Source of the DNA: an uncultured Methanosarcinales archaeon | GTDB lineage: Archaea > Nanobdellota > Nanobdellia > Woesearchaeales > CAXGTL01 | DNA: 64,000 bases | Direction: 5' to 3' | Assembly: GCA_964535955.1 (NCBI GenBank) | Contig: CAZHVK010000001.1 | Span: 115,542-179,541 of the forward strand | Shown here: piece after piece, positions 1 to 64,000 of the stretch | Position numbering within the stretch: the first letter of the stretch is position 1 | How the letters are laid out: every line of letters starts with the position of its first letter | Translations under genes and position numbers: made by a program | Notes under the pieces: generated by a model | Seen by the model: only the letters and a program-made list of their open reading frames with translations | Database searches by the model: none | Told to the model about the DNA's origin: nothing

Positions 1-204
1 CCAAATATGATAAAAGATATTGGATTTCCTGCTTATTATGCTAAAGATATGATAAAAGGGATACAAAGATTATTAAAAAACAAAAAAATGCAGAAAAAAT
101 TAGGTAAAGAAAGCAGAAAATGGTTTTTAGACAAAGCTGGTGCATGGGAAATTGCTGCTAATAAATATATTAATGCATTTTATAGATATCTAGGTGCAAA
201 ATAA
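1..204 (+). CDS. Glycosyltransferase family 4 (GT1 fold), C-terminal fragment; the 5' end lies outside the window
   Basis: The frame is open from nt 1. The C-terminal motif ...KLGKESRKWFLD..WEIAANKY... is typical of the C-terminus of GT4 glycosyltransferases. Confidence 0.45.
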   Translation, partial: PNMIKDIGFPAYYAKDMIKGIQRLLKNKKMQKKLGKESRKWFLDKAGAWEIAANKYINAFYRYLGAK

Positions 205-207
205 ATC

Positions 208-774
208 ATGAAACAAATCTTTACAATGGATGTTGAAAAAGAAATTAATGCTGGTGTTAAGTTTGCTAAATCATTGGCTAAAAAGAAAATAATTGGAGAG
301 TTTTATGTCTGTGGTTATTTAGTTGAAAAATTTCCTGGCAAAGTCAAACAAATAGCAAAGTTAGGGCACATTATTGGAGGGCATGGTTATAATCATGAAG
401 ATTTTGCAAAACTTAGTTATAGAAAAGCTAAGAAAATAATTAAGAAAACAATAAATGTTTTTGATCTATGTGGTATTAAAATTATTGGTTGGAGATTTCC
501 TGGTTTTAGTTTTAGAAATAATCAACTTAAAATATTAGTCAAATATGGATTGTATGATTCTTCTATAAGGGATAAGCAGTTGAAGAAGTGGGGTAATTTT
601 ATATTTTTGAGGAATTGGTTGAGGAATTTTAAAAGAGGAATCATATTTTGGCCGAGCATATTTCCAAAGAATCTTATAGAAAAACCCTGGAGTCATGCTG
701 ATACTAATGAAAAACAGTTTAAAGATATTAACAAAAAGCAAGGAAGATTAGTTCTTCATTGTTATAATAGGTAA
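208..774 (+). CDS. Polysaccharide deacetylase-like (NodB homology) protein
   Basis: GHIIGGHGYNHEDF fits the NodB H-x-x-x-x-H metal-binding motif and FTMDVE resembles the TFDDG motif. The gene sits inside a glycan-biosynthesis cluster. Confidence 0.45.
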   Translation: MKQIFTMDVEKEINAGVKFAKSLAKKKIIGEFYVCGYLVEKFPGKVKQIAKLGHIIGGHGYNHEDFAKLSYRKAKKIIKKTINVFDLCGIKIIGWRFPGFSFRNNQLKILVKYGLYDSSIRDKQLKKWGNFIFLRNWLRNFKRGIIFWPSIFPKNLIEKPWSHADTNEKQFKDINKKQGRLVLHCYNR

Positions 775-783
775 AACTAAAAA

Positions 784-1722
784 ATGGGATTAAATGAAGT
801 AAAGAAAAATTTTGTATTTTATTATAAAGATGATATGAGGATCTTTCTAGGTTATGTTCTATTTATCATGAGAAGGTTTTTGTCTCTTCCAAAAAGAAAG
901 TTTATGAATCTATTTGTAAGAGATGCTGGTAGTAGCAAATATAAAAAAGTGATAAAAGATAAAGAAAAAGTTATCAGAGATGTACTTGGTAAGAAGATGG
1001 TACTTCCTGTATCTGATAAAGGTTTGTCCAGAGATCTAATCATACATGGAATCAGAGAACCACATTGTGTTGAAATAATGAAAACAATTATTAAAAAAGG
1101 TATGAACATTGTTGAGGTTGGTGCAAACATTGGTTATTTTGTGCTTCAAGAACACATCATACTTGGTAATAGTGGGACAATATATGCAATTGAACCTAAT
1201 CCTCTTTCAATGCAGTATCTAAAGAAAAATGTTAAACTTAATTCTATGAAAAATGTAAAGACATTTAATATAGGTGTTAGTGATAGGATGGGTGAAATGA
1301 CATTTTTAATGTCTAAAAAATGGAACCTGAGTAGGTTTCAAAATGAGAAACAAACTAATACAAGTGATGTGTTAAAACAAGTAAAAGTAAAGATAAAAAC
1401 ACTTGATTCTCTTTTTGCAAATAAAAAAATTGACCTTATTAGAACTGATATTGAAGGATATGAGTATCAAATGATAAAAGGTTCTGAGAAAGTATTGTCA
1501 AATTGTAAAAATTTGATTATATTCCTAGAATTCCATCCATATATGTTAAAGAAAAGTCAAAGAAGAGAGATGGCTGTTATTTTAAAAAAATCTGGGTTTA
1601 AAATAAAGACTGCATTTTTGCAAGATCCTAATAATTGTAGATATCTTAAGAAATTTACTTTTAAAGATATGGCTGGTAAAGCTTATTTTTTTCCTTTACA
1701 TCTTGTGATGGAAAAGAAGTGA
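784..1722 (+). CDS. FkbM-family SAM-dependent methyltransferase
   Basis: VEVGANIGYF...IYAIEPNP...NV matches the FkbM-domain pattern (vDvGAn.G......v.afEP.p). Confidence 0.55.
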   Translation: MGLNEVKKNFVFYYKDDMRIFLGYVLFIMRRFLSLPKRKFMNLFVRDAGSSKYKKVIKDKEKVIRDVLGKKMVLPVSDKGLSRDLIIHGIREPHCVEIMKTIIKKGMNIVEVGANIGYFVLQEHIILGNSGTIYAIEPNPLSMQYLKKNVKLNSMKNVKTFNIGVSDRMGEMTFLMSKKWNLSRFQNEKQTNTSDVLKQVKVKIKTLDSLFANKKIDLIRTDIEGYEYQMIKGSEKVLSNCKNLIIFLEFHPYMLKKSQRREMAVILKKSGFKIKTAFLQDPNNCRYLKKFTFKDMAGKAYFFPLHLVMEKK

Positions 1723-1774
1723 TAGATTTAATCTAAACAATTATCTAGATAATTGAATGATTAAATGGTAATGG

Positions 1775-3010
1775 TTGATTAAAATGTTGATATATTTATA
1801 TTCAAGAAACCTGGGATTACGAGGAGGAGGAGTGATAAGTAGTCTTACAACTAAGAAATATGTTAATCTATTTGGACATGAATGTTTGTCTTTTACAAAC
1901 ATTAATGAGCTGAGGTCTGCAATTATCAGGAAAAGACCAGATCTAATTCTTCATCATAATATTGTTAATATGTATTCTGTTCTAAGAATTTCTAAGAAAT
2001 ATAAGATTCCATTGATTATTACTGTGAATGGATTGATAACGTGCGGCAGAGGGTTTCATTATATGCCTGATAAGTCTGGGTTTGGAAAAGTCTGTAAAAG
2101 ATGTTCTGTTTATCAAATGCTAAAGTGCAGTATAATTGGTGAGAAAGGAATTAAAGATGATCTTTTTTTAAAAATTAAAAAAATATTAAGTGTTGTGTAT
2201 AGGTGGTTGAAGATAAAGCTTAGAATTTATTGTTTGAATAAAGTAGATGCTATTATTGCAATTGATGAAACATTGAAAAAAGTATTGATCAGAGGAGGGA
2301 TCAGGAATAAAATCTATGTATGCCCTCAACCTATTGATGATGATTTTTTAAAAGTGTCTAAGAAGGTTGTAAAAGCAGATGGTGAAGAACTTCAGAGGAA
2401 TGAAAAGGCAATTAATCATTTTTTTAAGACAAAAAAAAAGAAAATAATATTGGGTGCTGGATTGTTTGTTGAAAAAGGTGCTCTTGTTTTTCTTAAAGCT
2501 TTTAATGAATTGCAAAAAGAAGGAGAAAAAGAAAAAAAACAAAAACAAAGTAAAGTGCAGGATGTTGAGGTCTTTGTGATCGGTAAAAAACATGAATATG
2601 TTGATTTGTCTGTGTTTAAACCTTATATGAAGAAAAATGTTTTTGTTACTGGTAAAGTTTCTCTTGATGAAATGAAATTATTCTATAAAAATGCTGATTT
2701 TATGGGATACATCTGTCTATTGCCTGGTGCATTTGGAAGAGTGTGGGTTGAAGCAATAATGCATAAGTGTGCTATATTGTGTGTTAAGAACCGTGGTGGT
2801 CCTAATGATTTTCTTGTTCCTAATAAAGAAGCTCTTTTTGTGAATGAAAATATTGAGGCATTGAAAAAAGGCATTGTCAAGCTGTTAGATGATGATAAAT
2901 TTAGAAAAAAGATTGCAATAAATGGATATAAGTATGCAAAAAATAATCTTGTTGCTTCTGTTGTTGTGAAAAGATTGGATGAGATTTATAAGGATGTTGT
3001 TAAGGATTAA
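1775..3010 (+). CDS. Glycosyltransferase family 4 carrying a Cys-rich and a K/E-rich insertion
   Basis: The C-terminal half (GKKHEYVDL...FVTGKVS...LLPGAFGRVWVEAIMHKCAILC...GYKYAKNNL) is a typical GT4 fold. A low-complexity EKEKKQKQSK insertion is present. Confidence 0.55.
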   Translation: MIKMLIYLYSRNLGLRGGGVISSLTTKKYVNLFGHECLSFTNINELRSAIIRKRPDLILHHNIVNMYSVLRISKKYKIPLIITVNGLITCGRGFHYMPDKSGFGKVCKRCSVYQMLKCSIIGEKGIKDDLFLKIKKILSVVYRWLKIKLRIYCLNKVDAIIAIDETLKKVLIRGGIRNKIYVCPQPIDDDFLKVSKKVVKADGEELQRNEKAINHFFKTKKKKIILGAGLFVEKGALVFLKAFNELQKEGEKEKKQKQSKVQDVEVFVIGKKHEYVDLSVFKPYMKKNVFVTGKVSLDEMKLFYKNADFMGYICLLPGAFGRVWVEAIMHKCAILCVKNRGGPNDFLVPNKEALFVNENIEALKKGIVKLLDDDKFRKKIAINGYKYAKNNLVASVVVKRLDEIYKDVVKD

Positions 3011-4190
3011 TTATCTTGTTGTGCTGTTCATAGAATTCAATAATTGCATTTGTTATATAGTCTAATTCTTCTTCTGTAATATAAGCATCTATTGGTAAGC
3101 TTAGGATCTTGGTTGATATTTGTTCTGCAATTGGAAAATCACCTTGCTGATAGCCTAAGTATTCAAAAGCTTTTTGAAGATGAAGTGGTTTTGGATAATG
3201 GATTGATGTTGGAATCTGTTTTTGTTTAAGATATGACACCAAATTATCTCTATCTTTGACTTGAATTGAATACTGGGCCCAGACTGACTTATTGTTTTCT
3301 TTTATGTATGGAAGTATGATAATATCTTTACCTGATTCTTTATCTGATAATTGTTTTAGTTTTGTATTGTAATAATCTGCTGCTTTGTTTCTTTTGTCTA
3401 TTTCTTGATTTGTGAATGTTTCTAATTTTGCTAATAAGATTGAAGCTTGGATTGTATCAAGTCTTGCATTTGTTCCAATCATTGTGTGATTGTACTTTGT
3501 TATCTGTCCATGGTTGATGATCCTTCTAATATTTTCTGCGAATTCATAATTATTAGTAAAGATCATACCTGCATCTCCATAACAACCTAAAGGTTTTGCT
3601 GGAAAAAATGATGTGGTTGAGATATCACCTGATGAACATGACTTCTTTCCACCGAAATCTGCTCCAAATGATTGGGCAGCGTCTTGGATAACAAACAGAT
3701 CATATTCTTTGGCTATCTCTTTTATCTTATCATAGTCTGCGCATTGTCCAAATAAGTCGACTGCAATGATTGCTTTTATCTTGTTTTTTTGAATTAATTG
3801 TTTTGTCAATTGGTCTGTAGGGTTTTGTAGAAATTGTTTTACCTTATTTGGGTCAATATTATAAGTTTGTGGATCAATGTCTACAAAAATTGGTGTTGCA
3901 CCTAATAATGTGATAACTTCTGCTGTTGCTATAAATGTAAAAGGTGTTGTGATTACATAATCTCCTTTTTTTATGTTTAAAGCAATAAGTGCTATTAATA
4001 ATGCATCTGTGCCTGATGAAACACCGATTGCATTTTTTGTGTTTGTGAAATATTGGCATTTTTGTTCTAGAATCTTTATCTCTGGACCATTGATGAACTT
4101 AGCATGTTGAAGTACTTTGTTGATATTATCATCTATGTGTTGCTTAAGAAATTTGTACTGTCTTTTGAGATTGCAAAATTCGATTTTCAT
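3000..4190 (-). CDS. DegT/DnrJ/EryC1/StrS-family PLP-dependent sugar aminotransferase (WbpE-like)
   Basis: The family pattern runs throughout: GATPIFVDID, DAAQSFGA, and the SFFPAKPLGCYGDAGM lysine motif. Confidence 0.85.
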   Translation of the reverse strand: MKIEFCNLKRQYKFLKQHIDDNINKVLQHAKFINGPEIKILEQKCQYFTNTKNAIGVSSGTDALLIALIALNIKKGDYVITTPFTFIATAEVITLLGATPIFVDIDPQTYNIDPNKVKQFLQNPTDQLTKQLIQKNKIKAIIAVDLFGQCADYDKIKEIAKEYDLFVIQDAAQSFGADFGGKKSCSSGDISTTSFFPAKPLGCYGDAGMIFTNNYEFAENIRRIINHGQITKYNHTMIGTNARLDTIQASILLAKLETFTNQEIDKRNKAADYYNTKLKQLSDKESGKDIIILPYIKENNKSVWAQYSIQVKDRDNLVSYLKQKQIPTSIHYPKPLHLQKAFEYLGYQQGDFPIAEQISTKILSLPIDAYITEEELDYITNAIIEFYEQHNKIINP

Positions 4191-4233
4191 TTTTGCTCTA
4201 CCGATTAATTGGCGGCAGTTTCATTTTTACTTT

Positions 4234-4836
4234 CTAAACTTTTTCTTCAATTGGTGTAAAACTAATTCCTACGAATTTGTATGTGCTGTGACAACTTGTG
4301 CATTCTAGTATCTGTTCTTGTTCTGAAAATGTTTCTTTTGTCAAAACAATGCCACATTTGCAGACCCAGCCTTTATGTTTTGCAGGTGTACCTAAAAATA
4401 ATGCATAATCTGGAACATCTTTTGTGACAACTGCACCTGCTCCTATCAATGAATATCTGCCTAAAGTGTTGCCGCATATAATGGTTGCATTTGCTCCTAT
4501 TGTTGCTCCTTTTTTTACTAGTGTTTTTTTGAACTCATGTTTACGTTCAATAAATGATCTTGGAATAATAACATTTGTAAATACCATTGAAGGACCACAA
4601 AAAACATCGTCCTCTAGTTCCACACATTTGTAAACAGAAACATTGTTTTGTATCTTGCACCTGTTGCCTATTTTTATATCTGGTCCGATTGATACGTTTT
4701 GACCAATGACACAATTATTACCTATTGTTGAACCTGAGAGTATATGAGAAAAGTGCCATATCTTTGTGCCTTTACCTATGTTTACATTATCATCAATGCA
4801 TGATGATTTATGGACAAAGTAATCTTGATTTTCCAT
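4234..4836 (-). CDS. Sugar N-acetyltransferase with left-handed beta-helix hexapeptide repeats and a C-terminal CxxC..CxxC zinc ribbon
   Basis: Repeated [LIV]G-x-x-x-x-I hexapeptides (IGNNCVIGQNVSIGPDIKIGNRCKI). The C-terminal KCGIV...CTSCHSTY motif forms the zinc ribbon. Confidence 0.75.
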   Translation of the reverse strand: MENQDYFVHKSSCIDDNVNIGKGTKIWHFSHILSGSTIGNNCVIGQNVSIGPDIKIGNRCKIQNNVSVYKCVELEDDVFCGPSMVFTNVIIPRSFIERKHEFKKTLVKKGATIGANATIICGNTLGRYSLIGAGAVVTKDVPDYALFLGTPAKHKGWVCKCGIVLTKETFSEQEQILECTSCHSTYKFVGISFTPIEEKV

Positions 4837-4838
4837 TT

Positions 4839-5837
4839 TTAATCTATTGCTCCTTTAAAATTTATATTTTTTAATAAAAATTTATGTGAATTTGGTTTCA
4901 CTCCTATAGGAACTGCTTTTCTTATGTTATAGACTAGTTCAATAGAAGGCCTGGATTCTTTTATTCCAAAACCTTGCCCTTGTAAGATGTTTTGATAAAC
5001 CTTTGTATGCAAGTCTGTAAAGCCTTGTGAAAACTGTACCTCTTCATTGTTTATCTTGATTGATCTGAAGGCTTTGTTTTGTTTGTTTTCCTGATTTTGT
5101 TTTTTATTCTGTTCTGGAAGATCATCTTTGTCTAAAGATAAAAACCATTTGACTTTTGCTTTTTCTAGTTCTAAGTATCCTGACATTTTTTTATTATCTT
5201 TATAATGTACTTCTAAATTAACTGGTTTTCCAAAGATCCAGACCAGCATATCAAAAAAATGAATACCTATGTTTGTTGCAATTCCACCTGACTTTTCAAG
5301 ATGGCCTTTCCATGAAGTAAAATACCATCTTCCTCTTGGTGTGATATAAGTTAGGTCTATGTTATACTTTATCTCATTAAATTCATTGTCAATCTTATTT
5401 TTCAATGCAATTATTGAAGGATGAAGTCTTAACTGAAGCACTGTGTAGACTTTTTGACCATATTCTTTTTCTAATTCTTCTAATTGGTCTAGATTCCAAG
5501 AATTTAAAACCAAAGGTTTCTCACAGATAGGTGTTGCACCAATTCTAAAAGCAAATCTAATATGAGCATCATGAAGATAATTTGGTGAGCATATACTAAC
5601 ATAATGTATTCTTTTTTCATGACCAAGTCTTTTTAATTTTTCAGCATGTCTATCAAATCTTTCAAATTCTGAGAAAAAATGCACATCATCAAAATATCTA
5701 TCAAGGATTCCAACAGAATCAGCAGTATCAAGTGCTGCGATTAGTTTATTCCCTGTTTCTTTTATAGCTTTTAGGTGCCTTGGAGCAATATAACCTGCAA
5801 CACCTATAAAAGCAAAGTTTTTTTGTATGTTTTGCAT
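4839..5837 (-). CDS. Gfo/Idh/MocA-family NAD-dependent sugar oxidoreductase (WbpB/WlbA-like UDP-GlcNAcA 3-dehydrogenase candidate)
   Basis: N-terminal Rossmann motif FAFIGVAGYIAPRHLKA and the Gfo/Idh/MocA fold. It is adjacent to the DegT aminotransferase and the acetyltransferase. Confidence 0.8.
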   Translation of the reverse strand: MQNIQKNFAFIGVAGYIAPRHLKAIKETGNKLIAALDTADSVGILDRYFDDVHFFSEFERFDRHAEKLKRLGHEKRIHYVSICSPNYLHDAHIRFAFRIGATPICEKPLVLNSWNLDQLEELEKEYGQKVYTVLQLRLHPSIIALKNKIDNEFNEIKYNIDLTYITPRGRWYFTSWKGHLEKSGGIATNIGIHFFDMLVWIFGKPVNLEVHYKDNKKMSGYLELEKAKVKWFLSLDKDDLPEQNKKQNQENKQNKAFRSIKINNEEVQFSQGFTDLHTKVYQNILQGQGFGIKESRPSIELVYNIRKAVPIGVKPNSHKFLLKNINFKGAID

Positions 5838-5990
5838 TTTAGAAAAAAAGAGTTATCCTGTGTTTATAAATTTTGTGTAGTTTATTTATTATTATTTTCT
5901 AAAATAGAGATTACAGTACTCATATACTCTATAAAACATGATATTGATAAGCATAATATTAATAAACAAATAGGGTTTCCAAGATACAAA

Positions 5991-6716
5991 ATGATAACTA
6001 TCTTTGTTCCTGTATATTATGAGGAGAATATATTAGAAAAAAACATACTATATCTTAATAATTTTCTTAATAAACATTTTCAATCTTTGAGACAGAAATA
6101 CCAAATAGTGATTTTAGATAGTAATAGCAAGGATAATACACCAAAAATCGCAAAGAATTTAGGAAGGAAATATAAAAATATCAAATATTTGAATAATCCT
6201 AAAAGAGGCAAAGGTATTGCAATTAAAGAAGCATCATTAGGAATCAAATCGGATTTTTATTCTTTTATTGATATTGATGTGCCAATTAAATTAGAAGAAT
6301 ATGCTGCAATTGTTCAGCAAGTTGTTGACTGTAAAACTGATGTATGCATTGGTTCGAAATATGTTAAAGGATCTTTTTATAAAAGACCATTAAAAAGGAT
6401 CATTGGTTCTAAAGTGTTTAATCTTATTGCTAGGACATTTTTGAAATTACCTGTCAAAGATATATACATGGGAGCAAAAGTTTGGAATAAAGATGTAAAT
6501 AATTATGTTTGGAGTAAGGTTGAAGATGATAAGTGGTTTTTTGATATAGAATTTCTTTATTATGCAAATATGAAAGGATTTAAAATCAAGGAAATGCCTG
6601 TAACATATAAAGAAACAAGAATTGATTCAAAGCTTAACTTTTTAAAGGTAAGCACATTATTTTCAAAAAAATTAAGTAAATTGATATTAAAGCACATGAT
6701 GAAAAAAAATAAATAA
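5991..6716 (+). CDS. Glycosyltransferase family 2 (Dpm1-like dolichyl-phosphate hexose synthase type)
   Basis: The GT2 core is ITIFVPVYYEE...VILDSNSKDNT...FIDIDV (DXD). The ORF track begins at 5775, inside the convergent oxidoreductase gene; the internal ATG at 5991 (MITIFV) is the plausible start. Confidence 0.65.
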   Translation: MITIFVPVYYEENILEKNILYLNNFLNKHFQSLRQKYQIVILDSNSKDNTPKIAKNLGRKYKNIKYLNNPKRGKGIAIKEASLGIKSDFYSFIDIDVPIKLEEYAAIVQQVVDCKTDVCIGSKYVKGSFYKRPLKRIIGSKVFNLIARTFLKLPVKDIYMGAKVWNKDVNNYVWSKVEDDKWFFDIEFLYYANMKGFKIKEMPVTYKETRIDSKLNFLKVSTLFSKKLSKLILKHMMKKNK

Positions 6717-6722
6717 AAATAA

Positions 6723-8159
6723 ATGAGAAAGAATAAAATGAATGAAATAATTGACCAAAATCCAAAAATAGGAGAAAGAGAACAGGAAAATAAAATAAGT
6801 GTTAAAAAAGATTTATTTGACAGGATAAAGCAAATGAAAGGGGCTATCCATTTAGTTTTAATAGCTACAAAGCCTGACATAATTAAACAAGCTCCATTGA
6901 TTCTGGAATTGAGAAAAAGGAATGAAAATATTGTAATAGTCCATACTGGGCAGCATTATGATTGGAACTTATCCAAAGGAATGGAACAAGAATTTGATAT
7001 TCACCCTGATGTAAATCTAAATGTTCATGGAAAGACATTATATGAACAACAGTCAAAAATCATAGGCAGGTTTGGAAAAATAGTGGATGAAATTAAGAAG
7101 ATTAATAAAAAAATTGTTCCTTATACATATAGTGATACAACTAGTGCTGTTGCTGGTGGTGTTGCTAGTTTTGCAAATAGGATTGCAGTTGCTCATGTTG
7201 AAGCAGGACTTAGGACAATGAGTCCACCAAGAGAAATCCTTACAAGTTTATTATATAATAGGAATATTGTTGATTATTATGAAGAATTAAAAAATCCTGA
7301 AGGATGGAAAAAAGGAAGTTATGAACCTTATCCTGAACAGTTTGACAGCCGAGCTTCTGCACCATCAGCTGGAGTGCATCTTGCTCCTACTGAGCTTAAT
7401 AAAAATAATTTGATAAATGAGGGATATGATAAAAAAAGAATATTTGTTGTTGGAAATCCTGTTTCAGATGCAATTGGATTTGCAAAAGAAAGAATAGATC
7501 AAAGTCAGATATTCAAGGAATATCCTATATTAAAGCAAGGTAATTTTATAAGATTCTGTGTTCATAGAAGAGAAAATGTTTCATCTAAGCATAGGTTTAA
7601 GTCAATAATACTAGCAATGATTGAATTGATTAAAGAAGGTAAAAATATTCTTTTTATCTCATTAGGTGCAACTGAAAAAGCATTAAAAGCATTTGAATTA
7701 AAAGAAGAGATTGTGGAATTGAACAAAGAATATGAGAATTTTATTTATTCACCTGTATGGCCCAGTTATATTGATGTGATTGCTGCTATGCAAAAATGTA
7801 GTGTAATTGCAACTGATTCTGGGAGTATACAAGAGGAAGCTAACATACTTGGAATTCCAGGAGTCATTTTAAGGTTTAATTCTGATAGACCTGAGACTGT
7901 TTTTGCAGGATCAAATATAATTGCACCTCCTATGAAAAAAGAGATTGTCTACAGAATAATAAAAGAAATTCATGAAAATAGGGAACTTAACAATAAAATG
8001 GCAAATAGTCCTAAACTTTATGGTCAGGATGTTGGTAAAAAAATAGTTGATGTTGTTAATGGTATAATGAGTGAAGGGCCATTGTTTGAACTACTTGAAC
8101 ATGAAAGATTAGGTTTTTCTAAATTTGATATGTGGGAGAAAGGTGGGATTGATTGGTGA
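6723..8159 (+). CDS. UDP-N-acetylglucosamine 2-epimerase (non-hydrolysing, WecB/MnaA family) with insertions
   Basis: Hallmark HVEAGLRT motif plus ATDSGSIQEEANILGIPGVILRFNSDRPE. The protein is about 100 aa longer than usual because of inserts. Confidence 0.8.
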   Translation: MRKNKMNEIIDQNPKIGEREQENKISVKKDLFDRIKQMKGAIHLVLIATKPDIIKQAPLILELRKRNENIVIVHTGQHYDWNLSKGMEQEFDIHPDVNLNVHGKTLYEQQSKIIGRFGKIVDEIKKINKKIVPYTYSDTTSAVAGGVASFANRIAVAHVEAGLRTMSPPREILTSLLYNRNIVDYYEELKNPEGWKKGSYEPYPEQFDSRASAPSAGVHLAPTELNKNNLINEGYDKKRIFVVGNPVSDAIGFAKERIDQSQIFKEYPILKQGNFIRFCVHRRENVSSKHRFKSIILAMIELIKEGKNILFISLGATEKALKAFELKEEIVELNKEYENFIYSPVWPSYIDVIAAMQKCSVIATDSGSIQEEANILGIPGVILRFNSDRPETVFAGSNIIAPPMKKEIVYRIIKEIHENRELNNKMANSPKLYGQDVGKKIVDVVNGIMSEGPLFELLEHERLGFSKFDMWEKGGIDW

Positions 8160-9882
8160 ACACTACAAAATTGTGTTCTTTGTTTTGATATATTGTAAAG
8201 AAACCTATACTGTTAAAGTCTGATTTTGTAATTGTATTAAGATATATAAACTTCTTTGTTTTATTATTGAATATGTTTTGGTTTATGATTATATAATTTA
8301 CATTATATTTTTTTATGATGTTATTGATTGTTTGTAAGTCGTTATCAGGCAGCATTACTGCTTTTCTAGAAGTATAAAAATTAACTTGAGCAGGAAGAGA
8401 TGTCATGATAATATCATCTTGATTTGTATTTTGTAATACCCAATCTGCTTCAGGAGAATAATTTTGGTATGATGGAAGAGTTGATAATCTATAATTCATA
8501 AATGTTATGAAATAAAGACTAAATACAATAATTATAATGATTGTGATTATTAGAATGATATATGAAGATTTGTTAATCAATGTTTTGATTGTGTTTACTA
8601 TTTTTGATTTTGATTTTTTGCAATATCTCAATAAGGTATAAATTATTAGAGGAGTAAGTAAAATCAGGATTGGAGTAAAATATCTTGGTTCATAATGAGA
8701 TCTTATTGTGAAAAAAATTGATAATAAGTAGAATGTGAGGATTGAAAAGTCAAGATATATTCTTATTCCTAATTTAAAGGTTTTTCTTAATCTTAACAAG
8801 ATTAATGATGATATGAATAAAAATAATGTTATAAGATTTGTAAAAAAAAGATAAATTTGGCGTAATGTGAATATAATTATATTATTCCATGAACAAGAAA
8901 GATTTGTATGAGGTAAATATCTGATTATATGTTCTTGTAAAGGAGTTCTAAATCCTGAACATTTATAGATTAAATCAGGAAGTCCTGAATAAGGGGATGA
9001 AACAAAAGTATTGAATAAAAGAGAGTTTCTTAGAAAAAAAGGAAGCAAGATAAGAAAACATGTTAGTAATGTTAATGTTAAAGATATTATGAATCTGTGT
9101 CTGTTTGTTGTTTTGTTTGTTCTTTTGTTTGTTGTTTTGTTTGTTGTTTTGTTTGTTGTTTTGTTTGTTGTTTTGTTTGTTGTTTTTATTCTAAACTTTG
9201 ATAAAGTAAATAAATACATAATAGAAAGACATAGCATTGCAAAGATTGCAAAGATACCTGCATATTTTTGTAAAAAAGTAAATGCCAATATAATTCCTAA
9301 TATGAATGGTATTGTTGTTTTGGATGATGTTGTGCCAATAGTTGTGACAAGTTTTACAAAAAAATAAACACTTAATAATAATAAAATGTAAAACAAAGGT
9401 TCTGTCATTGCGTATAGAAAGTAATAACTAAATAAAAAATAAGGATTAAAGATTATAATTAAGCTTGAGAAAAATGCAATTGTTTCACCAAAAATGTCTT
9501 TTGTAATGAAATAAAAGAGGATTGCAAATATGAGAAATAAAATAATATTAATAATTTTTGTAGAAAAAACACTTATTCCAAAGATTAAATAGCTTAATGA
9601 GATTAATATTGGGAAAAAGATAACTCTTACATCTTCTGGGTGAGTTATGGTGTCATAATCTTCATAGTAATATAAAATAAAGTCATTAGTAATGCCTTTT
9701 CCTGATAATATGTTTTTTGCTGTTGCTGAAAAAATTCCTGGATCGCTTCCAATGCCATTATTGTTTGAAATTATGTTTAAATAAATTGAGAATAAGATTA
9801 GGATAATCAGCAAATATGATAAAAATAATTTGGTATTCTTTTTGTGCTTTTTTCTTTTTTTGTTGTTTTTCAGAGATTTCAT
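8119..9882 (-). CDS. Polytopic membrane protein, putative GT-C-fold (ArnT/PMT-like) glycosyltransferase; carries a (KTTNK)n low-complexity loop
   Basis: More than 10 predicted TM helices in the N-terminal two thirds and a soluble C-terminal domain. A KTTNKTTNKTTNKTTNKTTNKRTNKTTN loop is present. Position within the agl cluster is suggestive, but the family assignment is tentative. Confidence 0.4.
   Translation of the reverse strand: MKSLKNNKKRKKHKKNTKLFLSYLLIILILFSIYLNIISNNNGIGSDPGIFSATAKNILSGKGITNDFILYYYEDYDTITHPEDVRVIFFPILISLSYLIFGISVFSTKIINIILFLIFAILFYFITKDIFGETIAFFSSLIIIFNPYFLFSYYFLYAMTEPLFYILLLLSVYFFVKLVTTIGTTSSKTTIPFILGIILAFTFLQKYAGIFAIFAMLCLSIMYLFTLSKFRIKTTNKTTNKTTNKTTNKTTNKRTNKTTNRHRFIISLTLTLLTCFLILLPFFLRNSLLFNTFVSSPYSGLPDLIYKCSGFRTPLQEHIIRYLPHTNLSCSWNNIIIFTLRQIYLFFTNLITLFLFISSLILLRLRKTFKLGIRIYLDFSILTFYLLSIFFTIRSHYEPRYFTPILILLTPLIIYTLLRYCKKSKSKIVNTIKTLINKSSYIILIITIIIIIVFSLYFITFMNYRLSTLPSYQNYSPEADWVLQNTNQDDIIMTSLPAQVNFYTSRKAVMLPDNDLQTINNIIKKYNVNYIIINQNIFNNKTKKFIYLNTITKSDFNSIGFFTIYQNKEHNFVVFTNQSHLSPTYQI
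9107..9190. repeat. 15-nt tandem repeat (about 5.5 copies of tttgtttgttgtttt) inside a CDS, encoding (KTTNK)n on the minus strand
   Basis: The repeat is directly visible in the sequence. Confidence 0.9.
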
Positions 9883-10024
9883 AATAAATTCATTGCTTTG
9901 ATTAGGTTATATAAAGATTTATAGTCAAAAATGTATATGTTATAATAGAAATGTTTTTATAGTGTGCTCAAGTCTTTTGAAAAAAAGTAATAAAAAAGAA
10001 TAAAAACAATAAAAGTTATGAAAA

Positions 10025-11053
10025 ATGATAAAAAATATTGTTTCAAGTGTTAAGGATAGAGGAATAATAGGGACGGGTAAAAGATTTGTATCTGTCTACC
10101 TAAATAAGATTCTATTAAAATATCCTGATTTAATATGGTATCCTGATGATCTAATGGTTGAACCATCTAGTATATGCAACTTAAGGTGCCCTTTATGTTC
10201 TAATAAAGATATGAAAAGAAAAAAAGGCTCAATGACCTATGAACAATTCAAGTATATTGTTGATAAATATCCTAGAAAAATAAAAAGAATGATTATTGGC
10301 AATAGTGGTGAGCCATTGGTTAATAAAGATGTTTTTAAGATGGTTAAATATGCATCTTCAAAAGGAATAAAAGTTAGTATACCTACAAATGCTACACTAT
10401 TTGATAAATTTAGTGTTGATGAAGTCTTGAATTCTGGTTTATATGGTACAAATATCTCATTTGATGGTGCATCTAAAAAAACATTTGAAGAGTATAGAGT
10501 TGGATCTAATTTTGAAAAAGTTCTGGAAAATGTTACTAAACTTTGTCATGAAAAAAGAAAAAGAGGTTTAAAATATCCAATAATTACTTTGCAGTTTTTA
10601 GTTATGAAACATAATGAGCATGAAGTAGAGGCTATGAGGGAATTATCTAAAAAAATAAAACCGGATTATTTGTTTTTTAAAAGTCCTGCTTTGTGGACTA
10701 CATTAACTGATGATAATAGAGAAGAGTTAGCTGAAAAATGGCTTCCATCTGATAAAAGATTTTGGAGATATAATAAGGATTTGATTATAAAAGATCCTGT
10801 TAAACTGTGTCCTTTTGTATTTGATAAAATAGTTATACTTTGGAATGGAGATGTCTGTTTATGTTGTTTAGATTTTGAAGGTGAATTTATATTTGGAAAT
10901 GTTTTTGAGCAGAGTTTTAAAGAAATACTTTGGGGTAAGAAAATGCGCAGGATCAGGAGATCTGTTGTTGACGGCAAGCTAGATTTCTGCAAAGAATGTG
11001 ATTTAGTCAATAAAAAAACTTTTGGTGAAATTGTTGAGTATAAGGACTTATGA
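10025..11053 (+). CDS. Radical SAM enzyme with a C-terminal SPASM/twitch Cys cluster
   Basis: The CNLRCPLCS motif is the CxxxCxxC radical SAM signature. The C-terminal CPFVFDKIVILWNGDVCLCC....FCKEC is the auxiliary cluster domain. Confidence 0.8.
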   Translation: MIKNIVSSVKDRGIIGTGKRFVSVYLNKILLKYPDLIWYPDDLMVEPSSICNLRCPLCSNKDMKRKKGSMTYEQFKYIVDKYPRKIKRMIIGNSGEPLVNKDVFKMVKYASSKGIKVSIPTNATLFDKFSVDEVLNSGLYGTNISFDGASKKTFEEYRVGSNFEKVLENVTKLCHEKRKRGLKYPIITLQFLVMKHNEHEVEAMRELSKKIKPDYLFFKSPALWTTLTDDNREELAEKWLPSDKRFWRYNKDLIIKDPVKLCPFVFDKIVILWNGDVCLCCLDFEGEFIFGNVFEQSFKEILWGKKMRRIRRSVVDGKLDFCKECDLVNKKTFGEIVEYKDL

Positions 11054-11082
11054 TTATGATTGATCTGGGATTGATTTAAGAT

Positions 11083-12729
11083 TCAGAACTTTAATAAACT
11101 TTTAATTCTATTTTTAACATCTTTTAGTATTTCATAATCTTCTTTATTCAAGCATCTAAATATAAGAATAAAGCTTACATAAAGAAATAAAAATAGTATA
11201 AATAATGCAGAAAGATTAAAAACAGTTCTTTGATCAATCATAGTAAATAAATAATAAACAATTGTGAATGTAACAGCACCTACAAATATAGTTTTAATCT
11301 GTTTTATTTGGAAAGGACTTATCTTTGTAAAATAATAAGATTGAATGCCACACAAGAATCCATAAATTAACAGACTAACAGATGTGGAAATTGCTCCTCC
11401 AACAATACCTCCAAATGAATCTGTTCTTGGAATCAACCAGTAGCTAAGGATTATGTTTACTACTGCAGCAATTGCTAAATTGATCATTAAATGTTTTGAT
11501 TTTTTAAGAACTTTTAATGTTTGTGCAGAGATATTAAAAATATGATAAATGAAATAACTTGCTGCTAAGATTATTAAAGGAATATAACCGGGAATATATT
11601 CAGAACCAAATAATATTTTTATAATTTGTCTTGCAAAAATTATTATTATTAAAACTAGTGGTAAATTAAAAACAAACACCCAATTAATACTTGTTTTGAA
11701 TGTTTTTTTAAATGAAGCAAAATCTTTTTTAGCTAATAATTCAGTCATCACAGGCAAAAATAGCACGACAATTCCTCCAGGAATTATAGAGATTAATGTT
11801 GCTGTAGGTAATGCTGCATTATATATTCCTACTTCTGCCTCTGTTCTAAAATAACCCATAATAAGTGTAGCTGTCCAAACCATTACTTGAGTTATTAATG
11901 TGCACATCATTAAAGGAAAAGAATATGATAAAATAGGATTCATTCTAAAATCTTTTATCTTGAAATGAGTTTGTGTTTTATTTGATTTTATTGATTTTAA
12001 ATCTTTTTTAGATTTCTTAGAGATAGGATCTAATAATTTGTTTTTAATAATATAAAATGAAATGATTGCTGTTGAGGCAATTGCAACTACATATCCAATT
12101 GCTGCACCAATTACTCCTAAACCAAAAAATAATAATATTAATGTAAACAAGACTTTAACAAAATTCTCATTGATGTTTTTTGTAAAAGAAAATGACTTTG
12201 CGTCTTTGATAGCTCTGATTGCTGCTAAAAATACATTACTTATAACTAGTAAGGGTATTGTGAGAGCAAGAATCTTTAAAATAGGTATTAGATTTGAGTT
12301 TTTGAAAAAATAAATAGAGATTTCATTAGAAAAAATGTATACTATACCTGCCATTATTACTGAAAAAATTACAGATATTCTTAGTGAATTGATAATAAGT
12401 GCTCTGATCTTGTTAATTTGTTTTTTGCCAAGATAATAAGAAACATATCTCAAAACACCTTCATCTAAGCCTAACAAAGAAATAAAACTTACAATTCCTG
12501 TTACTGCTAATGCTAAAGAAATAAGACCATATTCTTCTGTGCCTATCCTTGCAACAATCATACGATAAATATAACTTAATAATTTAGAAATAACCATTCC
12601 AATAAATACATAAAAAGCTCCTTTAGCAATGGTTTTAGATGCATGATTATGTTGATCTTTGCTTTGCTTGTCTTTGCTTTGCTTGTCTTTGCTTTGCTTG
12701 TGCTTTTGTTTATACTTTGTATTGGTCAT
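11083..12729 (-). CDS. Wzx-like oligosaccharide flippase (MOP/polysaccharide biosynthesis protein family) with an N-terminal (KQSKD)3 repeat
   Basis: About 12-14 TM helices of Wzx/MATE-like architecture. The start is conserved as AKGAFYVFIGMVISKLLSYIYRMIVARIGTEEYG. Confidence 0.7.
   Translation of the reverse strand: MTNTKYKQKHKQSKDKQSKDKQSKDQHNHASKTIAKGAFYVFIGMVISKLLSYIYRMIVARIGTEEYGLISLALAVTGIVSFISLLGLDEGVLRYVSYYLGKKQINKIRALIINSLRISVIFSVIMAGIVYIFSNEISIYFFKNSNLIPILKILALTIPLLVISNVFLAAIRAIKDAKSFSFTKNINENFVKVLFTLILLFFGLGVIGAAIGYVVAIASTAIISFYIIKNKLLDPISKKSKKDLKSIKSNKTQTHFKIKDFRMNPILSYSFPLMMCTLITQVMVWTATLIMGYFRTEAEVGIYNAALPTATLISIIPGGIVVLFLPVMTELLAKKDFASFKKTFKTSINWVFVFNLPLVLIIIIFARQIIKILFGSEYIPGYIPLIILAASYFIYHIFNISAQTLKVLKKSKHLMINLAIAAVVNIILSYWLIPRTDSFGGIVGGAISTSVSLLIYGFLCGIQSYYFTKISPFQIKQIKTIFVGAVTFTIVYYLFTMIDQRTVFNLSALFILFLFLYVSFILIFRCLNKEDYEILKDVKNRIKSLLKF
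12654..12705. repeat. 15-nt tandem repeat x3 (gctttgcttgtcttt) encoding (KQSKD)3 at the flippase N-terminus
   Basis: The repeat is directly visible in the sequence. Confidence 0.9.
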
Positions 12730-12794
12730 AATATTGCTAGAGAATAAGAAACAGTTTATAAATATTTAGTAAGTCAAAGCTTGGCAAAACCCTT

Positions 12795-13532
12795 TCAAAC
12801 CTCAAGCAAAAAGAAATAATGATATCTGTTTAAAGGGTTATTGTAAGTTTTTATTATATTAAATCCTTGTCTTTTGAATTCTTTTTTTATTCTTTTTAAT
12901 GAATTCCCTTTTCTACCAATTTCCCAATAATGATCTCCTTTAAATTTGTGTTTTTTATAGAGGGCAAATTGGAATTTTAGAAATTTCCTACCAATAATTG
13001 GCAAATCTGTGAAAAAGACAAATCCAATATGAGAATAAGGTAATGAAATTAAGACATATTTTTTTGCTACTTTTTTTATCCCTTGTAATGCTTTTGAAAA
13101 ATCAGAAAATGGTATATGTTCAAGTACTTCACAACATGAAACAAGATCAAATTTCTTATTTTTTAATTTTGTATTACTAATATTTCTTACATCACAAACA
13201 ATGTCTGGATCTAAAACTTTATTGATGTCTGCTGTAGTTACTTTTATATTTCTTTTTTTTAAATAATCTGAAACTGTTTTATTTCCACAGCCTATTTCTA
13301 AGACTGTTTTTAGTTTGTGTTTTGGTTTTGTTTTGGATTGTAGTTTTGTTTTTTGTTTGGTTCTTGTCTCTAGAATCAACCTAATTTGGTCATAATAAGA
13401 AATAAACCTTACTAAACTATCATAATTATCATAGTATGTTGATTTGTTATTGACTATGTTTTTATCTAGATTTTTAAATTGATTTTTACTTATGTTTTTG
13501 TATTTATTTTTAGATTTCATCATTAAAATCAT
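12795..13532 (-). CDS. Class I SAM-dependent methyltransferase
   Basis: Motif I is VLEIGCGNKTVSDYL with an acidic motif II downstream. A K-rich low-complexity insertion is present. The 5' end overlaps the AglB stop by 4 nt (ATGA). Confidence 0.6.
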   Translation of the reverse strand: MILMMKSKNKYKNISKNQFKNLDKNIVNNKSTYYDNYDSLVRFISYYDQIRLILETRTKQKTKLQSKTKPKHKLKTVLEIGCGNKTVSDYLKKRNIKVTTADINKVLDPDIVCDVRNISNTKLKNKKFDLVSCCEVLEHIPFSDFSKALQGIKKVAKKYVLISLPYSHIGFVFFTDLPIIGRKFLKFQFALYKKHKFKGDHYWEIGRKGNSLKRIKKEFKRQGFNIIKTYNNPLNRYHYFFLLEV

Positions 13533-16500
13533 ATCACAGTAACGTCTGTTAGATTAGCATGAACATAACTTTTTAACAAATACTCTGGTCTTTGAGTCAG
13601 GTTTTCTGGATAATCAATTTCCCAAATTTTTAGTGGGCCTAATAATCTTCCATTGTATGAAACAACATTGCCCAAATTCATTCCTGATTGTTGATTAATG
13701 CTTTCAATTGCTGGATGTTGTTGGCTTAAAGCTAGTTTGAATCCATCTGTAGAATATCTTGGATTTTGTTGTTCAAATAAGAAAAGATTAACCCATAATG
13801 AATGCAAAGCATCATGACCAAGATAAAGACCAGCACCATTAGGATTAAATCCATTGTTATTTATAGTTGGGATAATCATAAAACAATTATCTAATCCTGG
13901 TTCATCGAAATAAATTATGTTTCCCTGATAATAAAGACATTGTATTGGAACCTGAACAGGCTGTTGACCATCTTGAAAAAGTAATGTATATGGTTGAAGA
14001 ATTTGCATATCTGTTTTAGTTTGTCCATCACTTGTTGTTAATTTAATACTCTTAGTAGGAATATAAACATCTTTCACTGCAGAGACTCTTGCCGAATATT
14101 TGAAACCATTCCATTCAATATCTTCATCATTTGCTGCAATTCCTTCATAAATCATTGTTACCCCATCCCTTGTTTCTTTTGTTAATTGTGGATTATTATT
14201 AAAAGTAGGTATCCAAGTATATCTATCATAATCTGCATCTGAACCAATTGATGAATAAGCTCCTATTTTTCCTATTTCATCTGTTATAACCAAGAAGTGT
14301 GTTGCATTGTGCATGTTTAAAAATTCTAATGCTTCTGTTTGATCTTGTGCCATTAATGCATGCCTACCCATAAGATGGTTCCAATATCCAATCCAATTTC
14401 CACCATCTGTTACAGTGGTTCTTTCACCACCTGTCTGAACCCAATAACCATAATCCCACCAATGTGTGAATACTGCGTCTTCTGAAGTATTTTCCCTCAT
14501 CCATTTTCCTGCTAATTGCCATTGTTGATCATAGCTTGGTCCTGTAATCCTTGCCTGGCCCATGCTTTGTGCTGCATAATTAATTACAAAACCATTTTTA
14601 TTAATAAAAGGTGCTTTGTTAATAAGAGGGATTGCATTAACAGTAGATGCAAAAGGCCAAAATACTATGATTAATATAACAACTAAAAAAATCACTGCAG
14701 TAATTTTATATACCTTATCCTTACTATTCTCTAATAATTTTTTTGTTTGAGATATTAAGAAGAAAATAGAATAGCCAACCAAGATTGAAGTAATTGGTGC
14801 AAGCATCAAAATAAGTCTTAAAGCACTTCTTGCTGCAACTAACATCATAATAAACCAAATCATAATAAAAATATATTTTTTGTCAATGAGTTTAATTCTA
14901 CTATATTTTTGTTTGTCAAAATAGAATAAATAAAAATAAGATAATAATATTAAAATCACAAATGCTATAAAAGAACCAATATAAACTGTTTTTGATAAAT
15001 AGGTTTCACCATTCCAAACAGGGCTTTCTCTTCTATATCTACTCATTGTAAATAAAATTAAAAATAAACCATAGATAGTTGTGTAAACTAATGAATGAAC
15101 GCATAATGATTCCTTTTTAAGAATAGGTTTTAAAGTATAATAAAATAAAATTAATGCTCCTACAAAAAATAAAAGTATGAAAGGCCAAGTGAATTCACCG
15201 ATCCAATTGGTAAAATAAGGCTGATGAGATTCTGCAACTGTTAATCCCCATCTTGATTTTCCAAAAGGGTTTATCATGTCTGTAAAAACAGCATTGATTT
15301 TCATCCAGACAAAAGCAGGGTTAAAAATAATAGAAGTGCCTATTATTGATAATATTGCTGAGATTATTATACTAAAAATACCCACAGGTAGTTTTCTGCT
15401 TATTTTTTCTTTTATTTTGAGAAGATCTAATTTAAACAAAAGGAAATCAAGAATAGCAATTAATGAAACAAAAATGGCAAAGCTTGCACTAAATGATTTT
15501 ATTAATCCATAGATTCCACCAAATTTGTTTGTTATAAATCCCATCAATATAATCATTGGTATTACCCAAGACATTGATAAATAAAAATCTTTTTTAGTAA
15601 ATTTATTTAATAAAATCTCAACAAGAATAAAACCTGCAAATAACATCAAAGTAAAGTTAACACCACCCCAAGTTAAACCCATAAGGCCTGTTGCTATACC
15701 TGAAAATAGTCCTAATAAGATTATTTTCCAAAAAACCTTAGATTTCCAACCAATAATGAAAAAATAAAATGCCATGTACATAAGCATAAGACCAAGAGAT
15801 TCTTTATCAGAAAAACCAGCCATTGTTCTGTAAAGATAAGTTGGAATCACTGTAAGTATTAATGTTGAAATAAGTGCTACTTTTTTGTTGAATAAATTCT
15901 TTATAATTAAGAAAAAGAATATTAAACTAACAGCAAAACAAATAGGTGGGTAAAGTATATCTGCAAATTCAATTGTTATATTTGAATTGAATAAATTAAG
16001 AAATTTGTATAAATAAACAATAAATTTTGAAAGAAATACTGTTTCTCTATTCATATCAGCACCAAAAGGATAATATCTCATTACATCCATAGCATAAAGT
16101 TGTCCATATTCTACTATATATTTTGCATATCTTAAAAATAAGTGTGGATCTAAAGCTAAAGGTATATATTTATTTGTTGTTATATCTCTTAATAAAGGAA
16201 GATTCTGTAGTCTAACTGCAAGTCCTGAATTAATTATGTATAATAATGCAATGTAAAAATATTTTTTATAATAAATTAGAATAAATGATATTATTGGCAA
16301 TATAATAAAAAATGAAATATAACTAAATTTTGTTAATGGTAATGGTATAAAGATATCAAAAAAAAATAAACTTGTTTTTTGAAACTTATACAAATAATAA
16401 CCATATAAGATAATTAGAAAAAATAATGAATAAAATAAATTTCTTGAGTCTTTTTTGATGAATTCAACTAATTGTGCTTTTCTTTGATTAAAATCTAATT

Positions 16501-16738
16501 GTTTTGATTCTTTGCCTGATTTTTGGCTTTGTGATGTTTCTGATGACTCAATCGTTGGGACTATTTCCTCTTCAACTTCTTTTGTAAAGAAGTTTTTGAT
16601 TGAAGAGACAAGTTTTTCTTTTTTTTGGTTTATTGCTTGGTCTGATTTATCTATGATTGTATCTTTTTCTTTGTTTTCTTGTTTGTCTTCTTGTATATTT
16701 CCCATATTTTCTGTTTTTATTTCTTTATTTTCTTCCAT
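13529..16738 (-). CDS. aglB: Archaeal oligosaccharyltransferase AglB (STT3 family)
   Basis: 13 or more N-terminal TM helices, the catalytic WWDYG motif (THWWDYGYWVQTGGERTTVTDGGNW), and a large C-terminal periplasmic domain. Confidence 0.9.
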   Translation of the reverse strand: MEENKEIKTENMGNIQEDKQENKEKDTIIDKSDQAINQKKEKLVSSIKNFFTKEVEEEIVPTIESSETSQSQKSGKESKQLDFNQRKAQLVEFIKKDSRNLFYSLFFLIILYGYYLYKFQKTSLFFFDIFIPLPLTKFSYISFFIILPIISFILIYYKKYFYIALLYIINSGLAVRLQNLPLLRDITTNKYIPLALDPHLFLRYAKYIVEYGQLYAMDVMRYYPFGADMNRETVFLSKFIVYLYKFLNLFNSNITIEFADILYPPICFAVSLIFFFLIIKNLFNKKVALISTLILTVIPTYLYRTMAGFSDKESLGLMLMYMAFYFFIIGWKSKVFWKIILLGLFSGIATGLMGLTWGGVNFTLMLFAGFILVEILLNKFTKKDFYLSMSWVIPMIILMGFITNKFGGIYGLIKSFSASFAIFVSLIAILDFLLFKLDLLKIKEKISRKLPVGIFSIIISAILSIIGTSIIFNPAFVWMKINAVFTDMINPFGKSRWGLTVAESHQPYFTNWIGEFTWPFILLFFVGALILFYYTLKPILKKESLCVHSLVYTTIYGLFLILFTMSRYRRESPVWNGETYLSKTVYIGSFIAFVILILLSYFYLFYFDKQKYSRIKLIDKKYIFIMIWFIMMLVAARSALRLILMLAPITSILVGYSIFFLISQTKKLLENSKDKVYKITAVIFLVVILIIVFWPFASTVNAIPLINKAPFINKNGFVINYAAQSMGQARITGPSYDQQWQLAGKWMRENTSEDAVFTHWWDYGYWVQTGGERTTVTDGGNWIGYWNHLMGRHALMAQDQTEALEFLNMHNATHFLVITDEIGKIGAYSSIGSDADYDRYTWIPTFNNNPQLTKETRDGVTMIYEGIAANDEDIEWNGFKYSARVSAVKDVYIPTKSIKLTTSDGQTKTDMQILQPYTLLFQDGQQPVQVPIQCLYYQGNIIYFDEPGLDNCFMIIPTINNNGFNPNGAGLYLGHDALHSLWVNLFLFEQQNPRYSTDGFKLALSQQHPAIESINQQSGMNLGNVVSYNGRLLGPLKIWEIDYPENLTQRPEYLLKSYVHANLTDVTVI

Positions 16739-16744
16739 ATAAAA

Positions 16745-17305
16745 TCAACTCATTACACCTAAAAATTGATAAACAAATCTTTCTCTTAGTACTGTTAAAT
16801 CATAATTGTTTTGACTTTGAATAATATAACACATATTCTGTTTAAATATCTTTGATTCATTTCCACTTCTGATTAAAATAACTTCTGCAGAAGCGTCATC
16901 ACAATTAACCAAAGGAAGTTCATTATCTGGACAAGCCTTTTCTTTTATGCATGAAAATTGTGGCCGAATATTGTTTTGGTAAAACAAAGAAGCTAAATAG
17001 TTCATTGTAAAGCTTTTGTCAAGTTCTTTGTCCTCTTGATCATAAGCAAGATATATTTTTTGTCCTGTTATTGAAATAGGAGTTGAGTTCATCATTTCAA
17101 TATCTTTTGGCAGATAGTTAAATACCATCTTTTGATTGTTTATTGTCACATCCCAACCATTTTGTGAAGGGATGAATTTAAAACCATTATATTCTTCTTC
17201 ATTAGTTCCTGATGCTTTCCACATTCCAAAAACACTAAGTACCATAAGAATTAGAATAAATAATGCAACATTCTCTTTTCTTAAGATTAATCTTTTTTTT
17301 CCCAA
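16745..17305 (-). CDS. Hypothetical membrane-anchored protein encoded immediately upstream of aglB and probably co-transcribed with it
   Basis: N-terminal TM or signal anchor (LFILILMVLSVFGMW). No recognisable domain. Confidence 0.4.
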   Translation of the reverse strand: MGKKRLILRKENVALFILILMVLSVFGMWKASGTNEEEYNGFKFIPSQNGWDVTINNQKMVFNYLPKDIEMMNSTPISITGQKIYLAYDQEDKELDKSFTMNYLASLFYQNNIRPQFSCIKEKACPDNELPLVNCDDASAEVILIRSGNESKIFKQNMCYIIQSQNNYDLTVLRERFVYQFLGVMS

Positions 17306-17378
17306 ATTCTTTCCACCTAATAAAGTATTTGTTAAGTGTTGGAAGTATGATTTCTTTATAAAGTTTACTTTTTACAGT

Positions 17379-17487
17379 ATGTGCATGGTTCGTTCGTACT
17401 TTCAATGTGATACTATCTGCAATAGAAAGTCCTGACAGTCTTACGAAATAGCAGGTACTCTCTAGTCTTAACAGACACCATGCACAT
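17379..17487. repeat. Intergenic inverted-repeat-closed structured element, copy A (putative ncRNA or MITE-like)
   Basis: An 11-bp perfect terminal inverted repeat, ATGTGCATGGT ... ACCATGCACAT. Internal conserved motifs TCGTTCGTACTTTCAATGTG and GTCTTAACAGAC. The element is flanked on both sides by the direct repeat ACTTTTTACA. Confidence 0.6.
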
Positions 17488-17492
17488 ACTTT

Positions 17493-18743
17493 TTACAATA
17501 TGTTTTTTATAAAATATAAATACTTTGGTTCTTTTAATAGTATTTTTATCAGCAGAGTTGTTATGTAATCTCTGTCATATTTACTTAATAGTTTCTTTAT
17601 CTTAGGCTGATTTGTTAGTTTGAATAAATAATCATAATCCTTGTTTGTGAATTTGTCAAGTGTTTTTCTTATGATAAGGTGAAGTAATAAATCTTTGTTT
17701 AATAGCTGATTGCATAATTTTAGATAGGATTTATTATTTTTGATTGATTTTGCTAAAGCTTGTGCTGCTAATAATGACTGAATTATACCACCTGCTGTGG
17801 TTGCTTTGATTTGGGTTGCTGCATCTCCTATAAGATATAATTGTAGATTTCTCTTTTTCCTGTAAATCAGGGCTCTTGGATTGTATATAGGTATAAGCCC
17901 TGCTTGGTAGTCTATGATTATACTATTTTGTTTGTTTTGTTTGTTTTGTTTGTTTTGTTTGTTGTTTATTAATCTTTTTTTGTTATTGATTTTGATATTG
18001 TGTGTTTTCTCAATTTTATTGATAAAATCATTGAAGACTTTTTTTTGATTCTTATAACAAGCAATTCCAACTCTTGCAATTGTGTCTGATTCTGGGACAA
18101 ACCATGCAAAACCTTTTTTAAGAGGGTAAAATTCAAGAGTATTCTTATTTTTTATATTTATTTTTATCCTAACTTGGATACCTATGAGGAATTTAGGATA
18201 TAATTTATGATTAATTGCCTTTGAAACTATACTTTGTGGACCGTCTGCTCCAATGAGATGATTGGTTGTGCATAATAGATTTTTGTTCTTGGTCTTTAGA
18301 ACAATTGTTTTATGATGTGTATTTTGTAGACGATGAAACCCTTGAAAATTGTGATTTAAGTAAATTTTTACTCCCAAATCTTGTGCTTTTTTAGATAAAA
18401 ATTGGTCGAATTTAGCACGATCCAGGACCAAATTTGGTTGATTTAGTTTAATTGTGATATATTGAGTGTTTGGTGAAACAATCTTTGCAAATTTAATCTT
18501 ATTTTTAATTAAGTTTTTTGGTAATTTTATAATTTTATTAATAGAATTCGTCACCAAACCAGTACATTTGACAGGAATTCCAATATTATTGTGTTCTTCA
18601 AATACTGAAATCCTGTGATTTGTATTTTTTGCTAGTAAATATGCAGTATACAATCCAGCAGGTCCTGCTCCAATAATTGCTACATCTGTTTTTAATGTTT
18701 TAGATATTCTTGTTCTTGGTTTTTTTAATGGTTTTTTATACAT
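17493..18743 (-). CDS. Geranylgeranyl reductase family FAD-dependent oxidoreductase (archaeal lipid saturation) with an (NKQ)n insertion
   Basis: FAD-binding motif VAIIGAGPAGLYTAYLLAK and the GGR-family fold. The NKQNKQNKQNKQN insert is encoded by a 9-nt microsatellite. Confidence 0.8.
   Translation of the reverse strand: MYKKPLKKPRTRISKTLKTDVAIIGAGPAGLYTAYLLAKNTNHRISVFEEHNNIGIPVKCTGLVTNSINKIIKLPKNLIKNKIKFAKIVSPNTQYITIKLNQPNLVLDRAKFDQFLSKKAQDLGVKIYLNHNFQGFHRLQNTHHKTIVLKTKNKNLLCTTNHLIGADGPQSIVSKAINHKLYPKFLIGIQVRIKINIKNKNTLEFYPLKKGFAWFVPESDTIARVGIACYKNQKKVFNDFINKIEKTHNIKINNKKRLINNKQNKQNKQNKQNSIIIDYQAGLIPIYNPRALIYRKKRNLQLYLIGDAATQIKATTAGGIIQSLLAAQALAKSIKNNKSYLKLCNQLLNKDLLLHLIIRKTLDKFTNKDYDYLFKLTNQPKIKKLLSKYDRDYITTLLIKILLKEPKYLYFIKNIL
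17928..17966. repeat. 9-nt tandem repeat (tttgttttg) x about 4 encoding (NKQ)n within the GGR gene
   Basis: The repeat is directly visible in the sequence. Confidence 0.85.
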
Positions 18744-18772
18744 AGAGCATGGGTAAAAGAAAGAATATATAA

Positions 18773-21712
18773 TTATTTCTCTTTATTTGTTATTTTACTT
18801 CTTTTTTTATCTATTATAATCAGAATAATCAGAATAGTAATTCCAAGTCCTATAAAATATAAATATTCTTTAATGTAATCAATAAAATAGATTATAGTAT
18901 AGATAATTGCTGCAAGTAATATTATCCAAATAAGAATTTTAAACAAATTTGTTTTTTTTGTTGATTTGTTTGATTTCTCAGGCTTTTTTTCTTTTTTTGA
19001 CTTTTTTATTTTTTTTGTTTTTAATTCTTTTCTTGCTTTTTTTTTCATGTTCTTTTGTTTTACTTTTTCTTTTGATTTTTTTTCTTTTTCTTTACTTTTT
19101 TTGCCTTTTTGTGTCTTTGAAGTTTTTCTTTGTTTGTTTGTAATAAAATTAATAATTAAGATTAATACTACCAAAATAACAAAACCAAGAATAACATAAT
19201 AAAGATAAGATGAGTAAGAAGAACTATATTTAAAAAAGAATTGCTTAATAGAGGTTGCATTTAATTTAGGCTCAGTTGTTCTTATTAGAGATTGTCCAAA
19301 CTCTGTTTCTTTTGTTGTCTTTGTTTCTTCGCCTGTGTCTAATTCTTCTCCTGTGTCTAATTCTTCTCCTGTGTCTAATTCTTCACCTGTGTCTAATTCT
19401 TCACCTGTGTCTGGTTCAAAGACATCCTTGGTAACATCGTCTGTAACATTGTCGGCAATACCTAATCCTTTCTGAGTATAAGAAGAAAAATTTAACACTT
19501 TATTTATATTAACTATTACATGGGAACTAGAAAAATACAAACCAATTAGAATTAGTAATATTATTACAAAAAAAAGAATTATCTTAAGATATTTCCAAAA
19601 TTTTCCTGTTTTTTTAGGTTTTTCTAATTCTAATCTATATCCTTGCCCAAGATGTTTGTCATTAAAACTTAATTCTAGGTCAGACATAAAACCTTTTGGT
19701 TTTTGTTTGGGTTTCTGTTTTGATTTCTGTTTTAATTTCTGTTTGGGTTTTTGTTTAAGTTTTGATTTAGGTTTTAATTTCTGTTTGGGTTTTTGTTTAA
19801 ACATTAATTTCAGTTTAGCTATTATTAGGCTGATTATGTTTTTTCCTTTCCTTTTTTGTGTTTTTCCTGCTTTGTGTTGTAATTTTTTCTTGTCTTCTTT
19901 TGATTTTGTTTTTCCTTTTATTTTTTCCTTTTCTTTACCTTTTCCTTTTATTTTTGGTTTTTGTTTTTCTTCTCTAATAAAATATGTTGTTGAACCTATA
20001 ATGATCAGGATTATAATGACAATAATTATTATTAAAACCAAGATGTCTGCTCTACTTAATCCTGCTTCTTTTTCCATAATTAATTTAGTTGAATAAGTGA
20101 AATTGTTTGTGTTTGCTAAAAATAAAGCTTCAAACTTGTCTTGAGAAGTATTTGTAGGAAGGATGACATTTATGTTAACAGTTGAATTTTCATTAGGATT
20201 TATTGTTACTTCATCTTGTTCTAATGAAAACATATCACTTGGTTCAATTGCAAGATCATATGTTGATTTTAAAACACCTGTGTTCTGAATATCTAATGCT
20301 AAAGATGTTGTATTTTCATTTATTATGAACTTATCTTTAAGAGGTGTAATATCATAACATTGATCATCTGAAATTGTTTTGATAGTTATGCTTTTCTTTA
20401 TTTCTAAGTCTGGATTTGATTTTGATTTTATTATGACTTTATTAGAAGTATAATAATTTTCTTCAGGAGTTGTTATTATGTTAAATTCTGCTTCTGAATT
20501 CTTTGGAACAGAAATAGATTCTTTTTCAAGTTTAGATGAATTGTCACCTTCTAATTCTAATTCAAAATCAGTATCTAAATCAGCATTATTGATTATTTTT
20601 ATTGGTATACTTGTTGGTACCTTGTTGCAAGCTTTTAGACCTTCCGGAACAATAATATTAAAATCATAACATTCATTTATGGTTAGATTTGTATTAAATG
20701 TTTTTTTAAAAGAAGCTTTATCTAATTTAATTGTGAATGTTGTAGGATATACTCCTTTTGAATCTTTACTTGGGTGAGAAGTAAAATTAAGTTCATATCC
20801 TGTTTTAGGGCCTAAAGTGATTTTTTTAAATGGTATATCTATAAAATTTGGACCTTCAACAGAAAGAATAAATGATGCTTCACTATCTTCATTATTTTTT
20901 ATTTGTATGAGTTCTGTGTATTTTTGTTGTTCACAAAAACTGTATTCTTCATCAATGTCTGCTGAAAAATCAAACTTAGGGATTACATTTGTCTGAAAAT
21001 AAGTGGCCGCTTTTAGTTTTGTCTTATCTGTTTTTATAATTAATTTAACAGTTTCAGTTCCAAAATAATCACAAGATGGTTTAAAATAGACTATTAATGA
21101 TTCCTCTTTACCTGGTTGTAAGGTGAAAGATTTCTTGTTTATTGAAAAATATTCCTTTATCCACCACCGAGGTTTTATTTGAATATCAAAATTTTCTGAA
21201 AAAGAACCAATATTTTTGATTTTAAACTCATAAATCAAAGACCCGCATGAAGAGATTGTTTGATTAGAGTTTATTGGTGTTACTTTTATATTACTGCATC
21301 TGTTGATATTGACAGTTTTAGTCAACCTTTTTTTATAATTATTCTCATCTGAAACAATAGTATCTAATATAAAGGATCCTTGCTTGTCACAAGGGGCCTG
21401 TATAACATTATATATTATTTGCTCTTTTCCTGACCCTAACAAAATGGTCTTAGGATTAATATTTGAGAATTCAGCAGCTTTATTCTGATTAGAAATTTTA
21501 TAAGTATGGCTTAAATATCCTTTGTTTTTTATTTTTAGTTCTTCTACTATATCTGAACATTGGCAGAGGTTGATTTCCTTGTCCTTTGAGGTTAATAAGA
21601 AGTCTTCTGATGCTAAAATTAGTGAAGAAAATGAAATTAATGTAATAAAAGATAGGATTATAATTAAATAAAAACTAGAAATTCTATTTAGTCTACCAAC
21701 CCCATAACTCAT
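18773..21712 (-). CDS. Large (979 aa) cell-envelope protein: signal/TM anchor, multiple beta-rich extracellular domains, internal TM helices separated by very K-rich loops, and a (DTGEEL)5 acidic repeat
   Basis: N-terminal hydrophobic segment. Repeated beta-sandwich-like segments (CARDB/DUF11-like patterns such as NIKVTPINSNQTISSCGSLIYEFKIKN). Several TM helices are flanked by KxK-rich stretches. Confidence 0.5.
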   Translation of the reverse strand: MSYGVGRLNRISSFYLIIILSFITLISFSSLILASEDFLLTSKDKEINLCQCSDIVEELKIKNKGYLSHTYKISNQNKAAEFSNINPKTILLGSGKEQIIYNVIQAPCDKQGSFILDTIVSDENNYKKRLTKTVNINRCSNIKVTPINSNQTISSCGSLIYEFKIKNIGSFSENFDIQIKPRWWIKEYFSINKKSFTLQPGKEESLIVYFKPSCDYFGTETVKLIIKTDKTKLKAATYFQTNVIPKFDFSADIDEEYSFCEQQKYTELIQIKNNEDSEASFILSVEGPNFIDIPFKKITLGPKTGYELNFTSHPSKDSKGVYPTTFTIKLDKASFKKTFNTNLTINECYDFNIIVPEGLKACNKVPTSIPIKIINNADLDTDFELELEGDNSSKLEKESISVPKNSEAEFNIITTPEENYYTSNKVIIKSKSNPDLEIKKSITIKTISDDQCYDITPLKDKFIINENTTSLALDIQNTGVLKSTYDLAIEPSDMFSLEQDEVTINPNENSTVNINVILPTNTSQDKFEALFLANTNNFTYSTKLIMEKEAGLSRADILVLIIIIVIIILIIIGSTTYFIREEKQKPKIKGKGKEKEKIKGKTKSKEDKKKLQHKAGKTQKRKGKNIISLIIAKLKLMFKQKPKQKLKPKSKLKQKPKQKLKQKSKQKPKQKPKGFMSDLELSFNDKHLGQGYRLELEKPKKTGKFWKYLKIILFFVIILLILIGLYFSSSHVIVNINKVLNFSSYTQKGLGIADNVTDDVTKDVFEPDTGEELDTGEELDTGEELDTGEELDTGEETKTTKETEFGQSLIRTTEPKLNATSIKQFFFKYSSSYSSYLYYVILGFVILVVLILIINFITNKQRKTSKTQKGKKSKEKEKKSKEKVKQKNMKKKARKELKTKKIKKSKKEKKPEKSNKSTKKTNLFKILIWIILLAAIIYTIIYFIDYIKEYLYFIGLGITILIILIIIDKKRSKITNKEK
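19330..19420. repeat. 24-nt tandem repeat x5 (cctgtgtctaattcttc[a/t]...) encoding (DTGEEL)5
   Basis: The repeat is directly visible in the sequence. Confidence 0.9.
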
Positions 21713-21807
21713 TTGTTGTACCTTTCATTCTTTTTTGATTTATCAAATAATTAAATAATAAAAATGTTTAAAAAAAGAAAATAAAAAAAAAATTAAAAGA
21801 TCAAAGC

Positions 21808-23169
21808 TTAGTAATAACTTTTGTCTTCTTCTTCTAGGTCTTCTTCATCTTCTCTTAATTTATTGAAACCAATGATTAAACCTAAAAGCACTAACAAAAT
21901 CACTAAAACAATTAATCCTATTTCTAGCACTCTTCTGAAGCTTACTTTTTGTTTAGCTGCACTAGCAATACTTAGTTCAGCTGCTTCTTCTTTAACAACT
22001 TTTCCTTCAGAGTCTTTTACTTTGATTGAAACTAATTGTTTTCCTGAAGGTGCATCTTCTCTTGCAGTTGCAAGTACTAAAACAGTTTTTGTTTTTCCAG
22101 CTTCAACAACAACTGAAGTTTCTTGTGCTTTTACTTCGGATGCCCAATCTCCTAATGCTTCAGTACTTATAACAAATGCTTTTGAAGTATCAGCATTATT
22201 GCTTATAACTACTGGGAATGTTGCAACTCTTTGTGATTCAGTTAAAACTTGCATTCCACTGATAACATTAACAGCTGTTTCTTTTGCTTGAGCTTCTTCC
22301 TTACACAAGTCTAAGTCTGACTCAACAACAGTGATTGTTCTTTCTTCTGTTTCTGATTCATCACCATCATCAAACTTAACTTCAACTTCTACTGTGTATT
22401 CTCCTGCTTTTGTGCATGGATCAACTTCGAATGTAAGTGGTTCTGTTGATGCATCTTCATCATACTTAAGTTCTGATAATAACCATGTTGAATCCATTGC
22501 ATTATCTAAACCTGGTATTCTTGCAATAACTTTGATGTCATCTTCTACTGAATCAAATTCACCGATGTTTTCTAGTCTCACCTGAACAGTTAATAGATCT
22601 CCTGCCATTACTCTTGACTCAGGGTGTAACATGATATCTTTGATCTTTATCATGTGATCTTCTTTTGGTGAAACAACTATCTTGAATGTTCCGTCTAGTG
22701 CTTTACCTTCATTATTGAATAATTCCATTTTTTGATTTTCTTGGAACAAATCAATAAATAATGTAGCTTCTGGAACTTCCAAATCTAAATCATCTGGTAG
22801 AGTTAATCTTGCTACTACGTTTTCTACACCACCATTTGCTTTTATATCAAGCTTCATTGTGTCTTCAATTCCTTCTTCGTCATCATCATACCAAATGTAA
22901 ACTCTCATAGTTACATCTTCTACGTCTACATTGTCAGTATTTTCTAAAGTCATTTCTATTTCTATTTCTTCCCCTCTATCAACGTGTGCAGTACGTTCTC
23001 TATCTGATCCTAGTTTCATATCTACTCCGTCAATTAATAGTTCATCTAAAATTAATTTTCCGGATAGACTTGTTGTTTCTGCAGCTGATTCATCAGCGAT
23101 TGCAAAAACACTTAGTACAAAAATGCTTATTAGCAAAATTGTCAATCCTAAAATGTTTTTTATCTTCAT
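21808..23169 (-). CDS. Acidic secreted surface protein (S-layer/surface glycoprotein-like) with an N-terminal signal peptide and a C-terminal TM anchor
   Basis: Signal peptide MKIKNILGLTILLISIFVLSVFAIA. Very acidic beta-rich body. C-terminal anchor IGLIVLVILLVLLGLIIGF plus an acidic tail. I chose the start at 23169 because a GGAGGG SD lies 8 nt upstream; the ORF track extends to 23247. Confidence 0.55.
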   Translation of the reverse strand: MKIKNILGLTILLISIFVLSVFAIADESAAETTSLSGKLILDELLIDGVDMKLGSDRERTAHVDRGEEIEIEMTLENTDNVDVEDVTMRVYIWYDDDEEGIEDTMKLDIKANGGVENVVARLTLPDDLDLEVPEATLFIDLFQENQKMELFNNEGKALDGTFKIVVSPKEDHMIKIKDIMLHPESRVMAGDLLTVQVRLENIGEFDSVEDDIKVIARIPGLDNAMDSTWLLSELKYDEDASTEPLTFEVDPCTKAGEYTVEVEVKFDDGDESETEERTITVVESDLDLCKEEAQAKETAVNVISGMQVLTESQRVATFPVVISNNADTSKAFVISTEALGDWASEVKAQETSVVVEAGKTKTVLVLATAREDAPSGKQLVSIKVKDSEGKVVKEEAAELSIASAAKQKVSFRRVLEIGLIVLVILLVLLGLIIGFNKLREDEEDLEEEDKSYY

Positions 23170-23495
23170 TTTTAATATCCCTCCAACACGAGTTTTAAAG
23201 ATCTTAAATCTTTTCAAACCATATATTATAAAAGTAAACATACCCAATATTTAAACTTTTCTATTTTAAAGTAATTACTTTTAATAACCATTTAGGAGTT
23301 ACTATTGACATAATATGTATTATTTGATCTTTCAATCAATTAATAATCCCCTGGCAATATATAGTTATTATCTTACACCTCATTTTTGTGTGATTGATAA
23401 TCATGATTCTGATTATTCTTTTCCTCTTTTTTTTATTTTTTCTTTGTTTTTTGTTTTTGTGTAATCAATGAAAAAATAATAATAAAATAATGAAA

Positions 23496-25397
23496 TTAAA
23501 TAACTTTTATTCTTCTTATCTTAACTCTTTGATCAGTTCCTGTTGAGATAATTATCCTCATTTCATATGTTCCTGGCATTGTTTTTTCAGGTATTTTAAG
23601 GACAACTTCTTTTGTTAACATGTCGTCATCATCTATTTCAAATGGACCCATTTCTTCTACAAACCCTAATTTTGGTGCTATAATGTGAAGAACTGCTTGA
23701 TCAATGTCTTTTGCTCTTTCTTTTGCAAAATTAACTGAAACATCTACTTTGTCTCCAGGTTTGAAATAAACTTGATTATCATTAGTCTTTATTCTACCTA
23801 CAAATAAATCTCTTTTAGCTGAATCAACAGCAGTGATTGTTACTGTATCTGAAGAAGTTAATTCTCCATCTGAAACTGTTAATTTAAAGACATATTCTCC
23901 TGTTCTTTCTGGTGTAAAAGATGCACGAGCTTGGTCAACATTGTTCATAGTCACTGTTTCTGGACCATCTTCAAATGTCCATTCATAAGTTAACATTGGA
24001 TCAAAAGGATTTGGATCGTATGAACCTGTACCATCTAATTTAAACAATACATCAACTACAGCTTCTTTATCATTTCCTGCATCTGCTACAGGTCTTGTGT
24101 TAATTGCATCCTCACCTGTAACTACAACATTAAACTCAGCCACACCTGCTAAACCTTGGTCATCAAAAGCAACTATTTGCAAAAGATGTGTGCCTGCTTT
24201 TGTGTAATAATGAGATTTATCAAAGTTGTATGATGCTGAGTTAGGAGTAAATTCTTCTGATTCACCATCTCCATAATAAATTATAACTGCCTCAATTAAT
24301 GTATCATCTGTAACTTGACCATTAAATGAAACTTCTAAAGGAGCATCTCCTTCTAAAGGACCTGCTGTTGCAGTAACTTCTGGTCTTTGATTATCTGGAT
24401 CAATTGAAACTAGAAAGTTTGTTACATAAACAACTGCGCCTTCTTGATCAGGTGCATATTCAAATCTTTCTGTTTTACCATTATTAATAACTTCACATTC
24501 CCAATGTTTTACTGCTGCATTATAATTACAAGTAGTATCAAATTGATTATTATGTTCATTTTGTCCTGATAAAGTACATGTACTTTTTTCTATATCACAG
24601 ACATTTAAATTTCCATCTAAAAAGAAATAATCTTTGTCTTTGTGATAACCTTCTGCTGAATGTTCAACTGCATAAGCCCTATTAGCATTAACTACAAAGT
24701 TTGCATTAGGTGTTCCTGTCTTAACAATACCACCTAAATCAACTGTTACTGGTTTTATGAATGCTTCTGTATTATAATCTTTTGCAGATGTTTTAACAGT
24801 GAATTGTGTTATAGCAGGAACTGATGTTTGTGCATCATCTGTTGGTTCTTGTGTATCTTCTTCTGTTTGGTCATCTGTTTGTTCGTCTGTTTGTTCGTCT
24901 GTTTCTTCTCCTGTTAAAGGTACTAAGAAATTTGTTACATAAACAACTGCGCCTTGGTCAGGTGCATATTCAAATCTTTCTGTTTTATCATTATTAACAA
25001 CTTTGCATTCCCAATGTTTTACTGCTGCATTGTAATTGCAAGAAGTAACATAATTATGATTATGATCATCATTACCTGTTAATGAACAAGTTGCTTGTTG
25101 TATATCACAAGTATCAAGATCACTGTCTAAAAAGAAATAATCTTTGTCTGATTTATAATTATCTGCTGAGTGTGTGACTGCATAAGCTCTGTCAGCACTA
25201 ACAGCGAAATTTGCATTAGGATTTCCTACTGCTTTAATTCCACCTAAATCAATATCACACGGTTTAATGAATTGTTCTGTGTTATAGTCTTTTGCAGATG
25301 TTTTAACAGTAAAAGTTGAGTATGCTGCTAATGCACCTGAAGCAATGACTATTGAAATCACAAGAAACATAAAAATCATATATTTTAGTTTTGCCAT
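23496..25397 (-). CDS. Secreted protein with two tandem copies of a novel domain of about 140 aa, separated by an acidic T/E/D/Q linker, followed by two PKD-like domains
   Basis: Signal peptide present. An internal duplication runs FTVKTSAKDYNTE.FIKP...NYNAAVKHWEC.V.NN.KTERFEYAPDQ...VVYVTNFLV. PKD motifs include WTFEDG...GEYVFKLTVSDG. The start at 25397 has a GAGAGGT SD upstream. Confidence 0.55.
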   Translation of the reverse strand: MAKLKYMIFMFLVISIVIASGALAAYSTFTVKTSAKDYNTEQFIKPCDIDLGGIKAVGNPNANFAVSADRAYAVTHSADNYKSDKDYFFLDSDLDTCDIQQATCSLTGNDDHNHNYVTSCNYNAAVKHWECKVVNNDKTERFEYAPDQGAVVYVTNFLVPLTGEETDEQTDEQTDDQTEEDTQEPTDDAQTSVPAITQFTVKTSAKDYNTEAFIKPVTVDLGGIVKTGTPNANFVVNANRAYAVEHSAEGYHKDKDYFFLDGNLNVCDIEKSTCTLSGQNEHNNQFDTTCNYNAAVKHWECEVINNGKTERFEYAPDQEGAVVYVTNFLVSIDPDNQRPEVTATAGPLEGDAPLEVSFNGQVTDDTLIEAVIIYYGDGESEEFTPNSASYNFDKSHYYTKAGTHLLQIVAFDDQGLAGVAEFNVVVTGEDAINTRPVADAGNDKEAVVDVLFKLDGTGSYDPNPFDPMLTYEWTFEDGPETVTMNNVDQARASFTPERTGEYVFKLTVSDGELTSSDTVTITAVDSAKRDLFVGRIKTNDNQVYFKPGDKVDVSVNFAKERAKDIDQAVLHIIAPKLGFVEEMGPFEIDDDDMLTKEVVLKIPEKTMPGTYEMRIIISTGTDQRVKIRRIKVI

Positions 25398-25566
25398 TTT
25401 TATATTACCTCTCATAGTTTTTCATTATATTAATTTATGATTGTAAATTGTGTTGATTTTTGTTGTTTTATTTAAATTTTATGTTATTGCTTTTATTCTT
25501 TGTTGTTCTGTTGTTGCTATATTATAATAATACTATTATATTAAATAAATCAAAAAAATAAAAAAA

Positions 25567-26283
25567 TTAAAATGGATACTTTAAGTCTCCATCTCCTTTA
25601 CCTGAATCTGAACCAAAATCTGGTACTGTTGCAGGTGTTGTTGTTCCTGGGTCATTATCCTTATCAAAGAATATTTTATAAATACCCCAAGCACCTAGGA
25701 CTCCTACTCCTATTTTTTCTCCATCTGACAAATTATCCCAAAATGAACCTTTCTTGTCTGGTCCTGGAGTACTTGTTGAAGCAGATGAACCACTTGTACC
25801 ATAGCCCATTGTTTTTATTAATAAACCCATTTCTGTGTAAAGGTCATCTTGAAAATCTTCACCGATTTCAAAAGTATATGAAAACATTCCTGGAGCATTA
25901 GTTTTTTTATCATCTTCTAAACATGAAACATTGATTTCTTCACCATCATATTCAAAGTTTCTTGATCTTAGAATTTTCTTTTTCATTTTAGCAAAATCTG
26001 TTAATTTCAAACCTAAATAATGAGGTATTCTTGCTCCTTGTGCATTTGTTACAAATGTTCTATATTTAGCATTAGACATTAATCCAACAATTCCTTGAAG
26101 AACTTTTTCTTCTTTGTCTTCTATTTCTCTTGTTTGGTTTTCAACCTTAATAGATCCATTTTCTGCTGCTTTTGCTGGTGTTATATAACCAAGCATAGGA
26201 GCTACTAACATTGATAATGCTAGACCATAACCTAATATTGTATTTTTTATTCCTTTTGTATATTCCATATATTTCCCCTCCAC
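25567..26283 (-). CDS. Secreted hypothetical protein with a Gly/Ser/Thr-rich C-terminal tail
   Basis: N-terminal signal peptide (LGYGLALSMLVAPMLGYITPAKAA). No recognisable domain. Confidence 0.45.
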   Translation of the reverse strand: MEGKYMEYTKGIKNTILGYGLALSMLVAPMLGYITPAKAAENGSIKVENQTREIEDKEEKVLQGIVGLMSNAKYRTFVTNAQGARIPHYLGLKLTDFAKMKKKILRSRNFEYDGEEINVSCLEDDKKTNAPGMFSYTFEIGEDFQDDLYTEMGLLIKTMGYGTSGSSASTSTPGPDKKGSFWDNLSDGEKIGVGVLGAWGIYKIFFDKDNDPGTTTPATVPDFGSDSGKGDGDLKYPF

Positions 26284-26557
26284 ATAAATTACTATTTCAA
26301 TATACTATATTCTCTATCTCAAATCTCTTTTTAATAACTCCCCCTTCTTTTATAAAATTAGCATGAACATATTTTGATATATGCTGAAACGTGCTATTTA
26401 GGAAGTAAATCAAATGTAATATATAAAGCTTTCGGTATGTTAGTATGCAAGAGTAGTTAATATGTGGTTAAATTTTATTACTGAAATCATGTAACACTAT
26501 GAAAATATGCCATTTAAATGTGATTTAAAGCAGCTTAAAAAGCCATTTTAAAGCCAT

Positions 26558-28873
26558 TTAAAGAGCTATTGAAGACCTTTTATTAGATGAAGGCTTTGTG
26601 AAATCAATATGAACTACTTTTTCTTGTGAAGATAAGATTAATTTTTCTAATGAGGTTTTGTAATGATCTAATAATCTAATTCCATGTTCACGAGGATTTT
26701 CTTTATAGTCATCAAGAATAATTGAATATAAATCTGATAATGATTCATAATCCTTATCTTTATTGTTTGAAAAGAATAATATTTTTGATAAAAATCTTCT
26801 AAAGATGTTTGTAAATGGTAATTCTGAAAATGTTCTTTCTACTTCTTTTGGATCAATCTGTTTTTTTACTTCAAGGTATAATTCTCTTAAAACATCAGAG
26901 TCTATTTGTTTATTTAATTCAAAAAATAATCCTTTGAATTCATCTTGATCTGTTGTTTTTAATAATTCTGCGAATTTATCTGAACCAAGAACTCTGTTCA
27001 TTGCAATGATTTGTTCGTCTGTTTGTTTTATTCTTTTTTTTGCTTCATCTATCATTTCTTGTTTTGTTTGTTCATCATCTAAATTATTGTTTGAAGAATT
27101 TGTTTGATTTTTTTTTGATTTAAACACATTAAAGATTTTATTAAAAAATTTTGATTCTTCTCTATTTTCAACAAGGTCTTTTAAATTTGTTAAATATGTC
27201 TGTTTTTGTTTAAACAAATTATTTATTATTGGAAGAGCTTTATGCCAATAAGAAGATGAAATTTTTGACAATCTTCTAATTTCTTCACAGTATTCAATTT
27301 CCCCAAGATCAAAAGCTGAAAATCCTAATTTTGTTTTAATGTGTTCAATAGTAGAAACTCTATCTTCTTCACAATCAGGTTTATATTTTTCTTCAACCCT
27401 TCCACTCATGATAAGAAACTTAGGATCAAATTTATTTCTTAATTTGAGTATGGTATTTATCATTGTTCTTCCTTTTATTGATTTTTCTAAATAAGACATC
27501 AAACTAAGATTGACTATATTATTGGAATATTTATAAGCAATTTCACCATCTTGTTTTATTATATTAACTAAATTTGATTTAAAATCTTGATATTTTTTTT
27601 CAGGGTCATTTTGTGTAGTTATCAAGGCATAATTATTCTCTTCATAATAGGCATTACTATTACTATTATTATTGGTTTCAATTACTGATTTAAGATAAAT
27701 AATTATCTTTGAAAGAAGTTGAGAGGAATAATTTCTATTTTGTATTACTTTAGATAATTTAGTCATATTGTCTTTATGAAATTCTTCTAGCAAAAATCTG
27801 ATAAGGAATGGCGATTCCTCATAAGTTTGTTCTTTTTCATGCAATCTAAATATATTTTTTACTATCAAATTCTTTTTATCAAAATCTCCTAAATACTTTT
27901 TGATGATTTTAGTAGAAAAACCTAGTTCGAGTAAAGCTTCAATCTTTTCAGAATTATCATAATCCACTGATTTAACAGTATTCATTGTCTGATCAAAAAA
28001 TTCCTTTGAAACTGCTTTTGTTTTTTTTAATAATATCTCATCTAGTGATGAAATTTCTAACTCAGCACTTAGATTTTCATTCTCAGAAACCTTATTATAA
28101 TGGTGAACAAAAAAATCTGTTAATGATTGAGCATTGTTTATCATTAAATAAGATTTAATCTCTGAAATCATAAATAATTGAATTAAGGTTTTTATTGAAT
28201 CTTTTTCTTTATCAAAAAGAGATTTATCTTTATGTAGAAAATAACAATAATTATCCTTCAAAGGTTCTTTTTTTGCAAGTTCCTCAAGTGTTGATCTTTG
28301 ATTGTCTTTGTAATTTTTAATGTCAAAAACAGATGAACAATATTTATTATAATGTTTCTTATGTGTTCCCATAATAGAAGTTATTGTTTTATCTTTTCTG
28401 TCTGCAAAAACAAAGTATAAATCAGCAAAAATATCTGTACTTGGTGGCAAACCACCTTGAAAAGTTAGTAAAAAAGTAATGTTTTTATTTTTTCTTTCTC
28501 TAGCTGTATATTCTATTTCTTTTTGCATAATACTTTCTAATTTTTCTGAATTGCCCATCCTAATTGTCTTTGCACCTGCAATATATTCTATTTTAGGTTC
28601 TGCATTAGGATTGTCTAAATCAAGATGTGCTAAATCAACATCAATTGAAACAAAATAAGGAAGAAGTTCTTTTCTTACATTACATCCTGCATCTTTAAAA
28701 TCAGGATTATTTAGACAATAATTATAACAATCAGAAGTTATTGTCCTAACAGTGTTTTCTGCTGTAACTGTTTTTCCTTTATCACCATCACCAGCAATAA
28801 TAACAGTTGTAACTTTAACATCATTAGAATTAATATAATCAGTATTTGTTTGTGATGATGCATAGTCTAACAT
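26558..28873 (-). CDS. Large (771 aa) hypothetical protein with a putative N-terminal P-loop (GDGDKGKT)
   Basis: VTTVIIAGDGDKGKTV fits beta-strand plus Walker A GxxxxGKT. A possible Walker B follows at FVSIDVD. The rest is alpha-rich with no recognisable family. Confidence 0.4.
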   Translation of the reverse strand: MLDYASSQTNTDYINSNDVKVTTVIIAGDGDKGKTVTAENTVRTITSDCYNYCLNNPDFKDAGCNVRKELLPYFVSIDVDLAHLDLDNPNAEPKIEYIAGAKTIRMGNSEKLESIMQKEIEYTARERKNKNITFLLTFQGGLPPSTDIFADLYFVFADRKDKTITSIMGTHKKHYNKYCSSVFDIKNYKDNQRSTLEELAKKEPLKDNYCYFLHKDKSLFDKEKDSIKTLIQLFMISEIKSYLMINNAQSLTDFFVHHYNKVSENENLSAELEISSLDEILLKKTKAVSKEFFDQTMNTVKSVDYDNSEKIEALLELGFSTKIIKKYLGDFDKKNLIVKNIFRLHEKEQTYEESPFLIRFLLEEFHKDNMTKLSKVIQNRNYSSQLLSKIIIYLKSVIETNNNSNSNAYYEENNYALITTQNDPEKKYQDFKSNLVNIIKQDGEIAYKYSNNIVNLSLMSYLEKSIKGRTMINTILKLRNKFDPKFLIMSGRVEEKYKPDCEEDRVSTIEHIKTKLGFSAFDLGEIEYCEEIRRLSKISSSYWHKALPIINNLFKQKQTYLTNLKDLVENREESKFFNKIFNVFKSKKNQTNSSNNNLDDEQTKQEMIDEAKKRIKQTDEQIIAMNRVLGSDKFAELLKTTDQDEFKGLFFELNKQIDSDVLRELYLEVKKQIDPKEVERTFSELPFTNIFRRFLSKILFFSNNKDKDYESLSDLYSIILDDYKENPREHGIRLLDHYKTSLEKLILSSQEKVVHIDFTKPSSNKRSSIAL

Positions 28874-28973
28874 TTTTTTTTGACATTTTTTGTAATTTTT
28901 AGTTATTGTTTTTGTTTATTTGTTAATCAAAAATAAATTATAAAAAAAATAATAAAATAATAAAATAAAAAAA

Positions 28974-30956
28974 TTACTCCATAATGCTTTCTTCTAAAGC
29001 TTTGTAAGCTTCTTCACATTCATTGATTAATTCTTTGTTGTCTGCTTTTTTCTGTTCTAGTTCAGTGCTTACTTGTTGTAGTTCTACTGTTGTTTCTCCA
29101 AGTTCTGTTTCTACTTCCTCTGTTCTTTTTTCAAGTTCTTGTAAACTAATCTTTCCTTGGTCATACAATCTTCTATTTTTGTCTCTTTCTTTTCTTAATG
29201 TAGTTGTTTGTTTTTCAAGTGTTTGTTTTGCTCCTTGGAGTTCGCCTACATTTGCTGCTAATTGTTTTTCTTGTTCTTTTAGTGCATCTATGTCAGTTTG
29301 TAAAACATCAATTTTTTCTTCTTGTGTTTTCTGAATACCTTCAACTCCAGTTCCAACTTTAGTAACAGCAGTACCAACACCTGCAACCTTAGTACCTACA
29401 CCCTCAACCTTAGTACCTACACCAGAAACTGCAGTAGAAACTTTTCCTGTTTCTGTTGTTACAGTTGTTACAACTTTTTCTTGAACATTTTTTTGTCCTT
29501 GTGCTAGTTCTGTTTTTGTTTTTCCTAATGAACTTAAGAAACTAGGACCATAGATTATACCAGCAGTCAATAGTACTCCTGATAGAACCAAACCTGCTCT
29601 TCCAAAATACTTAACAATTGTGCTATTTTCTTTAACTTCTCCAACAACTTTTTCCTCAGAATCAATAACTTGTTCTTTTGTTTCTTCTTCCTGGACAGAA
29701 ACTTCACCAAGTACATTTACTAATCCACCAAGATCTTCTAAACCATTAAGTCTAGCTTGTTTGAATTCTTTTTCTCTTTGTTTGCCTTGTTTTTCTTTTT
29801 TTACTTGTTCTGTTTCTTCTTGTCCATCATATTCTAATAAATTTTGATTAAGTGCAGTTATCTGTTCAATTAATAATTGCTTTTTTTGGACATAATTCAT
29901 ATTAATTGTAGCTAATCTTCCAAACCTATCTTCTAAAACTTCTAAATTCTGATGTGTTCTTATCTTGTGTTTATCTTGTTCAAAATATTCAACTCCATCT
30001 TTACTTGTACTGTTTTGTGGAAGATTTTTTGCGATTAGCTTTAATCTGTCATCAAACTTATATTTTGATGTTTTAAATGCATCAATCATGTGTTTGATTG
30101 GATCTTTTTTAATCTCCTTAACCATTTTCTTTGTTATCTCTTGGCCAGGATTCAAGATCTCTGCAACAGACATTACTAATGCTTCTGCTTTTTCTGGGTT
30201 ATCCTTTTTAAGTTCTTTGAATTTATCTTCAAGTCTTTGTGTTTCATCTGTTTTAAATCCATCATAAACCTTAACATATGTTTTATTAAGATTGTCTTCA
30301 TATAATCCAGAGAAATCTGTTCGAAGATCATCAATTGTTTTATCTCTTTCCATTATATCAACAAGACCTGGCTTATTCATTGGATCTTTTTCATCACCAA
30401 GATAAACAGTTAGATCACTTGCTAATTTGCTTAATCCTTTGTCTTTATATAATTGTGCATAATCACTTACTAGATCATTAACACCTTCTGTATATCCATT
30501 TTCTTTTCTATAAAGAAGTAATGATACTGCTGTTCTTAATCCTGTTTCATCTTTTCCAATGCCTTTAAATTTACTCGCTAAGAATTTAAGTGCTTTATAC
30601 CAAGGATCTGTTTTAAGTGTTTTTAATATTGTTTCATTATCAGCACTTTCACAAAGTTTTTTTCTTTTTTCCATGTCTATAAAATTTTCTTCTGGAAAAT
30701 ATTGCATGCTAATTGCATTTGCAACTTGTTTTTGAATAACTTCATCAACATTTGCATCTTTGTACAAAGCTTTTGCAAATAATTCATTGAATCTGATTCT
30801 GTCGTATGGTTCTCTTTCTGGTGTGCCCAAACCTTGTGCTACTTTTCTTTGTGTATCTTTATCTGTGTTTTTTAATATTTTTAAAATTTTGTCTGCTTCA
30901 CTAGAAGCATATTTTGTTTTCTTCTTTCCTAATCCTAACATATTAATCCCTCCCAC
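28974..30956 (-). CDS. Membrane-anchored coiled-coil protein with N-terminal annexin-like repeat(s), a (VGTKV)-type G/V/T repeat and a C-terminal coiled coil
   Basis: KGIGKDETGLRTAVSLLLYRKEN...DYAQLYKDKGLSKLASDLTVYLGDE matches the annexin repeat pattern (KGxGTDE..L..IL..R ... Y..lY...L...I..e..Gd). GLGTPE is also present near the N-terminus. A TM helix is VLSGVLLTAGIIY. A heptad-rich tail follows. Confidence 0.45.
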   Translation of the reverse strand: MGGINMLGLGKKKTKYASSEADKILKILKNTDKDTQRKVAQGLGTPEREPYDRIRFNELFAKALYKDANVDEVIQKQVANAISMQYFPEENFIDMEKRKKLCESADNETILKTLKTDPWYKALKFLASKFKGIGKDETGLRTAVSLLLYRKENGYTEGVNDLVSDYAQLYKDKGLSKLASDLTVYLGDEKDPMNKPGLVDIMERDKTIDDLRTDFSGLYEDNLNKTYVKVYDGFKTDETQRLEDKFKELKKDNPEKAEALVMSVAEILNPGQEITKKMVKEIKKDPIKHMIDAFKTSKYKFDDRLKLIAKNLPQNSTSKDGVEYFEQDKHKIRTHQNLEVLEDRFGRLATINMNYVQKKQLLIEQITALNQNLLEYDGQEETEQVKKEKQGKQREKEFKQARLNGLEDLGGLVNVLGEVSVQEEETKEQVIDSEEKVVGEVKENSTIVKYFGRAGLVLSGVLLTAGIIYGPSFLSSLGKTKTELAQGQKNVQEKVVTTVTTETGKVSTAVSGVGTKVEGVGTKVAGVGTAVTKVGTGVEGIQKTQEEKIDVLQTDIDALKEQEKQLAANVGELQGAKQTLEKQTTTLRKERDKNRRLYDQGKISLQELEKRTEEVETELGETTVELQQVSTELEQKKADNKELINECEEAYKALEESIME

Positions 30957-31206
30957 TATAATTATTTATTATTTATTCAGTCTTTAGACTAAACCTAAAT
31001 ATTGTCTAACACCTATTTTGTAGAATACTAATATTACAATATCATATGGGAATATGTACTAGTTTATAAATATTTCTATATTCACTACTGGCCAATAAAG
31101 ATAAAAATCTTGAAATATAGGCAAATTTATAAATATAACATACACATACTATATAGTATAGGTATTAATTAGATGTTTGGAATAAATATATGTAGGGGTT
31201 GAGTTA

Positions 31207-31343
31207 AAGGAGGAAGACAAAAATGATGCCAGGAATGAATATAAACAAACTTTTACAAAGTTTGATCAAAGGTAGTGAGGCATTACGCTTTGCTTCAGCC
31301 ACACAAGGAGGAAGACAAAAATGATGCCAGGAATGAATATAAA
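31207..31343. repeat. Direct duplication of a 39-nt translation-initiation segment (AAGGAGGAAGACAAAAATGATGCCAGGAATGAATATAAA) at 31207-31245 and 31305-31343
   Basis: The two 39-nt copies are exactly identical and lie 98 nt apart. Confidence 0.9.
31223..31324 (+). CDS. Putative 33-codon upstream ORF (MMPGMNINKLLQSLIKGSEALRFASATQGGRQK). It shares its first 7 codons with NAC, and its TGA stop overlaps the NAC ATG (ATGA)
   Basis: Created by the duplicated SD-plus-start segment. It has the same strong SD (AAGGAGG) as the downstream gene. Confidence 0.3.
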   Translation: MMPGMNINKLLQSLIKGSEALRFASATQGGRQK

Positions 31344-31665
31344 TCCACGTATGATGAAGCAAGCTATGAAAAAGATGGGTATGAAGCAAGAAGAAGTTGA
31401 TGCTAAAGAAGTTATCATAAAATTAGAAGATAAAGAATTAGTATTTCATAATCCAAGTGTGAGTAAAGTGAATGTTATGGGGCAGGAATCGTACCAAGTT
31501 TCAGGTGATTTTGAGGAACGTGGTTTAGATACAAAAGCTGAAATTAATGAAGATGATATAAAGGTTGTTATAGAACAATGTGGTTGTAGTGAAGAAGATG
31601 CTGAGAATGCAATTAAAGAAGCTGAAGGTGATCTTGCTAAAGCAATTATGAGCCTAAAAGGATGA
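31321..31665 (+). CDS. nac: Nascent polypeptide-associated complex protein (archaeal NAC alpha)
   Basis: Typical archaeal NAC N-terminus MMPGMNINPRMMKQAMKKMGM, the NAC domain, and a C-terminal UBA-like tail (EEDAENAIKEAEGDLAKAIMSL). Confidence 0.85.
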   Translation: MMPGMNINPRMMKQAMKKMGMKQEEVDAKEVIIKLEDKELVFHNPSVSKVNVMGQESYQVSGDFEERGLDTKAEINEDDIKVVIEQCGCSEEDAENAIKEAEGDLAKAIMSLKG

Positions 31666-31710
31666 TAAGTAAAGAAAAGAAAATAAAGATTAAATAAAAA
31701 AATAAAGATA

Positions 31711-32226
31711 ATGGAACAACATAATTTGTCAAAAGAAGAAGCAAAAAAGTATCTTAAGTCTGCTGATAGAATCTTGTTTACTACTTATCCCTTGGTTAAT
31801 GATCCTAAGTTACTACTAAAAGTTATGGATAATATCTTTTTAGGCATTACAAAAACAATTGCTGCATTGCTTTATTATGAAAAGATGAAAAATAGAGTTC
31901 CAGAATTCAAAGATACTTTTGACTCAAAAATGGATATATTCAGAAGAAAATGTCTGCTGCACTATAACTTAGATCCAAATTATGTTAAATTTATTTTGGA
32001 TGTGAAAGGAATAATAGTACAACATAGGAAAAGTCCTGTCGAATTTGTTAAAAATGATAAATTTGTCATATGTTCGAATGATTATAACATGAAGTCAATT
32101 AGTTATGAAGATGTGAAAATCTTCTTAAAAAAAGCAAAAGTTTTTTATGGTAGAATAGAAAATATATTATTAAAAGACAAAAAAACAATAAAAAAGAGTA
32201 TTATTAGAGGTATGCAATATGATTGA
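31711..32226 (+). CDS. Hypothetical protein
   Basis: ORF with coding-like composition. No recognisable motif. Confidence 0.35.
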   Translation: MEQHNLSKEEAKKYLKSADRILFTTYPLVNDPKLLLKVMDNIFLGITKTIAALLYYEKMKNRVPEFKDTFDSKMDIFRRKCLLHYNLDPNYVKFILDVKGIIVQHRKSPVEFVKNDKFVICSNDYNMKSISYEDVKIFLKKAKVFYGRIENILLKDKKTIKKSIIRGMQYD

Positions 32227-32713
32227 ATCATTTTCAGATGCAAATGAAGAACTAAAAAGAGTAGATCACATGATCTTTGTTAGTTTAAAATATACAAGGA
32301 CCATGGATGTAATTGTTAATATAATAAGGAGAATGATTAATTGTACCGATTCTTTGATTTCTCTTTATCTTAAATATGCAGAAGAAAATAATATGTTAGA
32401 TGAAAAGATTCCTAAAAATAAAGCATTAAAAGCTGAGTTATTGAAAAATACTTTTTCTCAAGATAAAAAAATAATAGAAATGACTGATTTTTATATGTGG
32501 CTAAGAAAAATATTAAGGGCTAAACATGATAAAGTTAAAGAGTTTAAAAGGCATGTGGCTTTAGTGACTCAAATCAAACACAATAATCAAATAGAAGAAA
32601 TACAAATAGGTATAGACCAATTAGAAGAATTATATATCACAAAATTAAAACAATATATGAAAATGGCAAGTGAGTTGATAAAAAATGGTTCAAAAAAAGA
32701 GGAAAAAAAATAA
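32219..32713 (+). CDS. Hypothetical protein (alpha-helical, K-rich C-terminus)
   Basis: The ORF overlaps the upstream gene by 8 nt, which is an operon-like arrangement. Confidence 0.35.
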   Translation: MIESFSDANEELKRVDHMIFVSLKYTRTMDVIVNIIRRMINCTDSLISLYLKYAEENNMLDEKIPKNKALKAELLKNTFSQDKKIIEMTDFYMWLRKILRAKHDKVKEFKRHVALVTQIKHNNQIEEIQIGIDQLEELYITKLKQYMKMASELIKNGSKKEEKK

Positions 32714-33224
32714 ATCAAAAAAAATAAGAACAAAGAAAAAGGCTAAAAAAATAAAAACAAAGATAGTAAAGATGAATAAACCTTTTAAAGTCAAAAGTGA
32801 TTTTAAAGTAAAACTTAAGACAACACCATTAAAACAATATAAACAACAAGCAAATAAAGTAACTTACTGGTGTGCTCTTGTTGTAATAACTACATGTAAT
32901 TTGTTAGCAGCAATGTTCTTGGTTCCATTCTTGATGTTATTATCACAATGGCCTATGTATATCTTAGTTGTATCTATTGCATTGGTGTTTGGTTTGTTGT
33001 TTAATCTGATAATAAGAGATATTGATATTGAAAAGAGTCACCATGTGTTAGCTGTTGTATTTATTCCAATAGTTACAATTATTAATTTGTTTTTGATGAC
33101 AGTCATTGCTAATAAGATGGATATTGTTTTGAGTTTGGGTATTAGACATAATCCATTTGTGATAAGTTTATTGTATGCAGTAGTGTTTTTATTGCCTTAT
33201 GCATGGAGTATGAGGAAAAAGTAG
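32685..33224 (+). CDS. Hypothetical small membrane protein (K-rich N-terminus followed by about 4 TM helices)
   Basis: Hydrophobic segments such as VTYWCALVVITTCNLLAAMFLVPFLMLL. The true start may be internal (MNKPFKV). Confidence 0.35.
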   Translation: MVQKKRKKNKSKKIRTKKKAKKIKTKIVKMNKPFKVKSDFKVKLKTTPLKQYKQQANKVTYWCALVVITTCNLLAAMFLVPFLMLLSQWPMYILVVSIALVFGLLFNLIIRDIDIEKSHHVLAVVFIPIVTIINLFLMTVIANKMDIVLSLGIRHNPFVISLLYAVVFLLPYAWSMRKK

Positions 33225-33315
33225 AAGGAGTAGTGAACTCACAAACTTCTGCCTAACTAACAAGAGTGGGTGGAGGGGAAGTGGGTTTGGTGGGTTATAA
33301 TAGTAACAATCACAT

Positions 33316-33482
33316 GGCGGCAATGGTGTAGCCTGGGACCTTGCCTTTGACCTTATCTAAGGTATTGGTGGGTAACAGCACAGGGGACTGTGGACTATCA
33401 TTGGATAGATATCCCCTAGGCCGAGTTCAAAATAAATAATCAGATAATGAAGATTAATATGAAAGTCTCGGTTGCCGCCCCA
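33316..33482 (+). tRNA. tRNA-His (anticodon GTG) carrying three putative introns (D-loop about 33339-33377; canonical 37/38 at 33394-33410; T-loop 59/60 at about 33432-33465). G-1 and CCA are genomically encoded
   Basis: Spliced exons give a 74-nt cloverleaf. Acceptor is GCGGCAA/TTGCCGC with the His-specific G-1 (33316) opposite discriminator C73. U8 is present. D-stem is GTGT/GCAC with loop AGCCTGGGA. Anticodon stem is GGGGA/TCCCC with loop CTGTGGA (U33, GUG, G37). T-stem is CCGAG/CTCGG with the canonical T-loop TTCAAAT. The 3' end is CCA followed by a T-run. A TTATAATA TATA-like box lies upstream. Intron boundaries are approximate. Confidence 0.7.
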
Positions 33483-33502
33483 TTTTTTAAAATTTAGTTT
33501 TT

Positions 33503-33922
33503 GTGAAAATGCAAATAACAATCAGTATTAATACAAAAGAAAAACAGCAGTTTGTTGATGTTACTTCTCATGTTCAGAAATTTGTTGAAGATTCTAAAAT
33601 AGATGCAGGAATCTGTCATGTTTTTACACCGCATGCAACAGCTGCGATAGGTGTTAATGAAAATGCTGATCCAAATATTGCCTCTGACTTTTTTGTGGCT
33701 TTGAACAAGATGATTATTCCTAATGATAATTATCTGCATGATAAAATAGATAATAATGCTGCTGCTCATATTGCAGCAATTATTATAGGGCCTAGTGAGA
33801 CTTTTCCTGTAAAAGATGGGAAATTAGTGCTAGGAACATGGCAAAATGTGTTTTTAATTGAATTAGATGGTGGAAGAAAAAGAAAAGTTATTATTGATTT
33901 GATTAAAGGGCAAGTGAAATAG
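33503..33922 (+). CDS. YjbQ/UPF0047-family protein (secondary thiamine-phosphate synthase-like)
   Basis: The family pattern runs full length (VDVTSHVQKFV...GICHVFTPHATAAIGVNENADP...NAAAHIAA.IIGPSETFPV.DGKLVLGTWQ.VFL.ELDG). Confidence 0.8.
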   Translation: MKMQITISINTKEKQQFVDVTSHVQKFVEDSKIDAGICHVFTPHATAAIGVNENADPNIASDFFVALNKMIIPNDNYLHDKIDNNAAAHIAAIIIGPSETFPVKDGKLVLGTWQNVFLIELDGGRKRKVIIDLIKGQVK

Positions 33923-33927
33923 AGTGG

Positions 33928-34416
33928 GTGAAATATATGACAACATGCAATATGTGTGGTTTGAATGCTGAAATGCTATATGTTATTTCCTTAGAAGGAA
34001 GTGATTTGAAAGTATGTAAAGGTTGTAGTTCTTATGGAAAAATTAAAACAATTATTGAACCTGTTGTTAAAGAAAAAAAGAAAAAAAAACTGGAAAAAGA
34101 AAGATTTGAAAAACCAGAAATAGAACTAATTCAAATGGTTGTTTCTAATTATAGTGTACTTGTTAAAAATGCTAGAGAAAGAAAAGGGTTGAAACAAAAG
34201 GAAATTGCAAAACTAATAAATGAAAAAGAATCTGTTATTCATAAGATAGAATCTGGAAATCTAAAACCTTCAATTAAGCTTGCAGAGAAATTAGAAAGAT
34301 TTTTTAGAATTAAACTAATTGAACAGCATGAAGAGATTCATGCTTCAAAAACTAAAAAAGCTGAAGCAGGAGAAGGATTGACAATAGGAGATATGATCAA
34401 GATTAAGAAAAAGTAA
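33928..34416 (+). CDS. mbf1: Archaeal multiprotein-bridging factor 1 (aMBF1): N-terminal zinc ribbon plus C-terminal XRE-type HTH
   Basis: Zinc ribbon CNMCG...CKGCSSYGK. HTH ARERKGLKQKEIAKLINEKESVIHKIESGN. Confidence 0.8.
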   Translation: MKYMTTCNMCGLNAEMLYVISLEGSDLKVCKGCSSYGKIKTIIEPVVKEKKKKKLEKERFEKPEIELIQMVVSNYSVLVKNARERKGLKQKEIAKLINEKESVIHKIESGNLKPSIKLAEKLERFFRIKLIEQHEEIHASKTKKAEAGEGLTIGDMIKIKKK

Positions 34417-34479
34417 ATAATTAGTGTTTTTGTTTATGTTGATTTTTGTTTGTTCTTATTGTGTGTTTTGTGCTTTTGT

Positions 34480-35205
34480 TTATTGTTTTTCTTCTCCACA
34501 TTCTTCATTATCTATTTGTAGTTTGTTTTGTTCTATTAATCTATTGACTAAACCTTGAATTTGATCATAAGATTGAACATCTTCTAGTTTTATTTCCTCA
34601 TCCACCAAGATTGTTGGTGTTTCTTCTATTTCAAATTGTTTTATAAAAATATTAATCATAGAAACATTCATATCTATTGGCAAAGGTATTAACATAACTT
34701 GGTGCCCATAATCTTCTTTGATTTCTCTTAAAATGTCTGATTGTGTGAATTGTTTTTGTTTTTCTTCTATGTCAGGCTCATTCCTAAAAAAATAAACAAG
34801 ATTAATATAATCTGGATTGCACTTTTCTTTTAAGACCATGTTGTTAAGCCAAAACTGCGTCTTTAGTAAAGCATGTCTTTTTTTTTCAAATGTCATTTCA
34901 CCTGTTAAAGCATTTGAATCCTCATAAGAGTCTATTTTTTTACCTAGTTCATATATTTCATCTGAAAATATTATGTTTTCTTTTATTGCGAGACCACACT
35001 CTTCTTGTTCTATGTTTTGATAATACATGCTTTGGATTCTTGCATCCTGCCATTGAAGTTCTATATCCTGGTATCTTTCTTCAATAGAAGAAATTCTTTG
35101 CTCCTCTAAAATATAACCCAATAAAATACCTAACATAAAAATTACTAAAGTGTATATGGCAGCTTTGATGAATATTGGTTTATAATTTTTTGTCATTGTT
35201 CTCAC
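34480..35205 (-). CDS. Hypothetical membrane-anchored extracytoplasmic protein, the first gene of the second GT cluster
   Basis: Single N-terminal TM (AAIYTLVIFMLGILLGYIL). No recognisable domain. Confidence 0.4.
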   Translation of the reverse strand: MRTMTKNYKPIFIKAAIYTLVIFMLGILLGYILEEQRISSIEERYQDIELQWQDARIQSMYYQNIEQEECGLAIKENIIFSDEIYELGKKIDSYEDSNALTGEMTFEKKRHALLKTQFWLNNMVLKEKCNPDYINLVYFFRNEPDIEEKQKQFTQSDILREIKEDYGHQVMLIPLPIDMNVSMINIFIKQFEIEETPTILVDEEIKLEDVQSYDQIQGLVNRLIEQNKLQIDNEECGEEKQ

Positions 35206-36443
35206 CAGGTTATGTCTCTAATTATTATTTTGTAAATTGAATGAATCAATAAAATTGGGAAAAGTGCAACATATATAAAAAGATATAGAAAAAAGCTCAT
35301 GCTTATTACAGGAATCTTTGTATGAACCTTCATTGTCTTTAGTGCGTAATAAAGTGTTATAATAACAATTATTAAAAATACAATTGCAAAAAAAGTAAAA
35401 CTATTAGGCAAGATTACAAACTCACCAAAATAAAAAGGATTATTCTGTGTGATTATTGAATTTTTTGTTAAAAAATAAATTGATACAAATTTCATAGAAA
35501 ACATATAAACTATTACTGAAAGGCCCATTAGACTTAAGATTAATGACCCTAAAAAAAAAGGAGCTACAAACATTCCCATCATACCATATATTCTTCTAAA
35601 AATTAAATCTCTATGTTTATATGCTGTTTGCAAACCACCAATATCCCACCTAATTCTTTGGTTCCACCATTTTTTTATTGTCTTTGGAACAATTGTAAAA
35701 GATCTTGCACTTAAACACATCTTGATATCATAACCTTTTTTTAACAAACGCCATGCTATCTCAATATCTTCAGTGATATTGCTTGAATCAAAACCTCCAG
35801 AAGCCAGAAAAGTTGTTTTTCTGTACATACTAAGTCCACCAGGAGTAACATAGACGCTACTAATATATTGTAATAATTTTCTTCCCCACGCAATTAAAGT
35901 ATATTCTATTGCTTGAAGCTTTTCTAAAATGTTTTTTGGACTTTTAACTAATACTGATGCTGTAACAGCTGCCACAGTTGGGTCTTCAAAATAAGGTATC
36001 ATCTTTAAAAAAGCATTTTTATCTACATAAGAATCTGCATCAATTACTGCTAAAATATTACCTTTTGCAATCTTTGCTGTTTGATTAAGAGAATCTGCTT
36101 TACCACTATTCTTCTTTGAAATTATTTTTAGATTTGTTATTTTTTTTTGATCTTTAAATTTTTGTATTCTTTTTAAAGTGTCGTCTGTTGAACCATCATC
36201 AATGGCAATTACTTCTAATTTATTTTTAGGGTAATTACATGAAAGAATGTTTTTGATTGTCCCTACTATTGTATCTTGTTCATTATAGGCAGTTGTAAGT
36301 GTTGTGATTTTTAGAAATGTTTTTTTGGCAACAGGATCGTCGAATAATTGATCTTTTCTTTGGAAAAATAAAATTAAAAATATAAAAGAAAGATATAATG
36401 ATACTAATATGAAAAATAAATATATAATTGTAATTATTTCCAT
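35202..36443 (-). CDS. Processive family-2 glycosyltransferase (cellulose/chitin synthase-like) with C-terminal TM helices
   Basis: DXD motifs (AIDDGSTDDT, VIDADS) and the Q-x-x-R-W motif (WNQRIRWDIGG). N-terminal TM plus four or more C-terminal TM helices. Confidence 0.75.
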   Translation of the reverse strand: MEIITIIYLFFILVSLYLSFIFLILFFQRKDQLFDDPVAKKTFLKITTLTTAYNEQDTIVGTIKNILSCNYPKNKLEVIAIDDGSTDDTLKRIQKFKDQKKITNLKIISKKNSGKADSLNQTAKIAKGNILAVIDADSYVDKNAFLKMIPYFEDPTVAAVTASVLVKSPKNILEKLQAIEYTLIAWGRKLLQYISSVYVTPGGLSMYRKTTFLASGGFDSSNITEDIEIAWRLLKKGYDIKMCLSARSFTIVPKTIKKWWNQRIRWDIGGLQTAYKHRDLIFRRIYGMMGMFVAPFFLGSLILSLMGLSVIVYMFSMKFVSIYFLTKNSIITQNNPFYFGEFVILPNSFTFFAIVFLIIVIITLYYALKTMKVHTKIPVISMSFFLYLFIYVALFPILLIHSIYKIIIRDITW

Positions 36444-36659
36444 GTTATCAACCTGTTTTTATTGAAAATGTATATTATTTATGATGGAAGTATTCATGAC
36501 ATATAAACTTTGTTACATAAATCTATATAAGGTGTTTTGTTTTCATAAGTATAAAATATAGAGGATTAGGGACATTAAATTATAGAGTTTGCAAAATAGA
36601 TATTAGAATGAATGTTATTTAAAAGGAAATTATTAAAATAAATATTATAAGGTGATTAA

Positions 36660-37373
36660 TTGATATCAATAATTATTCCAACATTAAATGAAGAAAGATT
36701 TATCCAAAGATTATTAGAATCAATAAAGAAACAGAGTTTTAAAAAATTCGAAGTTGTAGTTGTTGATTCAAGTGATAATAACAAAACTATCAATATTGTA
36801 AAAAAATACTCAAAATTCTTTAAATTGAAGATAATTAAATCAAAAAAAAACACTTCTTTTCAAAGAAATATAGGAGCTAAAAAATCATTGTATGACCTGC
36901 TTGTATTTGTAGATGCTGATTCTATTTTAAAAAAGAATGTTATTAAGAATATTGTAAAAGAGGTAAAATATAAAAAAATAAGTTCTGGAGCAGCATATAC
37001 TTACGCTTTAAGTAACAAGATTTTATATAAATTATATTATTTTATATTTAGAATCTATACAACTATTTTTTACAGACTTGATGGAGTAAATGGGGGCTTA
37101 ATTTTCTGCGAGAAATCAATTCATAATAAGGTTGGAGGATTTGATGAATCAATAGTACTTGCAGAGGATTATGAATATACAAAGAAATTAATCAGAAACT
37201 CAAAATTCAAATTAATGAATAATCTAGTGGTAAAAACATCAATAAGAAGATTTGATCATGAAGGTAAATTAGTTTTACCAATTAAATTGATTGCAGCAGG
37301 ATTATATAGAATACTTTTTGGAGACATAAAAAATGACATATTTAGATACAAATTTGGAATGTTTAATAAATAA
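36660..37373 (+). CDS. Glycosyltransferase family 2
   Basis: IIIPTLNEE...VVVVDSSDNNKT...FVDADS GT2 motifs. The track start is a TTG preceded by a GGTGA SD. Confidence 0.7.
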   Translation: MISIIIPTLNEERFIQRLLESIKKQSFKKFEVVVVDSSDNNKTINIVKKYSKFFKLKIIKSKKNTSFQRNIGAKKSLYDLLVFVDADSILKKNVIKNIVKEVKYKKISSGAAYTYALSNKILYKLYYFIFRIYTTIFYRLDGVNGGLIFCEKSIHNKVGGFDESIVLAEDYEYTKKLIRNSKFKLMNNLVVKTSIRRFDHEGKLVLPIKLIAAGLYRILFGDIKNDIFRYKFGMFNK

Positions 37374-38187
37374 TAAAAAAATAATCAGAAAAGAAATAAC
37401 TAGTTTTGATAATGTCAGAATTTCTTATTTGTTTAAGAAAAGTAAGAATAAAAAATCATATTTAATATTTATCCATGGTTTGACAGGTAGTTTTAATTCA
37501 TGGAGGAAAATTATCCCTTATTTTATCAACAAAGATTATGGAATTATTGCTCTTGATTTAAGAGGGCACTTTAGTTCTGAAAATTATCCTAATGATTATA
37601 GTTATTCTGCTTGTGCAAAAGATATTAATGAAATCATGAAAAAGGAAAAGATTGGAAAGGGTGTGTTTGTAACTCATTGTTATGGTAGCTTTATTGCATT
37701 TGAATTTCATAAGATGTTTAGTAAAAAGATTAAAGCATTAATATTATGTTCTAGTGATTATAAACATGTATTAAAAAGTATGTATGGTATAAATACTCAT
37801 ATTTTTAGAAAAAAAATAATGATAATCTTAAAATTTGTTGGTAAATTATTTAGAAAAAAAGTAAAATATAATCCTTTGAAAATGTCAAGAACTAAAAGAA
37901 AATATTATGAATTTAGGAATCATTGGCAAACTGTGATTAATATGCTTCAAGAGTCTTTTGATTGTAATTATGAAGAAATACTAAAAAATGTGGATGTTCC
38001 TACAACAATAATGGTTGGAAAGTATGACATAATAGCATGTAAAAAAAGATCAAGACAAATGCATAAATTGATTAAAAATTCTAAATTTAAAATTATAAAA
38101 AATGGTGAACATTTTATAATTACATTAGCAAGTGAAACTGTTAATAGGATTGTTGATGATTTTATAGAAAAGAATGGGCTAAATTAG
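37333..38187 (+). CDS. Alpha/beta hydrolase fold protein
   Basis: The HG motif is FIHGLTGSFNSW. The nucleophile elbow THCYGSF may carry a Cys nucleophile. A C-terminal catalytic His lies in GEHFII. Confidence 0.55.
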   Translation: MTYLDTNLECLINNKKIIRKEITSFDNVRISYLFKKSKNKKSYLIFIHGLTGSFNSWRKIIPYFINKDYGIIALDLRGHFSSENYPNDYSYSACAKDINEIMKKEKIGKGVFVTHCYGSFIAFEFHKMFSKKIKALILCSSDYKHVLKSMYGINTHIFRKKIMIILKFVGKLFRKKVKYNPLKMSRTKRKYYEFRNHWQTVINMLQESFDCNYEEILKNVDVPTTIMVGKYDIIACKKRSRQMHKLIKNSKFKIIKNGEHFIITLASETVNRIVDDFIEKNGLN

Positions 38188-38281
38188 AAATGTTAAAAAA
38201 TTACTGAAAAAATTACTGAGAAAGTTATTAGCAAAATTGCCAAAAATGTTGTTTTAAATATTGGTCTGATTATTATGCTAA

Positions 38282-39694
38282 TTATACTTGTTCTGGTTGT
38301 TCTATTTCTTGTATTACTTGCCATATACCAAATTCATTTGTTACATATATTTTTTTAAATTTTCCTTGAAATGGAAGTAAAAACAATAAACCTTCTTCAT
38401 CAGATGTCCAAAGCTTTTGTTTCATTCTGGAACTAATATAAATATAATCAATATCATTTTTATCTAATAATTCAGATACTTTTGAAAAGTCTCTTGATAA
38501 AAAAAGAATTTCTGTATCTGGATTCAAAGTGTAGAGATCATTAATTGTTTTTCTTTCTGCAAAATATTGAACCCAAAGACCACTTTCAACATCTGAAAGT
38601 ATTATTGAATCTACAGATGTTCTTTTCTCAATTTCAAATATTGCTGATTTTATTTCTTGGTTAGGTAAAGATTGACTTAGCCTATTTGTATAAGAGATTG
38701 TTGTAAACAGCAGACCACAGATTAAAACAATCAATGTTAAATCCCTAACAATTTCAAGGTTCCAATCATATTTTATTAGTTCGTTTAGGGCAATTGCTGC
38801 AAAATAACATAAAATGAAGTTAAGAAAAATATTAGAATATTGTCCTAAGTAAATAAAACTTAAAAATAATAAGAAAATTACAAAATATAAAGAAAGATAT
38901 TTTTTTTTATTTTTCCAAGTGAAGGTGAGTCCTATTGCAAAAAGTAATAATATAAAAATACTATGGCCTAGTTCTGCTCCAAACCCAATTATAAATTTTA
39001 AGATGAATATTTTATTTTCTAAAATATCTAGATTTTTAACAGGGAAATAAAATAATGTGGCGAACATTATAAAACAAATGAAAATGATTTTCTTAGTTCT
39101 TTTATCATCTTTGTAATATATAAAATATAATAATAGAATTATCATACTTAAAATTGTTTCAAATATGCCTAAAAAAGGGACAATTATGAATGATATTAAT
39201 GGTAAAAATGAATTATTGAATTTTATAAGAACATATATTAAAAGAAGAAGAATTAGTGTAGACAAAATATATTGATTAGATATAGTTGAAATAAAGATAT
39301 AAATAGGAGATAGAACAACCAATATACAAGTAGTGAAATTAAGAGATCTTTTAATTTTTATTAAATCTAATGTTTTAAAAAAGATTATTATTGTTATTAA
39401 ACCCAAAATGACTGGTAAAATCTGGGATGTGAATTCTAGATTATTGAATATTTTATCTACAATTGATAATAAAATCTGGTAAGGAGAGGAATTGTATATA
39501 AATAATGGATTGAATGATTTTGCTTTTATTGCGTGAAAATAAGAACTGTTCCCAATCATTATGCCTTCATATTTTATTGATCTTACTAAAAAAATAATAG
39601 ATGATATAATTACCTGAAATAGGATAATTATTTTAAGTGAATGATTTTCTATAATTTTTGGAATTGTATTTTCTTTTGTCATGTTAGCCTGCAA
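38282..39694 (-). CDS. Polytopic membrane protein, putative GT-C-fold glycosyltransferase (N-terminal multi-TM plus C-terminal soluble domain)
   Basis: About 11 TM helices followed by a soluble domain of about 120 aa. A paralogous gene sits next door. Placement is in the GT cluster. Confidence 0.4.
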   Translation of the reverse strand: MQANMTKENTIPKIIENHSLKIIILFQVIISSIIFLVRSIKYEGIMIGNSSYFHAIKAKSFNPLFIYNSSPYQILLSIVDKIFNNLEFTSQILPVILGLITIIIFFKTLDLIKIKRSLNFTTCILVVLSPIYIFISTISNQYILSTLILLLLIYVLIKFNNSFLPLISFIIVPFLGIFETILSMIILLLYFIYYKDDKRTKKIIFICFIMFATLFYFPVKNLDILENKIFILKFIIGFGAELGHSIFILLLFAIGLTFTWKNKKKYLSLYFVIFLLFLSFIYLGQYSNIFLNFILCYFAAIALNELIKYDWNLEIVRDLTLIVLICGLLFTTISYTNRLSQSLPNQEIKSAIFEIEKRTSVDSIILSDVESGLWVQYFAERKTINDLYTLNPDTEILFLSRDFSKVSELLDKNDIDYIYISSRMKQKLWTSDEEGLLFLLPFQGKFKKIYVTNEFGIWQVIQEIEQPEQV

Positions 39695-41193
39695 TTTAAA
39701 AATTTGTATACTTTGATTTGATCTTCATTATAAACAAGTTCGAAACATTCTTTATCATCTTTATAATGGATATCCTTAATTTGATAATTATCCCTTTCTT
39801 CTGATGTAATAATAATATATTTTATTTTATATTTATTAATTAATCTAATCGCTTCTATTTCCATGTTTGTTTGATAAATTGTTTTTATATCATTTATTAC
39901 TATTTCAGGATTTTCTATGTAAAGAAAATTATTATCAAACACATTTTTTCTTTCTGAAATTGAATTAATAGCATGACCAAACTTTAAGCCTGATAATATT
40001 ATATCTCTGCTTTTAGTGGAATTATTTACCCATTTAAATAGCCTTATTTCCTCCTCAGATGGAAGGTTATTCAATTTTGAGTTGGAAAGATTTATTGTTG
40101 AAATTAAAGAAGTTAAAAGAAAAATAAGAATTATTAATGTAAAAATTTGTTTCTTAAATTTTGCTGCTTTTGTTTTATCTATATATTTTGATATGTGAAG
40201 TAAGATTTTACTTGAAAGAATCACCATAATAATTCCAATATATGAAACACCCAAAGCAGGACTTATTAATTTGAATACAAGCAATAAGAAAATTGAAATG
40301 GCAAAACTTATAAGTTTATAAGAATCTACATCCTTTTGTTTTAATACTTGTTTTGATATTGACCATATACCAAAAATCAAAGGAATTATGCCAATATAAT
40401 AAATGTATTTCAAGATATCTAAGCTTGTAAATTTAATATTTAGTATATTTTGAGGAAGATTATACCATATAATCAAAGGACCATGAAGGAGGATTGCTTT
40501 TTTGTATATTAGAAATAAAGTCCATGCAATAAAGAATACTGAAAATAAAATTATTTCTATTTCTGATTTTTTAAGTTTGATGCTTTCTATCTTTGTTAAA
40601 AAAAGATAAAATAATAATCCAATTACTAATAATAAAGAAGTTCCATGCACTAAAGGAAGAATTATTGTTATGATAAGAAAAAGATTAATATACTTTTCTT
40701 GATTTATCTTCATCAGACAGTAAAATGCAAGAAGAATAAGTAAAAAAGAAATTAATTCTGGTGATAATGTAAATAAAGATAATGAGAAAAAAATAGGAAT
40801 CAAAATTGAAATAAAAGCTGTTAATAAAGAAATATTTTTATCTCTTGTTAAATGAAAACTGATTAAATAAACAATAAAGACAATGATGGAAAGTAAAATG
40901 CTTGGTATTATCTTGCCTACTAATGTAATTGGTATAACTAGACCAAATAAAGCTAGAAAGTAGTAATACAAAGGTGTTGAAATGATTATTCTGCCTGAAT
41001 AACTAAGATCATCATGGATCAAGGGTCTTAGGGTTTGTTTTATGTGTTCTATTTGTCTTAAGTCTTGGTATGAATCATAATCAAAGTTAGGATTCTGGAA
41101 TGAGAAATAAAGTCTTAAGCTTAATGATAATAGAAATAAGAATAGTAAGATATATTTATATTTGTGTTTCTTGAAATGGTTGCTTTCCCCCAT
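39679..41193 (-). CDS. Polytopic membrane protein, putative GT-C-fold glycosyltransferase (paralogue of the upstream gene)
   Basis: Same architecture as the neighbour. The two genes overlap by 16 nt. Confidence 0.4.
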   Translation of the reverse strand: MGESNHFKKHKYKYILLFLFLLSLSLRLYFSFQNPNFDYDSYQDLRQIEHIKQTLRPLIHDDLSYSGRIIISTPLYYYFLALFGLVIPITLVGKIIPSILLSIIVFIVYLISFHLTRDKNISLLTAFISILIPIFFSLSLFTLSPELISFLLILLAFYCLMKINQEKYINLFLIITIILPLVHGTSLLLVIGLLFYLFLTKIESIKLKKSEIEIILFSVFFIAWTLFLIYKKAILLHGPLIIWYNLPQNILNIKFTSLDILKYIYYIGIIPLIFGIWSISKQVLKQKDVDSYKLISFAISIFLLLVFKLISPALGVSYIGIIMVILSSKILLHISKYIDKTKAAKFKKQIFTLIILIFLLTSLISTINLSNSKLNNLPSEEEIRLFKWVNNSTKSRDIILSGLKFGHAINSISERKNVFDNNFLYIENPEIVINDIKTIYQTNMEIEAIRLINKYKIKYIIITSEERDNYQIKDIHYKDDKECFELVYNEDQIKVYKFLNCRLT

Positions 41194-41237
41194 ATATATA
41201 GAGAATAAGGTTGAGAGTTTATATAGTTTTTGGGTTT

Positions 41238-41825
41238 TTAAGATATATCTCTTTTTCTTTGTTTTATTAGATGTTTGAAATATTGTTTTATTTTTTTTGA
41301 ATAGAATTTCCTACCACTATCTTTAAAATCTTTGTAAAAGATCAATGACTGTTTATAAAAATCTTTTTTATTTTGTTTTGTGAATTTCCTTACAATATCA
41401 AAACCTTTTTTTGTATAAATCCAAATAAAATCAAAATTATTGAATATTTGGAGAACAGGTTCATCTAAGAAATTCTTACCAAATGCCCAATCATCATGCC
41501 TTTTTATTAGTTTTTTTATTGTTTTTATCTTGTTTTTAGAGTATTTTAGTTGAGTTAAGATTTTTTCAGCTATTTTTGCTCCTTCTAAAGAATGTAGTTT
41601 TCTTATGTTTAAATTGAATGGGTCTGAATTTTTTGGAACTTTTGAATAACCAACATCATGTAATATTACAACTGGCATAAGGATGTCAAGATCTATTTGT
41701 TTATCATGTTTGTCTATGAACTTAGGCACTGTTTTGTATAACCATTTAATGTGTTCAATATCACCTTTTCTGCCTTTTTTGTAGTATGGCAGTGCTTTTT
41801 GTAAGAGTTTTTTGTATTTTTTCAT
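41238..41825 (-). CDS. HD-domain metal-dependent phosphohydrolase
   Basis: H..HD motif (VVILHDVGY) with downstream HSLEGAKIAE and HDDWAF. Confidence 0.6.
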   Translation of the reverse strand: MKKYKKLLQKALPYYKKGRKGDIEHIKWLYKTVPKFIDKHDKQIDLDILMPVVILHDVGYSKVPKNSDPFNLNIRKLHSLEGAKIAEKILTQLKYSKNKIKTIKKLIKRHDDWAFGKNFLDEPVLQIFNNFDFIWIYTKKGFDIVRKFTKQNKKDFYKQSLIFYKDFKDSGRKFYSKKIKQYFKHLIKQRKRDIS

Positions 41826-41909
41826 TTTATGTTAACATTTTTTGTTTTATCATTTATATAGGTTTTGATTATAGAAATCAATAAATAGTAGTGATTTTTC
41901 TTTTTATGT

Positions 41910-42575
41910 ATGTCTTATACTAAAATAATATCTTCAGGAAGTATTGTGGTAGATGATTTGTTAGATGGTGGTCTTGATAAAGATAAGATTACTTGTGTGT
42001 ATGGGGAAGCTGCTGCTGGCAAGACAACATTGGCAATATTAGCTGCTGTTGAGTGTGCTGCTTTAGGAGGCAAAGTTTTGTTTATTGATTCTGAAAATGG
42101 GTTTAGTACTGAAAGATTTAAACAGCTAAGCTGTGATAATTTGGAACTATTAAAGAATGTGTTTGTTGTTAAGATTAAATCTTTTTATGATCAATTACAG
42201 AAATTAAAGTTATTGGGTGAAAGTTTTTCTAAGTTTAGTTTGATAATTGTTGATACTATTGGTAATTTTTATCGTAAAGAGGTTGTTAAGGATATATTTG
42301 CTAATAAACAATTGGTTCATCAGTTCAATATATTAAAACAGATCGCTGATGAAAAAATTCCAGTGTTAATCACTAACCAAATCTATACTGACCCCAAAGA
42401 TAAAAGTGTGCAAGTTGTTGGTGGTAAAATTGTTAAGAATAATGTTGATTGTTTGATTCAATTGGTTAAGTTGAGTTCTGGTAATCGTTGTTGTGTGTTA
42501 AGAAAGCATCATGTGATTAAAGAAAAAAAAGAAAAAGGATTTAAGATTGTTGAAAAGGGGTTTATTCCATTATAA
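41910..42575 (+). CDS. radB: RadB-type recombinase paralogue (RecA/RadA superfamily, KaiC-like core)
   Basis: Walker A is GEAAAGKTTLAI and Walker B is LIIVDTI. The 221-aa size is typical of archaeal RadB. Confidence 0.7.
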   Translation: MSYTKIISSGSIVVDDLLDGGLDKDKITCVYGEAAAGKTTLAILAAVECAALGGKVLFIDSENGFSTERFKQLSCDNLELLKNVFVVKIKSFYDQLQKLKLLGESFSKFSLIIVDTIGNFYRKEVVKDIFANKQLVHQFNILKQIADEKIPVLITNQIYTDPKDKSVQVVGGKIVKNNVDCLIQLVKLSSGNRCCVLRKHHVIKEKKEKGFKIVEKGFIPL

Positions 42576-42577
42576 AT

Positions 42578-43135
42578 TTATGCTTCTGTGACTGCTTCAG
42601 TTAAGTCATCTTCTTTTTGTACAATGAATTCCAAATCATCCATATGTTCAAGAAGTTTTATAGAGGCTTCTGTTTTTGATGCATCTTCTACTCCTTCATA
42701 TGCTTTTTGTGCTACTGCTTTTATCCTAACACAATCATAAGGATAATCTCTTTCATCATAAAAATCTAGAACAGTGTAAATAAAAATTGGAGAACCAGCA
42801 ATAGTTTTTTGAAAAGTTCTTCCTTTTGCTCCGCCTTCAAGCATATAATCTTTTAATGTTTTTGGTCCTTGTTTTAGTTTATCTTTATCAAGTATTAGTT
42901 TTGCTTTAAGTATGCCTAAAGCAAGTTTGTCAGGATCTTTTATTCCTTCAACTACTGCAACTAGTTTTGAATGTTCACCGCCTTCACCACCACCATAATT
43001 ACTATAATGCCAAGTGTAAACATAATGACCATCTACTTCTTCATGAACCACTGACATACGATTACCATCTTCTAAAGTAATTCCATAACCATTTTGTCTT
43101 TTTTCTATTTTTCTAGCTTCTGTTTCTTGCTCCAT
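42578..43135 (-). CDS. Conserved hypothetical protein
   Basis: I chose the ATG at 43135 because a GGAGGT SD lies 7 nt upstream; the track start at 43150 would place the SD inside the CDS. Confidence 0.4.
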   Translation of the reverse strand: MEQETEARKIEKRQNGYGITLEDGNRMSVVHEEVDGHYVYTWHYSNYGGGEGGEHSKLVAVVEGIKDPDKLALGILKAKLILDKDKLKQGPKTLKDYMLEGGAKGRTFQKTIAGSPIFIYTVLDFYDERDYPYDCVRIKAVAQKAYEGVEDASKTEASIKLLEHMDDLEFIVQKEDDLTEAVTEA

Positions 43136-43203
43136 TTTAATAACCTCCAAAATAATCTAAGAACCTCTTTTTAATAAAAGAAAATAAATAAAATATATAA
43201 ACC

Positions 43204-43809
43204 TTACTCTTCAGTAAACTCTTCCAATCCTGGAAACTTGTCTCCTTCTTTAATCAAACCTTTTCTTGTCATGTATTCTTTTGCAATTATGTAAAATATT
43301 AATCCTAATGACTTTTTACCTTTGTTATTGCATGGAATGACTAAATCAACATTATTAGATTGGTTATTTGTGTCACATAATGCAATTATTGATATGCTCA
43401 TTCTAACTGCATCTTCGACAGCATTTCTGTCTGGCCAAGGATCTGTTGAGAATAAGATCTTTGGTTCTGTAAATCCATCTAATAAAGGGTTTGTTAAGAT
43501 TCCAGGAGGATACCTGCCTGGATAAGCTTTTGTGCCTATTAAATCTGCAAACTTGTTAATAGCTTTCCAACCATTCTCTCTTCTTGAAATAAGCATTATT
43601 TCATTTGGTTCAAATTGTGTTAGAAAATTTATGGCTAATCTAATTCTTTCATCTATTTTTTGAAGATTTAAAACTGATAAACCATCTGGTCTTGTTTTGT
43701 ATATGAATTTTTCCATATATTTTGTTTTGAATTTTGTTCCAATATGAATACCTGCTTTTAGGTATTGATCAGATGGTACTAAAAATTGTCTTTGTTGTTG
43801 AGCTGCCAT
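43204..43809 (-). CDS. rps2: 30S ribosomal protein S2 (uS2)
   Basis: The archaeal uS2 pattern runs throughout (QFLVPSDQYLKAGIHIGTKFKT..., GRYPPGILTN). Confidence 0.9.
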   Translation of the reverse strand: MAAQQQRQFLVPSDQYLKAGIHIGTKFKTKYMEKFIYKTRPDGLSVLNLQKIDERIRLAINFLTQFEPNEIMLISRRENGWKAINKFADLIGTKAYPGRYPPGILTNPLLDGFTEPKILFSTDPWPDRNAVEDAVRMSISIIALCDTNNQSNNVDLVIPCNNKGKKSLGLIFYIIAKEYMTRKGLIKEGDKFPGLEEFTEE

Positions 43810-43836
43810 GTTAATTTCACCTTTTATATTTTATTA

Positions 43837-44000
43837 CATGTGTATGGTTCGTTCAAACTTTCCATGTGTCATATCATTGCTTGGAAGGCCTTGTAGTTTT
43901 ACAATTTGTGTGGGTTTTCACTTGTCAGAAATGGGACATTTCTGATCATGCTCATGAATCTACGATTCATGACAGGCCTTAACAGGCACCATACACATGT
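43837..44000. repeat. Intergenic inverted-repeat-closed structured element, copy B
   Basis: A 13-bp perfect terminal inverted repeat, ACATGTGTATGGT ... ACCATACACATGT. Internal motifs are TCGTTCAAACTTTCCATGTG and GGCCTTAACAGGC. Three internal perfect hairpins are present. Both sides carry the flank TTTTATTAC. Confidence 0.6.
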
Positions 44001-44133
44001 TTTATTACAGTAGAATCATATTCATACTGTATTTATTATCAGCCAATACAGTGTTTGTCTTAAGTCCACGTATGTGCTTTACTTAAGATAGGCTAATGTA
44101 TGTTGGTAGAGGGGTTTGGTTTATAAATGTAAC

Positions 44134-45204
44134 TCAGAATTCACTCAACTTCTTTTCCTTCTCTTTAAAAGTGATTATCTTTGTTGAGCCACCATATCCT
44201 TGGAGTTTTTCAACCTTTATGAAATGACCTTTTTCTAGTTTATCAATGTGTCTTGTGAAGGATTTATAAGATAAGTTTCCACCTGTGTCTTCATAGATCT
44301 TGTATAGATTGCCTATCTTTGAATTAGGGTTTTCTTTTACAATGTTTAATATGAACTGAGTGTTGTCAACTAAATCTTTTTTATTTTTTACAGAAAATTC
44401 ATCTAATTTTCTTATTGCTTCTTTGACATGTTCTATGGTTATTGTTTTACTACTTTTGTCTTCTGCTGAATTACCAGATTCTCTCATTAGATATAAACCA
44501 GACCTTATGTCCTGCATTAACCATGTTTTTTCTGCAATCAAATTAAATGCACCATCATTCCAAACATTGCTTACAAATGCATATTTTAATCTGTTTTTTA
44601 ATATGCCTACTGTTTCTGATTCATTATATGATTTGAATTCAAGAAATTCACCTGTTAATCTTGATTTTAATCTTGAGTCTAAGTTGTTGAGATATGTCTT
44701 GTAATTGCTTATCAATATTAAACATGATCTGTAGATGTTTTCTAATATAAAGTATAAAAAGTCAAAATCATCTAATTTGTCTATCTCATCAAAACAAAAT
44801 ACTGTACCTACTTTGTTTAGCTTTTCTTTGATAATTTTAAAAAGTTCATGTGTTTTTTTATTTTGTATGAATTTGTAATCTAGTTGGTCGCAAATCTGGC
44901 AGATTATCTTATGTGATGAATTGTGTGTCCAACAATTTATGTAAATTGGTATGATTTCATCTGTTTCCTGTTCTAATTCTTTGAGAACATGTTTTGTTGC
45001 AACTGTTTTGCCAACACCTGGTAACCCATATAACATTAAGTTTCTTGCATTTCTTTTCTGAAATAATGGTTTTATTGAATTTGCTATCTTGTGCTGTTCT
45101 TTTTCTCTGTATGGTAAAAGTTTTGGAATATAGTCATAGTCAAGTGCAACTGTGTTTAAGAAAAGTGATTCATTGTCCTTTAACATGTTGTCGAATAAGC
45201 CCAT
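44134..45204 (-). CDS. orc1/cdc6: Orc1/Cdc6 replication initiator (AAA+ plus C-terminal winged helix)
   Basis: Walker A is LMLYGLPGVGKT, Walker B is FCFDEID, and a wH domain follows. Confidence 0.9.
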   Translation of the reverse strand: MGLFDNMLKDNESLFLNTVALDYDYIPKLLPYREKEQHKIANSIKPLFQKRNARNLMLYGLPGVGKTVATKHVLKELEQETDEIIPIYINCWTHNSSHKIICQICDQLDYKFIQNKKTHELFKIIKEKLNKVGTVFCFDEIDKLDDFDFLYFILENIYRSCLILISNYKTYLNNLDSRLKSRLTGEFLEFKSYNESETVGILKNRLKYAFVSNVWNDGAFNLIAEKTWLMQDIRSGLYLMRESGNSAEDKSSKTITIEHVKEAIRKLDEFSVKNKKDLVDNTQFILNIVKENPNSKIGNLYKIYEDTGGNLSYKSFTRHIDKLEKGHFIKVEKLQGYGGSTKIITFKEKEKKLSEF

Positions 45205-45255
45205 TTTATGTTTGGTAGAAGTTTATGGTTTATAATAATTTTGGTGATTTAGCAA

Positions 45256-45371
45256 TAATAAAACCCTTTCGTTCGCATGCTCAATGCAATTATTATGATA
45301 ATTTGAGCAACTGTTATATTCTTATGAATTGAACTCATGCTCACTGGCCTTAACAAGCAAGGGTTTTATTA
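45256..45371. repeat. Intergenic inverted-repeat-closed structured element, copy D
   Basis: A 13-bp perfect terminal inverted repeat, TAATAAAACCCTT ... AAGGGTTTTATTA. Internal motifs are TTCGTTCGCATGCTCAATG and GGCCTTAACAAGC. It lies directly upstream of the orc1/cdc6 start. Confidence 0.55.
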
Positions 45372-45374
45372 GAA

Positions 45375-45692
45375 TTATTGCACTCTTCTACCACAAAATG
45401 GACAGAAGTGATAGTTCATAGGCATGTGAACTTTGCAGTCATAGCAATATACTGTTTTTTTTCTTGCTAAATGTGCTTTGTGTGGTTTATGTGGTTTTTT
45501 GGATTTTTCTTTTTTGTGTCTTCTGGATTCTTTCATGCCTGTTATAAACCATTTTGCAATCCCATAAACAACAAAAATAATCCCTAAATAGAAAAATGCA
45601 GAATAATTAAATTGATCTGTTGTAATAAAGTGAGAAATAATTGTAACAATTGCTCCTATTATTATGAATGCAAGTGGGTGGATTGAGACCAT
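45375..45692 (-). CDS. Small membrane protein with a C-terminal zinc ribbon (CxxC...CxxC)
   Basis: Two TM helices followed by CYDCKVHMPMNYHFCPFCGRRV. Confidence 0.5.
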   Translation of the reverse strand: MVSIHPLAFIIIGAIVTIISHFITTDQFNYSAFFYLGIIFVVYGIAKWFITGMKESRRHKKEKSKKPHKPHKAHLARKKTVYCYDCKVHMPMNYHFCPFCGRRVQ

Positions 45693-45715
45693 ATATTTTT
45701 TCCTCTTTTTTTTAA

Positions 45716-45759
45716 ACGCACAGACTTCCGAAGAAGTCTATGCGCATCACCTTTTTTTT
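45716..45759. promoter_or_regulatory. GC-rich imperfect hairpin (12-bp stem, CGAA loop) followed by a 9-T run, about 25 nt upstream of the Zn-ribbon gene start
   Basis: ACGCACAGACTTC-CGAA-GAAGTCTATGCGC followed by TTTTTTTTT. This is hairpin-plus-T-run terminator-like geometry on the plus strand. Confidence 0.4.
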
Positions 45760-45800
45760 TAAAAAATTACCTCGAGGTAAGTGTGAATTAATAATCTTTT

Positions 45801-45913
45801 ATGAAACTCCTTCGCTCAAACTTTCCATGTGTTGTATTCTTTGCTTGGAAAGTCCTGATCTTTTGACAATAAGATTGGTTTTCGCTGGCCAGTAATACTG
45901 GCAGGAGTTTCAT
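45801..45913. repeat. Intergenic inverted-repeat-closed structured element, copy C
   Basis: A 10-bp perfect terminal inverted repeat, ATGAAACTCC ... GGAGTTTCAT. The internal motif is TTCGCTCAAACTTTCCATGTG. An internal hairpin is GCCAG-TAATA-CTGGC. Confidence 0.55.
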
Positions 45914-45923
45914 TACTATTTTG

Positions 45924-47207
45924 TTATTTTTTCTTAATAACTTTTTTTCCATTCATATAATTCCACAAAGCTTTTGGAATCTTTATTGAGCCATCTTTTT
46001 GCTGATTGTTTTCAAGTATTGAGACTAAAGCCCTGGATGTTGCAATCACTGTATTGTTCAGTGTGTGTGCATAATATTTATTGTCTTTGTCTTGGATCTT
46101 TATGTTTAATCTTCGTGCTTGTGATTCTTCCATGTTTGTTAATGAACCTGCTTCTATGTATTTCTCTTGTCTTGGTGACCAAACTTCTAAATCGCATGAT
46201 TTTGCTTTTAAATCTGCTAAATCACCTGAACACATTTCTAATATTCTGAATGGAATTTTGAATTCTTTGTAAAGGTCTATAACAAAGTTAAGCATTTTAT
46301 CATACCATTTATAAGAATCTTCTGGTTCGCAAATAACAATCATCTCCTGCTTATTGAATTGGTGTGTTCTAAATATTCCTTTTTCATCAATACCATGTGA
46401 TCCTATCTCTTTTCTAAAACACATAGAATAAGCTGTTTGTTTTACTGGAAGATCTTTTTTATCTAAAGTTTTGTTAATGAATTGTCCTATAAGCGGATGT
46501 TCTGATGTTGCTATCATGAACAAGTCTTCACCTTCAATCTTATAAGACATTTGTTCTATCTCTGCATGAGAATATACACCTGTTAAAATGCATTCTCTTA
46601 TCATTAATGGAGGCTCCACATATAAAAAATCATGTTTAAGCATAAAGTCTCTTGCAAAATTAACTAATGCCATGTTTAATAATGCAATATCACCTTTCAT
46701 ATAATAGAAACCTTTGCCAGATGTTTCTGCTGATGTGTCAAAGTCAAGCATGCCTAATTGTTCTCCTAATTCTACATGGCTCTTTACTTGGAATGAAAAT
46801 TTCTTTGGCTCCAGAAACCTTTGAATTTCTACATTCTGAGAATCATCTTTGCCAATTGGAACACTTTTATGTATTATGTTTGGTATTTTATACATAAATT
46901 CTTTGATTTGTGTCCTTAGTTCTTTTTCTTTGAATTCTATTTTTTCTATTTCTATTGGAATTTGTTTTGCTTTTTTTTTTAATTTTTGAAATTCTGATTC
47001 TTTTTTGTCTTTTTTTGCTTTATTGATAAGTTCTGAGACTTTATTTCTCTCATGCCTTAATTTGTCTAATTTTTGTTTTAAAGAACGCCATTCTTTGTCT
47101 AATTTTTGTACTTTGTCAACAAAAGGAAGTCTATCATCTTGAAACTTTTTCTTAATATTGTCTTTAACTGTTTTAGGAGTATTTCTTATAAGATTGATAT
47201 CAATCAT
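45924..47207 (-). CDS. serS: Seryl-tRNA synthetase (class II)
   Basis: N-terminal coiled-coil arm and class II motifs (FRKEIGSHGIDEKGIFRTHQFNKQE; GSLTNMEESQARRL). Confidence 0.9.
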   Translation of the reverse strand: MIDINLIRNTPKTVKDNIKKKFQDDRLPFVDKVQKLDKEWRSLKQKLDKLRHERNKVSELINKAKKDKKESEFQKLKKKAKQIPIEIEKIEFKEKELRTQIKEFMYKIPNIIHKSVPIGKDDSQNVEIQRFLEPKKFSFQVKSHVELGEQLGMLDFDTSAETSGKGFYYMKGDIALLNMALVNFARDFMLKHDFLYVEPPLMIRECILTGVYSHAEIEQMSYKIEGEDLFMIATSEHPLIGQFINKTLDKKDLPVKQTAYSMCFRKEIGSHGIDEKGIFRTHQFNKQEMIVICEPEDSYKWYDKMLNFVIDLYKEFKIPFRILEMCSGDLADLKAKSCDLEVWSPRQEKYIEAGSLTNMEESQARRLNIKIQDKDNKYYAHTLNNTVIATSRALVSILENNQQKDGSIKIPKALWNYMNGKKVIKKK

Positions 47208-47268
47208 TTATCTATCACCAATGTTATGTTGTATGCTATTATATATAAATGTTATTGTAGAAAGTGTG

Positions 47269-47318
47269 TTGGTAGTATTGGTAGTGTTTGTACAGTTTGT
47301 TGGTAGTTTATTGATAGT
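47269..47318. promoter_or_regulatory. Three direct TTGGTAGT repeats (plus a TTGATAGT variant) in the divergent serS/hypothetical intergenic region
   Basis: Seen at 47269, 47278 and 47300. This is a possible transcription-factor site array. Confidence 0.3.
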
Positions 47319-47419
47319 ATATTGTTATAATATGCATATTTGTATTTGTTTGTATTGAAAATACCATTGTTTTTTAGGAATGTTTATAAATTTGATTAAA
47401 CTATTAAATTACTATTAAA

Positions 47420-48109
47420 ATGGTAAAAAAACTTGAAGAAGTATTGTGTTGGGATGATTTTAAAGAGATTAATAGAAAATTAAATAATTTTTCTAGATTT
47501 GATCTTAGTAATTTCTGTGTTCATCTTCTTGTCACCTATGGTAAACATCGTTCTGTTGAACTTGAGACAAAGAAAACACTTGATAATGAATTTGCAGAAT
47601 CATTTGAAGGTTCAAGAAATGGAAATAAAAATTATCAGATCCTTAATAATGGAGATAGAACTAAAGTTCTTAGAAGAGCATTTCAGATGAGAAATGAACA
47701 TATATCAAAAAATAGATACTTTTTATCAAAAATATATGGAGATGTTGGATGGGTATATGCTGCTGGAAACTGGCTTTTAGCATATGGTGATGATTTTTAT
47801 AAAGATGTAGAAGATGGTCTAAAATCTAAAGGAATTATATTTAGGTTTATAGGAAATGAAAAATCTATTTTTTTAGAATGTTATAATGGTTCTAAGAAAA
47901 GAGATTATTGTGAAATTACAACTCATAATTGTTTAGATCCTGAAGAAATTCTTGCTGAAAAAGATATTATTGTTGAAAATTTTAAAAAACCTGAATTTTT
48001 TCCTTTTTGTGAAAAAATAAGACATTTATTTGAAAACTATGAAAAAATGCATTGTATTATGTTAAAAGGTAAATCTAAACCCTTAACTCAAGATTGTCAT
48101 TATTCTTGA
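47420..48109 (+). CDS. Hypothetical protein
   Basis: ORF with coding-like composition. No recognisable domain. Confidence 0.35.
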   Translation: MVKKLEEVLCWDDFKEINRKLNNFSRFDLSNFCVHLLVTYGKHRSVELETKKTLDNEFAESFEGSRNGNKNYQILNNGDRTKVLRRAFQMRNEHISKNRYFLSKIYGDVGWVYAAGNWLLAYGDDFYKDVEDGLKSKGIIFRFIGNEKSIFLECYNGSKKRDYCEITTHNCLDPEEILAEKDIIVENFKKPEFFPFCEKIRHLFENYEKMHCIMLKGKSKPLTQDCHYS

Positions 48110-50006
48110 TTGCTTGTGAAATTATTTTACCAGGCTCTGAATTCCTTTTTAATCTTATTATTCCTTTTTTATTGACTTTTACTGATAAAACATATTCATC
48201 ATCAACATAAACATCAATGTTTTCATTAGAAAAATCAGAATCTATTTTTAAAACTAAGTTTCTTTTGGCAAATCTTGGTTCAAAATCTATTACTTGTTTA
48301 TTATTCTTATTTTCTTTTCTCTTTTTCCCAGCAAGTTCTTGTATATCTATGCTAAGTCCTAATGATCTTTCTAATTTTTCAATATTTTTTCCATCTTTGC
48401 CAATTATTCTTGCAATATTTTTTTTAGGTATAAAAATCTGGCACCTATTTTGGTTTATTAGTTCAACTTCTGCATCATCTACATATGCTAAGATATATCT
48501 TTTTATTGAATCTTCAACTAACCTTGTCACACCTGATTTTTGTTTTTGTTCTTGAACAGGTATAACCATTGTGTGTTCACCATATGAATATATCTCGAAT
48601 TCTAGTTTGCCTGTTTCAAAATCATTAACAACAACTACTGGTCTTGCAAGATCAGCTTCTGTCATACCTGACGGTACTTTGACAGTCATCTTAAGGTTTA
48701 GTACTTTTTCTACTTGACCATTTTTTATGAACACTACTGTATCAACTACTTGAGGAATAACACCCATTTCTATTCTGCCAATGAATCTTTGAATTGCATC
48801 AATTGGATTTGTTGCATGAACAACACCCACCATGCCAACACCTGCTAATCTCATGTCTGTAAATAATGCAAAATCCTTTGTATTACGCATCTCATCAAAC
48901 ATTGTGTAATCTGGTCTTGAGAGGAGAAGTATGTCATGTATTTCTTCTGATGTTCCTCTTGTTATGGAATATTGAGTTATTGAATCTGAAAGCATTAAGT
49001 CTCTAGGTGCTTCAACTGTTTTTACTATTTTGTCTTTTGATGCAAAATATTCTGCTAATGCTTGTGTAAATGTTGATTTTCCCATTCCTGGTGATCCTGC
49101 TATCAACATACCTTCTGCTTGTTTTGCAATTCTTTGTTTTAATTTTTCACTTAGTTTGTAATCTTTTAATTCTAGTTTTTTTACTGGCCGAACTGCAGTG
49201 ATTTCCCATGAATCTGAAAATGAAGGTTTTGTGATAACTATTCTATAATTAGCTAACTGTACTATTGTTGAACCTTTTCTTGAAATCTCTATAAAACCAT
49301 CTTTTCTCATGCCTGTCTGTTCAACAATTTCATTTGCTATTTCTTTAACTTGGTCTCTATCTAGTACTGTTTTGTCTGCTATTAGAAATTCCCAATTACC
49401 TGGCATACCTTTTTTTGCATATGTTGGCAGGTTTTCCCTTATATGAATACTCATTGTTGTTTTGTCAAAATATTTTTCTAGTATGATTGGTTTTTCTGTT
49501 TTTTCAAATTCTATGAATATTGTGTTAATTCCTTTTGATTGTGCTACTTTGCTCTGGACTTTATCAGCTGTGATCAATGTAGCTTTTTCTTCAAATGCTA
49601 AGCTTCTGATCATTGCATCTATTTCACCTGACTTTGCTCTGCTGATTGCAAACTCCTGCGGTCTTTTGCCTTTATATATTATCTTAAATTTGTGTTTTGT
49701 TGATAGTTTTCTTAGTTTGCTTATCTCTTCAAGCCCTAAATAACCTGTTTCTCTGTTCTGGTTTGCTTGGTGTTCAAGTTCTGCTAGCACTGCTTCGTGA
49801 AATATTAGGTTTGTTATCTTTATCTTTTTGTTTTTTAGTTTTTTTGAGAGAATTCCTTCTATTATGACCGAAGTATCTGGAACTAGTTTGTTTATGATTA
49901 GTTTTTTAGTTTTAGTTTGTTTTGTGTTCTGGTTTTTTTGTTTTGATTTTGTTTTTTTCATTTTATCTTTATTTTCTTGTTTTGATTTTGTTTTTTCATT
50001 TTTCAA
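48075..50006 (-). CDS. PIN-domain P-loop ATPase with a C-terminal KH domain (PilT/PhoH-like archaeal family), K-rich N-terminus
   Basis: PIN domain (LVPDTSVIIEG...E..). Walker A is LIAGSPGMGKST. KH motif is RIIGKDGKNIEKLERSLGLSI. Confidence 0.7.
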   Translation of the reverse strand: MKNEKTKSKQENKDKMKKTKSKQKNQNTKQTKTKKLIINKLVPDTSVIIEGILSKKLKNKKIKITNLIFHEAVLAELEHQANQNRETGYLGLEEISKLRKLSTKHKFKIIYKGKRPQEFAISRAKSGEIDAMIRSLAFEEKATLITADKVQSKVAQSKGINTIFIEFEKTEKPIILEKYFDKTTMSIHIRENLPTYAKKGMPGNWEFLIADKTVLDRDQVKEIANEIVEQTGMRKDGFIEISRKGSTIVQLANYRIVITKPSFSDSWEITAVRPVKKLELKDYKLSEKLKQRIAKQAEGMLIAGSPGMGKSTFTQALAEYFASKDKIVKTVEAPRDLMLSDSITQYSITRGTSEEIHDILLLSRPDYTMFDEMRNTKDFALFTDMRLAGVGMVGVVHATNPIDAIQRFIGRIEMGVIPQVVDTVVFIKNGQVEKVLNLKMTVKVPSGMTEADLARPVVVVNDFETGKLEFEIYSYGEHTMVIPVQEQKQKSGVTRLVEDSIKRYILAYVDDAEVELINQNRCQIFIPKKNIARIIGKDGKNIEKLERSLGLSIDIQELAGKKRKENKNNKQVIDFEPRFAKRNLVLKIDSDFSNENIDVYVDDEYVLSVKVNKKGIIRLKRNSEPGKIISQAIKNNDNLELRV

Positions 50007-52018
50007 TACAACCTCAACAAATGCACAAAGAACAACTTAAACTTGCCCCAACCTGTCACATTTTCTAGATTAATAGTGATTTGTTCCTGAGTTTTATAAA
50101 CATTGCCTTTATCATCTTTGTATTCGACAATGATGTTGATTATGTTTTCTTCTGCACTTAGTTCTTTTGCTAAGATGTTATTAAAATTCATATTTATATC
50201 TGTTTTTGCTATGTTTATCTGTGTTTCACGTTCTAGATGTTTTCCTTTGATGAAAATATTAACATCTTCTGGGTCTGAAAATGACATCTTTTTCACCGAG
50301 ACCCCGATGTTGAATACATCATCAATGTTTGCTGTTGTGGGGTGTTCAATGTTAGTGATTTCTAATTGAGGTTTGTCTAATAAAATATATTTTATATCTT
50401 GTTTTTTGAAAACATCATTATTTCTTAATGTTATTGTTAATTCTTTATTACCTGGTTTTTTGTTTTCATTATTAAGTATGAATTCTTCTGTGTGTTCTTG
50501 TGTAATGCCTAGGTCAAAGGTTTTACAATCTTTTTCTAGGCAAAGGTTTAAGTTTTTCAGAATTGTGTTACCTATGTTTTTTATTTTACAACTTGCTTTT
50601 GCTGTTTGATCATTATAAAATTTATCTTTTTCCAATTCACAAAGTAATTCTACATTTGTTGAATATGTTTTTTGTTTTTCCTCTTCAAATTCATCTACTA
50701 TTTCTTGTATTTTTGATTTAGTGAAAACAGGATCGTCTTCTGTTGATTCAAAATATGTTGAAGAACTGCTACCACTTGTTGTAATTACTGTTATTGGATA
50801 TTTATAGATTGTTCTTGCTTTTATTGTTTTTGGGGTTTTCATTACAAAACCGATTGTTTTTTGTTCATATGGTTTGAGAATGACTGTTTTTCTATCATTA
50901 TCAACTTCAAGTTCTTTTGGTCTTGAGATTAATAATTCTGTTGCAACATAATATTTTTTTCTATTCTTAATATTAACTCTCACAAGGTTGTATGAGTCAG
51001 GACCAATATTTTCTTTTTCAGGTAAAGCATCCATATAAAAAAGATTAAGATGATTTTCTTCTATATTTTCAATATCTGTTTCTATATTCAGTTTTGTTGT
51101 CTCAATATCCAAGCCATAAGATAACCATGAATAAGAAACAGATGATTTGTTAGTATTAACAGAATCTCCTAATTTAATATGAGATGGATCAATATAACCA
51201 AATTGGCCATAAGTTACATCAAATGGTACCCAACCATATTCAGGGAAATAAACTTCTGCCCATGCATGAGATACAAAATCTTCATACTGAGGAAGATTAG
51301 AATAAGCAACACCATATGAATATTTTGCAGGAATGTTTAATGACCTTAACATTGAGAGAAATAAGGTAGTTAGTTCATCACACACACCTCTTTTATTTTT
51401 TAACACCCATAAAGCATCTTGTGTTCCTTCTGCAGTTAGTGTGTCAAGATCATAATTGATGTTGTCTTTTATCCAGTCTGCAATCTTAACAGAAACAATG
51501 TATAAATCATCTTCACCTTCAATTATTTCTGATGCTTTTTGTATTATCAACTTGTTATCTGATTTAATTGTTTGTGTTGGCTGTAAATACATATGAACTT
51601 CTTTTTGTATATCATCCTGGTCCAATGGAAAATCTATTTTCTTTGTTATTTGTTTTATTTGATTACTTGTTCTTATTTTTGCTTTTATATAAAAATCAAG
51701 CTCTTTTTCTTTAGTATCTTTCCAAGTAAAAGCCATACTATCAGCAGATTCTTTACCATTAGAAGGTATATCAGAACTAATTATTAGTTGCTGAAAACTT
51801 TCATAAGGTTTTAGTTTTAATATAGCATTTAACTCTGAAACTTTGTGGTTTTCTTTTTCAGGAATAATGTTTATTGATGAATAAATATATAAGTTAGAGG
51901 TAATAATTGAGTTCTCAAAGTCATATGCTTCTGCTTCTTCTTCTGCTGTAACTGATAAGGCTAAAGCTAATAGAATTATTAAAATAAATAAAAGTAATGA
52001 TTTTTTAAATTTTATCAT
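50003..52018 (-). CDS. Secreted transglutaminase-like (Cys-His-Asp) domain protein
   Basis: Signal peptide present. Core residues are GVCDELTTLF (Cys), HAWAEVYFPEYGW (His) and VPFDVTYG (Asp). Confidence 0.7.
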   Translation of the reverse strand: MIKFKKSLLLFILIILLALALSVTAEEEAEAYDFENSIITSNLYIYSSINIIPEKENHKVSELNAILKLKPYESFQQLIISSDIPSNGKESADSMAFTWKDTKEKELDFYIKAKIRTSNQIKQITKKIDFPLDQDDIQKEVHMYLQPTQTIKSDNKLIIQKASEIIEGEDDLYIVSVKIADWIKDNINYDLDTLTAEGTQDALWVLKNKRGVCDELTTLFLSMLRSLNIPAKYSYGVAYSNLPQYEDFVSHAWAEVYFPEYGWVPFDVTYGQFGYIDPSHIKLGDSVNTNKSSVSYSWLSYGLDIETTKLNIETDIENIEENHLNLFYMDALPEKENIGPDSYNLVRVNIKNRKKYYVATELLISRPKELEVDNDRKTVILKPYEQKTIGFVMKTPKTIKARTIYKYPITVITTSGSSSSTYFESTEDDPVFTKSKIQEIVDEFEEEKQKTYSTNVELLCELEKDKFYNDQTAKASCKIKNIGNTILKNLNLCLEKDCKTFDLGITQEHTEEFILNNENKKPGNKELTITLRNNDVFKKQDIKYILLDKPQLEITNIEHPTTANIDDVFNIGVSVKKMSFSDPEDVNIFIKGKHLERETQINIAKTDINMNFNNILAKELSAEENIINIIVEYKDDKGNVYKTQEQITINLENVTGWGKFKLFFVHLLRLY

Positions 52019-52020
52019 AA

Positions 52021-53853
52021 TTAACCCTTTTTAAATAATAGTTTATCTTTTTGTTTGTCTTCCTTTATCTTGCTTCTTTTTAAAAGCTTCTTTTGCTGTA
52101 GAAGTATTAATTTAGTTAAAAACTTTTTGGAAATTAATTTTTGTAAAACTATTATTAAGACCAATAAGATAATTACATAAATAGAAATATAATATAATTG
52201 GCTCAATACTGGTTGAATTCCATACTTTAATCCTATCTTTAAAAAATTAGCACTCAATATCAAAGGAGAATATCTTATTATATTTCTTATTGCTTCAGGC
52301 ATCATACCAATAGGAATTATTATATCTGATAAAAATAAGAATATCGTGCTGATTGAAACTGCAGCAATTGCAGATGTTTCTTCTGTTTTAAACATTTGTC
52401 CAATAATAATCCCTATAAAAGAAAATAAAGAGATTATCAAAATAATATAAGGTAGCATCTTTAAAGTAGGAATAATTATTTGAATATTAAATAATATAGA
52501 TGAAATAATTACAATAACAAAGATCTGTAATAATACAATAAGAAGGCATGTTAAGTAATAACCCAATAAAAATATAATATCATCAACAGGAGTAATCTTG
52601 TTTCTGAAAAAAGCAGGGCTTTTCTTTTCCATCATGACTAAACTAGTGGAAAGAAGAATGCTAATAAACATAATAATTATCACTAAAAGATTTGGAAATA
52701 ATCCTTCTAAATAAGTGATCTCACTTTCAACCCCTCTGATGTCTGTTTTTATAGGACTTACGATCTTGTCTGCATCTGTTATCTGGATGCTTCCTATATT
52801 TTCATCTATTTTTTTAAAAGATTTATCTATTTCATTGATGTTTTCATTTACAGAATTTATTTTTTCTTTAATTTTATCTAGTTTGTCAGTAATTTTGCTT
52901 CTTGATGAAGCAACATCATTTATCTTATTTTTTGTTTTTTCAATGTTTAGATTGATATCTTTTATAAGTAACTTTAGTTCTGTGATTTTTTTGTCTGTAT
53001 TTGTTTGTTGATCTTCTATTAATGTATTTGCTTCATTGACTTTTGATTGAGTAGTATTTATTAGATCTTTTATGTCTGAAATTGATGCTGAATTTTCTTC
53101 TGATTCTAATGATTCTACATCTGATTCTATATCTTCTAGATGAGATGATATATCTACAAAATATGCTCCTGCTTTTTCTATTTCATTATTTTGTTTTTCT
53201 ATCTCATCTAATTTTGTGCTTGTTTCAGTTGTCTTAAAATCATTTGTGTTTATACTAATGTCCAAAGAATTAAGATCAATTTTTATTTGTTCTAGCTTAT
53301 CTGTGGAATCTTTGTTTAATTTTTTTATTTCAGATAACAAAGGTTTTTTATTGAATATTTCAACCCTTGTACTTTCAAGTTTTTGAAGAAGTGTATTTGT
53401 AAGATCCATTGAGATTTCTTTTGATTTCTCAGAAAATTTACTTGATAATGCTTCAATTATAATAAAGACCATATTAATTCTTGAATTATCAACATAAAAT
53501 GTTAAAGTATTGTTGCCAATACCTTTTTCTAAGTCAAGGTTTGGTGGAAAAATAACACAAGCATTTAGTTTGTTTATTTTTATCTTATTTATACAATCAA
53601 GTTCAGAAGATGTTTTTTCAACATTGTACTGTTTTTCACTTAATTTATCAGTAAAGATATTAACAGTATCTGTGTACTCTTCTGAATAAACACCAATGTT
53701 CAATGCCATTGAATTTGTATTGTTGAATGCAATGCCTAATAATAATATTAAGAATAATGGGCCAAGTATTATAATAAGTGATGAAAATTTAGATCTTAAA
53801 AGTAGTTTGAAGTTTTTTTGAATAATTTTGATGAGTGGAGTGATTTGTTTCAT
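52021..53853 (-). CDS. ABC-2-type transporter permease with a large extracytoplasmic coiled-coil domain (YhgE/Pip-like)
   Basis: N-terminal TM, a coiled-coil domain of about 300 aa, then 5 C-terminal TM helices. It is paired with the upstream ATPase. Confidence 0.7.
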   Translation of the reverse strand: MKQITPLIKIIQKNFKLLLRSKFSSLIIILGPLFLILLLGIAFNNTNSMALNIGVYSEEYTDTVNIFTDKLSEKQYNVEKTSSELDCINKIKINKLNACVIFPPNLDLEKGIGNNTLTFYVDNSRINMVFIIIEALSSKFSEKSKEISMDLTNTLLQKLESTRVEIFNKKPLLSEIKKLNKDSTDKLEQIKIDLNSLDISINTNDFKTTETSTKLDEIEKQNNEIEKAGAYFVDISSHLEDIESDVESLESEENSASISDIKDLINTTQSKVNEANTLIEDQQTNTDKKITELKLLIKDINLNIEKTKNKINDVASSRSKITDKLDKIKEKINSVNENINEIDKSFKKIDENIGSIQITDADKIVSPIKTDIRGVESEITYLEGLFPNLLVIIIMFISILLSTSLVMMEKKSPAFFRNKITPVDDIIFLLGYYLTCLLIVLLQIFVIVIISSILFNIQIIIPTLKMLPYIILIISLFSFIGIIIGQMFKTEETSAIAAVSISTIFLFLSDIIIPIGMMPEAIRNIIRYSPLILSANFLKIGLKYGIQPVLSQLYYISIYVIILLVLIIVLQKLISKKFLTKLILLQQKKLLKRSKIKEDKQKDKLLFKKG

Positions 53854-53858
53854 TTTGA

Positions 53859-53898
53859 TTTGTCAAAAACATCTGTTTTTGATCATGATCAAAATTCC
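53859..53898. promoter_or_regulatory. Conserved palindromic upstream element TTTGTCAAAAAC-N9-TTTTTGATCATGATCAAAA, copy 1, about 33 nt upstream of the permease start
   Basis: Perfect 12-bp palindrome TGATCATGATCA. An element matching at 32 of 34 positions lies upstream of dnaG. Confidence 0.5.
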
Positions 53899-53912
53899 AT
53901 TAGAAGTATTGG

Positions 53913-54842
53913 TTACTTCTTATGACATTTTGACATTTCTAAAGCTTTGAAAAGTGTTGTTAAATTTGCATGTTTGGATGGTAATGATTTTTTTATGTCT
54001 TTAACAGAAGCGCATTTTATGATCCTTCCATTCTTAATAATAGCAACCCTATCACAAATCTCTTCCATGTCGTCCAAGAAATGAGAAGCTATGATGACTG
54101 TAATCCCTTTTTTTTTAATCTTTAATATTAAACTAAGAATTTCCTCTCTTAAGATTGGGTCAAGATCTGCAGTTGGTTCATCAAGTATAATAAGTTCTGG
54201 TTTATGTATCAAAGCGCAAATTATACCTAAACGTTTCTGCATTCCAAATGAAAGTTCTTGTGCTAAAGTATGTTTACTTTGTTCTAATCTTGTTAATTTA
54301 AGTAATGCATTTGCATTTGCTAGTATAACAGAATGAGAAATATTATACAAAGAACCAAAATGTTCTAGATTTTCTAATGCTGTTAGTTTAGGATAAAAAC
54401 TTGGTTCTTGAGGGGCAAAACCTATTTTTTGCCGCATTAATGCTAAATCCTTGTTTGATTCAATCAGTTTATTTCCGTGATTATAATATATTTTCCCAAA
54501 ATCTGCATAATGAAAACCTATGATAAGATTTAGCAAAGTTGTTTTACCTGAACCAGACATACCGATTAATCCAAAGATTTCTTTTTTTTTAATGCTTAAG
54601 TTGATGTTCTTAAGAATTTCTTTGTTATGAAACTGTTTGTTTAGGTTTTGTATTTTGATTATTATGTTTTTGTCTGCTTTTGATGTTTGTTTTTTTAGTG
54701 TTGTTTTCTTTGTTTTGTTTTGTTTACGATTTCTTTTTGTTTCTTTTTTTGTTTTTTTAGTTTTTAATCTTTTGTGTTTTGTTTTAGACTTCTTTTTAGA
54801 ATTACTACTACTAAGATTCCTCTTTTTTCTTTTCTGTTTCAA
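53913..54842 (-). CDS. ABC transporter ATP-binding protein with a K/R-rich N-terminal extension
   Basis: Walker A is GMSGSGKTTLL, the signature is LSFGMQKRL, and Walker B is LIILDEPT. Confidence 0.85.
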   Translation of the reverse strand: MKQKRKKRNLSSSNSKKKSKTKHKRLKTKKTKKETKRNRKQNKTKKTTLKKQTSKADKNIIIKIQNLNKQFHNKEILKNINLSIKKKEIFGLIGMSGSGKTTLLNLIIGFHYADFGKIYYNHGNKLIESNKDLALMRQKIGFAPQEPSFYPKLTALENLEHFGSLYNISHSVILANANALLKLTRLEQSKHTLAQELSFGMQKRLGIICALIHKPELIILDEPTADLDPILREEILSLILKIKKKGITVIIASHFLDDMEEICDRVAIIKNGRIIKCASVKDIKKSLPSKHANLTTLFKALEMSKCHKK

Positions 54843-54994
54843 TCTAATATATATTTTAGTGTCTATATATATAAAGGTTTCTTAAGATAATTGTCCCCTA
54901 CTTATAATAAAAAAACATACAAAAGCTTTATTTAGTGTGAAATTTATCATATATGATATATATTAAACTATTATTATGCTAGGAGGTGTATTTG

Positions 54995-56098
54995 ATGGAA
55001 GATTATATTGAGATAATGCCAAAAACAGAGACTGTTTCTGACAAAACAGAAGTTTCTGTTGAACCTAAACAGGTATTGGATAAACCAAAAAGAAAAAGAA
55101 AGATAAAAGTTAGTAGGATTCTTATGGTTATTGTGGTTGTATTGATTTTATTTGCAGGAGTTTATTATGATCAAACTGTTTCTTATGCTAATAAATTAAT
55201 GAAAACAACTGGATTAGCAGGAATAACTATGGTAGAAGGTGATGAAAATACTGCTGCTATTGTTGGTGATGCAATAATATCAATGGATGAACTTAATGAG
55301 GAATATAATAAGATTCCAGAAATGGTGCAGGCGTTTACACCAAAATCAAGGATATTAGAGAGTATGGTTAGTCAAAAAATGTTGTTAAAAGAAGTTGAAG
55401 AAAAAGGAATTAATGTTGATGATGAAAAAATCAATGAAAGAATTAATGAAATCAAGCAAACAAATAATTTAAATGATGAAGAATTTGAAGCAGCATTATT
55501 AGAAATAAACCTAGCTCTGGAAGAATATATAGCAAAAACAAAAGATATAATTGCTATTGAAAATTATCTGGATGATTTTGTTTTCAAAGAGATTATAACA
55601 GGAGATGAAGAAATAAAAATATATTATAATGAAAATATAAATCTTTTTGAAAAAAATGAAGAAGTAACAGCTGCGCATGTATTAATCTCATCAAGCGATA
55701 GAAGTGAAGAAGAAGCTTTAGCAATTATACAAGCATTAAAACAAAGAGCTGAGAAAGATAATTTTACATTTATTGTTAAAGAATATTCAGAAGATCCTAG
55801 CAAAGAAATGAATAATGGTGTTTTAGTATTTGAAAAAGGTCAAATGGTTGCAGAGTTTGAACAAGCTGCTTTTAATTTAAATGTTGGGGAAGTTAGTGAA
55901 CCTGTAAAAACAGTTTATGGTTATCATTTAATCAAATTATTAGGTAAGGAAGATGCTAGAACACTGGAATTAGAAGAAGTTAAGGATGAGATTAAAGATT
56001 TGATAGAAAATGAAGAAAAGGAAGAAGCATTAATAACATATTTAGAAGCTTTAAAAGAAAAATATGATGTTGAAATCTTTTATTCTGATGAAATTTAA
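54995..56098 (+). CDS. Membrane-anchored parvulin-type peptidyl-prolyl isomerase (PrsA/SurA-like)
   Basis: N-terminal TM followed by the PpiC domain (AAHVLISS...GYHLIKL). The ATG at 54995 has an AGGAGGTG SD 6 nt upstream; the track used a GTG at 54986. Confidence 0.75.
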   Translation: MEDYIEIMPKTETVSDKTEVSVEPKQVLDKPKRKRKIKVSRILMVIVVVLILFAGVYYDQTVSYANKLMKTTGLAGITMVEGDENTAAIVGDAIISMDELNEEYNKIPEMVQAFTPKSRILESMVSQKMLLKEVEEKGINVDDEKINERINEIKQTNNLNDEEFEAALLEINLALEEYIAKTKDIIAIENYLDDFVFKEIITGDEEIKIYYNENINLFEKNEEVTAAHVLISSSDRSEEEALAIIQALKQRAEKDNFTFIVKEYSEDPSKEMNNGVLVFEKGQMVAEFEQAAFNLNVGEVSEPVKTVYGYHLIKLLGKEDARTLELEEVKDEIKDLIENEEKEEALITYLEALKEKYDVEIFYSDEI

Positions 56099-56149
56099 TT
56101 TTTTATTTATTCTTTTTTTTATTTGATTTTTATTTATTATACCATCAGA

Positions 56150-56515
56150 TTAATTAGTCTTTGCTCTGAATGCATCGATCAAATAAATTAGAATAATTGG
56201 AACTAGGCCAAAAGCCAGATGGCTGATAACATCGTGAGGAATGTGTTCTATAAATGAGATATAAGGAATCTCAAATATTGTATTAAATGCTGGTGAAAGT
56301 AGTATAATTCCACAACAAATTACAATTACAGACTCTATTGTTTCTCTCCATTCAACCATTTTTATGCCTTTTTTGTAAAAGATTTGAACATCATGAACAA
56401 ACCATGAAGTACTGAATAACCTCCAAATATAACACATATTATTGAAAATTCTGATTCGTAAAAAAATGAAAATATATTTGTGAAGAATGTATAATGTTTT
56501 GATAACATAATGCAC
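56150..56515 (-). CDS. Hypothetical small membrane protein
   Basis: Two or three hydrophobic segments. Weak call. Confidence 0.3.
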   Translation of the reverse strand: MHYVIKTLYILHKYIFIFLRIRIFNNMCYIWRLFSTSWFVHDVQIFYKKGIKMVEWRETIESVIVICCGIILLSPAFNTIFEIPYISFIEHIPHDVISHLAFGLVPIILIYLIDAFRAKTN

Positions 56516-56688
56516 ATTGTAAAAACTAGGATAATAAATTGTATAAACTCAAGCCATGTGAATTTACTGTCTGAAGGTGTGGTTGAACCAAACATTGTTT
56601 AATTTATGTGGCAAGTATATTTAAAATTAACTTAAATTATTGCTAAAAAGTAAGAAAAAATAAGAAAAAAAAGTAAAAAAAATAAGAT

Positions 56689-57966
56689 CTACAATTCATT
56701 TAATGTAACAATATTCAGTCTAGTATCTCTCTTATTGATTCTTGAGTCCATTGCTACTACAAACTTAATGTTTTTATTCTGCTCTAATCCTTTTATTAAA
56801 GCTCTATCAATGCTACCATCAAATACAACTGCAAAAACATTTGTACCTAAGTTACTTATTGTAGATGAGATTTCTGATATAGGAACCTTACCTAAAATAT
56901 TTAACTTATCATCAAGTATGTAACTACCCCTTGTACCTATTAAATCTTCTAGCATTTGTTTAAATGATTTTTTTTGTTTATCATCTAAACTAATTTTAGC
57001 TGCTGGAGGTCCTGCTTGAGATCTTTGTTGATAACTAGATCTTTGATAACTTGATTTTTGGTAAGGTTTTCTTGAATCTTGTCTTCTGTATGACTGTCTT
57101 TTACCACCATTCATTGACTCTGTTGTTGCATCTAGATTGAATTCCATTTTTGCTTGTTCTGCTGCTACTTTGCTTCTCAATGCTTTATGAATTTCTTTCT
57201 TAGTTATTTCTTCAACTTCTTTTCCGTCAGGTGCTTTTGTTACAAAATCAATGTCTGCGACATTTAAGATTTCTTTTATGATAAGGTTACCTCCCCTATC
57301 TCCATCTGTAAAAACAGTCATAATCTTTTCTTTACTTAGACCAATAATTGATTCTGGTATTGATGTTCCATTTATTGCTATTACATTCTTAAAACCATGT
57401 TTTAATAAATTAAGAACATCTGCTCTTCCTTCAACAATTATAATATCATCACTTTCATCAACACTAGGACCTGCAGGTAGCCTGTCTTTACCATATTCTT
57501 GTATTTCCATTACTCTTACAGAATATGCTACTTCATCTGCTAGTTCTTGAGAATCTGGCATTACTTTGTCCATTAGGTTTTTTAGTAATATTTTTGCTCT
57601 GTCAATAACAAACTGTCTTTTGCTAACTCTAACATCTTCAATGTTTTGTACTTGAATCTTAGCATTACAAGGTCCAATTCTTTGAATAATTTCTAATGAA
57701 GCAGCTACAATAGATGTTTCTGCTTTATCTAAAGAACTCGGAATTAATATTGTACCTGTTGTTTTACCTGATCTTGTTTCAGCTGTTACTTCTATTCTAC
57801 CGATTCTACCTGATCTTTGAAGTTCTCTAAGTTCTAAATCTGCTCCTAACAAGCCTTCTGTTTGACCAAATACTGCTCCTATTACATCTGGTTTGTCTAC
57901 AACTCCTTCTATTTGGATGTTTGCATGAACAATATATTTTGCTGATACTGGGCTAATTTTAGCCAT
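56689..57966 (-). CDS. dnaG: Archaeal DnaG-type primase (TOPRIM)
   Basis: TOPRIM motif [28 protein letters not shown] and [10 protein letters not shown] chose the ATG at 57966 (MAKISP...); the track used a GTG at 57975. Confidence 0.85.
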
Positions 57967-57983
57967 TTTTATCACTCTCCTAG

Positions 57984-58036
57984 TTTGTCAAAAACTTTGT
58001 TTTTGATCATGATCAGAAATCCTTGATTTCTGACAA
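57984..58036. promoter_or_regulatory. Conserved palindromic upstream element, copy 2: TTTGTCAAAAAC-N8-TTTTTGATCATGATCAGAAA ... TGACAAA, about 44 nt upstream of dnaG
   Basis: The same 12-bp palindrome TGATCATGATCA with 32/34 conserved flanks. The outer arms TTTGTCA/TGACAAA are also symmetric. Confidence 0.5.
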
Positions 58037-58592
58037 ATTTGATAGAAAAAGCTCTCTAACTTGATTCCAAATAATGTGTTTTGTGAATAAGTAAACATGA
58101 TTTTGCCTTTTCTATCTATTTAAGAACAAGTTTTAAACCGTAATTTTAACTAATTTCCAACTCTTTTTTTGCTTTTAAATGATTAAATGAATATGATTTG
58201 CGGTTTTTTTGACTTGTTCTATTGTTTTTAAGCCTATTTTGACTTTCTTTGTTCTTTTTAAACTTAATTTATGATTTAATAAGCATAAAAGGTTTGTTGC
58301 CTGAAGCACTAACTCCCAGGGTTCATTGCTCGCCTTATGCGTTAGCTCCATTGAGCACTCTCGTGTCAGGCTGTATTATGCAAGAGTATCTTTAAATCAC
58401 TGTTGTTCTTTGTTGAACAGCTCATAAAAGGACCCATTTGCATAAATTGTGCGATGATATATGGTAGGTAGAGGTGGTTAATAAATGTTTGGTTTTTTGT
58501 GGTTTTTGTCATCACTTGAAGGTAATGACTTATAGAAAGATTTATATAGTGGTGTGTGTTGCTTTTTACTATATAATTATATAGTGAGGTAA

Positions 58593-59006
58593 TTGAAGAT
58601 GAAAGACACATATAGAGTTAATGAAGATGGTGAAACATTAAGTGCTAGGCTTGTTAAAGGTGATGAGGGTAAAACTATTGAGATAATGTATACAAAAAGA
58701 AATGGTGATTATCAAGTTGGTTTGTATAAAGGTGGAGTTGAACAAAGTACAAGAGCAGTATTTGCAGATGAAAGTCAACCTATGCAGAATTCTGATGGTA
58801 ACAGTTTTTTACAAATGTATATAGCTGCTTATGATAAGTTAGGTCCTAAGTTAAGGGAACAATTACCAGCTGAATGGTGCAGTATTCTTGGTTCATGGCT
58901 TAAGAAGAGTGGTTATAGAAAAGCAATTGATTCTATGAAAAAAGAAGTTGGTGAAGATGGTGCACAAATATTAGAAAATTTGCCAAAGATTATTTTTGGG
59001 TTGTAG
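58593..59006 (+). CDS. Hypothetical protein, first gene of a compact 4-gene plus-strand operon
   Basis: A GAGGT SD lies upstream. Local GC is higher than in the neighbouring genes. Confidence 0.4.
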   Translation: MKMKDTYRVNEDGETLSARLVKGDEGKTIEIMYTKRNGDYQVGLYKGGVEQSTRAVFADESQPMQNSDGNSFLQMYIAAYDKLGPKLREQLPAEWCSILGSWLKKSGYRKAIDSMKKEVGEDGAQILENLPKIIFGL

Positions 59007-59024
59007 TTAGGAGGTTTTTAGAAA

Positions 59025-59429
59025 ATGATAATAAAAAATGGATTTAAGAAGTTTGGTAGTTATGAATTAGATGTTGTAAATGAAGGTTCTAATAATCACA
59101 GAGGATTAATAGGCACAGTTGTTGCAAAAGGTGCTTATGCTGAAGATTCTGAACCTAATGTTGGTTCTGCATATAATTTTGGTCTTAATCAACCTAATCT
59201 AAAGAGAAAGATTTCAAAATGGGCTAAAAAAAATTGTGTTGTAATGGATGAAGATAATAAATATGAATGTGCTCTTGTTGATGGTTTAGTTGATCTTGTT
59301 CAACAAGGTAGTAAAGAAGGAGCAAGGATTGCTGTTATAAAAGGGTTTTCATTTGATAGTCAAAAGATACCTGCTCGTGTTGATGATTCAAGGTATTATG
59401 CATTAATACATGCTGAGTTGTATAAGTAG
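59025..59429 (+). CDS. Hypothetical protein, operon gene 2
   Basis: A GGAGG SD lies 9 nt upstream. The gap to gene 1 is 18 nt. Confidence 0.4.
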   Translation: MIIKNGFKKFGSYELDVVNEGSNNHRGLIGTVVAKGAYAEDSEPNVGSAYNFGLNQPNLKRKISKWAKKNCVVMDEDNKYECALVDGLVDLVQQGSKEGARIAVIKGFSFDSQKIPARVDDSRYYALIHAELYK

Positions 59430-59441
59430 ATTTGTAATAAA

Positions 59442-59756
59442 ATGACAGACAAAATAAAAATCTATAAAGAAGAAATTCAACATGGTGATAAAGTATGTTC
59501 TTGTGTTATTATTGAGCATAGTGATGGAGCAGATAGGTTTGATATTGCTAAACAAGCTGTTGATAGTGGTTTGATTGATTATTCTAGTGATTCTGAGAAA
59601 GAACAGATATATCAATTGATTCTTCAGGAAAGAAGGGTTGAGCCTAAGAAACAAAGTAATGATAAAAAAGATATAAGTCTTACTGAAAGGCTTAAACAGA
59701 AAAGGCAAAAAAGAATTAAGGAAAAACCCCAGAGAAATTTTGATTATAAGGGATGA
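59442..59756 (+). CDS. Hypothetical protein, operon gene 3 (acidic N-terminus, K/R-rich C-terminus)
   Basis: The gap to gene 2 is 12 nt. Confidence 0.4.
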   Translation: MTDKIKIYKEEIQHGDKVCSCVIIEHSDGADRFDIAKQAVDSGLIDYSSDSEKEQIYQLILQERRVEPKKQSNDKKDISLTERLKQKRQKRIKEKPQRNFDYKG

Positions 59757-59772
59757 AGGATGGAAGATAAAA

Positions 59773-60501
59773 ATGATCCCACTCTTCCTTAAAAAACACA
59801 AAATCTCTAAGTTCTTTAGTGAATTGTTTAACACAAAAAGAAGTAAAAAAGTAAAAAAAACATTAGACAGATTCATCCAACAAATATATTGGGGAGATGA
59901 TTTAACAGTTGAACAGTCTAGAAAGAATCTTGGCAAAGGGTTGGTAGAGATTGTTAAATATGGACAGCATTCTTCAAATGGAATATTGATTACTGGTGAT
60001 GGGTATTTCTTGACTGCTGAACATTGTGTTACAGATGGATTAGTAGGTGCACAGATAAGATTGTTTAATGGTAATCTGTATCCTGTTGAAAAGATTTGTG
60101 GATATGTTCCTAAAGAAGATATTGCTCTTGCAAAAGCAGATATTCCATATAAATGTATTCCAATGGAATACAGAATCTATAATACTAATAAATTAGGAAA
60201 AATGGCTGTTGCTACAATGACCAGAAGATATGGTAAACTGATTGTAAAGTATGGTTTTGTTACAAGAGAATGGAACCCTACTCCTACATACAAAGGTGGT
60301 CTTGAAGCTGTTATGTATCCTAACCAGTTTACAATGGATATTGAAGCTATACCTGGTGATTCAGGAGGGATAATTGTTAGTGAAGATGGAAGATTGGTTG
60401 GTATTTTAAGTGGTGGCCATGAGAAAATATTAACTGGTGCTGGTGTAAAGATAATAAGTGCTTTGGAATTAGTTGATAGGTATAAGAGGAAGTTGAGATG
60501 A
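59773..60501 (+). CDS. Trypsin-like (S1/chymotrypsin fold) serine protease, apparently cytoplasmic
   Basis: Catalytic triad: His in LTAEHCV, Asp in DIALAKAD, Ser in GDSGGII. No signal peptide. I used the ATG at 59773; the track used a TTG at 59740. Confidence 0.65.
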   Translation: MIPLFLKKHKISKFFSELFNTKRSKKVKKTLDRFIQQIYWGDDLTVEQSRKNLGKGLVEIVKYGQHSSNGILITGDGYFLTAEHCVTDGLVGAQIRLFNGNLYPVEKICGYVPKEDIALAKADIPYKCIPMEYRIYNTNKLGKMAVATMTRRYGKLIVKYGFVTREWNPTPTYKGGLEAVMYPNQFTMDIEAIPGDSGGIIVSEDGRLVGILSGGHEKILTGAGVKIISALELVDRYKRKLR

Positions 60502-60553
60502 ATGAATTTTTATTAACAAACCTTTAAATACACTTATTCTATTATAACTTTGT

Positions 60554-61255
60554 ATGACAAAGAAAACCAAAGAAATATGGAAAGTTTACAAAAATGTATT
60601 TTCAGAGTTTACACTTAGGACTGTTTTTAAACTTAGTTCTGAAGGACATTTTGATGAATTAAAGTCGCCGATTTCAATTGGTAAAGAAGCTAATATATTT
60701 ACAGCTTCGAAGGGAAGGGGTTTGGTTATTGTTAAGATCTATAGGTTGGAAAGTTGTAATTTTAACCAGATGTATAATTATATTAAACAAGATGTAAGAT
60801 ATGTTGGATTGAAAAAGCATAGAAGACAGATAATATTTTCCTGGGTGCAAAGAGAGTTTAGGAATTTGTTGATTGCTCGTGATGCTGGTTGTAATGTGCC
60901 TAAACCAATTGCTTTTAAGAATAATGTTATTGTTGAAGAATATTTAGGTGATGATAATCCTGCACCTATGCTAAAAGATTCTCATGTTAAGAATAAAAAG
61001 AAATTCTTTGATGAAGTTGTTAAAAATATGAAAAAGATGTATAAAAAAGGATTAGTTCATGCTGATTTATCAAAGTTTAACATTTTAAATTGTAGAAATA
61101 AACCTTATTTTATTGACTTTTCTCAAGCAACTACATTAAGAGCTTCTGAAGCTGATATGTATTTGAAAAGAGATATAAAGAATGTATGTAACCATTTTAA
61201 GAGATTGGGTTTGAAAGTTGATGTTGATAAGGTTTATAAAAAAATCACTAAGTGA
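60554..61255 (+). CDS. RIO-type serine/threonine protein kinase (Rio1-like, short form)
   Basis: The STGKEANxY-type ATP-binding loop appears as ISIGKEANIF. The catalytic loop is LVHADLSKFNIL. The metal-binding motif is IDFSQA. Confidence 0.7.
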   Translation: MTKKTKEIWKVYKNVFSEFTLRTVFKLSSEGHFDELKSPISIGKEANIFTASKGRGLVIVKIYRLESCNFNQMYNYIKQDVRYVGLKKHRRQIIFSWVQREFRNLLIARDAGCNVPKPIAFKNNVIVEEYLGDDNPAPMLKDSHVKNKKKFFDEVVKNMKKMYKKGLVHADLSKFNILNCRNKPYFIDFSQATTLRASEADMYLKRDIKNVCNHFKRLGLKVDVDKVYKKITK

Positions 61256-62105
61256 TTTCATATAATTTTCTCAATACTCTTAATTTTTTATAACCATCTG
61301 CATCTAAGAATTGGTTTAGAAAATTAACATATTCATTGTCTTTGTTTAATATTTCATGTTTTCTAGAAGCACTGCCAATTATTGTATCTAAACCATTTTT
61401 CATTGCTAATGTTAAGAATGCATTTTGCAAAGGTAATTTTGTTTTTTTAGGTAATTGTTGTGTTAGGTTTGATAACCCTACTAACATATGTGTTTGTTGT
61501 AATTCTGGATCTAAGTTTATCATTTTTATTGTATCTAAAACAATGTTTATCTTGTTTTCATAATCAGATGCAAGAACTATTGCGCCTGGGTCAAAGAATA
61601 TATGTTCTGGTTTAAAATCATAGTCAAGTGCTTTATTATACAATCTTTTTGCTGTTTGATATGATTCTTTTGCTGTTGTGTTTGTGTGAAGGCGTGAATT
61701 TTCTAATCTTTCTGAAATAAGAATAACAACTTGACAAGGTTTCTTTTTTCTTAAAGAAAATACAGCATCTGATCTTGCTTCTGTTGCAGAATTTAAGATT
61801 GGTAAACCATTTGATTTGTCAATATTATATGCATCTAAGCCTGCTTGTAGTTTCAAAGGATTTGCATCATCTATTGACAATGGTATTGTTGTTATTGATT
61901 GTATTGATTTAATTATTATTTCTAATTCTTGTTTAGGTGATAATCCAACATTAACATCAATATAATGTGCACCTTTTATTGCTTGTTTTTTAGCAATTCT
62001 TTGTATTTTTGCATAATCATGTGATTTTAGAATCTTTTCTATTTTTGATAGACTTGCATTGATTTTTTCACCTATTATTGTTAATCCTTTTAATGGCATT
62101 ATCAA
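61248..62105 (-). CDS. Pterin-binding domain protein (MtrH/MetH pterin-binding-like methyltransferase)
   Basis: IIGEKIN (the GERIN motif), GAHYIDVNVGL and IPLSIDDANPLKLQAGLDAY...ILNSAT match the pterin-binding (DHPS-like) TIM-barrel pattern. Confidence 0.6.
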   Translation of the reverse strand: MIMPLKGLTIIGEKINASLSKIEKILKSHDYAKIQRIAKKQAIKGAHYIDVNVGLSPKQELEIIIKSIQSITTIPLSIDDANPLKLQAGLDAYNIDKSNGLPILNSATEARSDAVFSLRKKKPCQVVILISERLENSRLHTNTTAKESYQTAKRLYNKALDYDFKPEHIFFDPGAIVLASDYENKINIVLDTIKMINLDPELQQTHMLVGLSNLTQQLPKKTKLPLQNAFLTLAMKNGLDTIIGSASRKHEILNKDNEYVNFLNQFLDADGYKKLRVLRKLYEIT

Positions 62106-62187
62106 GAATTGGTTTAATATTCAATATATAAGGATTATTAGGATATAATAGTTAGATTTAAAAAAACATCCTACTTCTACCTATATC

Positions 62188-62733
62188 ATGGAAGAATTCA
62201 TATTCGAACTAAAGATACCAAAAGAAAGAATAGCTGTTTTAATAGGTAAGAATGGCGAGATAAAGAAAGAGATAGAGGAATCTACAAAAACAACATTGGA
62301 AATTGATTCTAAAGAAGGAGATATTTTTATTACTGGTAAAGATGGTTTGAATATATTTACTGCAAAGCAGATAATAAGAGCAGTTGGGAGAGGTTTTAAT
62401 CCTGAAATCGCTTTATTTTTATTAAAACATGATTATGCATTTGAATTAGTTGATATAGGAAAATTTGCAAAATCAAAGAGCTCAGCAAAAAGATTAAAAG
62501 GGAGAGTTATTGGTAAGGAAGGAAAGTCAAGAAAAACAATTGAAAAATTAACAGATTGTTACATAAGTGTTTTTGGAAAAACAATTGGTATAATTGGTAA
62601 GGTTGAAGAATCAAAAAATGCAAAAAGAGCTGTTGAAAGTTTGTTGAAGGGTTCGAATCATTCTAATATTTTTAGGTGGTTGGAGAATAAGAGAAGACAG
62701 TTGAAGCAAAGAGAGTTTGAAGATAAAGTTTAA
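62188..62733 (+). CDS. aDim2/Pno1-like KH-domain protein (small-subunit rRNA maturation factor)
   Basis: Two KH modules: RIAVLIGKNGEIKKEIEE and KGRVIGKEGKSRKTIEKLT. Size and layout are typical of archaeal Dim2. Confidence 0.75.
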   Translation: MEEFIFELKIPKERIAVLIGKNGEIKKEIEESTKTTLEIDSKEGDIFITGKDGLNIFTAKQIIRAVGRGFNPEIALFLLKHDYAFELVDIGKFAKSKSSAKRLKGRVIGKEGKSRKTIEKLTDCYISVFGKTIGIIGKVEESKNAKRAVESLLKGSNHSNIFRWLENKRRQLKQREFEDKV

Positions 62734-63668
62734 TAATTCTTTTTTATTATCAATGTTGTTATCTTTTTAATAAAATCAAAATTATTTCTAATATCATCGA
62801 CTAGTTCATAAAATTCATTAATATCCTTCACATCAAAGTCTAGATGGATGTCATATTTGCCTACTTGTTTTATAAAATAATTTATTTGTCTTTTGTTTTT
62901 ACAATAATTTACTAATCTATTGTAATCTTCTTGTTTATGTTTTTGTAGTGTGATAAGTGCTGTGCATGGTTGAAGATTGAGTTTGGCTAGGTTAAGTGTT
63001 GTCTTAAACCCAGAGATTACTTTTTTTTGTTTTAATGACTTTATGTTCAAGATTACTGATTTTGATGTTGTGTTGAGCTTTGCTGCTAGAGTGATAATTT
63101 TGTTTCTTGAGTTAGTTCTTAATAGTTCAATTAATTTAAAATCTTTCTCTGATAATGATTCTTTTACATGGTCTAAATTAACTGTTGTAAAAAATTCCCT
63201 ATCTTTTGTTTGTTCTAAAAAAGATTTGCTAATTGCAAATGCATTGGTGACCATTGAAACATCTTTTTCAAGAATATGTGGTGAGAGTTCTAGAAGTGCA
63301 TCATACATATCTAGTTTCTCTTTGTGATCAAGAATCTTAAAACTTAATAAAAGATCATATTCACCTTCTGCAAAAGTGTTCCAAACACAGCATTTGTATT
63401 TTTTTAATGTGTTTTTTATCTGATCTGCTATTTCTTTGTTTAATTTGTTTAGTTTTATATGAACAGGATTAATACTATAACCTATTTTTGTATAATTTAT
63501 CTTTGTATTGAATTTAATGATTATCTTTTTTTTAATTAATCTATTAATTATCTTGATAACTCCTTGTGTTGAAAGTCTTGCTTTTTTTGCAATCTGTCTT
63601 GATGATATTCTGCAATCTTGTTCTAACAAAGATATTACTTTTTTTTCTGACTTGTTTAATTTGTACAT
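62730..63668 (-). CDS. Transcriptional regulator with two tandem Lrp/AsnC-type modules (HTH plus RAM, twice)
   Basis: The N-terminal HTH is KVISLLEQDCRISSRQIAKKARLSTQGVIKIINRL. A second HTH at FKLIELLRTNSRNKIITLAAKLNTTSKSV is followed by a RAM-like domain. Confidence 0.6.
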   Translation of the reverse strand: MYKLNKSEKKVISLLEQDCRISSRQIAKKARLSTQGVIKIINRLIKKKIIIKFNTKINYTKIGYSINPVHIKLNKLNKEIADQIKNTLKKYKCCVWNTFAEGEYDLLLSFKILDHKEKLDMYDALLELSPHILEKDVSMVTNAFAISKSFLEQTKDREFFTTVNLDHVKESLSEKDFKLIELLRTNSRNKIITLAAKLNTTSKSVILNIKSLKQKKVISGFKTTLNLAKLNLQPCTALITLQKHKQEDYNRLVNYCKNKRQINYFIKQVGKYDIHLDFDVKDINEFYELVDDIRNNFDFIKKITTLIIKKNY

Positions 63669-63774
63669 ATTATTGAATTATGTTTAAATTATATATAAAT
63701 GTTTTGATATTTAGTTAATAATGTCTACTTTTTATGTAAAAAGGTTGATATAGTTAGTTTAGTATCTATATTAT

Positions 63775-64000
63775 ATGAAAATAGAACTTAAACAAAAATT
63801 AATAGAAATTGCAAAACAAAGAATAAGCAATAAAGATCCTTCACATGATTTTGGACATACAATGCGTGTATTAGATAATGCCTTGTTGATTGCCAAATAT
63901 GAAGGAGGTGATCTAGATGTAATCATACCAGCTGCATTGTTTCATGATTTGGTTGTTTATCCTAAGAATTGTCCTAGATCTAAGTTTGAAGAAATTGAAA
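63775..64000 (+). CDS. HD-domain phosphohydrolase, N-terminal fragment; the 3' end lies outside the window
   Basis: MKIELKQKLIEIAKQRISNKDPSHDFGHTMRV...AALFHDL is the H..HD signature. The frame is open to the window end. Confidence 0.5.
   Translation, partial: MKIELKQKLIEIAKQRISNKDPSHDFGHTMRVLDNALLIAKYEGGDLDVIIPAALFHDLVVYPKNCPRSKFEEIE

Follow-up and report, generated by a model that had tools for sequence, protein, structure and literature searches.

Candidate MITE-like, structured non-coding repeats in a marine Woesearchaeote, two of which are flanked by direct repeats

DPANN archaea have tiny genomes, in which mobile DNA and non-coding RNA are little known. A short non-coding sequence that lies between perfect direct repeats in the genome of a marine Woesearchaeote raises the question of whether it came to that site by insertion, in the manner of a MITE, or is a resident structure of the transcripts in which it lies. 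The window referred to throughout is the whole stretch of DNA analysed (64,000 nucleotides, 28% GC).

The sequence (element A) belongs to a family with members of ~113 nt, four copies of which (A, B, C and D) are situated in the window, while copies E and F lie just outside it, within 10 kb further along the scaffold. Related genomes contributed two copies in relative L164 (L164a and L164b) and one in relative L165 (L165B). The copies in the window are:

17376..17490, minus strand (gene-sense): element A, 115 nt; covariance-model match 105.5 bits, E 6e-20
43836..44000, minus strand: element B, 165 nt, of which 114 nt are core and 51 nt a nested double hairpin; covariance-model match 93.3 bits
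45256..45371, minus strand: element D, 116 nt, closing stem P1 TAATAAAACCCTT/AAGGGTTTTATTA, no flanking repeat; covariance-model match 107.4 bits
45801..45913, minus strand: element C, 113 nt, closing stem P1 ATGAAACTCCT/AGGAGTTTCAT, no flanking repeat; covariance-model match 91.6 bits

Element length varied between 109 and 116 nt, rising to 165 nt where the nested insert is present (B), and the elements were non-coding and confined to intergenic spacers with the sole exception of L164b, which overlaps a stop codon by 1 nt. In small size and absence of coding capacity they resemble MITEs. By way of contrast, MITEs form many closely similar copies, whereas the present family comprised at least six copies in ~75 kb with a pairwise identity among copies of merely 44–75%, a value indicating that there has been no recent burst. 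The sequences of A and B recurred in independent assemblies (several marine metagenomes), thereby ruling out an assembly artefact.

A scan of the genome collection with TTCGNTCNNACTTTCNATGTG returned 53 matches, nearly all random, with a fragment of the element in one Woesearchaeota MAG only (L038); the corresponding 85 matches in the metagenome collection yielded only the same fragment (L084). Viral contigs scanned with two patterns contained no family member, and lookups of P0001 and P0122 for further copies and nearer relatives recovered contigs without the relevant spacer. The family is so far confined to a narrow clade of marine Woesearchaeota (DPANN archaea), and literature searches on DPANN or Woesearchaeota MITEs, ribozymes and repeats yielded no account of it. 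Rfam 15 gave no match at gathering score over the whole window, and noise matches only at E ≤ 10 around A, C, D, L164a and L164b; ARAGORN likewise found nothing. A Pfam scan of ~56 ORFs of the window detected no transposase, integrase or reverse transcriptase, and no Y1 transposase, TnpA or RAYT gene.

The direct repeats that flank A and B are:

17366..17376: left repeat of A, TACTTTTTACA, the downstream copy on the gene-sense strand, adjoining the promoter block AAACTTTATAAAG
17487..17497: right repeat of A, TACTTTTTACA, which includes the TAA stop (17495-17493, minus strand) of gene 17493-18743
43829..43838: left repeat of B, TTTTATTACA, the downstream copy on the gene-sense strand, immediately before the S2 ribosome-binding site
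44000..44009: right repeat of B, TTTTATTACA, whose gene-sense reading TGTAATAAAA is the end of the S2 leader

Both repeats share a TGTAA core, and each abuts the closing stem of its own element with an overlap of 1–3 nt, the stem being AGTATGTGCATGGT/ACCATGCACATACT at 17376-17389 and 17477-17490 for A, and ACATGTGTATGGT/ACCATACACATGT at 43837-43849 and 43988-44000 for B. The preliminary description had reported A as bracketed by ACTTTTTACA and B by TTTTATTAC, and both repeats were confirmed to be slightly longer than claimed, at 11 and 10 bp respectively; its view that C and D lack a clear target-site duplication was also correct. However, the accompanying statement that termini are not conserved between copies is wrong for A versus B, the ends of which (ATGTG[C/T]ATGG ... 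CCAT[G/A]CACAT) differ at a single, compensated position; only C, D and E have other stems. Long repeats were limited to two of the eight full copies (11 bp at A, 10 bp at B), with no more than 5 bp at L165B and none at C, D, E, L164a and L164b.

The same description had raised the prospect that such repeats arise by chance in intergenic sequence rich in A and T, for which the low-complexity, A/T-rich nature of the flanks and the six of eight copies without a repeat both speak. A null distribution was obtained from 20,000 random position pairs 100–180 nt apart in the same window, under the same adjacency rules. The probability of a repeat of at least 10 bp was 0.00025 for all positions and 0.0013 where the flanks were at least 80% A+T, and that of two such repeats among eight full-length elements was ~5e-5. 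Flank repeats of 10–11 bp were thus far beyond chance per element, were seen twice, and had a core in common, making coincidence an exceedingly improbable explanation.

The equivalent of the A repeat in relative L160 (...TTTAAGTAAACTTTATAAAC) occurs once at that place; sequence related to the right repeat of B (CTACTGTAA..) is present in all five genomes, and the left (downstream) B repeat is absent from L154 and L165. At both sites, the repeat copy adjoining conserved neighbour sequence is the one found singly in relatives, and on this sequence comparison the A and B repeats look like duplications of flanking sequence.

Each of the four window sites was unoccupied in at least one syntenic relative with conserved gene order: the element is absent from L160 at site A, from L157 and L164 at site B (which holds a stub in L154 and an element in L165), from L154 and L157 at site C, and from L154, L157 and L165 at site D. 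Filled and empty sites of the kind expected of MITEs therefore exist, with three of these sites retaining stem remnants, so that the absences must be at least partly deletions and not virgin sites. No relative was found to carry both repeats without the element, the observation by which the preliminary description would have been refuted. The proposal in the preliminary description that the elements are mobile and MITE-like, to be checked by a search for empty sites, consequently gained from the non-chance repeats and from the vacancy of all four window sites in relatives, but was weakened by the presence of repeats in just two of eight copies and by the closing-stem remnants kept at several vacant sites. 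A further idea arising from these stem-like remnants, that the closing stem is copied from the target at each insertion, was discarded for A and B, since at unrelated sites they have similar stems that fall within the duplications.

L165B occupies site B with the same nested insertion as B, but is inverted and without the 10-bp repeat; this, together with the lack of the downstream repeat at the L154 stub, indicates that the B repeat was not simply inherited from the first insertion. Perfect repeats beside copies so diverged require that the element was recently cut and pasted, or else that the flanks are constrained. Some genomes have lost the family without replacement.

The main feature of the elements, missed in the preliminary description, is that five helices make up a conserved fold containing invariant G.A mismatches, and that the elements are biased in strand with respect to the genes. 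Its parts are laid out in A as follows:

17490-17477, minus strand: P1, 5' arm
17476-17465, minus strand: P4 hairpin
17464-17455, minus strand: motif m1 (UAGAGAGUAC)
17454-17431, minus strand: P3 region
17430-17398, minus strand: P2 hairpin
17397-17390, minus strand: motif m2 (ACGAACGA)
17389-17376, minus strand: P1, 3' arm

In every full copy P1 is a closing stem of 11–14 bp with 97–100% of cells paired, and it supplies the terminal inverted repeats characteristic of MITEs. P4 is a short hairpin (GCCU-GUUA-AGGC), P3 another with a GUAA-type tetraloop, and P2 a hairpin with an A/U-rich loop of 17–19 nt, while P5 arises from pairing between the invariant motifs NAGYGAR and GARCGA and contains G.A mismatches in tandem, the GA dinucleotides of both motifs being invariant. 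RNAalifold recorded compensatory changes in 18 of 25 pairs. In the structure proposed here 95.7% of cells were paired on seven sequences, with both-side changes in 19 of 27 pairs, the equivalent figures for eight sequences being 95.4% and 20 of 27. None of 500 shuffled controls reached the observed pairing and covariation values, and slid controls were only 25–47% paired. The closing stems differ wholly in sequence between subfamilies, yet are perfectly complementary. Since stems change by compensatory substitution and the junction nucleotides are invariant, selection on the folded strand is indicated. The fold z-score of A was −3.9 for the plus and −4.7 for the minus strand; G.U pairs outnumbered A.C mismatches by ~6 to 4, and the minimum free energies of the copies showed no consistent strand preference, so that no strand could be assigned from folding energy.

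Smaller structured elements accompany the family. A double-hairpin (DH) mini-element is nested in B, and a free-standing counterpart occurs elsewhere in the window:

43925..43975, minus strand: DH mini-element in B, between P4 and m1 (CTGTCATGAAT...CCCATTTCTGA), located by alignment
57985..58040, plus strand: free-standing DH mini-element, TTTGTCA-hairpin1-TCATG-hairpin2-TGACAAA

In the alignment the DH in B stands out as inserted sequence that A, C, D and E lack, and the mini-element is also found free, outside both B and L165B. A more distant Woesearchaeote carries two unrelated stem-closed elements with perfect 11-bp repeats, and an element in L319 ends on one strand with GGGTTTTTAAGA, after which the repeat follows, as in a terminated transcript. 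The nesting of a smaller element in B and the other elements with 11-bp repeats lend further support to the insertion that the preliminary description had envisaged.

An architecture in which a conserved junction core joins stems that are free to vary, with tandem G.A mismatches, a GNRA-type loop and two three-way junctions, would suit a new catalytic or ligand- or protein-binding RNA, for example a self-cleaving ribozyme punctuating polycistronic transcripts. If such an RNA had spread by retro-insertion of an RNA intermediate, it would have left A/T-rich duplications of varying size and copies truncated at the 5' end, as could be read from the variable or nil repeat length, from the L319 element, and from the L038/L084 fragment, which consists of just the 3' part on the sense strand directly past a stop codon. 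This fragment is, however, the single truncated copy; no ribozyme or other family in Rfam was matched even at E ≤ 10, no reverse transcriptase was detected in the window, and no cleavage site can be named, leaving this a decidedly unlikely account.

Specific RNA and DNA motifs were also considered and rejected. For the hammerhead ribozyme, the GA motifs base-pair to form a single uninterrupted helix (P5) instead of bordering different stems, Rfam gave no match, and inspection of the alignment failed to reveal the canonical CUGANGA ... GAAA ... UH order of its three-way junction; motif inspection similarly ruled out a K-turn and a C/D box. An integron attC site (R''/R', RYYYAAC / GTTRRRY) was discounted because the ends are ATG.../...CAT-type stems, CTTAAC/GTTAAG is an internal hairpin loop and not the ends, and the neighbours are housekeeping genes where cassette arrays would be expected. 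ORB origin boxes near cdc6, which would be adjoining dyads set in inverted pairs around an A/T-rich unwinding element and conserved beside orc1/cdc6, were dismissed on the grounds that all copies have one orientation, that the dyad halves are 17–19 nt apart and covary, and that the elements are absent from relatives with the same cdc6 locus. Independent plus-strand sRNA genes were not accepted as an account of the whole family, since by inspection the spacing between TATA-like box and stem would suit such a gene in D but not in A, B or C.

Gene-sense orientation was observed in eight of nine copies, the exception being the antisense L165B, and seven of the nine start 0–20 nt past a stop codon. 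A starts 2 nt past the stop of the geranylgeranyl-reductase-like gene 17493-18743(-), with the conserved TATA box of gene 16745-17305(-) downstream of it; B separates the conserved S2 leader from the S2 ribosome-binding site; C starts 10 nt past the stop of the seryl-tRNA synthetase gene 45924-47207(-), and D 3 nt past that of gene 45375-45692(-). The neighbours are housekeeping genes such as those for S2, Cdc6 and SerRS, with B, C and D surrounding cdc6, and the flanking genes have no functional coherence. A riboswitch or gene-specific leader was rejected, as the neighbours share nothing and the same genes are not preceded by the element in relatives.

Such placement is also compatible with resident cis-acting mRNA structures (3'-UTR or intercistronic stabilisers, processing or protein-binding sites) that are ancient in place and have ceased to be, or never were, mobile units, the A and B repeats then being local secondary events or being kept by overlap with constrained sequence (stop codon, BRE/TATA, S2 leader). 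The same three sites (B, C and D) are occupied in genomes with proteins merely 73–88% identical, the copies are old, and the stubs at 'empty' sites mark absences as losses; gene-sense orientation right past stops, strong covariation with invariant junction nucleotides, and the overlap of both repeat copies with functional sequence point in the same direction. Nevertheless, a family with several copies beside unrelated genes must have dispersed in some way, and two independent 10–11-bp flank duplications are hard to obtain without an insertion-type event. The incoherence of the neighbour genes, the loss of the family from some genomes without replacement and the one antisense copy are equally awkward, and a purely resident role in the mRNA is accordingly judged unlikely.

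All six copies of the source genome lie on the same DNA strand, and structure is conserved while sequence varies, as might be expected if the elements moved as folded single-stranded DNA by means of an HUH (Y1) transposase, in the manner of IS200/IS605-derived elements or REP/REPIN with RAYT. Movement of this kind would account for the strand bias and for elements being recognised by their structure and not by their sequence. It would also account for a TTAC next to the ends: on the plus strand, A and B have it in the left flank, and A, B and C have it at the right end or immediately beyond. But such elements make no target duplication, whereas A and B have duplications of 10–11 bp, and have two subterminal hairpins in place of a long closing stem. 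An identity as an IS200/IS605-type or REP/RAYT element was rejected on both grounds and, with L165B on the opposite strand relative to its neighbours and no TnpA or RAYT gene in the window, transposition of this kind is very unlikely.

The best explanation, in which we place about even confidence, is that these are members of an old MITE-like family of non-coding repeats with selection on the folded strand, two copies of which have target-site duplications. An element would have inserted into A/T-rich sequence of the TGTAA(A/T)AAA type, typically right past a stop codon, via a staggered cut whose repair would duplicate 8–11 bp of the target; the duplication would still be visible at A and B, and older copies would have lost it. 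Once inserted, an element would be co-transcribed with its neighbours, its folded strand would become the target of selection, and it might be kept, deleted, inverted across the stem arms or recombined with other copies. Among the points against the MITE reading is that the closing stems of the subfamilies are wholly different, which a sequence-specific transposase would not tolerate. A more speculative proposal, and a rather unlikely one, is that the 113-nt fold, with its two stacked three-way junctions, invariant tandem G.A pairs and GNRA-type loop, represents a new functional RNA class which in DPANN archaea doubles as mobile DNA, namely a self-cleaving or protein-recruiting module that might punctuate or stabilise transcripts past stops and might spread via recognition of structure rather than terminal sequence.

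The family shows that genomes as tiny as those of DPANN archaea also harbour short structured repeats subject to gain, loss, inversion and nesting, in which, on the preferred MITE-like reading, selection maintains a particular fold of the mRNA-sense strand. If that fold is biochemically active (cleavage, protein binding or 3'-end protection), it would constitute a new RNA class and also an archaeal counterpart of the ERIC, Correia and BOX elements; if the elements are purely selfish, their lack of conserved terminal sequences would mean that whatever machinery mobilises them has to recognise structure. With the covariance model and coordinates, both ideas can be put to the test in marine metagenomes and metatranscriptomes that are already available.

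Among known systems, REP/REPIN and IS200/IS605-derived palindromic elements are recognised as folded single strands. Together with RAYT-associated forms, they resemble the present family as structured intergenic repeats that are strand-biased and often placed right past stops, but differ in making no target duplication and in their dependence on a Y1 transposase, none of which was seen in the window. The REP elements also have a conserved GTAG/CGTC tag (PMC3733652). Ribozymes in repeats (hammerhead, twister, hairpin; retrozymes) are alike in their conserved junction core, covarying stems, multi-copy state, association with mobile DNA and length of ~50–150 nt; the present elements, by contrast, match none of the covariance models, and their motif order is unlike the hammerhead core.

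We know of no description of a conserved junction core in YPAL/RU-2 of Yersinia, bacterial elements of 168 bp that, unlike those studied here, are not A+T-rich and have internal inverted repeats. Their target duplications of variable length (3–26 bp in YPAL) resemble the putative ones of the present family, and termini without a TA motif and empty and filled sites are common to both (PMC2229807). The ERIC/IRU elements of enterobacteria are imperfect palindromes of ~120 nt in transcribed intergenic regions, co-transcribed with neighbouring genes, with orientation-dependent effects on mRNA as summarised from De Gregorio 2005 in PMC2229807, and the present family is likewise strongly sense-biased. 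ERIC, however, is bacterial and without sequence similarity to the family, being a simple long stem-loop of well-conserved sequence with TA termini.

Bacterial MITEs in general are shorter than 200 bp and exhibit terminal inverted repeats, A+T richness and target-site duplications (PMC2229807, PMC3049150). The prokaryotic examples (Correia/NEMIS of Neisseria, RUP of S. pneumoniae and SM of Sulfolobus) are like the present family in being under 200 bp, non-coding, intergenic and set in A+T-rich surroundings, in having terminal inverted repeats that pair as a stem, in flank duplication (two copies here), in presence or absence between relatives, and in nesting. By way of contrast, the copies described here are just 44–75% identical, long duplications occur in only two of eight, and the Pfam scan of the window revealed no partner insertion sequence or transposase; their termini differ wholly between subfamilies yet remain perfectly complementary, and enclose a conserved multi-helix fold with invariant non-Watson-Crick positions.

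Copies of the folded element were located by a motif-plus-stem search combined with R1, a covariance model built from the family, and those in the window, with the direct repeats that bracket two of them, are as follows.

17376-17490: copy A
43836-44000: copy B
45256-45371: copy D
45801-45913: copy C
17366-17376 and 17487-17497: direct repeat of A, TACTTTTTACA, 11 bp
43829-43838 and 44000-44009: direct repeat of B, TTTTATTACA, 10 bp

Besides these four, copy E and a partial copy F lay on the same scaffold, in the 10 kb adjoining the window's left edge, and related genomes contributed two copies (L164) and one (L165); none was found in approximately 60 kb of three other relatives, nor in a more distant one. 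Once a nested 51-nt insert present in both B and its L165 counterpart is taken out, all copies measure 109–116 nt, with pairwise identities of only 44–75%. A Woesearchaeota MAG from Tara Oceans carries, immediately 3' of a stop codon, an A-like fragment (P2 3' arm, GAGAACGA, stem arm ACCATGCACAT) that lacks the 5' two-thirds of the element (L038:6667-6697, equivalent to L084:13058-13088).

The repeats of 9–10 bp reported at A and B in the preliminary description proved genuine, at 11 and 10 bp, each contacting the closing stem of its own element with an overlap of 1–3 nt. Among 20,000 random position pairs drawn from the window under the same adjacency rule, a repeat of 10 bp or longer had a probability of 0.00025, or 0.0013 with flanks of at least 80% A+T; two such repeats among eight elements (~5e-5) are therefore not ascribable to chance, which as an explanation of the flanking repeats is extremely improbable. 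Read in gene sense the repeats are TGTAAAAAGTA and TGTAATAAAA, and so share a TGTAA core; the likeness of the TGTAA(A/T)AAA targets suggests a site preference. At A, the upstream repeat copy includes the preceding gene's stop codon, and the downstream copy adjoins the next gene's conserved TATA region. Duplication of 10–11 bp of flank beyond an insert of 111–161 bp is most simply attributed to a staggered cut, made at insertion and then repaired.

One predicted fold is common to all copies, its helices in order being:

P1: closing stem, 11–14 bp
P4: hairpin
P5: helix of two invariant motifs, NAGYGAR and GARCGA, with tandem G.A mid-helix
P3: short hairpin with a GUAA-type loop
P2: hairpin with an A/U loop of 17–19 nt

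RNAalifold recorded compensatory changes in 18 of 25 pairs; in the structure drawn up here 95.4–95.7% of cells were paired and 19–20 of 27 pairs changed on both sides, values attained by none of 500 shuffles, with slid controls 25–47% paired. The GA dinucleotides of NAGYGAR and GARCGA do not vary in any copy. Rfam 15 contained no matching family. That the fold is a new class of functional RNA is rather unlikely though not negligible; a new functional RNA spreading via an RNA intermediate is less likely still. Pfam scans of the ~56 window ORFs yielded no reverse transcriptase, transposase or integrase.

Relative to the genes on either side, eight of nine copies are in sense orientation. Seven begin 0–20 nt past the upstream gene's stop codon, before the promoter or ribosome-binding site that follows; B and the corresponding L165 copy sit between the strongly conserved leader of the ribosomal protein S2 gene and its ribosome-binding site. 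Folding energies and G.U counts did not discriminate between strands, and strand assignment therefore rests on gene orientation and on conserved purine-purine mismatches, which are meaningful on the gene-sense strand only. Two neighbouring leaders were themselves conserved.

44003-44100 (-): S2 5' leader (...ACTGTATTGGCTGATAATAAATACAGTATGAATAT.ATTCTACTGTAA), a candidate ribosomal-protein leader or small RNA, with hairpin ACUGUAUU...AAUACAGU; nearly invariant across five genomes with proteins only 73–88% identical (counterparts L154:9860-9960, L157, L164:9880-9985, L165:1330-1425)
45693-45760 (-): leader of a 105-aa gene, conserved AAAAAAAAAGGTGAT then a UUCG-capped hairpin with compensatory stem substitutions in four genomes (counterparts L154:8340-8414, L157:8275-8345, L164:3960-4030)

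The window has a G+C content of 25–32% and high coding density, and encodes an archaeal-type S2 (closest named homologues from Candidatus Woesearchaeota), Orc1/Cdc6, AglB/STT3, RadA, SerRS and a geranylgeranyl-reductase-like protein. Several assemblies of marine metagenomes contain stretches identical to it, among them a 182-kb scaffold; the window is therefore genuine population-genome sequence from a marine DPANN archaeon. Four further features were observed.

9102-9186, within ORF 8119-9882 (-): 12-nt microsatellite TGTTTGTTGTTT, seven units; the scaffold copy (L167:18916-19146) is longer, with a stretch of N breaking it up, so the repeat is length-variable or hard to assemble
31196-31330: ribosome-binding site and start of a NAC-like gene (ggaggaagacaaaaatgatgccaggaatgaata) present twice, ~98 nt apart, a local duplication
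33310-33487 (+): GC-rich stretch with tRNA-like ends, starting GCGGCAATGGTGTAGCCTGG and ending GGCCGAGTTCAAA [34 nt] TCTCGGTTGCCGCCCCA; looks like a candidate tRNA gene with several introns, with no ARAGORN or Rfam match
58290-58375: GC-rich segment (52%) within an intergenic region of 600 nt, probably structured, with no Rfam match at E<=1

Five syntenic genomes found through S2 and reductase homologues, their proteins 73–88% identical to those of the window in a roughly star-like pattern, supplied the site comparison.

Site A: L160, 79-nt spacer, no element
Site B: L157 and L164, no element; L154, 21-nt stub consisting of the two stem arms; L165, full element and same nested insert, inverted, without the long repeat
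Site C: L154, absent; L157, small double-hairpin element in its place; L164, occupied by a copy with similar stem and different interior type
Site D: L154, L157 and L165, absent; L164, occupied

The single repeat counterpart at A in L160 is partial and diverged (TAAGT versus TAAAAAGT) and adjoins a conserved promoter block. Short pieces of the stem 5' arm persist at three unoccupied sites (B and C in L154, D in L157), so that some of the absences, at least, are due to deletion; no compared genome carries both repeats without the element. At B, C and D, the elements are older than the split between these genomes. That the family is a purely resident cis-acting RNA, its repeats preserved incidentally, is considered a doubtful though not negligible reading.

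A second family of ~55-nt mini-elements is closed by a TGTCA/TGACA stem, between whose arms a first hairpin, which varies, is followed by TCATG and by a second hairpin that is conserved, UCAGAAAU...AUUUCUGA (window 57985-58040 (+) and 43925-43975 (-); L157:8213-8273; L160:11890-11960; inside L165:1433-1599). It occurs both free-standing and nested within B, at sites empty in the window and vice versa. A more distant Woesearchaeote, L319 (S2 71% identical), carries two stem-closed elements unrelated to the main family, without Rfam or R1 match, each with perfect 11-bp direct repeats.

L319:9705-9839: repeat ATTTTTGTAAT, which also contains TGTAAT, around a GC-rich fold of 113 nt that lies upstream of S2
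L319:12219-12402: repeat CGCTGAAATTC around a 165-nt rod-like hairpin

Together with the mini-element nested in B, these indicate that insertion of small structured DNA with ~10–11-bp duplications seems recurrent in the group.

The preferred reading, held with middling confidence, is that these are old insertion elements of a non-autonomous kind, and that a folded single strand would be needed to maintain them and perhaps to mobilise them. The family would be co-transcribed in sense orientation, with target duplications retained or renewed in two members. Single-strand HUH transposition, which would also engage a folded strand, is improbable.

The MITE-like character originally proposed for these elements holds as regards size, inverted repeats and filled and empty sites, but not many similar copies. 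The family further departs from a simple MITE in that long flanking repeats occur at two copies only, the copies are old, stems differ wholly between subfamilies while retaining complementarity, neither the L165 copy nor the L154 stub has, at the same site, the repeat of B, and the window ORFs include none of the mobility enzymes sought. Its best analogues are found among bacterial MITE-like repeats with action at the RNA level: ERIC, Correia and BOX, together with YPAL, the last on account of the variable duplications of that element (PMC2229807, PMC3049150).

Follow-up and report, generated by a model that had tools for sequence, protein, structure and literature searches.

The minus-strand genes g3, g2 and g1 belong to a conserved envelope locus of Woese/Pacearchaeota-type DPANN archaea, in which one protein carries a variable head, and not to a variable island. 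We slightly favor the reading that the three genes form an envelope cassette, in which the g3 protein is docked on the S-layer protein candidate g2 and displays a lineage-specific head. The locus was analyzed within a stretch of 64,000 nucleotides (the window). SerRS of the source organism shares 73-81% identity with MAGs labelled Pacearchaeota, Woesearchaeota or Nanoarchaeota. These matches, together with Orc1/Cdc6 and AglB encoded within the window, identify a DPANN archaeon, in agreement with the archaeal source proposed in a preliminary description of this DNA. To our knowledge, experiments have not yet defined a host-contact protein in any DPANN archaeon, and we know of no cultured model for the Woese/Pacearchaeota. 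The genes are arranged as follows:

13529..16738, minus strand, AglB/STT3 oligosaccharyltransferase, syntenic neighbor of the cassette (PF02516, E = 1.5e-16)
18773..21712, minus strand, g1, polytopic membrane protein of 979 aa (ORF, Pfam, topology prediction)
21808..23169, minus strand, g2, putative S-layer protein of 453 aa (ORF 21808-23247; probable start 23169)
23496..25397, minus strand, g3, modular surface protein of 633 aa, predicted to be secreted (ORF call; identical to database protein P0001)
about 25567..26268 (ORF to 26283), minus strand, g4, small predicted secreted protein of 233-238 aa

All four genes g1-g4 are open reading frames that begin with a hydrophobic signal-like segment, which supports that they encode secreted or membrane envelope proteins. 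The preliminary description had counted four genes for large secreted or anchored proteins, from which g4 has to be excepted because of its size. No family match was obtained for g4. A gene of ~265 aa occupies its position in two relatives (L086/L087 and L091/L092), and sequence similarity of g4 to these same-position genes was not detectable. The g3 ORF extends to 25415 (639 aa), and the gene is present in five assemblies at >99.9% nucleotide identity.

The g3 protein is built from a signal peptide, two Cys-braced transthyretin-like domains, two PKD domains and a C-terminal Ig-like domain. The last of these is absent from the preliminary description. From the N- to the C-terminus, its parts map as follows:

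25323..25397, minus strand, signal peptide MAKLKYMIFMFLVISIVIASGALA, followed by AYS (hydrophobic aa 5-37 of the 639-aa ORF; cleavage site judged by eye)
about 24918..25322, minus strand, transthyretin-like domain copy 1, ~135 aa, four conserved Cys
24813..24917, minus strand, acidic T/E/D/Q linker of about 35-36 aa (TRF 24838-24915)
about 24405..24812, minus strand, transthyretin-like domain copy 2
24117..24392, minus strand, PKD domain 1 (PF00801, 24.7 bits vs a cut-off of 23.5, isolated segment)
23832..24098, minus strand, PKD domain 2, K319L-like (PF22352, E = 2e-14; PF18911, E = 1e-12)
23499..23822, minus strand, C-terminal ~108-aa Ig-like (CARDB/NEW3-like) domain, aa 526-633, ending in RVKIRRIKVI; proposed docking domain

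The linker reads PLTGEETDEQTDEQTDDQTEEDTQEPTDDAQTSVPA and is encoded by imperfect 12/24/36-nt repeats. Both PKD-like domains noted earlier pass the gathering score of a Pfam model, the first that of PF00801, with a weak match to collagenase PKD structures, and the second (aa 446-528) those of PF22352 (53.7 bits) and PF18911 (48.2 bits), with a match to 2yrl_A at E = 6e-7. When Pfam was run on the whole of g3, the PKD domains alone were matched. Past the signal peptide, g3 contains no TM helix, and neither a lipobox, a sortase-like or archaeosortase signal nor a catalytic domain was found. N-glycosylation sequons are absent from g3 (0 vs 5.4 expected, P = 0.003) and from g2.

An internal duplication in g3 is confirmed by the nucleotide self-match (E = 6e-77), which lies far beyond chance. 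The two copies, taken as 24921-25322 and 24408-24812, share 95 of 135 residues (70%) and 78% of their nucleotides; the linker had been correctly described, while the identity is lower than the reported 75% and the domain measures ~135 aa. The copies are each other's closest relatives, with about 69-70% identity between them and ≤39% to any other instance. A dN/dS of 0.35 (dS 0.55) shows that both are under purifying selection. To collect the family, a full HMMER scan of 1.84e9 representatives was employed, which returned 41 matches. One of these (P0015, 1929 aa, repetitive) matches profile positions 19-73 only and was left out as spurious or partial. The domain begins right behind a hydrophobic signal-like segment in 21 of 40 family members. 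Copy number differs between g3-type proteins, i.e. one in P0024, two in the window, three in P0002, P0003 and P0004 and six in P0008, and the domain has been amplified independently.

None of the Pfam and NCBIfam models covers the duplicated domain. The isolated g3 domain has no Pfam match even at E ≤ 5, and over 43 domain instances no Pfam model matched consistently; CarbopepD_reg_2 was hit by a single instance (E = 0.069). As an hhalign comparison with a bona fide CarboxypepD_reg segment also yielded a probability of 0.6%, sequence membership in CarboxypepD_reg (PF13620) or CarbopepD_reg_2 was rejected. The fold is a known one: the domain contains a seven-strand transthyretin-like (prealbumin-like) sandwich core that superimposes on solved members. 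At ~135 aa and 11 strands it is not the compact ~80-residue form, and up to 85 of 140 residues align to transthyretin-like and CnaB-type structures (Foldseek query TM ≤0.51). In the duplicated domain, the common transthyretin-like/CarboxypepD_reg/CnaB sandwich occurs in a variant that is presumably braced by disulfides. The novelty claimed for it earlier holds for the sequence family and not for the fold.

The core is supplemented by 55-60 extra residues, including a stretch at about positions 66-112 that harbors two conserved Cys pairs and has no PDB counterpart. All four Cys are present in 47 of 54 instances, and losses occur only in pairs (C1 and C2 in two instances, C3 and C4 in four; one further instance is incomplete because its protein is truncated). 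This pattern suggests the disulfides C1-C2 and C3-C4; their geometry and the insertion point in the fold are likewise predictions. Moreover, the domain carries a conserved acidic cluster of D13, D60, D62, D67 and N132. An isopeptide bond of the CnaB type was ruled out as a family feature, as the triad of Lys, Asn and catalytic acid is not conserved: the strand-1 position holds Lys in 10 and Arg in 21 of 54 instances, position 119, the putative catalytic one, is mostly V/I/L and thus hydrophobic in most instances, and Asn132 is conserved in 41.

The g2 protein consists of a signal peptide, three Ig-like beta-sandwich domains, a C-terminal TM helix (aa 411-443 of 453) and an acidic tail. Its middle domain is a homolog of the C-terminal domain of g3:

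22324..22665, minus strand, g2 middle domain, homolog of the g3 C-terminal domain (same match in every g2-like protein examined, E 1e-10 to 3e-17)

A pairwise BLASTP of the two domains was not significant. Within the window, the ~108-aa domain was found only in g3 and g2. An NCBIfam search placed g2 in NF033506, 'putative S-layer protein' (PACE-CTERM-PROT), with a match to profile positions 248-611 of 627 at E = 3.6e-21; the score of 75.5 bits lies under the curated 110-bit cut-off, and the function of the family is itself putative. Two homologs with 30-31% identity bear the same NCBI name, so that the family assignment is consistent with the S-layer component suspected in the preliminary description. 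Among the envelope proteins g1-g6, g2 is the best conserved (61% identity vs 39% for g1 and ~53% for the C-terminal third of g3), and g2-like proteins are of uniform length. In situ, S-layer-annotated genes rank with the most highly expressed genes of Woesearchaeota (PMC11606122). Indirectly, its signal peptide and C-terminal TM helix, its acidic residues, its constant length and high degree of conservation, and the expression of annotated genes in other Woesearchaeota make g2 a candidate S-layer protein. No DPANN archaeon has an S-layer protein determined by experiment (bioRxiv 10.1101/2023.10.27.564410). An MSTP/DUF1608 S-layer tile has been proposed for DPANN (bioRxiv 10.1101/2024.05.28.596244); g2 did not show an MSTP-like beta-sandwich tile fold, and an S-layer of this type is unsupported for it.

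The gene order around g2 is conserved. In all 11 lineages examined, from freshwater or groundwater, marine and other sources, the gene immediately upstream of the g2-like gene ends in the ~108-aa domain, with no TM anchor at that end, and a g1-like polytopic gene follows downstream. Eight of them have a FAD oxidoreductase gene next to the cassette or in its vicinity, AglB/STT3 lies close to the cassette in six (window included), and a marine relative repeats the full order g4-g3-g2-g1-FAD oxidoreductase-186 aa-AglB. Variability is confined to the N-terminal head of the g3 slot: proteins encoded there range from 445 to 1444 aa, and their N-terminal two thirds are swapped between lineages for unrelated modules. 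Besides arrays of the transthyretin-like domain, these comprise Big_7/Kre9, G/P-rich and PKD-like, PKD-rich or MopE-like Cys-rich modules. Across the five assemblies, g3 differs by one SNP and g1 by one 6-nt indel, and hypervariability at the population level was not seen among them. The surface-gene island envisaged earlier is contradicted by the conserved triad and by this near absence of variation within the population. A genomic island or recent horizontal transfer was also discarded, given the conserved synteny, the lack of tRNA genes in the window and a GC rise that coincides with acidic g2 and g3; the slightly raised GC content at 22-26 kb (0.315 vs about 0.27) probably reflects their Asp/Glu-rich coding. 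The preliminary description had named a common fold without any sign of variability as the outcome that would speak against it; a common fold was found, yet the head varies between lineages.

The g1 protein contains a signal peptide and one large N-terminal ectodomain of ~510 aa with Ig-like character (aa 37-548; 39% identical to the marine orthologue), followed by 4-5 TM helices. The impression that beta-rich domains alternate with TM helices was thus overstated. Pfam matches are Ig_CFAP65/Cep192_D3/FixG_C/ASH and DUF2207_C. According to the predicted topology, two very basic loops are cytoplasmic (K+R 38% at aa 582-702 and 53% at aa 862-919), bearing out the K-rich loops described earlier, and one acidic loop of 95 aa lies outside. 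Most orthologues examined also have basic loops (K+R 0.3-0.55), which are Arg-heavy in L094 and L096; this rules out a mere by-product of AT bias. The (DTGEEL)5 repeat was recovered at 4.9 copies:

19325..19412, minus strand, (DTGEEL) x 4.9 repeat with an 18-nt unit, outside loop of g1 (TRF, 97% match)

It is lineage-specific, and the corresponding loop of the L086 orthologue lacks it.

With this information at hand, we propose how the cassette might be assembled. The g2 protein would be anchored in the membrane through its C-terminal TM helix and present its three Ig-like domains, while g3 would be exported by its Sec signal peptide without a membrane anchor of its own. It may then be kept at the surface through the C-terminal domain that it shares with g2, the sole invariant part of the proteins encoded in the g3 slot. 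The rest of g3 would point outward, with the two PKD domains as spacers and the two transthyretin-like domains on their flexible acidic linker as a head that could bind host or substrate and might have an adhesive role. Docking of g3 on g2 is suggested by the homologous domains and by gene position, i.e. from sequence. Shared Ig-like domains are common among surface proteins and do not imply contact. Lacking sequons, g3 and g2 are also unusual for archaeal S-layer components near AglB. This counts against the proposed assembly, as does the non-significant BLASTP between the two domains. It is conceivable, albeit rather doubtful, that the locus represents an undescribed two-component system, in which g2 would accept its partner via a homologous domain-domain contact and exchangeable or amplified heads (transthyretin-like arrays, PKD arrays or Cys-rich MopE-like modules) on the fixed docking domain would determine the specificity of these episymbionts for host or substrate.

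An unlikely alternative is that g3 itself forms the lattice as a SlaA-like outer S-layer subunit, its transthyretin-like domains building the lattice or canopy, and that g2 serves only as a SlaB-like membrane stalk or anchor. A TM-less gene upstream and, next to it in the same orientation, one with a C-terminal TM helix downstream are arranged as in slaA-slaB; the pair is kept in all 11 loci, and such a scheme has already been proposed for Nanobdella. However, a lattice subunit should be conserved, and it is the g3-slot protein that has its N-terminal two thirds replaced and varies from 445 to 1444 aa in length, whereas g2 is uniform and much better conserved; similarity to SlaA or SlaB was found neither in sequence nor in whole-chain structure. 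Less probable still, g3 would be secreted freely or attached only loosely, bind polysaccharide, metal or particles and have nothing to do with S-layer assembly, the C-terminal domain being merely a common CARDB-like module and the adjacency one of co-regulated envelope genes. The lack of a TM helix, lipobox or archaeosortase signal would agree with this, as would the acidic cluster as a potential metal site and the CarboxypepD_reg, PKD and CARDB modules, which are generic in secreted enzymes and binding proteins. Yet g3 has no catalytic domain, the ~108-aa domain is restricted to g3 and g2 within the window, and it keeps its place at the extreme C-terminus in all 11 lineages, even though the head has been completely replaced. 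This fixed position is hard to explain unless the role of g3 is tied to its neighboring genes. Finally, it is highly improbable that g3 is a fibre subunit whose transthyretin-like domains act as pilin or stalk modules of the CnaB type, each with intramolecular isopeptide bonds, given the scarcity of the strand-1 Lys, the mostly hydrophobic position 119, the lack of a sortase-like or archaeosortase signal and a stability that appears to be disulfide-based.

The envelope cassette favored here supplies concrete targets: g2 is a candidate for the lattice or the anchor, and the g3 slot would encode the component that faces outward and varies. The invariant C-terminal domain offers a bioinformatic handle to extract lineage-specific head proteins and compare them with host range. 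With the duplicated domain, the transthyretin-like superfamily gains a family not yet covered by any model, which could be deposited in Pfam. Should g3 not dock on g2, the finding would be reduced to a conserved envelope locus for Ig-like surface proteins of modular build, which is useful but ordinary.

Compared with known systems, the g3 domain differs from CarboxypepD_reg (PF13620; carboxypeptidase D, PDB 1qmu, 5aq0) in its length of ~135 vs about 80 aa, in lacking a Pfam sequence match and in the added stretch with two conserved, putative disulfides. Gram-positive CnaB pilins and adhesins (SpaA, 5f44; CnaB2, 8bdw) carry an isopeptide triad that is not conserved in archaeal g3, which has probable disulfides instead and no sortase signal. 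Like SlaA/SlaB of Sulfolobales (PDB 8qox), the locus places a TM-less exported protein before a co-oriented TM-anchored one in 11 of 11 lineages. Unlike SlaA/SlaB, to which sequence or whole-chain structural homology is absent, g2 has no coiled-coil stalk, the g3 head is swappable, and g3 shares a homologous domain with its anchor protein. All Pfam matches of the g3-type C-terminal domain to CARDB, NPCBM_assoc (NEW3) and FixG_C lie under the gathering thresholds, and the domain is set apart from these families by its strictly C-terminal position and its basic terminal strand R-x-K/R-x-R-x-I-x-I/V.

The surface locus comprises four co-oriented genes, each beginning with a signal-like hydrophobic segment. 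These genes, their internal features and further features of the window are:

16745-17305, signal-anchored protein of 186 aa without a family match, between the cassette and AglB
17493-18743, FAD-dependent oxidoreductase, between the cassette and AglB
18773-21712, minus strand, g1, polytopic membrane protein
19325-19412, (DTGEEL) x 4.9 repeat in g1
20549-20554, 6-nt indel in the g1 ectodomain
21808-23169 (ORF to 23247), minus strand, g2, putative S-layer protein
23496-25397, minus strand, g3, secreted protein with a duplicated domain
24279, SNP in PKD domain 1 of g3
24408-24812 and 24921-25322, minus strand, duplicated units of g3, ~135 aa each
25567-26268, minus strand, g4, small secreted protein
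26558-28873, g5, 771 aa
28974-30941, g6, coiled-coil protein of 655 aa with one TM segment (aa ~456-474)
48075-50006, PIN + T2SSE-ATPase + KH protein
50003-52018, transglutaminase-like protein of 671 aa, adjoining the ABC-2 permease
52021-53853, ABC-2 permease, beside the transglutaminase-like gene

The window is AT-rich (GC ~28%) and contains archaeal genes, including Orc1/Cdc6, AglB/STT3 and the PIN-ATPase-KH protein. The seryl-tRNA synthetase encoded there shares 73-81% identity with those of MAGs labelled Pacearchaeota, Woesearchaeota or Nanoarchaeota. Together, this identity and the gene content thus identify the source as a DPANN archaeon, as had been guessed from the sequence. In ENA assembly ERZ23499079 the same DNA lies on scaffold_33 (182 kb), and four further assemblies also contain it, at >99.9% identity. 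ARAGORN found no tRNA genes within the 64-kb window (1-64000).

To the window we compared the contigs of five g3 relatives (P0024, P0002, P0004, P0008 and P0003) and of five distant g2 homologues (P0072, P0095, P0112, P0121 and P0058), giving 11 lineages. Gene order was identical in all of them, with a secreted protein that ends in the g3-type C-terminal domain followed by a g2-like and then a g1-like polytopic protein; in none did the upstream protein possess a TM helix at its C-terminal-domain end. An FAD-dependent oxidoreductase gene adjoins or lies near the triad in 8/11 lineages, and AglB/STT3 does so in 6/11; from its Pfam pattern, the window's oxidoreductase is taken as geranylgeranyl-reductase-like. 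In distant lineages the oxidoreductase gene is at times on the opposite strand. Relative to a marine (TARA) lineage, identities are 61% for g2, 39% for g1, 60% for the oxidoreductase and 64% for the 186-aa protein. For g3, identity is 53% over the C-terminal third, and the N-terminal part gives no BLAST alignment. As g5 and g6 are also syntenic there (24% and 30% identity), the conserved block reaches upstream of the surface genes. The g5 protein lacks a signal peptide, TM helix and family match; g6 shows weak matches to LegC2/C7 and the crescentin rod and contains a 21-nt repeat of GVGTKV-like units (29364-29436). The population is represented by five independent assemblies, whose g1-g3 genes differ only in the 6-nt indel and one SNP. 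A further SNP lies outside these genes at 35223, and an N run in one assembly (L002, 19655-19663) is a scaffolding gap. The preliminary description had called the locus an island; our data instead reveal an envelope cassette that is conserved between lineages and nearly invariant within the population.

The two g3 units share 70% amino acid and 78% nucleotide identity (nucleotide self-match E = 6e-77) and are separated by a T/E/D/Q linker of 36 aa. A dN/dS of 0.35 indicates that both copies are kept by selection, and a dS of 0.55 argues against a very recent duplication. The copies are followed by two PKD domains and then by a C-terminal Ig-like domain of ~108 aa, homologous to the middle domain of g2, which the preliminary description did not mention.

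Pfam and NCBIfam models did not match the duplicated domain, and a consistent Pfam match was likewise absent among 43 instances of its family. When HMMER was run without filters on 1.84 billion cluster representatives, 41 proteins matched at E <= 1e-3 (including the window protein itself and P0015, which appears spurious), 11 of them at E <= 1e-10. Nearly all carry a signal peptide, and the partner modules are PKD, He_PIG, cadherin-like, MopE-like or CarboxypepD_reg. The domain directly follows the signal peptide in 21/40, lies at the extreme C-terminus in 10/40 and is internal in 9/40. The family signature reads Y-x-A-x-G-Y-x-x-D-x-D-x-x-Y-F-D...L-x-x-C...C...T-x-C...C-x-V...F-x-Y...N-x-L, with D67 and T94 invariant and the four cysteines near-invariant. 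All four are present in 47/54 instances, and losses are paired (C1+C2 in 2/54, C3+C4 in 4/54); no lone replacement occurs, the remaining case being the end of a truncated protein. This pattern argues for C1-C2 and C3-C4 disulfides, which in turn point to an oxidising environment outside the cell. D13, D60, D62 and N132 (72-85% conserved; copy 1 numbering, 24918-25322) form with D67 and T94 an acidic/polar set that might bind a metal (Ca2+) at one end of the sandwich. The CnaB isopeptide hypothesis was rejected as a family feature since the triad is not conserved, and hhalign against a genuine CarboxypepD_reg segment was not significant. The domain is a transthyretin-like variant, with a prealbumin-like core and extra strands bearing both disulfides. 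Since such modules are usual in surface proteins of archaea and the fold has been described before, the "novel domain" proposed earlier holds as a new, unmodelled sequence family, and not as a new fold.

Heads of the upstream protein differ between lineages, with one transthyretin-like domain in P0024, two in the window, three in P0002 and P0004, three alternating with PKD in P0003, and six in two blocks of three in P0008. Other heads lack the domain and are Big_7/Kre9-like Ig, Gly/Pro-rich plus PKD-like, PKD-rich or MopE-like Cys-rich. The closest relative of either g3 copy is the other one (69%, versus at most 39% to other instances); amplification of the domain at this locus therefore took place separately in several lineages. 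P0008 (1444 aa, also with many PKD domains) belongs to a second DPANN population of the same sampling project that carries the same cassette (L091/L092; ENA ERZ23498963 SCRA20-1 scaffold_91; JGI 3300007504), so head length differs between populations of one project. In two distant lineages (L097 2-1441, L099 2456-5845), a Cys-rich head with CxxC-type repeats, matching Cu-binding_MopE and weakly dockerin in L099, is joined to the same C-terminal domain, and is a different solution to a disulfide-rich exposed head.

The g2 protein matches NCBIfam NF033506 "putative S-layer protein" at E = 3.6e-21, under the curated cut-off. It has at least 80 homologues, mostly of 410-450 aa, in MAGs of Woesearchaeota and Nanoarchaeota; two of these homologues bear that name at NCBI. 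Its AF2 model (pLDDT 85) has three Ig-like sandwiches between a signal helix and a C-terminal TM helix; the predicted sandwiches are similar to CARDB and FixG_C domains and resemble no solved S-layer protein. Although AglB/STT3 is close by, N-X-S/T sequons are absent from g3 (5.4 expected from shuffles, P = 0.003) and g2 (1.7 expected); g1 has 12. Across the duplicated-domain family their density is bimodal: nine proteins have none, and others have 2.4-5.2 per 100 aa.

The g1 protein consists of a signal peptide, an ectodomain (330-520 aa across orthologues) and TM helices with strongly basic loops between them, two of which contain 38% and 53% Lys+Arg. By the positive-inside rule, these loops are cytoplasmic. 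They might be dismissed as AT-bias noise, but the plan is kept in most orthologues examined, including Arg-heavy ones, and is thus a genuine feature. The DTGEEL repeat is lineage-specific.

We propose that g2 is a membrane-anchored putative S-layer subunit, and that g3, exported without any anchor, would be retained through its C-terminal Ig-like domain on g2 or inside a g2 lattice, bearing in mind that Ig-like domains are widely common to surface proteins. The PKD spacers and the two disulfide-braced domains with their flexible acidic linker would present an outward, lineage-specific head, possibly for adhesion. The new element is a recurrent architecture in which a swappable, amplifiable head is carried on a C-terminal domain that stays constant and is homologous to the adjacent S-layer candidate; it offers testable candidates for surface proteins of Woese- and Pacearchaeota. 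S-layer proteins of DPANN archaea have yet to be established by experiment (bioRxiv 10.1101/2023.10.27.564410). The g3-g2 arrangement is most closely analogous, without homology, to the SlaA/SlaB gene pair; for Nanobdella, a comparable scheme has been put forward (bioRxiv 10.1101/2023.10.27.564410).

Follow-up and report, generated by a model that had tools for sequence, protein, structure and literature searches.

A fast-evolving gene pair encoding a putative P-loop protein and a predicted membrane-anchored coiled-coil protein in marine Woesearchaeota

Two long, intact genes lie side by side on the minus strand of the window (the whole 64-kb stretch of DNA analysed, from a genome of 28% GC). 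Gene B (28974..30941) is transcribed first of the pair and encodes a 655-aa predicted membrane-anchored coiled-coil protein; gene A (26558..28873), which has an ATG start, encodes a 771-aa protein with a putative N-terminal P-loop domain followed by a helical region of ~550 aa. Recovery of both reading frames confirms that the two genes are adjacent and co-oriented, although the one described as first in the first-pass annotation (A) is first by coordinate and not by order of transcription, in which B precedes it. The longest reading frame of B runs from a GTG (28974..30956, 660 aa); the ATG at 30941 is probably the real start, because it is preceded at a distance of 8 nt by a GGGAGG Shine-Dalgarno sequence and the 655-aa form is the one called in ENA assemblies. 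An A/T-rich spacer of 100 nt (28874..28973, minus strand) with T-runs after the B stop codon separates the genes; across loci its length is 58-100 nt and its sequence is not conserved, and no clear Shine-Dalgarno is seen before A. The T-runs 3' of B could be terminators, and the sequence is compatible with a joint transcript of B and A as well as with a separate promoter for A.

The pair had also been placed between surface-protein genes, which holds on the downstream side of A, where there are a small secreted or membrane protein, a PKD-domain protein and Ig-like membrane proteins, but not upstream of B, where NAC and small conserved cytoplasmic or membrane proteins are encoded divergently. 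The wider neighbourhood is one of cell-envelope biogenesis, with STT3/AglB, glycosyltransferases, and PKD and Ig-like surface proteins. Downstream of A is an orphan gene (25567..26268, minus strand; 233 aa from its ATG) whose product has an N-terminal hydrophobic segment; it is part of the stretch that varies between species, it has no family match, and BLASTP shows no similarity to the 264-aa protein encoded at the same place in the related locus L007.

Two non-coding elements flank the pair. Upstream of B is a candidate promoter with a leader of ~100 nt (30942..31076, minus strand), containing the BRE/TATA-like element AGAAATATTTATAAA with its TATA at 31063..31070; in alignment this region is kept across three loci while the coding region diverges, and the RNA fold of the leader is not significant (z -1.2). 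A conserved upstream promoter is seen for B only, of the two genes. Just 3' of the A stop codon is a block of 82 nt (26417..26498, minus strand) with a second BRE/TATA-like element, CGAAAGCTTTATATA, at 26420..26434. The block is present in single copy, lies 3' of A in every locus extending that far, and has 83% identity to L007, though the surrounding coding DNA is unalignable. It has no Rfam match and no significant fold, and probably carries the promoter of the next gene. For the element upstream of B the promoter role is one we assume from the archaeal BRE/TATA consensus.

Protein A contains the peptide VIIAGDGDKGKTV, and its residues 28-35, GDGDKGKT (28769..28792, minus strand), fit the Walker A pattern GxxxxGK[ST] exactly and are preceded by a hydrophobic stretch, VTTVIIA. 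Only ~0.008 chance matches to the pattern are expected in 771 aa of A's own composition (G 2.5%, K 11.7%, S+T 14%). All five matches in the six frames of the window fall in long reading frames, the other four being in bona fide P-loop proteins (RadB/Rad51, Cdc6/Orc1, an ABC ATPase and a PilT-like ATPase). Only two homologues of A were found among ~15 billion public proteins, P0004 (809 aa) and P0005 (823 aa), which are full-length and both from TARA-ocean Woesearchaeota. All three members carry GD-x3-GK[ST], and the motif is among the most conserved 8-residue windows of A, 24 of 764 of which reach four invariant positions. The Walker A is, judged by this alignment, under selection, since G28, D29, G33 and K34 never vary even though overall identity is 24-38%. 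The motif is credible, as the first-pass annotation had proposed.

The N-terminal domain of A (aa 1-205; 28259..28873, minus strand), whose counterpart in P0004 resembles GvpD/FlaH, has conserved blocks at 23-37 (Walker A), D80/L84/D87, 135-155 (LLTFQGGLP...LYFVFAD) and 174-188 (HY...SSVFD). The C-terminal region (aa 206-771; 26561..28258, minus strand) matches no known family, has conserved blocks TLIQLF, LRNKFDPKF and FSELPF, and is all-helical according to a low-confidence model only (AlphaFold2 pLDDT 34.5 and 38.1 in two runs). No TM-like segment was found and A is thus predicted to be cytoplasmic. As had been noted at first reading, no canonical GTPase or ABC signature is detectable downstream of the P-loop; no acidic Walker B or catalytic residue, including a catalytic Glu, is invariant in the family, and the sole hhhhD motif of the window's A (FVFAD, aa 150-154) has its D replaced by K in P0005.

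This raises the alternative that the P-loop is a relic and that A and B serve only a structural purpose, as helical proteins of an envelope scaffold or cytoskeleton, with no nucleotide role. Both proteins are mostly helical or coiled coil, no conserved Walker B acid or catalytic Glu was identified, and the window's A has the least canonical post-P-loop helix and, taken alone, resembles GvpD at Walker A only. A neutral relic should decay at this divergence, yet all three members retain the G, G, K and S/T of the motif in an alignment with only 13.5% invariant positions, and ATP-binding, non-hydrolysing relatives such as ArlH are functional switches (PMC8978795). We consider a relic distinctly unlikely.

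As to the class of P-loop, A has no significant match in Pfam, NCBIfam, PADLOC, PHROG or PDB sequences, and the P-loop matches of its family in three libraries are to FlaH and GvpD only: 4yds (FlaH) in the PDB (E 0.017 for the family profile), GvpD_P-loop in Pfam (E 0.005; 17.2 bits against a cut-off of 24) and FlaH in NCBIfam (E 0.0064; 16 bits against a cut-off of 194), every library match being below its family cut-off. The similarity to GvpD is specific, both for the family profile and for P0004. In BLASTP, P0004 and Halobacterium salinarum GvpD are 31% identical over 94 aa (pairwise E 3e-5), and the family profile reaches hhalign probabilities of 46-77% over 81-91 columns when compared with four GvpD sequences. 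When beta1, Walker A and the next 12 residues (the start of helix 1) are fixed and the remaining template columns shuffled, the score for GvpD is higher than that of all 240 shuffles (z 8.7), compared with z values of 0.5 for Fzo1 (22/100 shuffles scoring as high or higher), -0.4 for RdcA/CrfC, -0.4 for RadB and 0.35 for Cdc6; these dynamin-like, RecA/RadB and AAA+ controls match the A family at Walker A only. The signal beyond Walker A stems mainly from one member, P0004 (z 6.0), and P0005 alone, like the window's A alone, aligns to GvpD at Walker A only, so that assignment of the window's A goes through its full-length homology to P0004.

The first-pass annotation had likened the pair to dynamin-like membrane machinery, and A could in principle be a strongly diverged large GTPase of the dynamin/mitofusin/BDLP kind, active in membrane remodelling or fusion, for which B would be the membrane adaptor; such a protein could serve cell-cell bridges between a DPANN cell and a host. 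Members of the dynamin superfamily (BDLP, mitofusin/Fzo1, E. coli RdcA/CrfC) are like A in size, layout and P-loop flavour, with an N-terminal P-loop domain and a long helical region in a BDLP/mitofusin-like arrangement of 770-820 aa in total, and a P-loop with no central Gly, GD-x3-GKS, as in Fzo1 (GDVNTGKS). The N-domain of P0004 matches three Fzo1 constructs in phmmer (E 0.22-0.25), in an alignment that pairs G1, and SSGLN with DSPGLN of Fzo1, and the invariant S-x-V-h-D block could be a degenerate G4. However, the G2, G3 and G4 motifs are not kept in A: two of the three members have no G3 Asp, the G2 Thr varies, and N/T-K is missing from G4. Pfam and NCBIfam yield no dynamin match, Dynamin_N or related, at E<=10, the hhalign probability for E. 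coli RdcA/CrfC is 0.4%, and with the Walker A block fixed RdcA and an Fzo1 fragment do not outscore their shuffles. Similarity beyond Walker A is explained by GvpD and not by dynamins, and we regard a dynamin relationship as highly improbable.

Protein B can be divided into three parts. Its N-terminal domain (aa 1-444; 29610..30941, minus strand) is alpha-helical with conserved motifs including SD-x-x-x-YLG, has no signal peptide and no family match, and is predicted to be cytoplasmic. A hydrophobic segment, YFGRAGLVLSGVLLTAGIIYGPSFL (aa 445-469; 29535..29609, minus strand), is a putative single membrane anchor and is present at the equivalent position in both B homologues, but its Kyte-Doolittle value of 1.6-1.8 is moderate compared with 2.5-3.5 in neighbouring membrane proteins, and because the segment is weak the topology of B is uncertain. 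The C-terminal region (aa 470-655; 28977..29534, minus strand) has short Gly/Val/Thr repeats of GVGTKV type and then a heptad coiled coil; in the homologues it is swapped for other short repeats and is unalignable. The earlier description of B as a TM coiled-coil protein stands in that there is one moderately hydrophobic segment and a heptad coiled coil.

Searches of Pfam, NCBIfam, PADLOC, PHROG and PDB with B give coiled-coil noise only, the crescentin, SMC and LegC2C7 matches having their source in the C-terminal region. Consistent with the first reading, both A and B are thus orphans in family and sequence searches. The suggested SMC likeness does not survive, A having no SMC or AAA_23-type match and the SMC matches of B reaching 20-23 bits against cut-offs of 567-729 in the coiled coil only. 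Neither does the annexin likeness of B, with no Pfam annexin match at E<=1 and none among the PDB matches to the profile of its N-domain. The hhalign probability against a hand-entered annexin A5 sequence is 0.1%.

Immediately upstream, each A homologue is preceded by a B homologue (BLASTP 1e-12 and 3e-21). Co-occurrence elsewhere, named beforehand as a test of the pairing, is therefore observed in 3/3 versions (the window, the L007/L008 type and the L011 type), all of which are syntenic relatives, such that conservation of the pair counts as one lineage and not as three independent events. The best explanation is that A and B constitute a module of two genes confined to one lineage, within the Woesearchaeota (DPANN) of marine oxygen-minimum zones.

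No part of the cell-envelope gene region evolves faster than the A/B module, which is swapped as a unit among divergent alleles. The flanking genes of the window are 49-75% identical to those of the TARA species, compared with 24-30% for A and B, an exceptional rate relative to every flanking gene, and DNA similarity is absent from 24088 to 31318 save for the 82-nt block. In TARA run ERR594346 two alleles occur together, with A 38% and B 28% identical; the ends of these haplotypes are 100% and ~99% identical, and sharp breakpoints bracket exactly x(head)-B-A, where x is an extra protein in relatives. Block 26417..26498 is ~99% identical between the two haplotypes and forms the right-hand edge of the variable cassette there.

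These boundaries bear on whether A and B are functionally linked at all, or are neighbouring fast-evolving orphans kept together by the general synteny of close genomes. The entire region from NAC to STT3 is syntenic in relatives, which makes adjacency weak evidence, and the T-rich stretches 3' of B could end transcription. Against this, the breakpoints show that the pair is inherited as one block, the spacing is short with order and strand unchanged, the two genes share their exceptional rate, and the conserved upstream promoter is at B only; an absence of linkage is accordingly very unlikely.

The same data invite a reading of the cassette as an anti-virus defence or inter-microbial conflict module, in which a membrane-associated sensor or effector B (with x in relatives) would be coupled to a cytoplasmic NTPase A, and an arms race against viruses or competitors would maintain the separate alleles. 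In its favour, the alleles are deep, their recombination boundaries are sharp and their flanks nearly identical, and the cytoplasmic A is highly divergent too, not just the putative surface parts. Hypervariable archaeal modules of uncharacterised conflict function are on record, e.g. VARTIG (PMC8416519), and B has a faint ZorA-tail match in PADLOC (E 0.0013). That match is coiled-coil noise, however, and A has no PADLOC match even at E<=1. Searches of A, B, x and the downstream orphan turned up no effector domain, be it nuclease, protease, toxin or other, the surroundings are those of cell-envelope biogenesis and not a defence island, and the single architecture shared by all alleles fits a surface or recognition locus better than the turnover typical of defence systems. 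We therefore view a defence role as rather unlikely.

The arrangement we favour, tentatively and as plausible but short of probable, is that of an ATP-binding switch protein, A, acting on the membrane-anchored coiled-coil protein B in a diversifying cell-envelope cassette. The N-terminal ~200 residues of A would be a P-loop domain that binds nucleotide and belongs, as a very divergent member, to the KaiC/GvpD/FlaH (RecA-superfamily) type. B would be anchored by one hydrophobic helix, with its 445-residue helical domain on the cytoplasmic side and the repeat-rich coiled coil on the other side of the membrane or along it; B, and probably A with it, would be expressed from the conserved promoter and leader while the coding sequences change. 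A would bind ATP via its Walker A and serve as a nucleotide-dependent switch and not a motor; the family has neither an invariant Walker B acid nor an invariant catalytic residue. By analogy with the action of GvpD on GvpE and of ArlH/FlaH on ArlX, it may dock on the cytoplasmic domain of B and control the assembly, conformation or turnover of B. That the module evolves fastest and is swapped as a block suggests that B (and x in relatives) is exposed to diversifying pressure, e.g. from viruses, partner cells or hosts, with A co-evolving.

A novel envelope or cytoskeletal system, as first proposed, is possible, but the closest relative of A found is a regulatory P-loop protein, GvpD, and not a cytoskeletal one. 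GvpD is a haloarchaeal gas-vesicle regulator (Pfam PF07088; COG 'KaiC/GvpD/RAD55' RecA-superfamily ATPases) which, like A, has its P-loop domain at the N terminus and is encoded beside a coiled-coil-type partner; its P-loop is needed to remove that operon partner, the leucine-zipper-like GvpE (PMC4390858). The likeness runs from just before beta1 via Walker A to the LDVD...LDLD region and is limited to the first ~87 of 189 model positions, ending before the GvpD Walker B. The A family shows no recognisable counterpart of that Walker B (FDSW) or of the arginine-rich regions, the remaining ~550 aa of A are unrelated to GvpD, B is a membrane protein unrelated to GvpE, and there are no gas-vesicle genes near the pair.

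ArlH/FlaH, the KaiC-like ATP switch of the archaellum motor and the top or only P-loop match of the A family (PDB, NCBIfam), binds ATP without hydrolysis and sits on the single-pass membrane scaffold ArlX (PMC8978795), a logic shared with the arrangement proposed here. It differs in size (~230 aa compared with 771 aa in A), B is unrelated to ArlX and has the opposite layout, with a large N-terminal domain preceding the TM segment, and no archaellum genes (ArlB/I/J) are near A/B.

At the level of the locus, the cassette, known so far from two species (three alleles), can be compared with replacement-type hypervariable envelope islands such as VARTIG of Thermococcales (PMC8416519) and the Haloquadratum cell-wall island (PMC4535781). 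Gene content is unrelated, and the A/B cassette is constant in architecture and encodes, among others, a cytoplasmic P-loop protein, but in each case there is an envelope-associated block with conserved flanks, deeply divergent versions within one population or genus, and recombination at the flanks.

The two genes A and B are adjacent, co-oriented and both on the minus strand, as described in the first-pass annotation. A (26558..28873) is an open reading frame of 771 aa, and B (28974..30956) is one of 660 aa when counted from a GTG codon; a start at ATG 30941 is likelier, because a GGGAGG ribosome-binding site lies 8 nt ahead of it and independent gene calls give a product of 655 aa. B is transcribed first, followed by an A/T-rich spacer of 100 nt and then A. 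The window has a G+C content of ~28%, at which stop codons are frequent in random frames (~8% per random codon by our arithmetic), and open reading frames of 655 and 771 codons therefore cannot be chance. The A product has no hydrophobic segment, and that of B has one of moderate hydrophobicity (aa 445–469), followed by short Gly/Val/Thr repeats and then a heptad coiled coil.

Both proteins were thought at first reading to lack a known family, and this holds in database searches. A has no significant match in Pfam, NCBIfam, PADLOC, PHROGs or PDB sequences, and B draws only coiled-coil noise from the same collections, as does a full-length A profile from the PDB. Among 5.8 billion protein clusters, word-indexed searches with A, B and the A-family alignment recovered no sequence other than the queries. 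When 1.84 billion representatives were scanned exhaustively with HMMER, A proved to have two distant homologues along its full length, P0004 (809 aa, E 7e-10) and P0005 (823 aa, E 3e-4). The two derive from TARA-ocean metagenomes, and with A of the window they make up the three known members of the A family; one of the TARA contigs is part of a Candidatus Woesearchaeota MAG. In collections of genomes and metagenomes, scanning with back-translated patterns gave no match for A alone and, for the A-family alignment, recovered the TARA loci only. The organism of the window is itself present, and essentially clonal, in several marine metagenomes; one of the samples containing it is SAMN10231904, the MAG of which is discussed among marine water-column MAGs, specifically those from oxygen-minimum or oxygen-deficient zones (PMC12220078).

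In each TARA locus a homologue of B (BLASTP E-values 1e-12 and 3e-21) lies directly upstream of the A homologue on the same strand, with a gap of 58–62 nt, and shares the B layout of a large helical domain, one hydrophobic segment and a repeat/coiled-coil tail. The pair is thus present in 3/3 known versions, and the window and the TARA loci share the gene order NAC ... B-A ... PKD protein ... geranylgeranyl reductase ... STT3/AglB. Because the entire neighbourhood is syntenic, this recurrence represents one lineage and not three independent events.

The Walker A motif proposed for A is credible and is conserved among the homologues. GDGDKGKT (28769..28792, minus strand; aa 28–35) fits GxxxxGK[ST] and is preceded by the hydrophobic stretch VTTVIIA; in the family the loops GDGDKGKT, GDPKTGKS and GDNTVGKS come after VIIA, IILS and IISS respectively. 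Only ~0.008 matches to this pattern are expected by chance in A (our arithmetic, from its own composition). The six frames of the window contain five matches, each inside a long open reading frame, the other four belonging to RadB/Rad51, a Cdc6/Orc1 AAA+ protein, an ABC ATPase and a PilT-like ATPase. The three-way alignment has 104 invariant positions out of 771 (13.5%), including G28, D29, G33 and K34, with Ser or Thr at position 35; four invariant positions are found in 24 of the 764 eight-residue windows, and both windows that cover Walker A are among these. Other conserved blocks in the first 200 residues are D80/L84/D87, 135–155 (LLTFQGGLP...LYFVFAD) and 174–188 (HY...SSVFD). The same alignment offers no clearly invariant candidate for the Walker B acidic residue. 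The sole hhhhD motif in A of the window is FVFAD (aa 150–154), the Asp of which is retained in P0004 and is Lys in P0005; alternative candidates for the acid are the invariant D80, D87 and D184. AlphaFold2 models have a mean pLDDT of 34.5 for full-length A and 38.1 for the P0004 N-domain, each from an alignment of only three sequences.

Three comparisons of the A family with the KaiC/GvpD/FlaH group, all sub-threshold, point in the same direction: Pfam GvpD_P-loop (E 0.005, 17.2 bits, cut-off 24), NCBIfam FlaH (E 0.0064, 16 bits, cut-off 194) and the PDB FlaH structure 4yds against the A-family profile (E 0.017). The sequences used for direct comparison were E. coli RdcA/CrfC, Halobacterium salinarum GvpD and three further GvpD sequences. 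In BLASTP, P0004 and H. salinarum GvpD share 31% identity across 94 residues (pairwise E 3e-5); the aligned stretch begins at a QFFxG motif that precedes beta1, takes in the P-loop and reaches LDVDxxFxxLDLD. The A-family profile aligns with the GvpD alignment by hhalign at a probability of 46%, or 77% with the first sequence defining the match states (score 41.3, 91 columns). As any P-loop protein aligns at Walker A, a shuffle control was built in which all template columns were shuffled except beta1, Walker A and the 12 residues that follow it, where helix 1 starts. With the GvpD alignment as template the null scores are 30.5 ± 1.2 with a maximum of 36.5, and 0/240 shuffles equal or exceed the observed score (z 8.7); a single GvpD sequence gives z 11. 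RadB and Cdc6 of the window give z −0.4 and 0.35 respectively. The similarity of the A family to GvpD thus extends beyond the Walker A block and is family-specific, and by sequence GvpD appears to be the closest known relative of A.

P0004 contributes most of this signal (z 6.0). A of the window and P0005, each taken alone, align to GvpD at Walker A only, and it is therefore the homology to P0004 along its full length on which the assignment of A depends. There is no GvpD resemblance outside ~residues 20–110 of A, and the alignment stops short of the GvpD Walker B (LTIAFDSW), the strand equivalent of which in the A family is, by eye, LPGG or FQGG. A Walker B of the form hhhhDS and a catalytic Glu after beta2 are not found in the three-way alignment; the position of the catalytic residue is Glu in P0004 and P0005 and L/N in A of the window. 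These features suit a rival reading in which the P-loop of A is a relic and the proteins are purely structural, a reading which has to accommodate a Walker A motif conserved in all three family members.

The first-pass annotation also likened the pair to dynamin-like or SMC-like membrane machinery, and B to annexins; the real orphan pair and its conserved Walker A stand, and these three resemblances fail when tested. That A is a dynamin-like remodeller is unlikely. A phmmer comparison of the P0004 N-domain with yeast Fzo1 (E 0.22) does align the P-loop and a GLN motif, but in the shuffle control an Fzo1 fragment (z 0.5) and E. coli RdcA (z −0.4) score no better than shuffles, so the lead is limited to the Walker A block. 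Of the G1–G4 motifs of the dynamin/BDLP/mitofusin group (GxxxxGKS, T, DxxG and N/TKxD) G1 alone is present; the G3 Asp is missing in two of the three A members and G4 reads T/S-V-L/F-D. No dynamin family of Pfam or NCBIfam matches, and hhalign against RdcA gives 0.4%. As to SMC or Rad50 proteins, A has no match to SMC_N, AAA_23 or AAA_15 at E≤1 (Pfam, NCBIfam); the SMC and ASRP matches of B reach 20–23 bits against cut-offs of 300–729 (567–729 for SMC) and lie entirely within the coiled coil at its C-terminus; B itself lacks a Walker A. B has no match to the Pfam annexin family (PF00191) at E≤1, no annexin is among the PDB matches to its N-domain profile, and hhalign against a hand-entered annexin A5 sequence gives a probability of 0.1%. 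Resemblance of B to crescentin and intermediate filaments (Rod_CreS, 18.8 bits against a cut-off of 100, over 118 coiled-coil residues) was likewise rejected, and its LegC2C7 match (29 bits against 350) is coiled-coil noise. A tblastn search of plasmids with the P0004 N-domain gave one weak helicase match.

The A-B pair evolves two to three times faster than all of its neighbours. Flanking proteins are 49–75% identical between the window and the TARA species (NAC 74%, three small proteins 67–75%, an HTH protein 63%, geranylgeranyl reductase 59% and surface proteins 49–61%), and A and B are 24–30% identical. The hypervariable block occupies 24088..31318 in the window, 6750..12490 in TARA locus L007, which is of the P0004 type, and the whole of L011, which is of the P0005 type; across it the DNA of the window and TARA species is alignable only over an 82-nt non-coding block just after A. 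Between NAC and B the TARA loci carry an extra gene, x (L007 6311..7774, 487 aa; L011 2..1246), which has no tblastn match in the window. Its product consists of a short N-terminus, a single TM segment, a stalk of coiled coil and a C-terminal domain that contains Cys.

Two versions of this cassette coexist in one TARA sample (run ERR594346, assembly ERZ2773080). The first 47–123 nt of the short P0005 contigs match the middle of x in the P0004 contig at 100% identity, and their last ~110 nt match the DNA just past the P0004 stop codon at 99%. Protein identity between the two alleles is 29% for x, 28% for B and 38% for A, and the x-B intergenic region is 93% identical. The breaks fall at the same places in four independent assemblies, as expected for a branch in an assembly graph. 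With proteins of 28–38% identity lying between ends of 99–100% identity, the x head, B and A behave as one replaceable block with sharp boundaries; the breakpoint is at the junction of the x stalk and head, and only the head is therefore swapped along with B and A. In the population of the window itself no second allele was found; every contig matches the window at 99.8% identity or more, and clustering of the flanking proteins at 90% brings together sequences of the same organism only. A rival view, that A and B are unlinked neighbours, has to be weighed with both the synteny of the whole neighbourhood and this joint replacement. The A-B pair is confirmed as real, orphan and co-inherited. Another rival is that x-B-A constitutes a defence or conflict module; its behaviour as a replaceable block may be set beside this, and PADLOC and PHROGs offer nothing credible for A or B.

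Conserved non-coding DNA is found on both sides of the pair. The block following the A stop codon (26417..26498, minus strand) is the right edge of the variable cassette, is present in single copy, and is 83% identical to the TARA relative and ~99% identical between TARA haplotypes. It carries a BRE/TATA-like sequence, CGAAAGCTTTATATA, at 26420..26434, and probably serves the next gene as a promoter or regulatory site. Upstream of B a promoter-like BRE/TATA element and leader occupy 30942..31076 (minus strand), with the TATA at 31063..31070 and a leader of ~100 nt with the motif AAAATAGGTRT.AGAYA..ATTTAGRTT. Both the element and the leader are kept in 3/3 loci, whereas the B coding sequence is not. 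The conserved blocks have no Rfam match as structured RNAs, and their fold z-scores are −1.2 to +1.2 relative to shuffles. A scan for sigma-70 promoters and terminators is uninformative for an archaeon.

Several features adjoin the pair. The start of the NAC gene is duplicated in a 39-nt direct repeat (31207..31245 and 31305..31343), which gives rise to a 33-codon open reading frame upstream of that gene; the L004 assembly has a single copy, through a 98-nt deletion, and several assemblies break near the repeat, which looks like a repeat/indel effect rather than cassette variation. Beyond NAC are three small plus-strand genes (31711..33224) coding for 171, 164 and 179 aa, the last a membrane protein; this conserved, Woesearchaeota-specific trio has no Pfam match and is 67–75% identical in the TARA relative. 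Downstream of A is an orphan 233-aa protein (25567..26268, minus strand), which has a hydrophobic segment at its N-terminus and a tail rich in Gly, Thr and Pro, and has no BLASTP similarity to its positional counterpart of 264 aa in L007. The PKD-domain surface protein (23496..25415, minus strand) contains an internal duplication of ~390 nt (24409..24800 and 24922..25310, 80% identical), and good conservation with the TARA relative (53% over 213 aa) is limited to its C-terminal third. Farther away, a 643-aa protein with PIN, PilT/T2SSE-type ATPase and KH domains (48075..50006, minus strand) adjoins a transglutaminase-like protein (50003..52018) and an ABC-2 transporter pair (52021..54842).

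The lifestyle of DPANN archaea is believed to rely on contact with other cells, and most of their genes are orphans; to our knowledge, almost nothing is known of the proteins that build and control their surfaces. The KaiC/GvpD/FlaH group has been proposed to act as signalling hubs in archaea. Judged on sequence, we rate A as a putative KaiC/GvpD-like P-loop protein with a new architecture and a new partner, within a replacement-type envelope island. The most economical reading is that A would be one of the KaiC/GvpD/FlaH type of nucleotide-binding proteins, located in the cytoplasm and extended by a long helical region, and B its membrane-anchored partner, the module being part of a cell-envelope region that may be under diversifying or balancing selection. 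By analogy with GvpD and ArlH/FlaH, A could act as an ATP-dependent switch on the cytoplasmic domain of B. The pair would join a recognisable, conserved nucleotide-binding loop to a membrane-anchored partner, and it lies where selection visibly acts. A more speculative proposal, which we consider rather improbable, is that the x head, B and A form a DPANN recognition cassette, in which a surface coiled-coil and head are wired to an intracellular ATP switch and deeply divergent alleles are kept by balancing or negative frequency-dependent selection, with a role in virus-receptor evasion, host/partner recognition or self/non-self discrimination. If so, it would be a previously undescribed archaeal envelope signalling or recognition system on an orphan KaiC/GvpD-like branch. 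Were the module a device for surface recognition or control, it would open a concrete way into the specificity between virus and host, or symbiont and host, of an uncultured lineage; otherwise A still shows how far a P-loop protein can drift beyond standard annotation and structure prediction.

The known systems closest to this arrangement differ from it in several respects. GvpD is a protein of ~530 aa with two arginine-rich regions, bR1 and bR2, encoded in the gvp cluster together with its partner gvpE; it oligomerises, and its P-loop is required for the loss of GvpE, the leucine-zipper-like product of the neighbouring gene (PMC4390858). The bR1 and bR2 regions are features of GvpD, whereas A has no GvpD similarity beyond ~residue 110, and the window has no gvp genes. 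ArlH/FlaH is a non-hydrolysing member of the KaiC/GvpD/FlaH group: it binds ATP and leaves it intact, autophosphorylates and is seated on ArlX, a scaffold protein that spans the membrane once (PMC8978795). B is unrelated both to GvpE, the partner of GvpD, and to ArlX, the scaffold of ArlH.

Follow-up and report, generated by a model that had tools for sequence, protein, structure and literature searches.

The gene for NAC in this uncultured archaeon is preceded by a second copy of its own translation start, and the question arises whether this copy is a device controlling NAC synthesis or the trace of an accident. In the window (the whole 64-kb stretch of DNA that was analysed), a 39-nt block, AAGGAGGAAGACAAAAATGATGCCAGGAATGAATATAAA, occurs twice with 100% identity, the two copies lying 98 nt apart from start to start, exactly as the original prediction had it. 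The block contains the Shine–Dalgarno (SD) motif GGAGG, a 9-nt spacer, the doublet ATGATG and NAC codons 1–8. A search of the 64-kb window for AAGGAGGAAGACAAAAATGATGCCAGGAATGAATATAAA, with up to three mismatches allowed, returns these two sites only, and none of 100 dinucleotide shuffles contains a match. The pair is the longest non-low-complexity short-range exact repeat of the window, and likewise the longest across 273 kb made up of the window and 38 related loci. Between the upstream copy (R1) and the downstream copy (R2) lie 59 nt of other sequence (U), which gives the order R(39)–U(59)–R(39), 137 nt in total (Table 1). U is richer in GC than the window (28%), with 41% over its whole length and 53% in the 3′ half. 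The proposal of a partial tandem duplication falls at this point, as the 59-nt spacer copies nothing adjacent and the layout is that of repeat, spacer and repeat.

Table 1. Features of the NAC 5′ region, in window coordinates
Feature	Position	Strand	Description
TATA-box-like element TTTATAAATATAA of the NAC transcription unit	31126..31138	+	Conserved in the related loci L011, L014 and L045
R1, upstream 39-nt copy	31207..31245	+	SD GGAGG at 31209-31213, ATG at 31223, encoding MMPGMNIN
uORF, 33 codons, MMPGMNINKLLQSLIKGSEALRFASATQGGRQK	31223..31324	+	Opened by R1; first 8 codons taken from NAC
U, 59-nt orphan spacer (‘filler’)	31246..31304	+	Between R1 and R2
Perfect 8-bp hairpin at the 5′ end of U	31246..31264	+	CAAACTTT-TAC-AAAGTTTG; read from the sequence, also in the minimum-free-energy structure
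Predicted hairpin 2	31279..31328	+	3′ part of U (GGCAUUA...UUUGCUUC..CC) pairs with the NAC initiation region in R2
R2, downstream 39-nt copy	31305..31343	+	SD and start physically joined to the NAC coding sequence
NAC gene, 114 aa	31321..31665	+	NAC domain and C-terminal UBA domain, from Pfam and homologues

The identity of the gene is clear. Its product matches PF01849 (NAC, 4.9e-15) and PF19026 (UBA, 2.3e-08) and has 371 homologues at E ≤ 1e-20, those named in their source records being called nascent polypeptide-associated complex protein or subunit alpha. It has the features expected of an archaeal NAC, namely a NAC domain followed by a C-terminal UBA domain, a length of ~110–120 aa and an N-terminus of the form M-x-PG-x-N...MKQAMKKMG. 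The NAC start is the first ATG of the frame, in agreement with the M[FIM]PGMN N-termini of relatives, and the N-terminus aligns with those of 38 relatives. The genomes in which NAC relatives are found bear the labels Woesearchaeota, Nanoarchaeota or Nanoarchaeia, which makes the host a DPANN archaeon of the Woesearchaeota type. The locus is ordinary chromosome. The 56 ORFs of at least 80 aa in the window, all scanned against Pfam, cover glycosylation enzymes, surface proteins, seryl-tRNA synthetase, ribosomal protein S2, Orc1/Cdc6, a RadB-like protein, RIO kinase and similar functions, and none has an integrase, transposase or Cas domain. In the same window, no tRNA gene is detected and no Rfam family reaches its gathering score. 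A 5-mer SD core is found at positions −20 to −4 in 14 of 55 ORFs, compared with 2.3% of random positions, which indicates that SD-led initiation is used in this genome. Upstream of the repeats, alignment of the window with the loci L011, L014 and L045 brings out two common elements, TTTATAAATATAA and, downstream of it, a ACTACTATA-like motif. By analogy with archaeal promoters in general, TTTATAAATATAA is likely to function as the NAC promoter. Transcription would then start at ~31150–31160, placing both copies of R inside the mRNA.

The arrangement was found again outside the window. R–U–R, base-for-base identical and between the same flanks, is present in 12 contigs from at least nine samples, drawn from ENA assemblies (the SCRA20-1 and SUTE22-1 series) and from the JGI metagenomes 3300009374, 3300009332, 3300008627 and 3300008625. 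By exact-protein look-up, the NAC protein is found on eight contigs and the uORF peptide, called there as a gene, on 12; all eight contigs with the full NAC gene are among the 12 with the uORF. The haplotypes carrying R–U–R differ from the window by 0–3 SNPs or by a 6-nt indel, and the R copies and U show zero sequence variation within the population. A misassembly, against which the original prediction had itself cautioned, is thereby largely excluded. An artefact, whether from a spurious graph loop, chimeric joining or the collapse of mixed strains, would account for the several population contigs that break near the locus, as expected at a repeat node, and for the one assembly that gives a form with a single R. 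Contig L056, which begins 3 nt before R1, is one of those that break, and a genuine repeat node acts in just this manner on an assembly graph. Against an artefact, the same structure recurs in two data sources and on several SNP haplotypes; at 137 nt, it is within the span of single reads or read pairs; a graph loop leading from R through U to R requires real reads over both junctions; and U was found nowhere else that could supply chimeric reads. Misassembly of R–U–R is thus very unlikely.

The single-R form defines a second allele. A 113-aa NAC variant (P0001) is encoded on contig SCRA20-1_SAMN11854481 scaffold_3959 (loci L049/L050), in which the left flank is joined directly to one R, followed by the NAC coding sequence, and U is missing. 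Once the 98 nt are removed from the window, the two sequences are identical over 3,342 nt; over 13,272 nt they differ by three SNPs, one of which introduces a stop codon (L76*) into a family-2 glycosyltransferase gene. Because of these three SNPs, the nonsense change included, the contig represents a distinct strain and is more than a re-assembly of the same reads. In principle, its single R could also stem from an assembler skipping the R–U–R loop, and other samples of the SCRA20-1 series do carry R–U–R. The count of alleles is 12 contigs with R–U–R, in two sample series, versus one with a single R. This dominance is compatible with drift or clonal spread, and also with a selective advantage. 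SNPs in the population are few and give a star-like picture, with which either direction of change agrees, so that the single-R contig could be ancestral or could result from a secondary deletion. If the 39-bp repeats recombined or slipped on one another, exactly 98 nt would be lost, and the insert is presumably prone to precise loss. Whichever the direction, the variant is young, judging from the perfect identity of the two copies and from the polymorphism in a near-clonal population. The claim that the duplication is recent is borne out on both counts.

Is the arrangement shared with relatives? The comparison covered 38 species-level NAC loci of Woesearchaeota and Nanoarchaeota with their flanks, with NAC identities of 46–84%. 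None of the 38 has a duplicated SD/start region or a U-like sequence. In most of them, the gene just before NAC encodes a small membrane protein. Where NAC stands free, as in the three closest relatives of this kind (L011, L014 and L045), its leader can be aligned with the bases preceding R1, so that R1 stands immediately 3′ of the native 5′ leader and its left flank continues a leader homologous to theirs. As promoter and leader of these relatives align to the left of R1 and are followed by a single R, the ancestral layout is promoter, leader, R and NAC, and the insert consists of U plus R. In the protein database, no NAC protein falls between 100% and ~84% identity; after the 100% matches come a partial one of 55 residues at ~84% and the closest full-length one at 81%. 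The uORF peptide matches only itself among 1.84 billion representative proteins (full HMMER scan) and has no Pfam match. The original prediction had considered active maintenance of the duplicate and named absence from related genomes, with no conservation of the uORF peptide, as findings that would speak against it. Both are what the comparison returned, and with a near-identical strain devoid of the 98 nt in addition, the idea of an actively maintained or evolved leader peptide is not upheld. On the sequences compared, the conservation expected of a coupled pair or of a leader peptide fails.

The uORF itself has the geometry originally described, a 33-codon frame opened by the upstream copy and closed by a TGA (31322–31324) that overlaps the NAC ATG (31321–31323) as ATGA. 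The SD of NAC sits within the 3′ end of this frame. The overlap follows from the length of the insert, because 98 equals 2 modulo 3 and puts the frame on the TGA within the ATGATG of NAC. As for U, it leaves the frame open in 21% of its own shuffles, and 11% of random 59-mers with genome-like composition do so as well. The frame being often open by chance, the uORF by itself is no evidence of selection; both this frame and the ATGA overlap come cheaply with the insertion and are expected in about one case in five. The SD and start of the uORF are identical to those of NAC, so that it is probably translated, to judge from these shared signals.

Collectively, this favours an accidental origin. 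R–U–R is probably a young, lineage-restricted structural variant in which a 98-bp insertion created a uORF by accident, and not an evolved regulator. According to this scheme, the 98 bp inserted at the 5′ end of NAC would comprise the 59 nt of U and a 39-bp duplication of the target. Its likeliest origin would be a one-off accident of replication or repair, by staggered-break fill-in or template switching with capture of filler. The upstream copy would supply a full-strength SD and ATG, and the frame would run through U onto the TGA in ATGATG. With both copies in the NAC mRNA, the uORF would probably be translated about as often as NAC formerly was.

RNA folding suggests what could follow for NAC. 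U is predicted to fold back onto the NAC SD/start region, the partners in R2 being, in the predicted hairpin 2, the GG of the SD, the spacer GAAG-CAAA and the UGAUGCC of the start codons. The predicted fold of U with R2 has −23.9 kcal/mol and z = −3.16, and one of 200 shuffles is as stable. For the NAC initiation region, bases are predicted to be unpaired with a mean probability of 0.36 in R–U–R versus 0.70 in the single-R allele; for the R1 initiation region in R–U–R, the value is 0.66. Occlusion of R2 is as strong in only two of 300 shuffles of U (p ~0.007, a post hoc value of moderate significance). As long as R2 is still to be transcribed, the predicted partner of U is R1. Ribosomes at work on the uORF would open hairpin 2 on their way to AUGA, where they would terminate and then reinitiate, and NAC synthesis would become partly uORF-dependent. 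Translational coupling of the uORF and NAC is thus plausible on these models, as an accident of the recent insertion. Of the termination–reinitiation or leader-peptide geometry put forward originally, the ATGA overlap stands and is joined by the predicted pairing of U with the NAC SD/start, whereas no conserved leader peptide is found.

How the insert arose was approached by elimination. A simple tandem duplication is rejected, since U resembles neither the 59 nt that follow R2 nor the 59 nt that precede R1, whichever strand is compared (shuffles score equal or better in 981 of 2000 and 1557 of 2000 cases). That U is an inverted copy of R produced by fold-back is not supported either, as the best local alignments do not rise above shuffles; alignment by hand to the inverted R core reaches ~14/22 identities ungapped and 16/23 gapped, which is not significant at the DNA level. 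More generally, in searches with three mismatches allowed and by Smith–Waterman alignment, neither R in either orientation nor the flanks nor the remainder of the window resembles U significantly. The complementarity of U and R (p ~0.005–0.007, post hoc) exceeds that of random filler and could reflect selection or a templated inverted origin. Outside the window, U has no match in any of the fetched related loci (blastn-short) or in plasmids and phages. Two sub-patterns of U have no match in viral contigs, where R is likewise absent, and two scans of metagenome contigs give none, a weak negative as that collection evidently lacks this very population. U is no fragment of a known RNA, the sole Rfam match being noise (E = 7) and none passing the gathering thresholds. 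As the 3′ end of an upstream gene of some donor lineage it is rejected too, the uORF peptide matching only itself among the 1.84e9 representatives. A MITE or IS insertion is contradicted by the absence of terminal inverted repeats in all 40 possible registers of the 98-nt insert, by the single-copy state of U in the window and its absence from the searched collections, and by the lack of a transposase among the 56 ORFs. With its 59 nt, U recalls the classical ‘59-base element’, but by eye it lacks the RYYYAAC...GTTRRRY core sites of an integron attC, and this candidate was dropped. A repeat candidate at locus L033 proved to be two paralogous pilin-like genes. By exclusion of these alternatives, a repair or replication accident is inferred as the origin, a mobile element being less likely than such an accident.

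The other readings of the locus concern the enzymology of the insertion, the processing of its transcript and its possible function. Enzyme-driven integration, either as the scar of an att-site element at the NAC start or as off-target integration of the Cas1 type, is quite unlikely. The att version supposes a 39-bp att site overlapping the NAC start and later deletion of nearly the whole element. For integration speak the exact direct repeats that flank a short, foreign-looking insert, with the raised GC content given above, and the regeneration of the gene end by the duplicate, as for elements that integrate into gene ends. Cas1–Cas2 and casposases also duplicate their target upon integration (PMC6698737, PMC5137440). 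Yet 59 nt alone stand between the repeats, with neither integrase nor cargo; no integrase, transposase or Cas domain occurs in the 56 ORFs and no CRISPR-like array in the 64-kb window; and U has no counterpart in the viral, plasmid, phage and metagenome collections. Neither the window nor the 209 kb of related loci hold another repeat–spacer–repeat of this kind, which leaves a single such structure in 273 kb of lineage DNA. The lengths do not fit either, as casposon duplications measure ~14–15 bp and typical spacers 30–45 nt, as opposed to 39 bp and 59 nt here, and a 39-bp target duplication is far longer than the usual products of transposition. Enzyme-driven alternatives thus share the repeat–insert–repeat anatomy and find no positive support at this locus. 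An intervening sequence removed from the RNA, such as an archaeal bulge–helix–bulge intron whose excision would leave a single R in the mature mRNA, is extremely unlikely. Excision of any 98-nt register would restore the normal NAC leader, and a genomic allele without exactly these 98 nt exists. However, two splice sites at a distance of 98 nt would fall within identical repeats, so that the central helix must be a 4-nt palindrome, for which R offers only ATAT and TATA (manual check); at both, neither the outer nor the inner flanking helix extends beyond 1 bp. Moreover, no such motif appears in the predicted folds, no Rfam family matches, and these introns are not characterised by flanking direct repeats of 39 nt.

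An evolved device for translational control, that is a leader-peptide or coupling switch that tunes NAC and is kept frequent by selection, is also unlikely. The predicted structure argues for it: U with R2 is unusually structured (the z-score above), the occlusion of the NAC SD/start by U exceeds that of >99% of shuffles, and the alternative pairing of U with R1 before R2 is made would give a two-state leader. So does the frequency of R–U–R, carried by 12 of 13 contigs in two sample series, and its anatomy resembles both ATGA-coupled pairs (PMC6728339) and SD-sequestering attenuation leaders. Against selection stand the absence of the arrangement from 38 of 38 related loci, even from the three closest, which share the promoter; the gap in NAC relatives between 100% and ~84% identity that could show conservation; and the orphan state of the uORF peptide. 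Furthermore, U and R do not vary at all, which leaves nothing from which purifying selection could be read, a strain devoid of the insert is at hand, the open frame with its ATGA overlap is expected by chance in ~1 of 5 cases, and the structure statistic is post hoc and of only moderate significance. It is tempting to propose that a translational control element is being born here, in which the open ribosome-binding site of NAC, the gene of an essential ribosome-associated chaperone, has moved to a new 33-codon ORF, the start of NAC itself is buried in a hairpin with U, NAC synthesis runs through uORF-dependent coupling, U pairs with either copy and an advantageous allele has risen to dominance. 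This proposal is likewise improbable, and the accidental insertion remains the preferred reading.

By function, the nearest analogues of the locus are ATGA-coupled gene pairs and leader ORFs that sequester an SD; by structure, they are target-duplicating insertions. In leader-peptide attenuation of the ermC/cat type and in conserved uORFs, the likeness to the present case is a short leader ORF with its own SD upstream of the regulated gene, an SD/start held in a hairpin with the leader (predicted here) and alternative pairings (likewise predicted, of U with R1 or R2). Unlike such leaders, the uORF has no conserved peptide or known stalling motif and no conservation in relatives, it overlaps the NAC start rather than ending upstream of the hairpin, and its origin by duplication is visible and recent. 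Translational coupling of co-directional pairs that overlap as ATGA, by termination–reinitiation and/or RNA unfolding, has been demonstrated for Haloferax and for E. coli (Huber et al. 2019, PMC6728339), models of coupling have been reviewed (Brown & Wade 2025, PMC12548453), and translated small ORFs are documented in archaea (PMC10117724, PMC11456600). The uORF–NAC pair has in common with coupled pairs of this kind the stop overlapping the start as ATGA, the downstream SD inside the end of the upstream ORF and a predicted structure over the NAC start that uORF ribosomes could melt. It departs from them in that the upstream partner, an orphan of 33 codons, stems from a recent insertion instead of being a conserved gene, in that the pair is absent from relatives and polymorphic in the population, and in that uORF and NAC share the very same initiation region; coupling is in this case a prediction only. 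Target-duplicating insertions (transposon target-site duplications, att elements and Cas1 units) resemble R–U–R in the short insert, the exact direct repeats and the regenerated gene end. Differences are a 39-bp duplication too long for ordinary transposition, the lack of terminal inverted repeats, the lack of an integrase, transposase or cas gene in 64 kb, and an insert of 59 nt that is single-copy and without detectable source. A tandem duplication by slippage would share the exact duplicate of the SD/start ~100 nt upstream and the capacity for precise loss. It differs in that only 39 of the 98 nt are duplicated here; as the other 59 copy neither flank, one event of slippage is not enough to account for R–U–R. 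R–U–R is thus neither a conserved mechanism of NAC control nor a new kind of element.

If the accidental reading is right, the finding is of modest general importance, as it would show how a target-duplicating insertion instantly makes a translated uORF, probably with coupling, before a conserved housekeeping gene. Its practical value is one of caution, since the geometry of an ATGA-coupled uORF can arise accidentally. In this context, the ‘before’ and ‘after’ alleles co-circulate in one natural population of an uncultured archaeon, which would make the NAC locus a usable natural experiment.

In most Woesearchaeota relatives, inspection of the 160 nt upstream of the NAC gene shows NAC following directly after a small gene or overlapping it (loci L012, L013, L015-L020, L022-L026, L028, L030-L033, L035-L038, L041, L042, L044 and L047). 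The small gene contains the motif RYFDEYKSKIEFKPGH and encodes a hydrophobic segment at its end; it resembles Sec61-beta and may encode that protein. This linkage has been lost in the window organism and in its closest relatives with a free-standing NAC gene (L011, L014 and L045), all of which carry an own TATA promoter at NAC. In L011, the SD region immediately before the ATG (2981-3000 of that locus) is ATATATGGAGGGGATGATTGT, and by eye it is similar to ATATATGTAGGGGTTGAGTTA, found just left of the upstream 39-nt copy (window 31191-31206). This likeness raises the possibility that the new SD segment AAGGAGGAAGACAAAA may already have been gained in the window lineage, between an older degenerate SD and the start codon.

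Other repeats occur in the window (see table) and in related loci. The gene for a 639-aa PKD-domain protein, likely a surface protein, contains a two-unit repeat (period about 510 nt, units about 80% identical); this is an internal domain duplication, without relation to the NAC repeat. Numerous T/G-rich short-period repeats (9, 12, 15 and 18 nt) fall within large ORFs, one of which encodes a 979-aa Ig-like domain protein; such low-complexity repeats in coding sequence are characteristic of surface proteins. Among the related loci, the sole other long short-range exact repeat is a 32-nt stretch common to two adjacent small genes of L033 (5880-6354) and recurring 292 nt apart. The two genes are paralogs with pilin-like hydrophobic N-termini, and the repeat stems from this paralogy rather than from insertion.

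Coordinates of features in the window
Feature	Position	Strand	Location
PKD-domain protein ORF	23499-25415	minus	contains repeat 24409-25313
T/G-rich repeats	9100-9190, 12656-12700, 17926-17990, 19300-19800, 49900-50000	plus	inside large minus-strand ORFs
Orc1/Cdc6 gene	44137-45204	minus	in region 41910-45204
Short Rad51/RecA-domain (RadB-like) gene	41910-42572		near Orc1/Cdc6

The Orc1/Cdc6 gene neighbors the RadB-like gene and the gene for ribosomal protein S2, and a replication origin may lie near this region.

In seven different samples, contigs of this population break within a few hundred bases of NAC, with starts at window 30673, 31050 and 31204 and ends at 31522, 31582, 31585 and 31660. 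A single break, at 31204 (contig L056), matches a repeat boundary; the others suggest that strains differ further in this region or that coverage is problematic there. The HTH_3 (helix-turn-helix) protein (ORF 33937-34413) has a called length of 152, 154 or 159 aa depending on the contig, and a 6-nt deletion polymorphism is found at 34222-34227 in the SUTE22-1 haplotype (L057). Finally, in the single-copy contig L050, an A>T SNP at window 36217 (L050 position about 12050-12280) changes codon 76 of a 413-aa family-2 glycosyltransferase (35205-36443, minus strand) from Leu to stop, so that the gene is called there as two pieces of 266 and 75 aa. Surface glycosylation may therefore be a further difference of the strain without the NAC insert.
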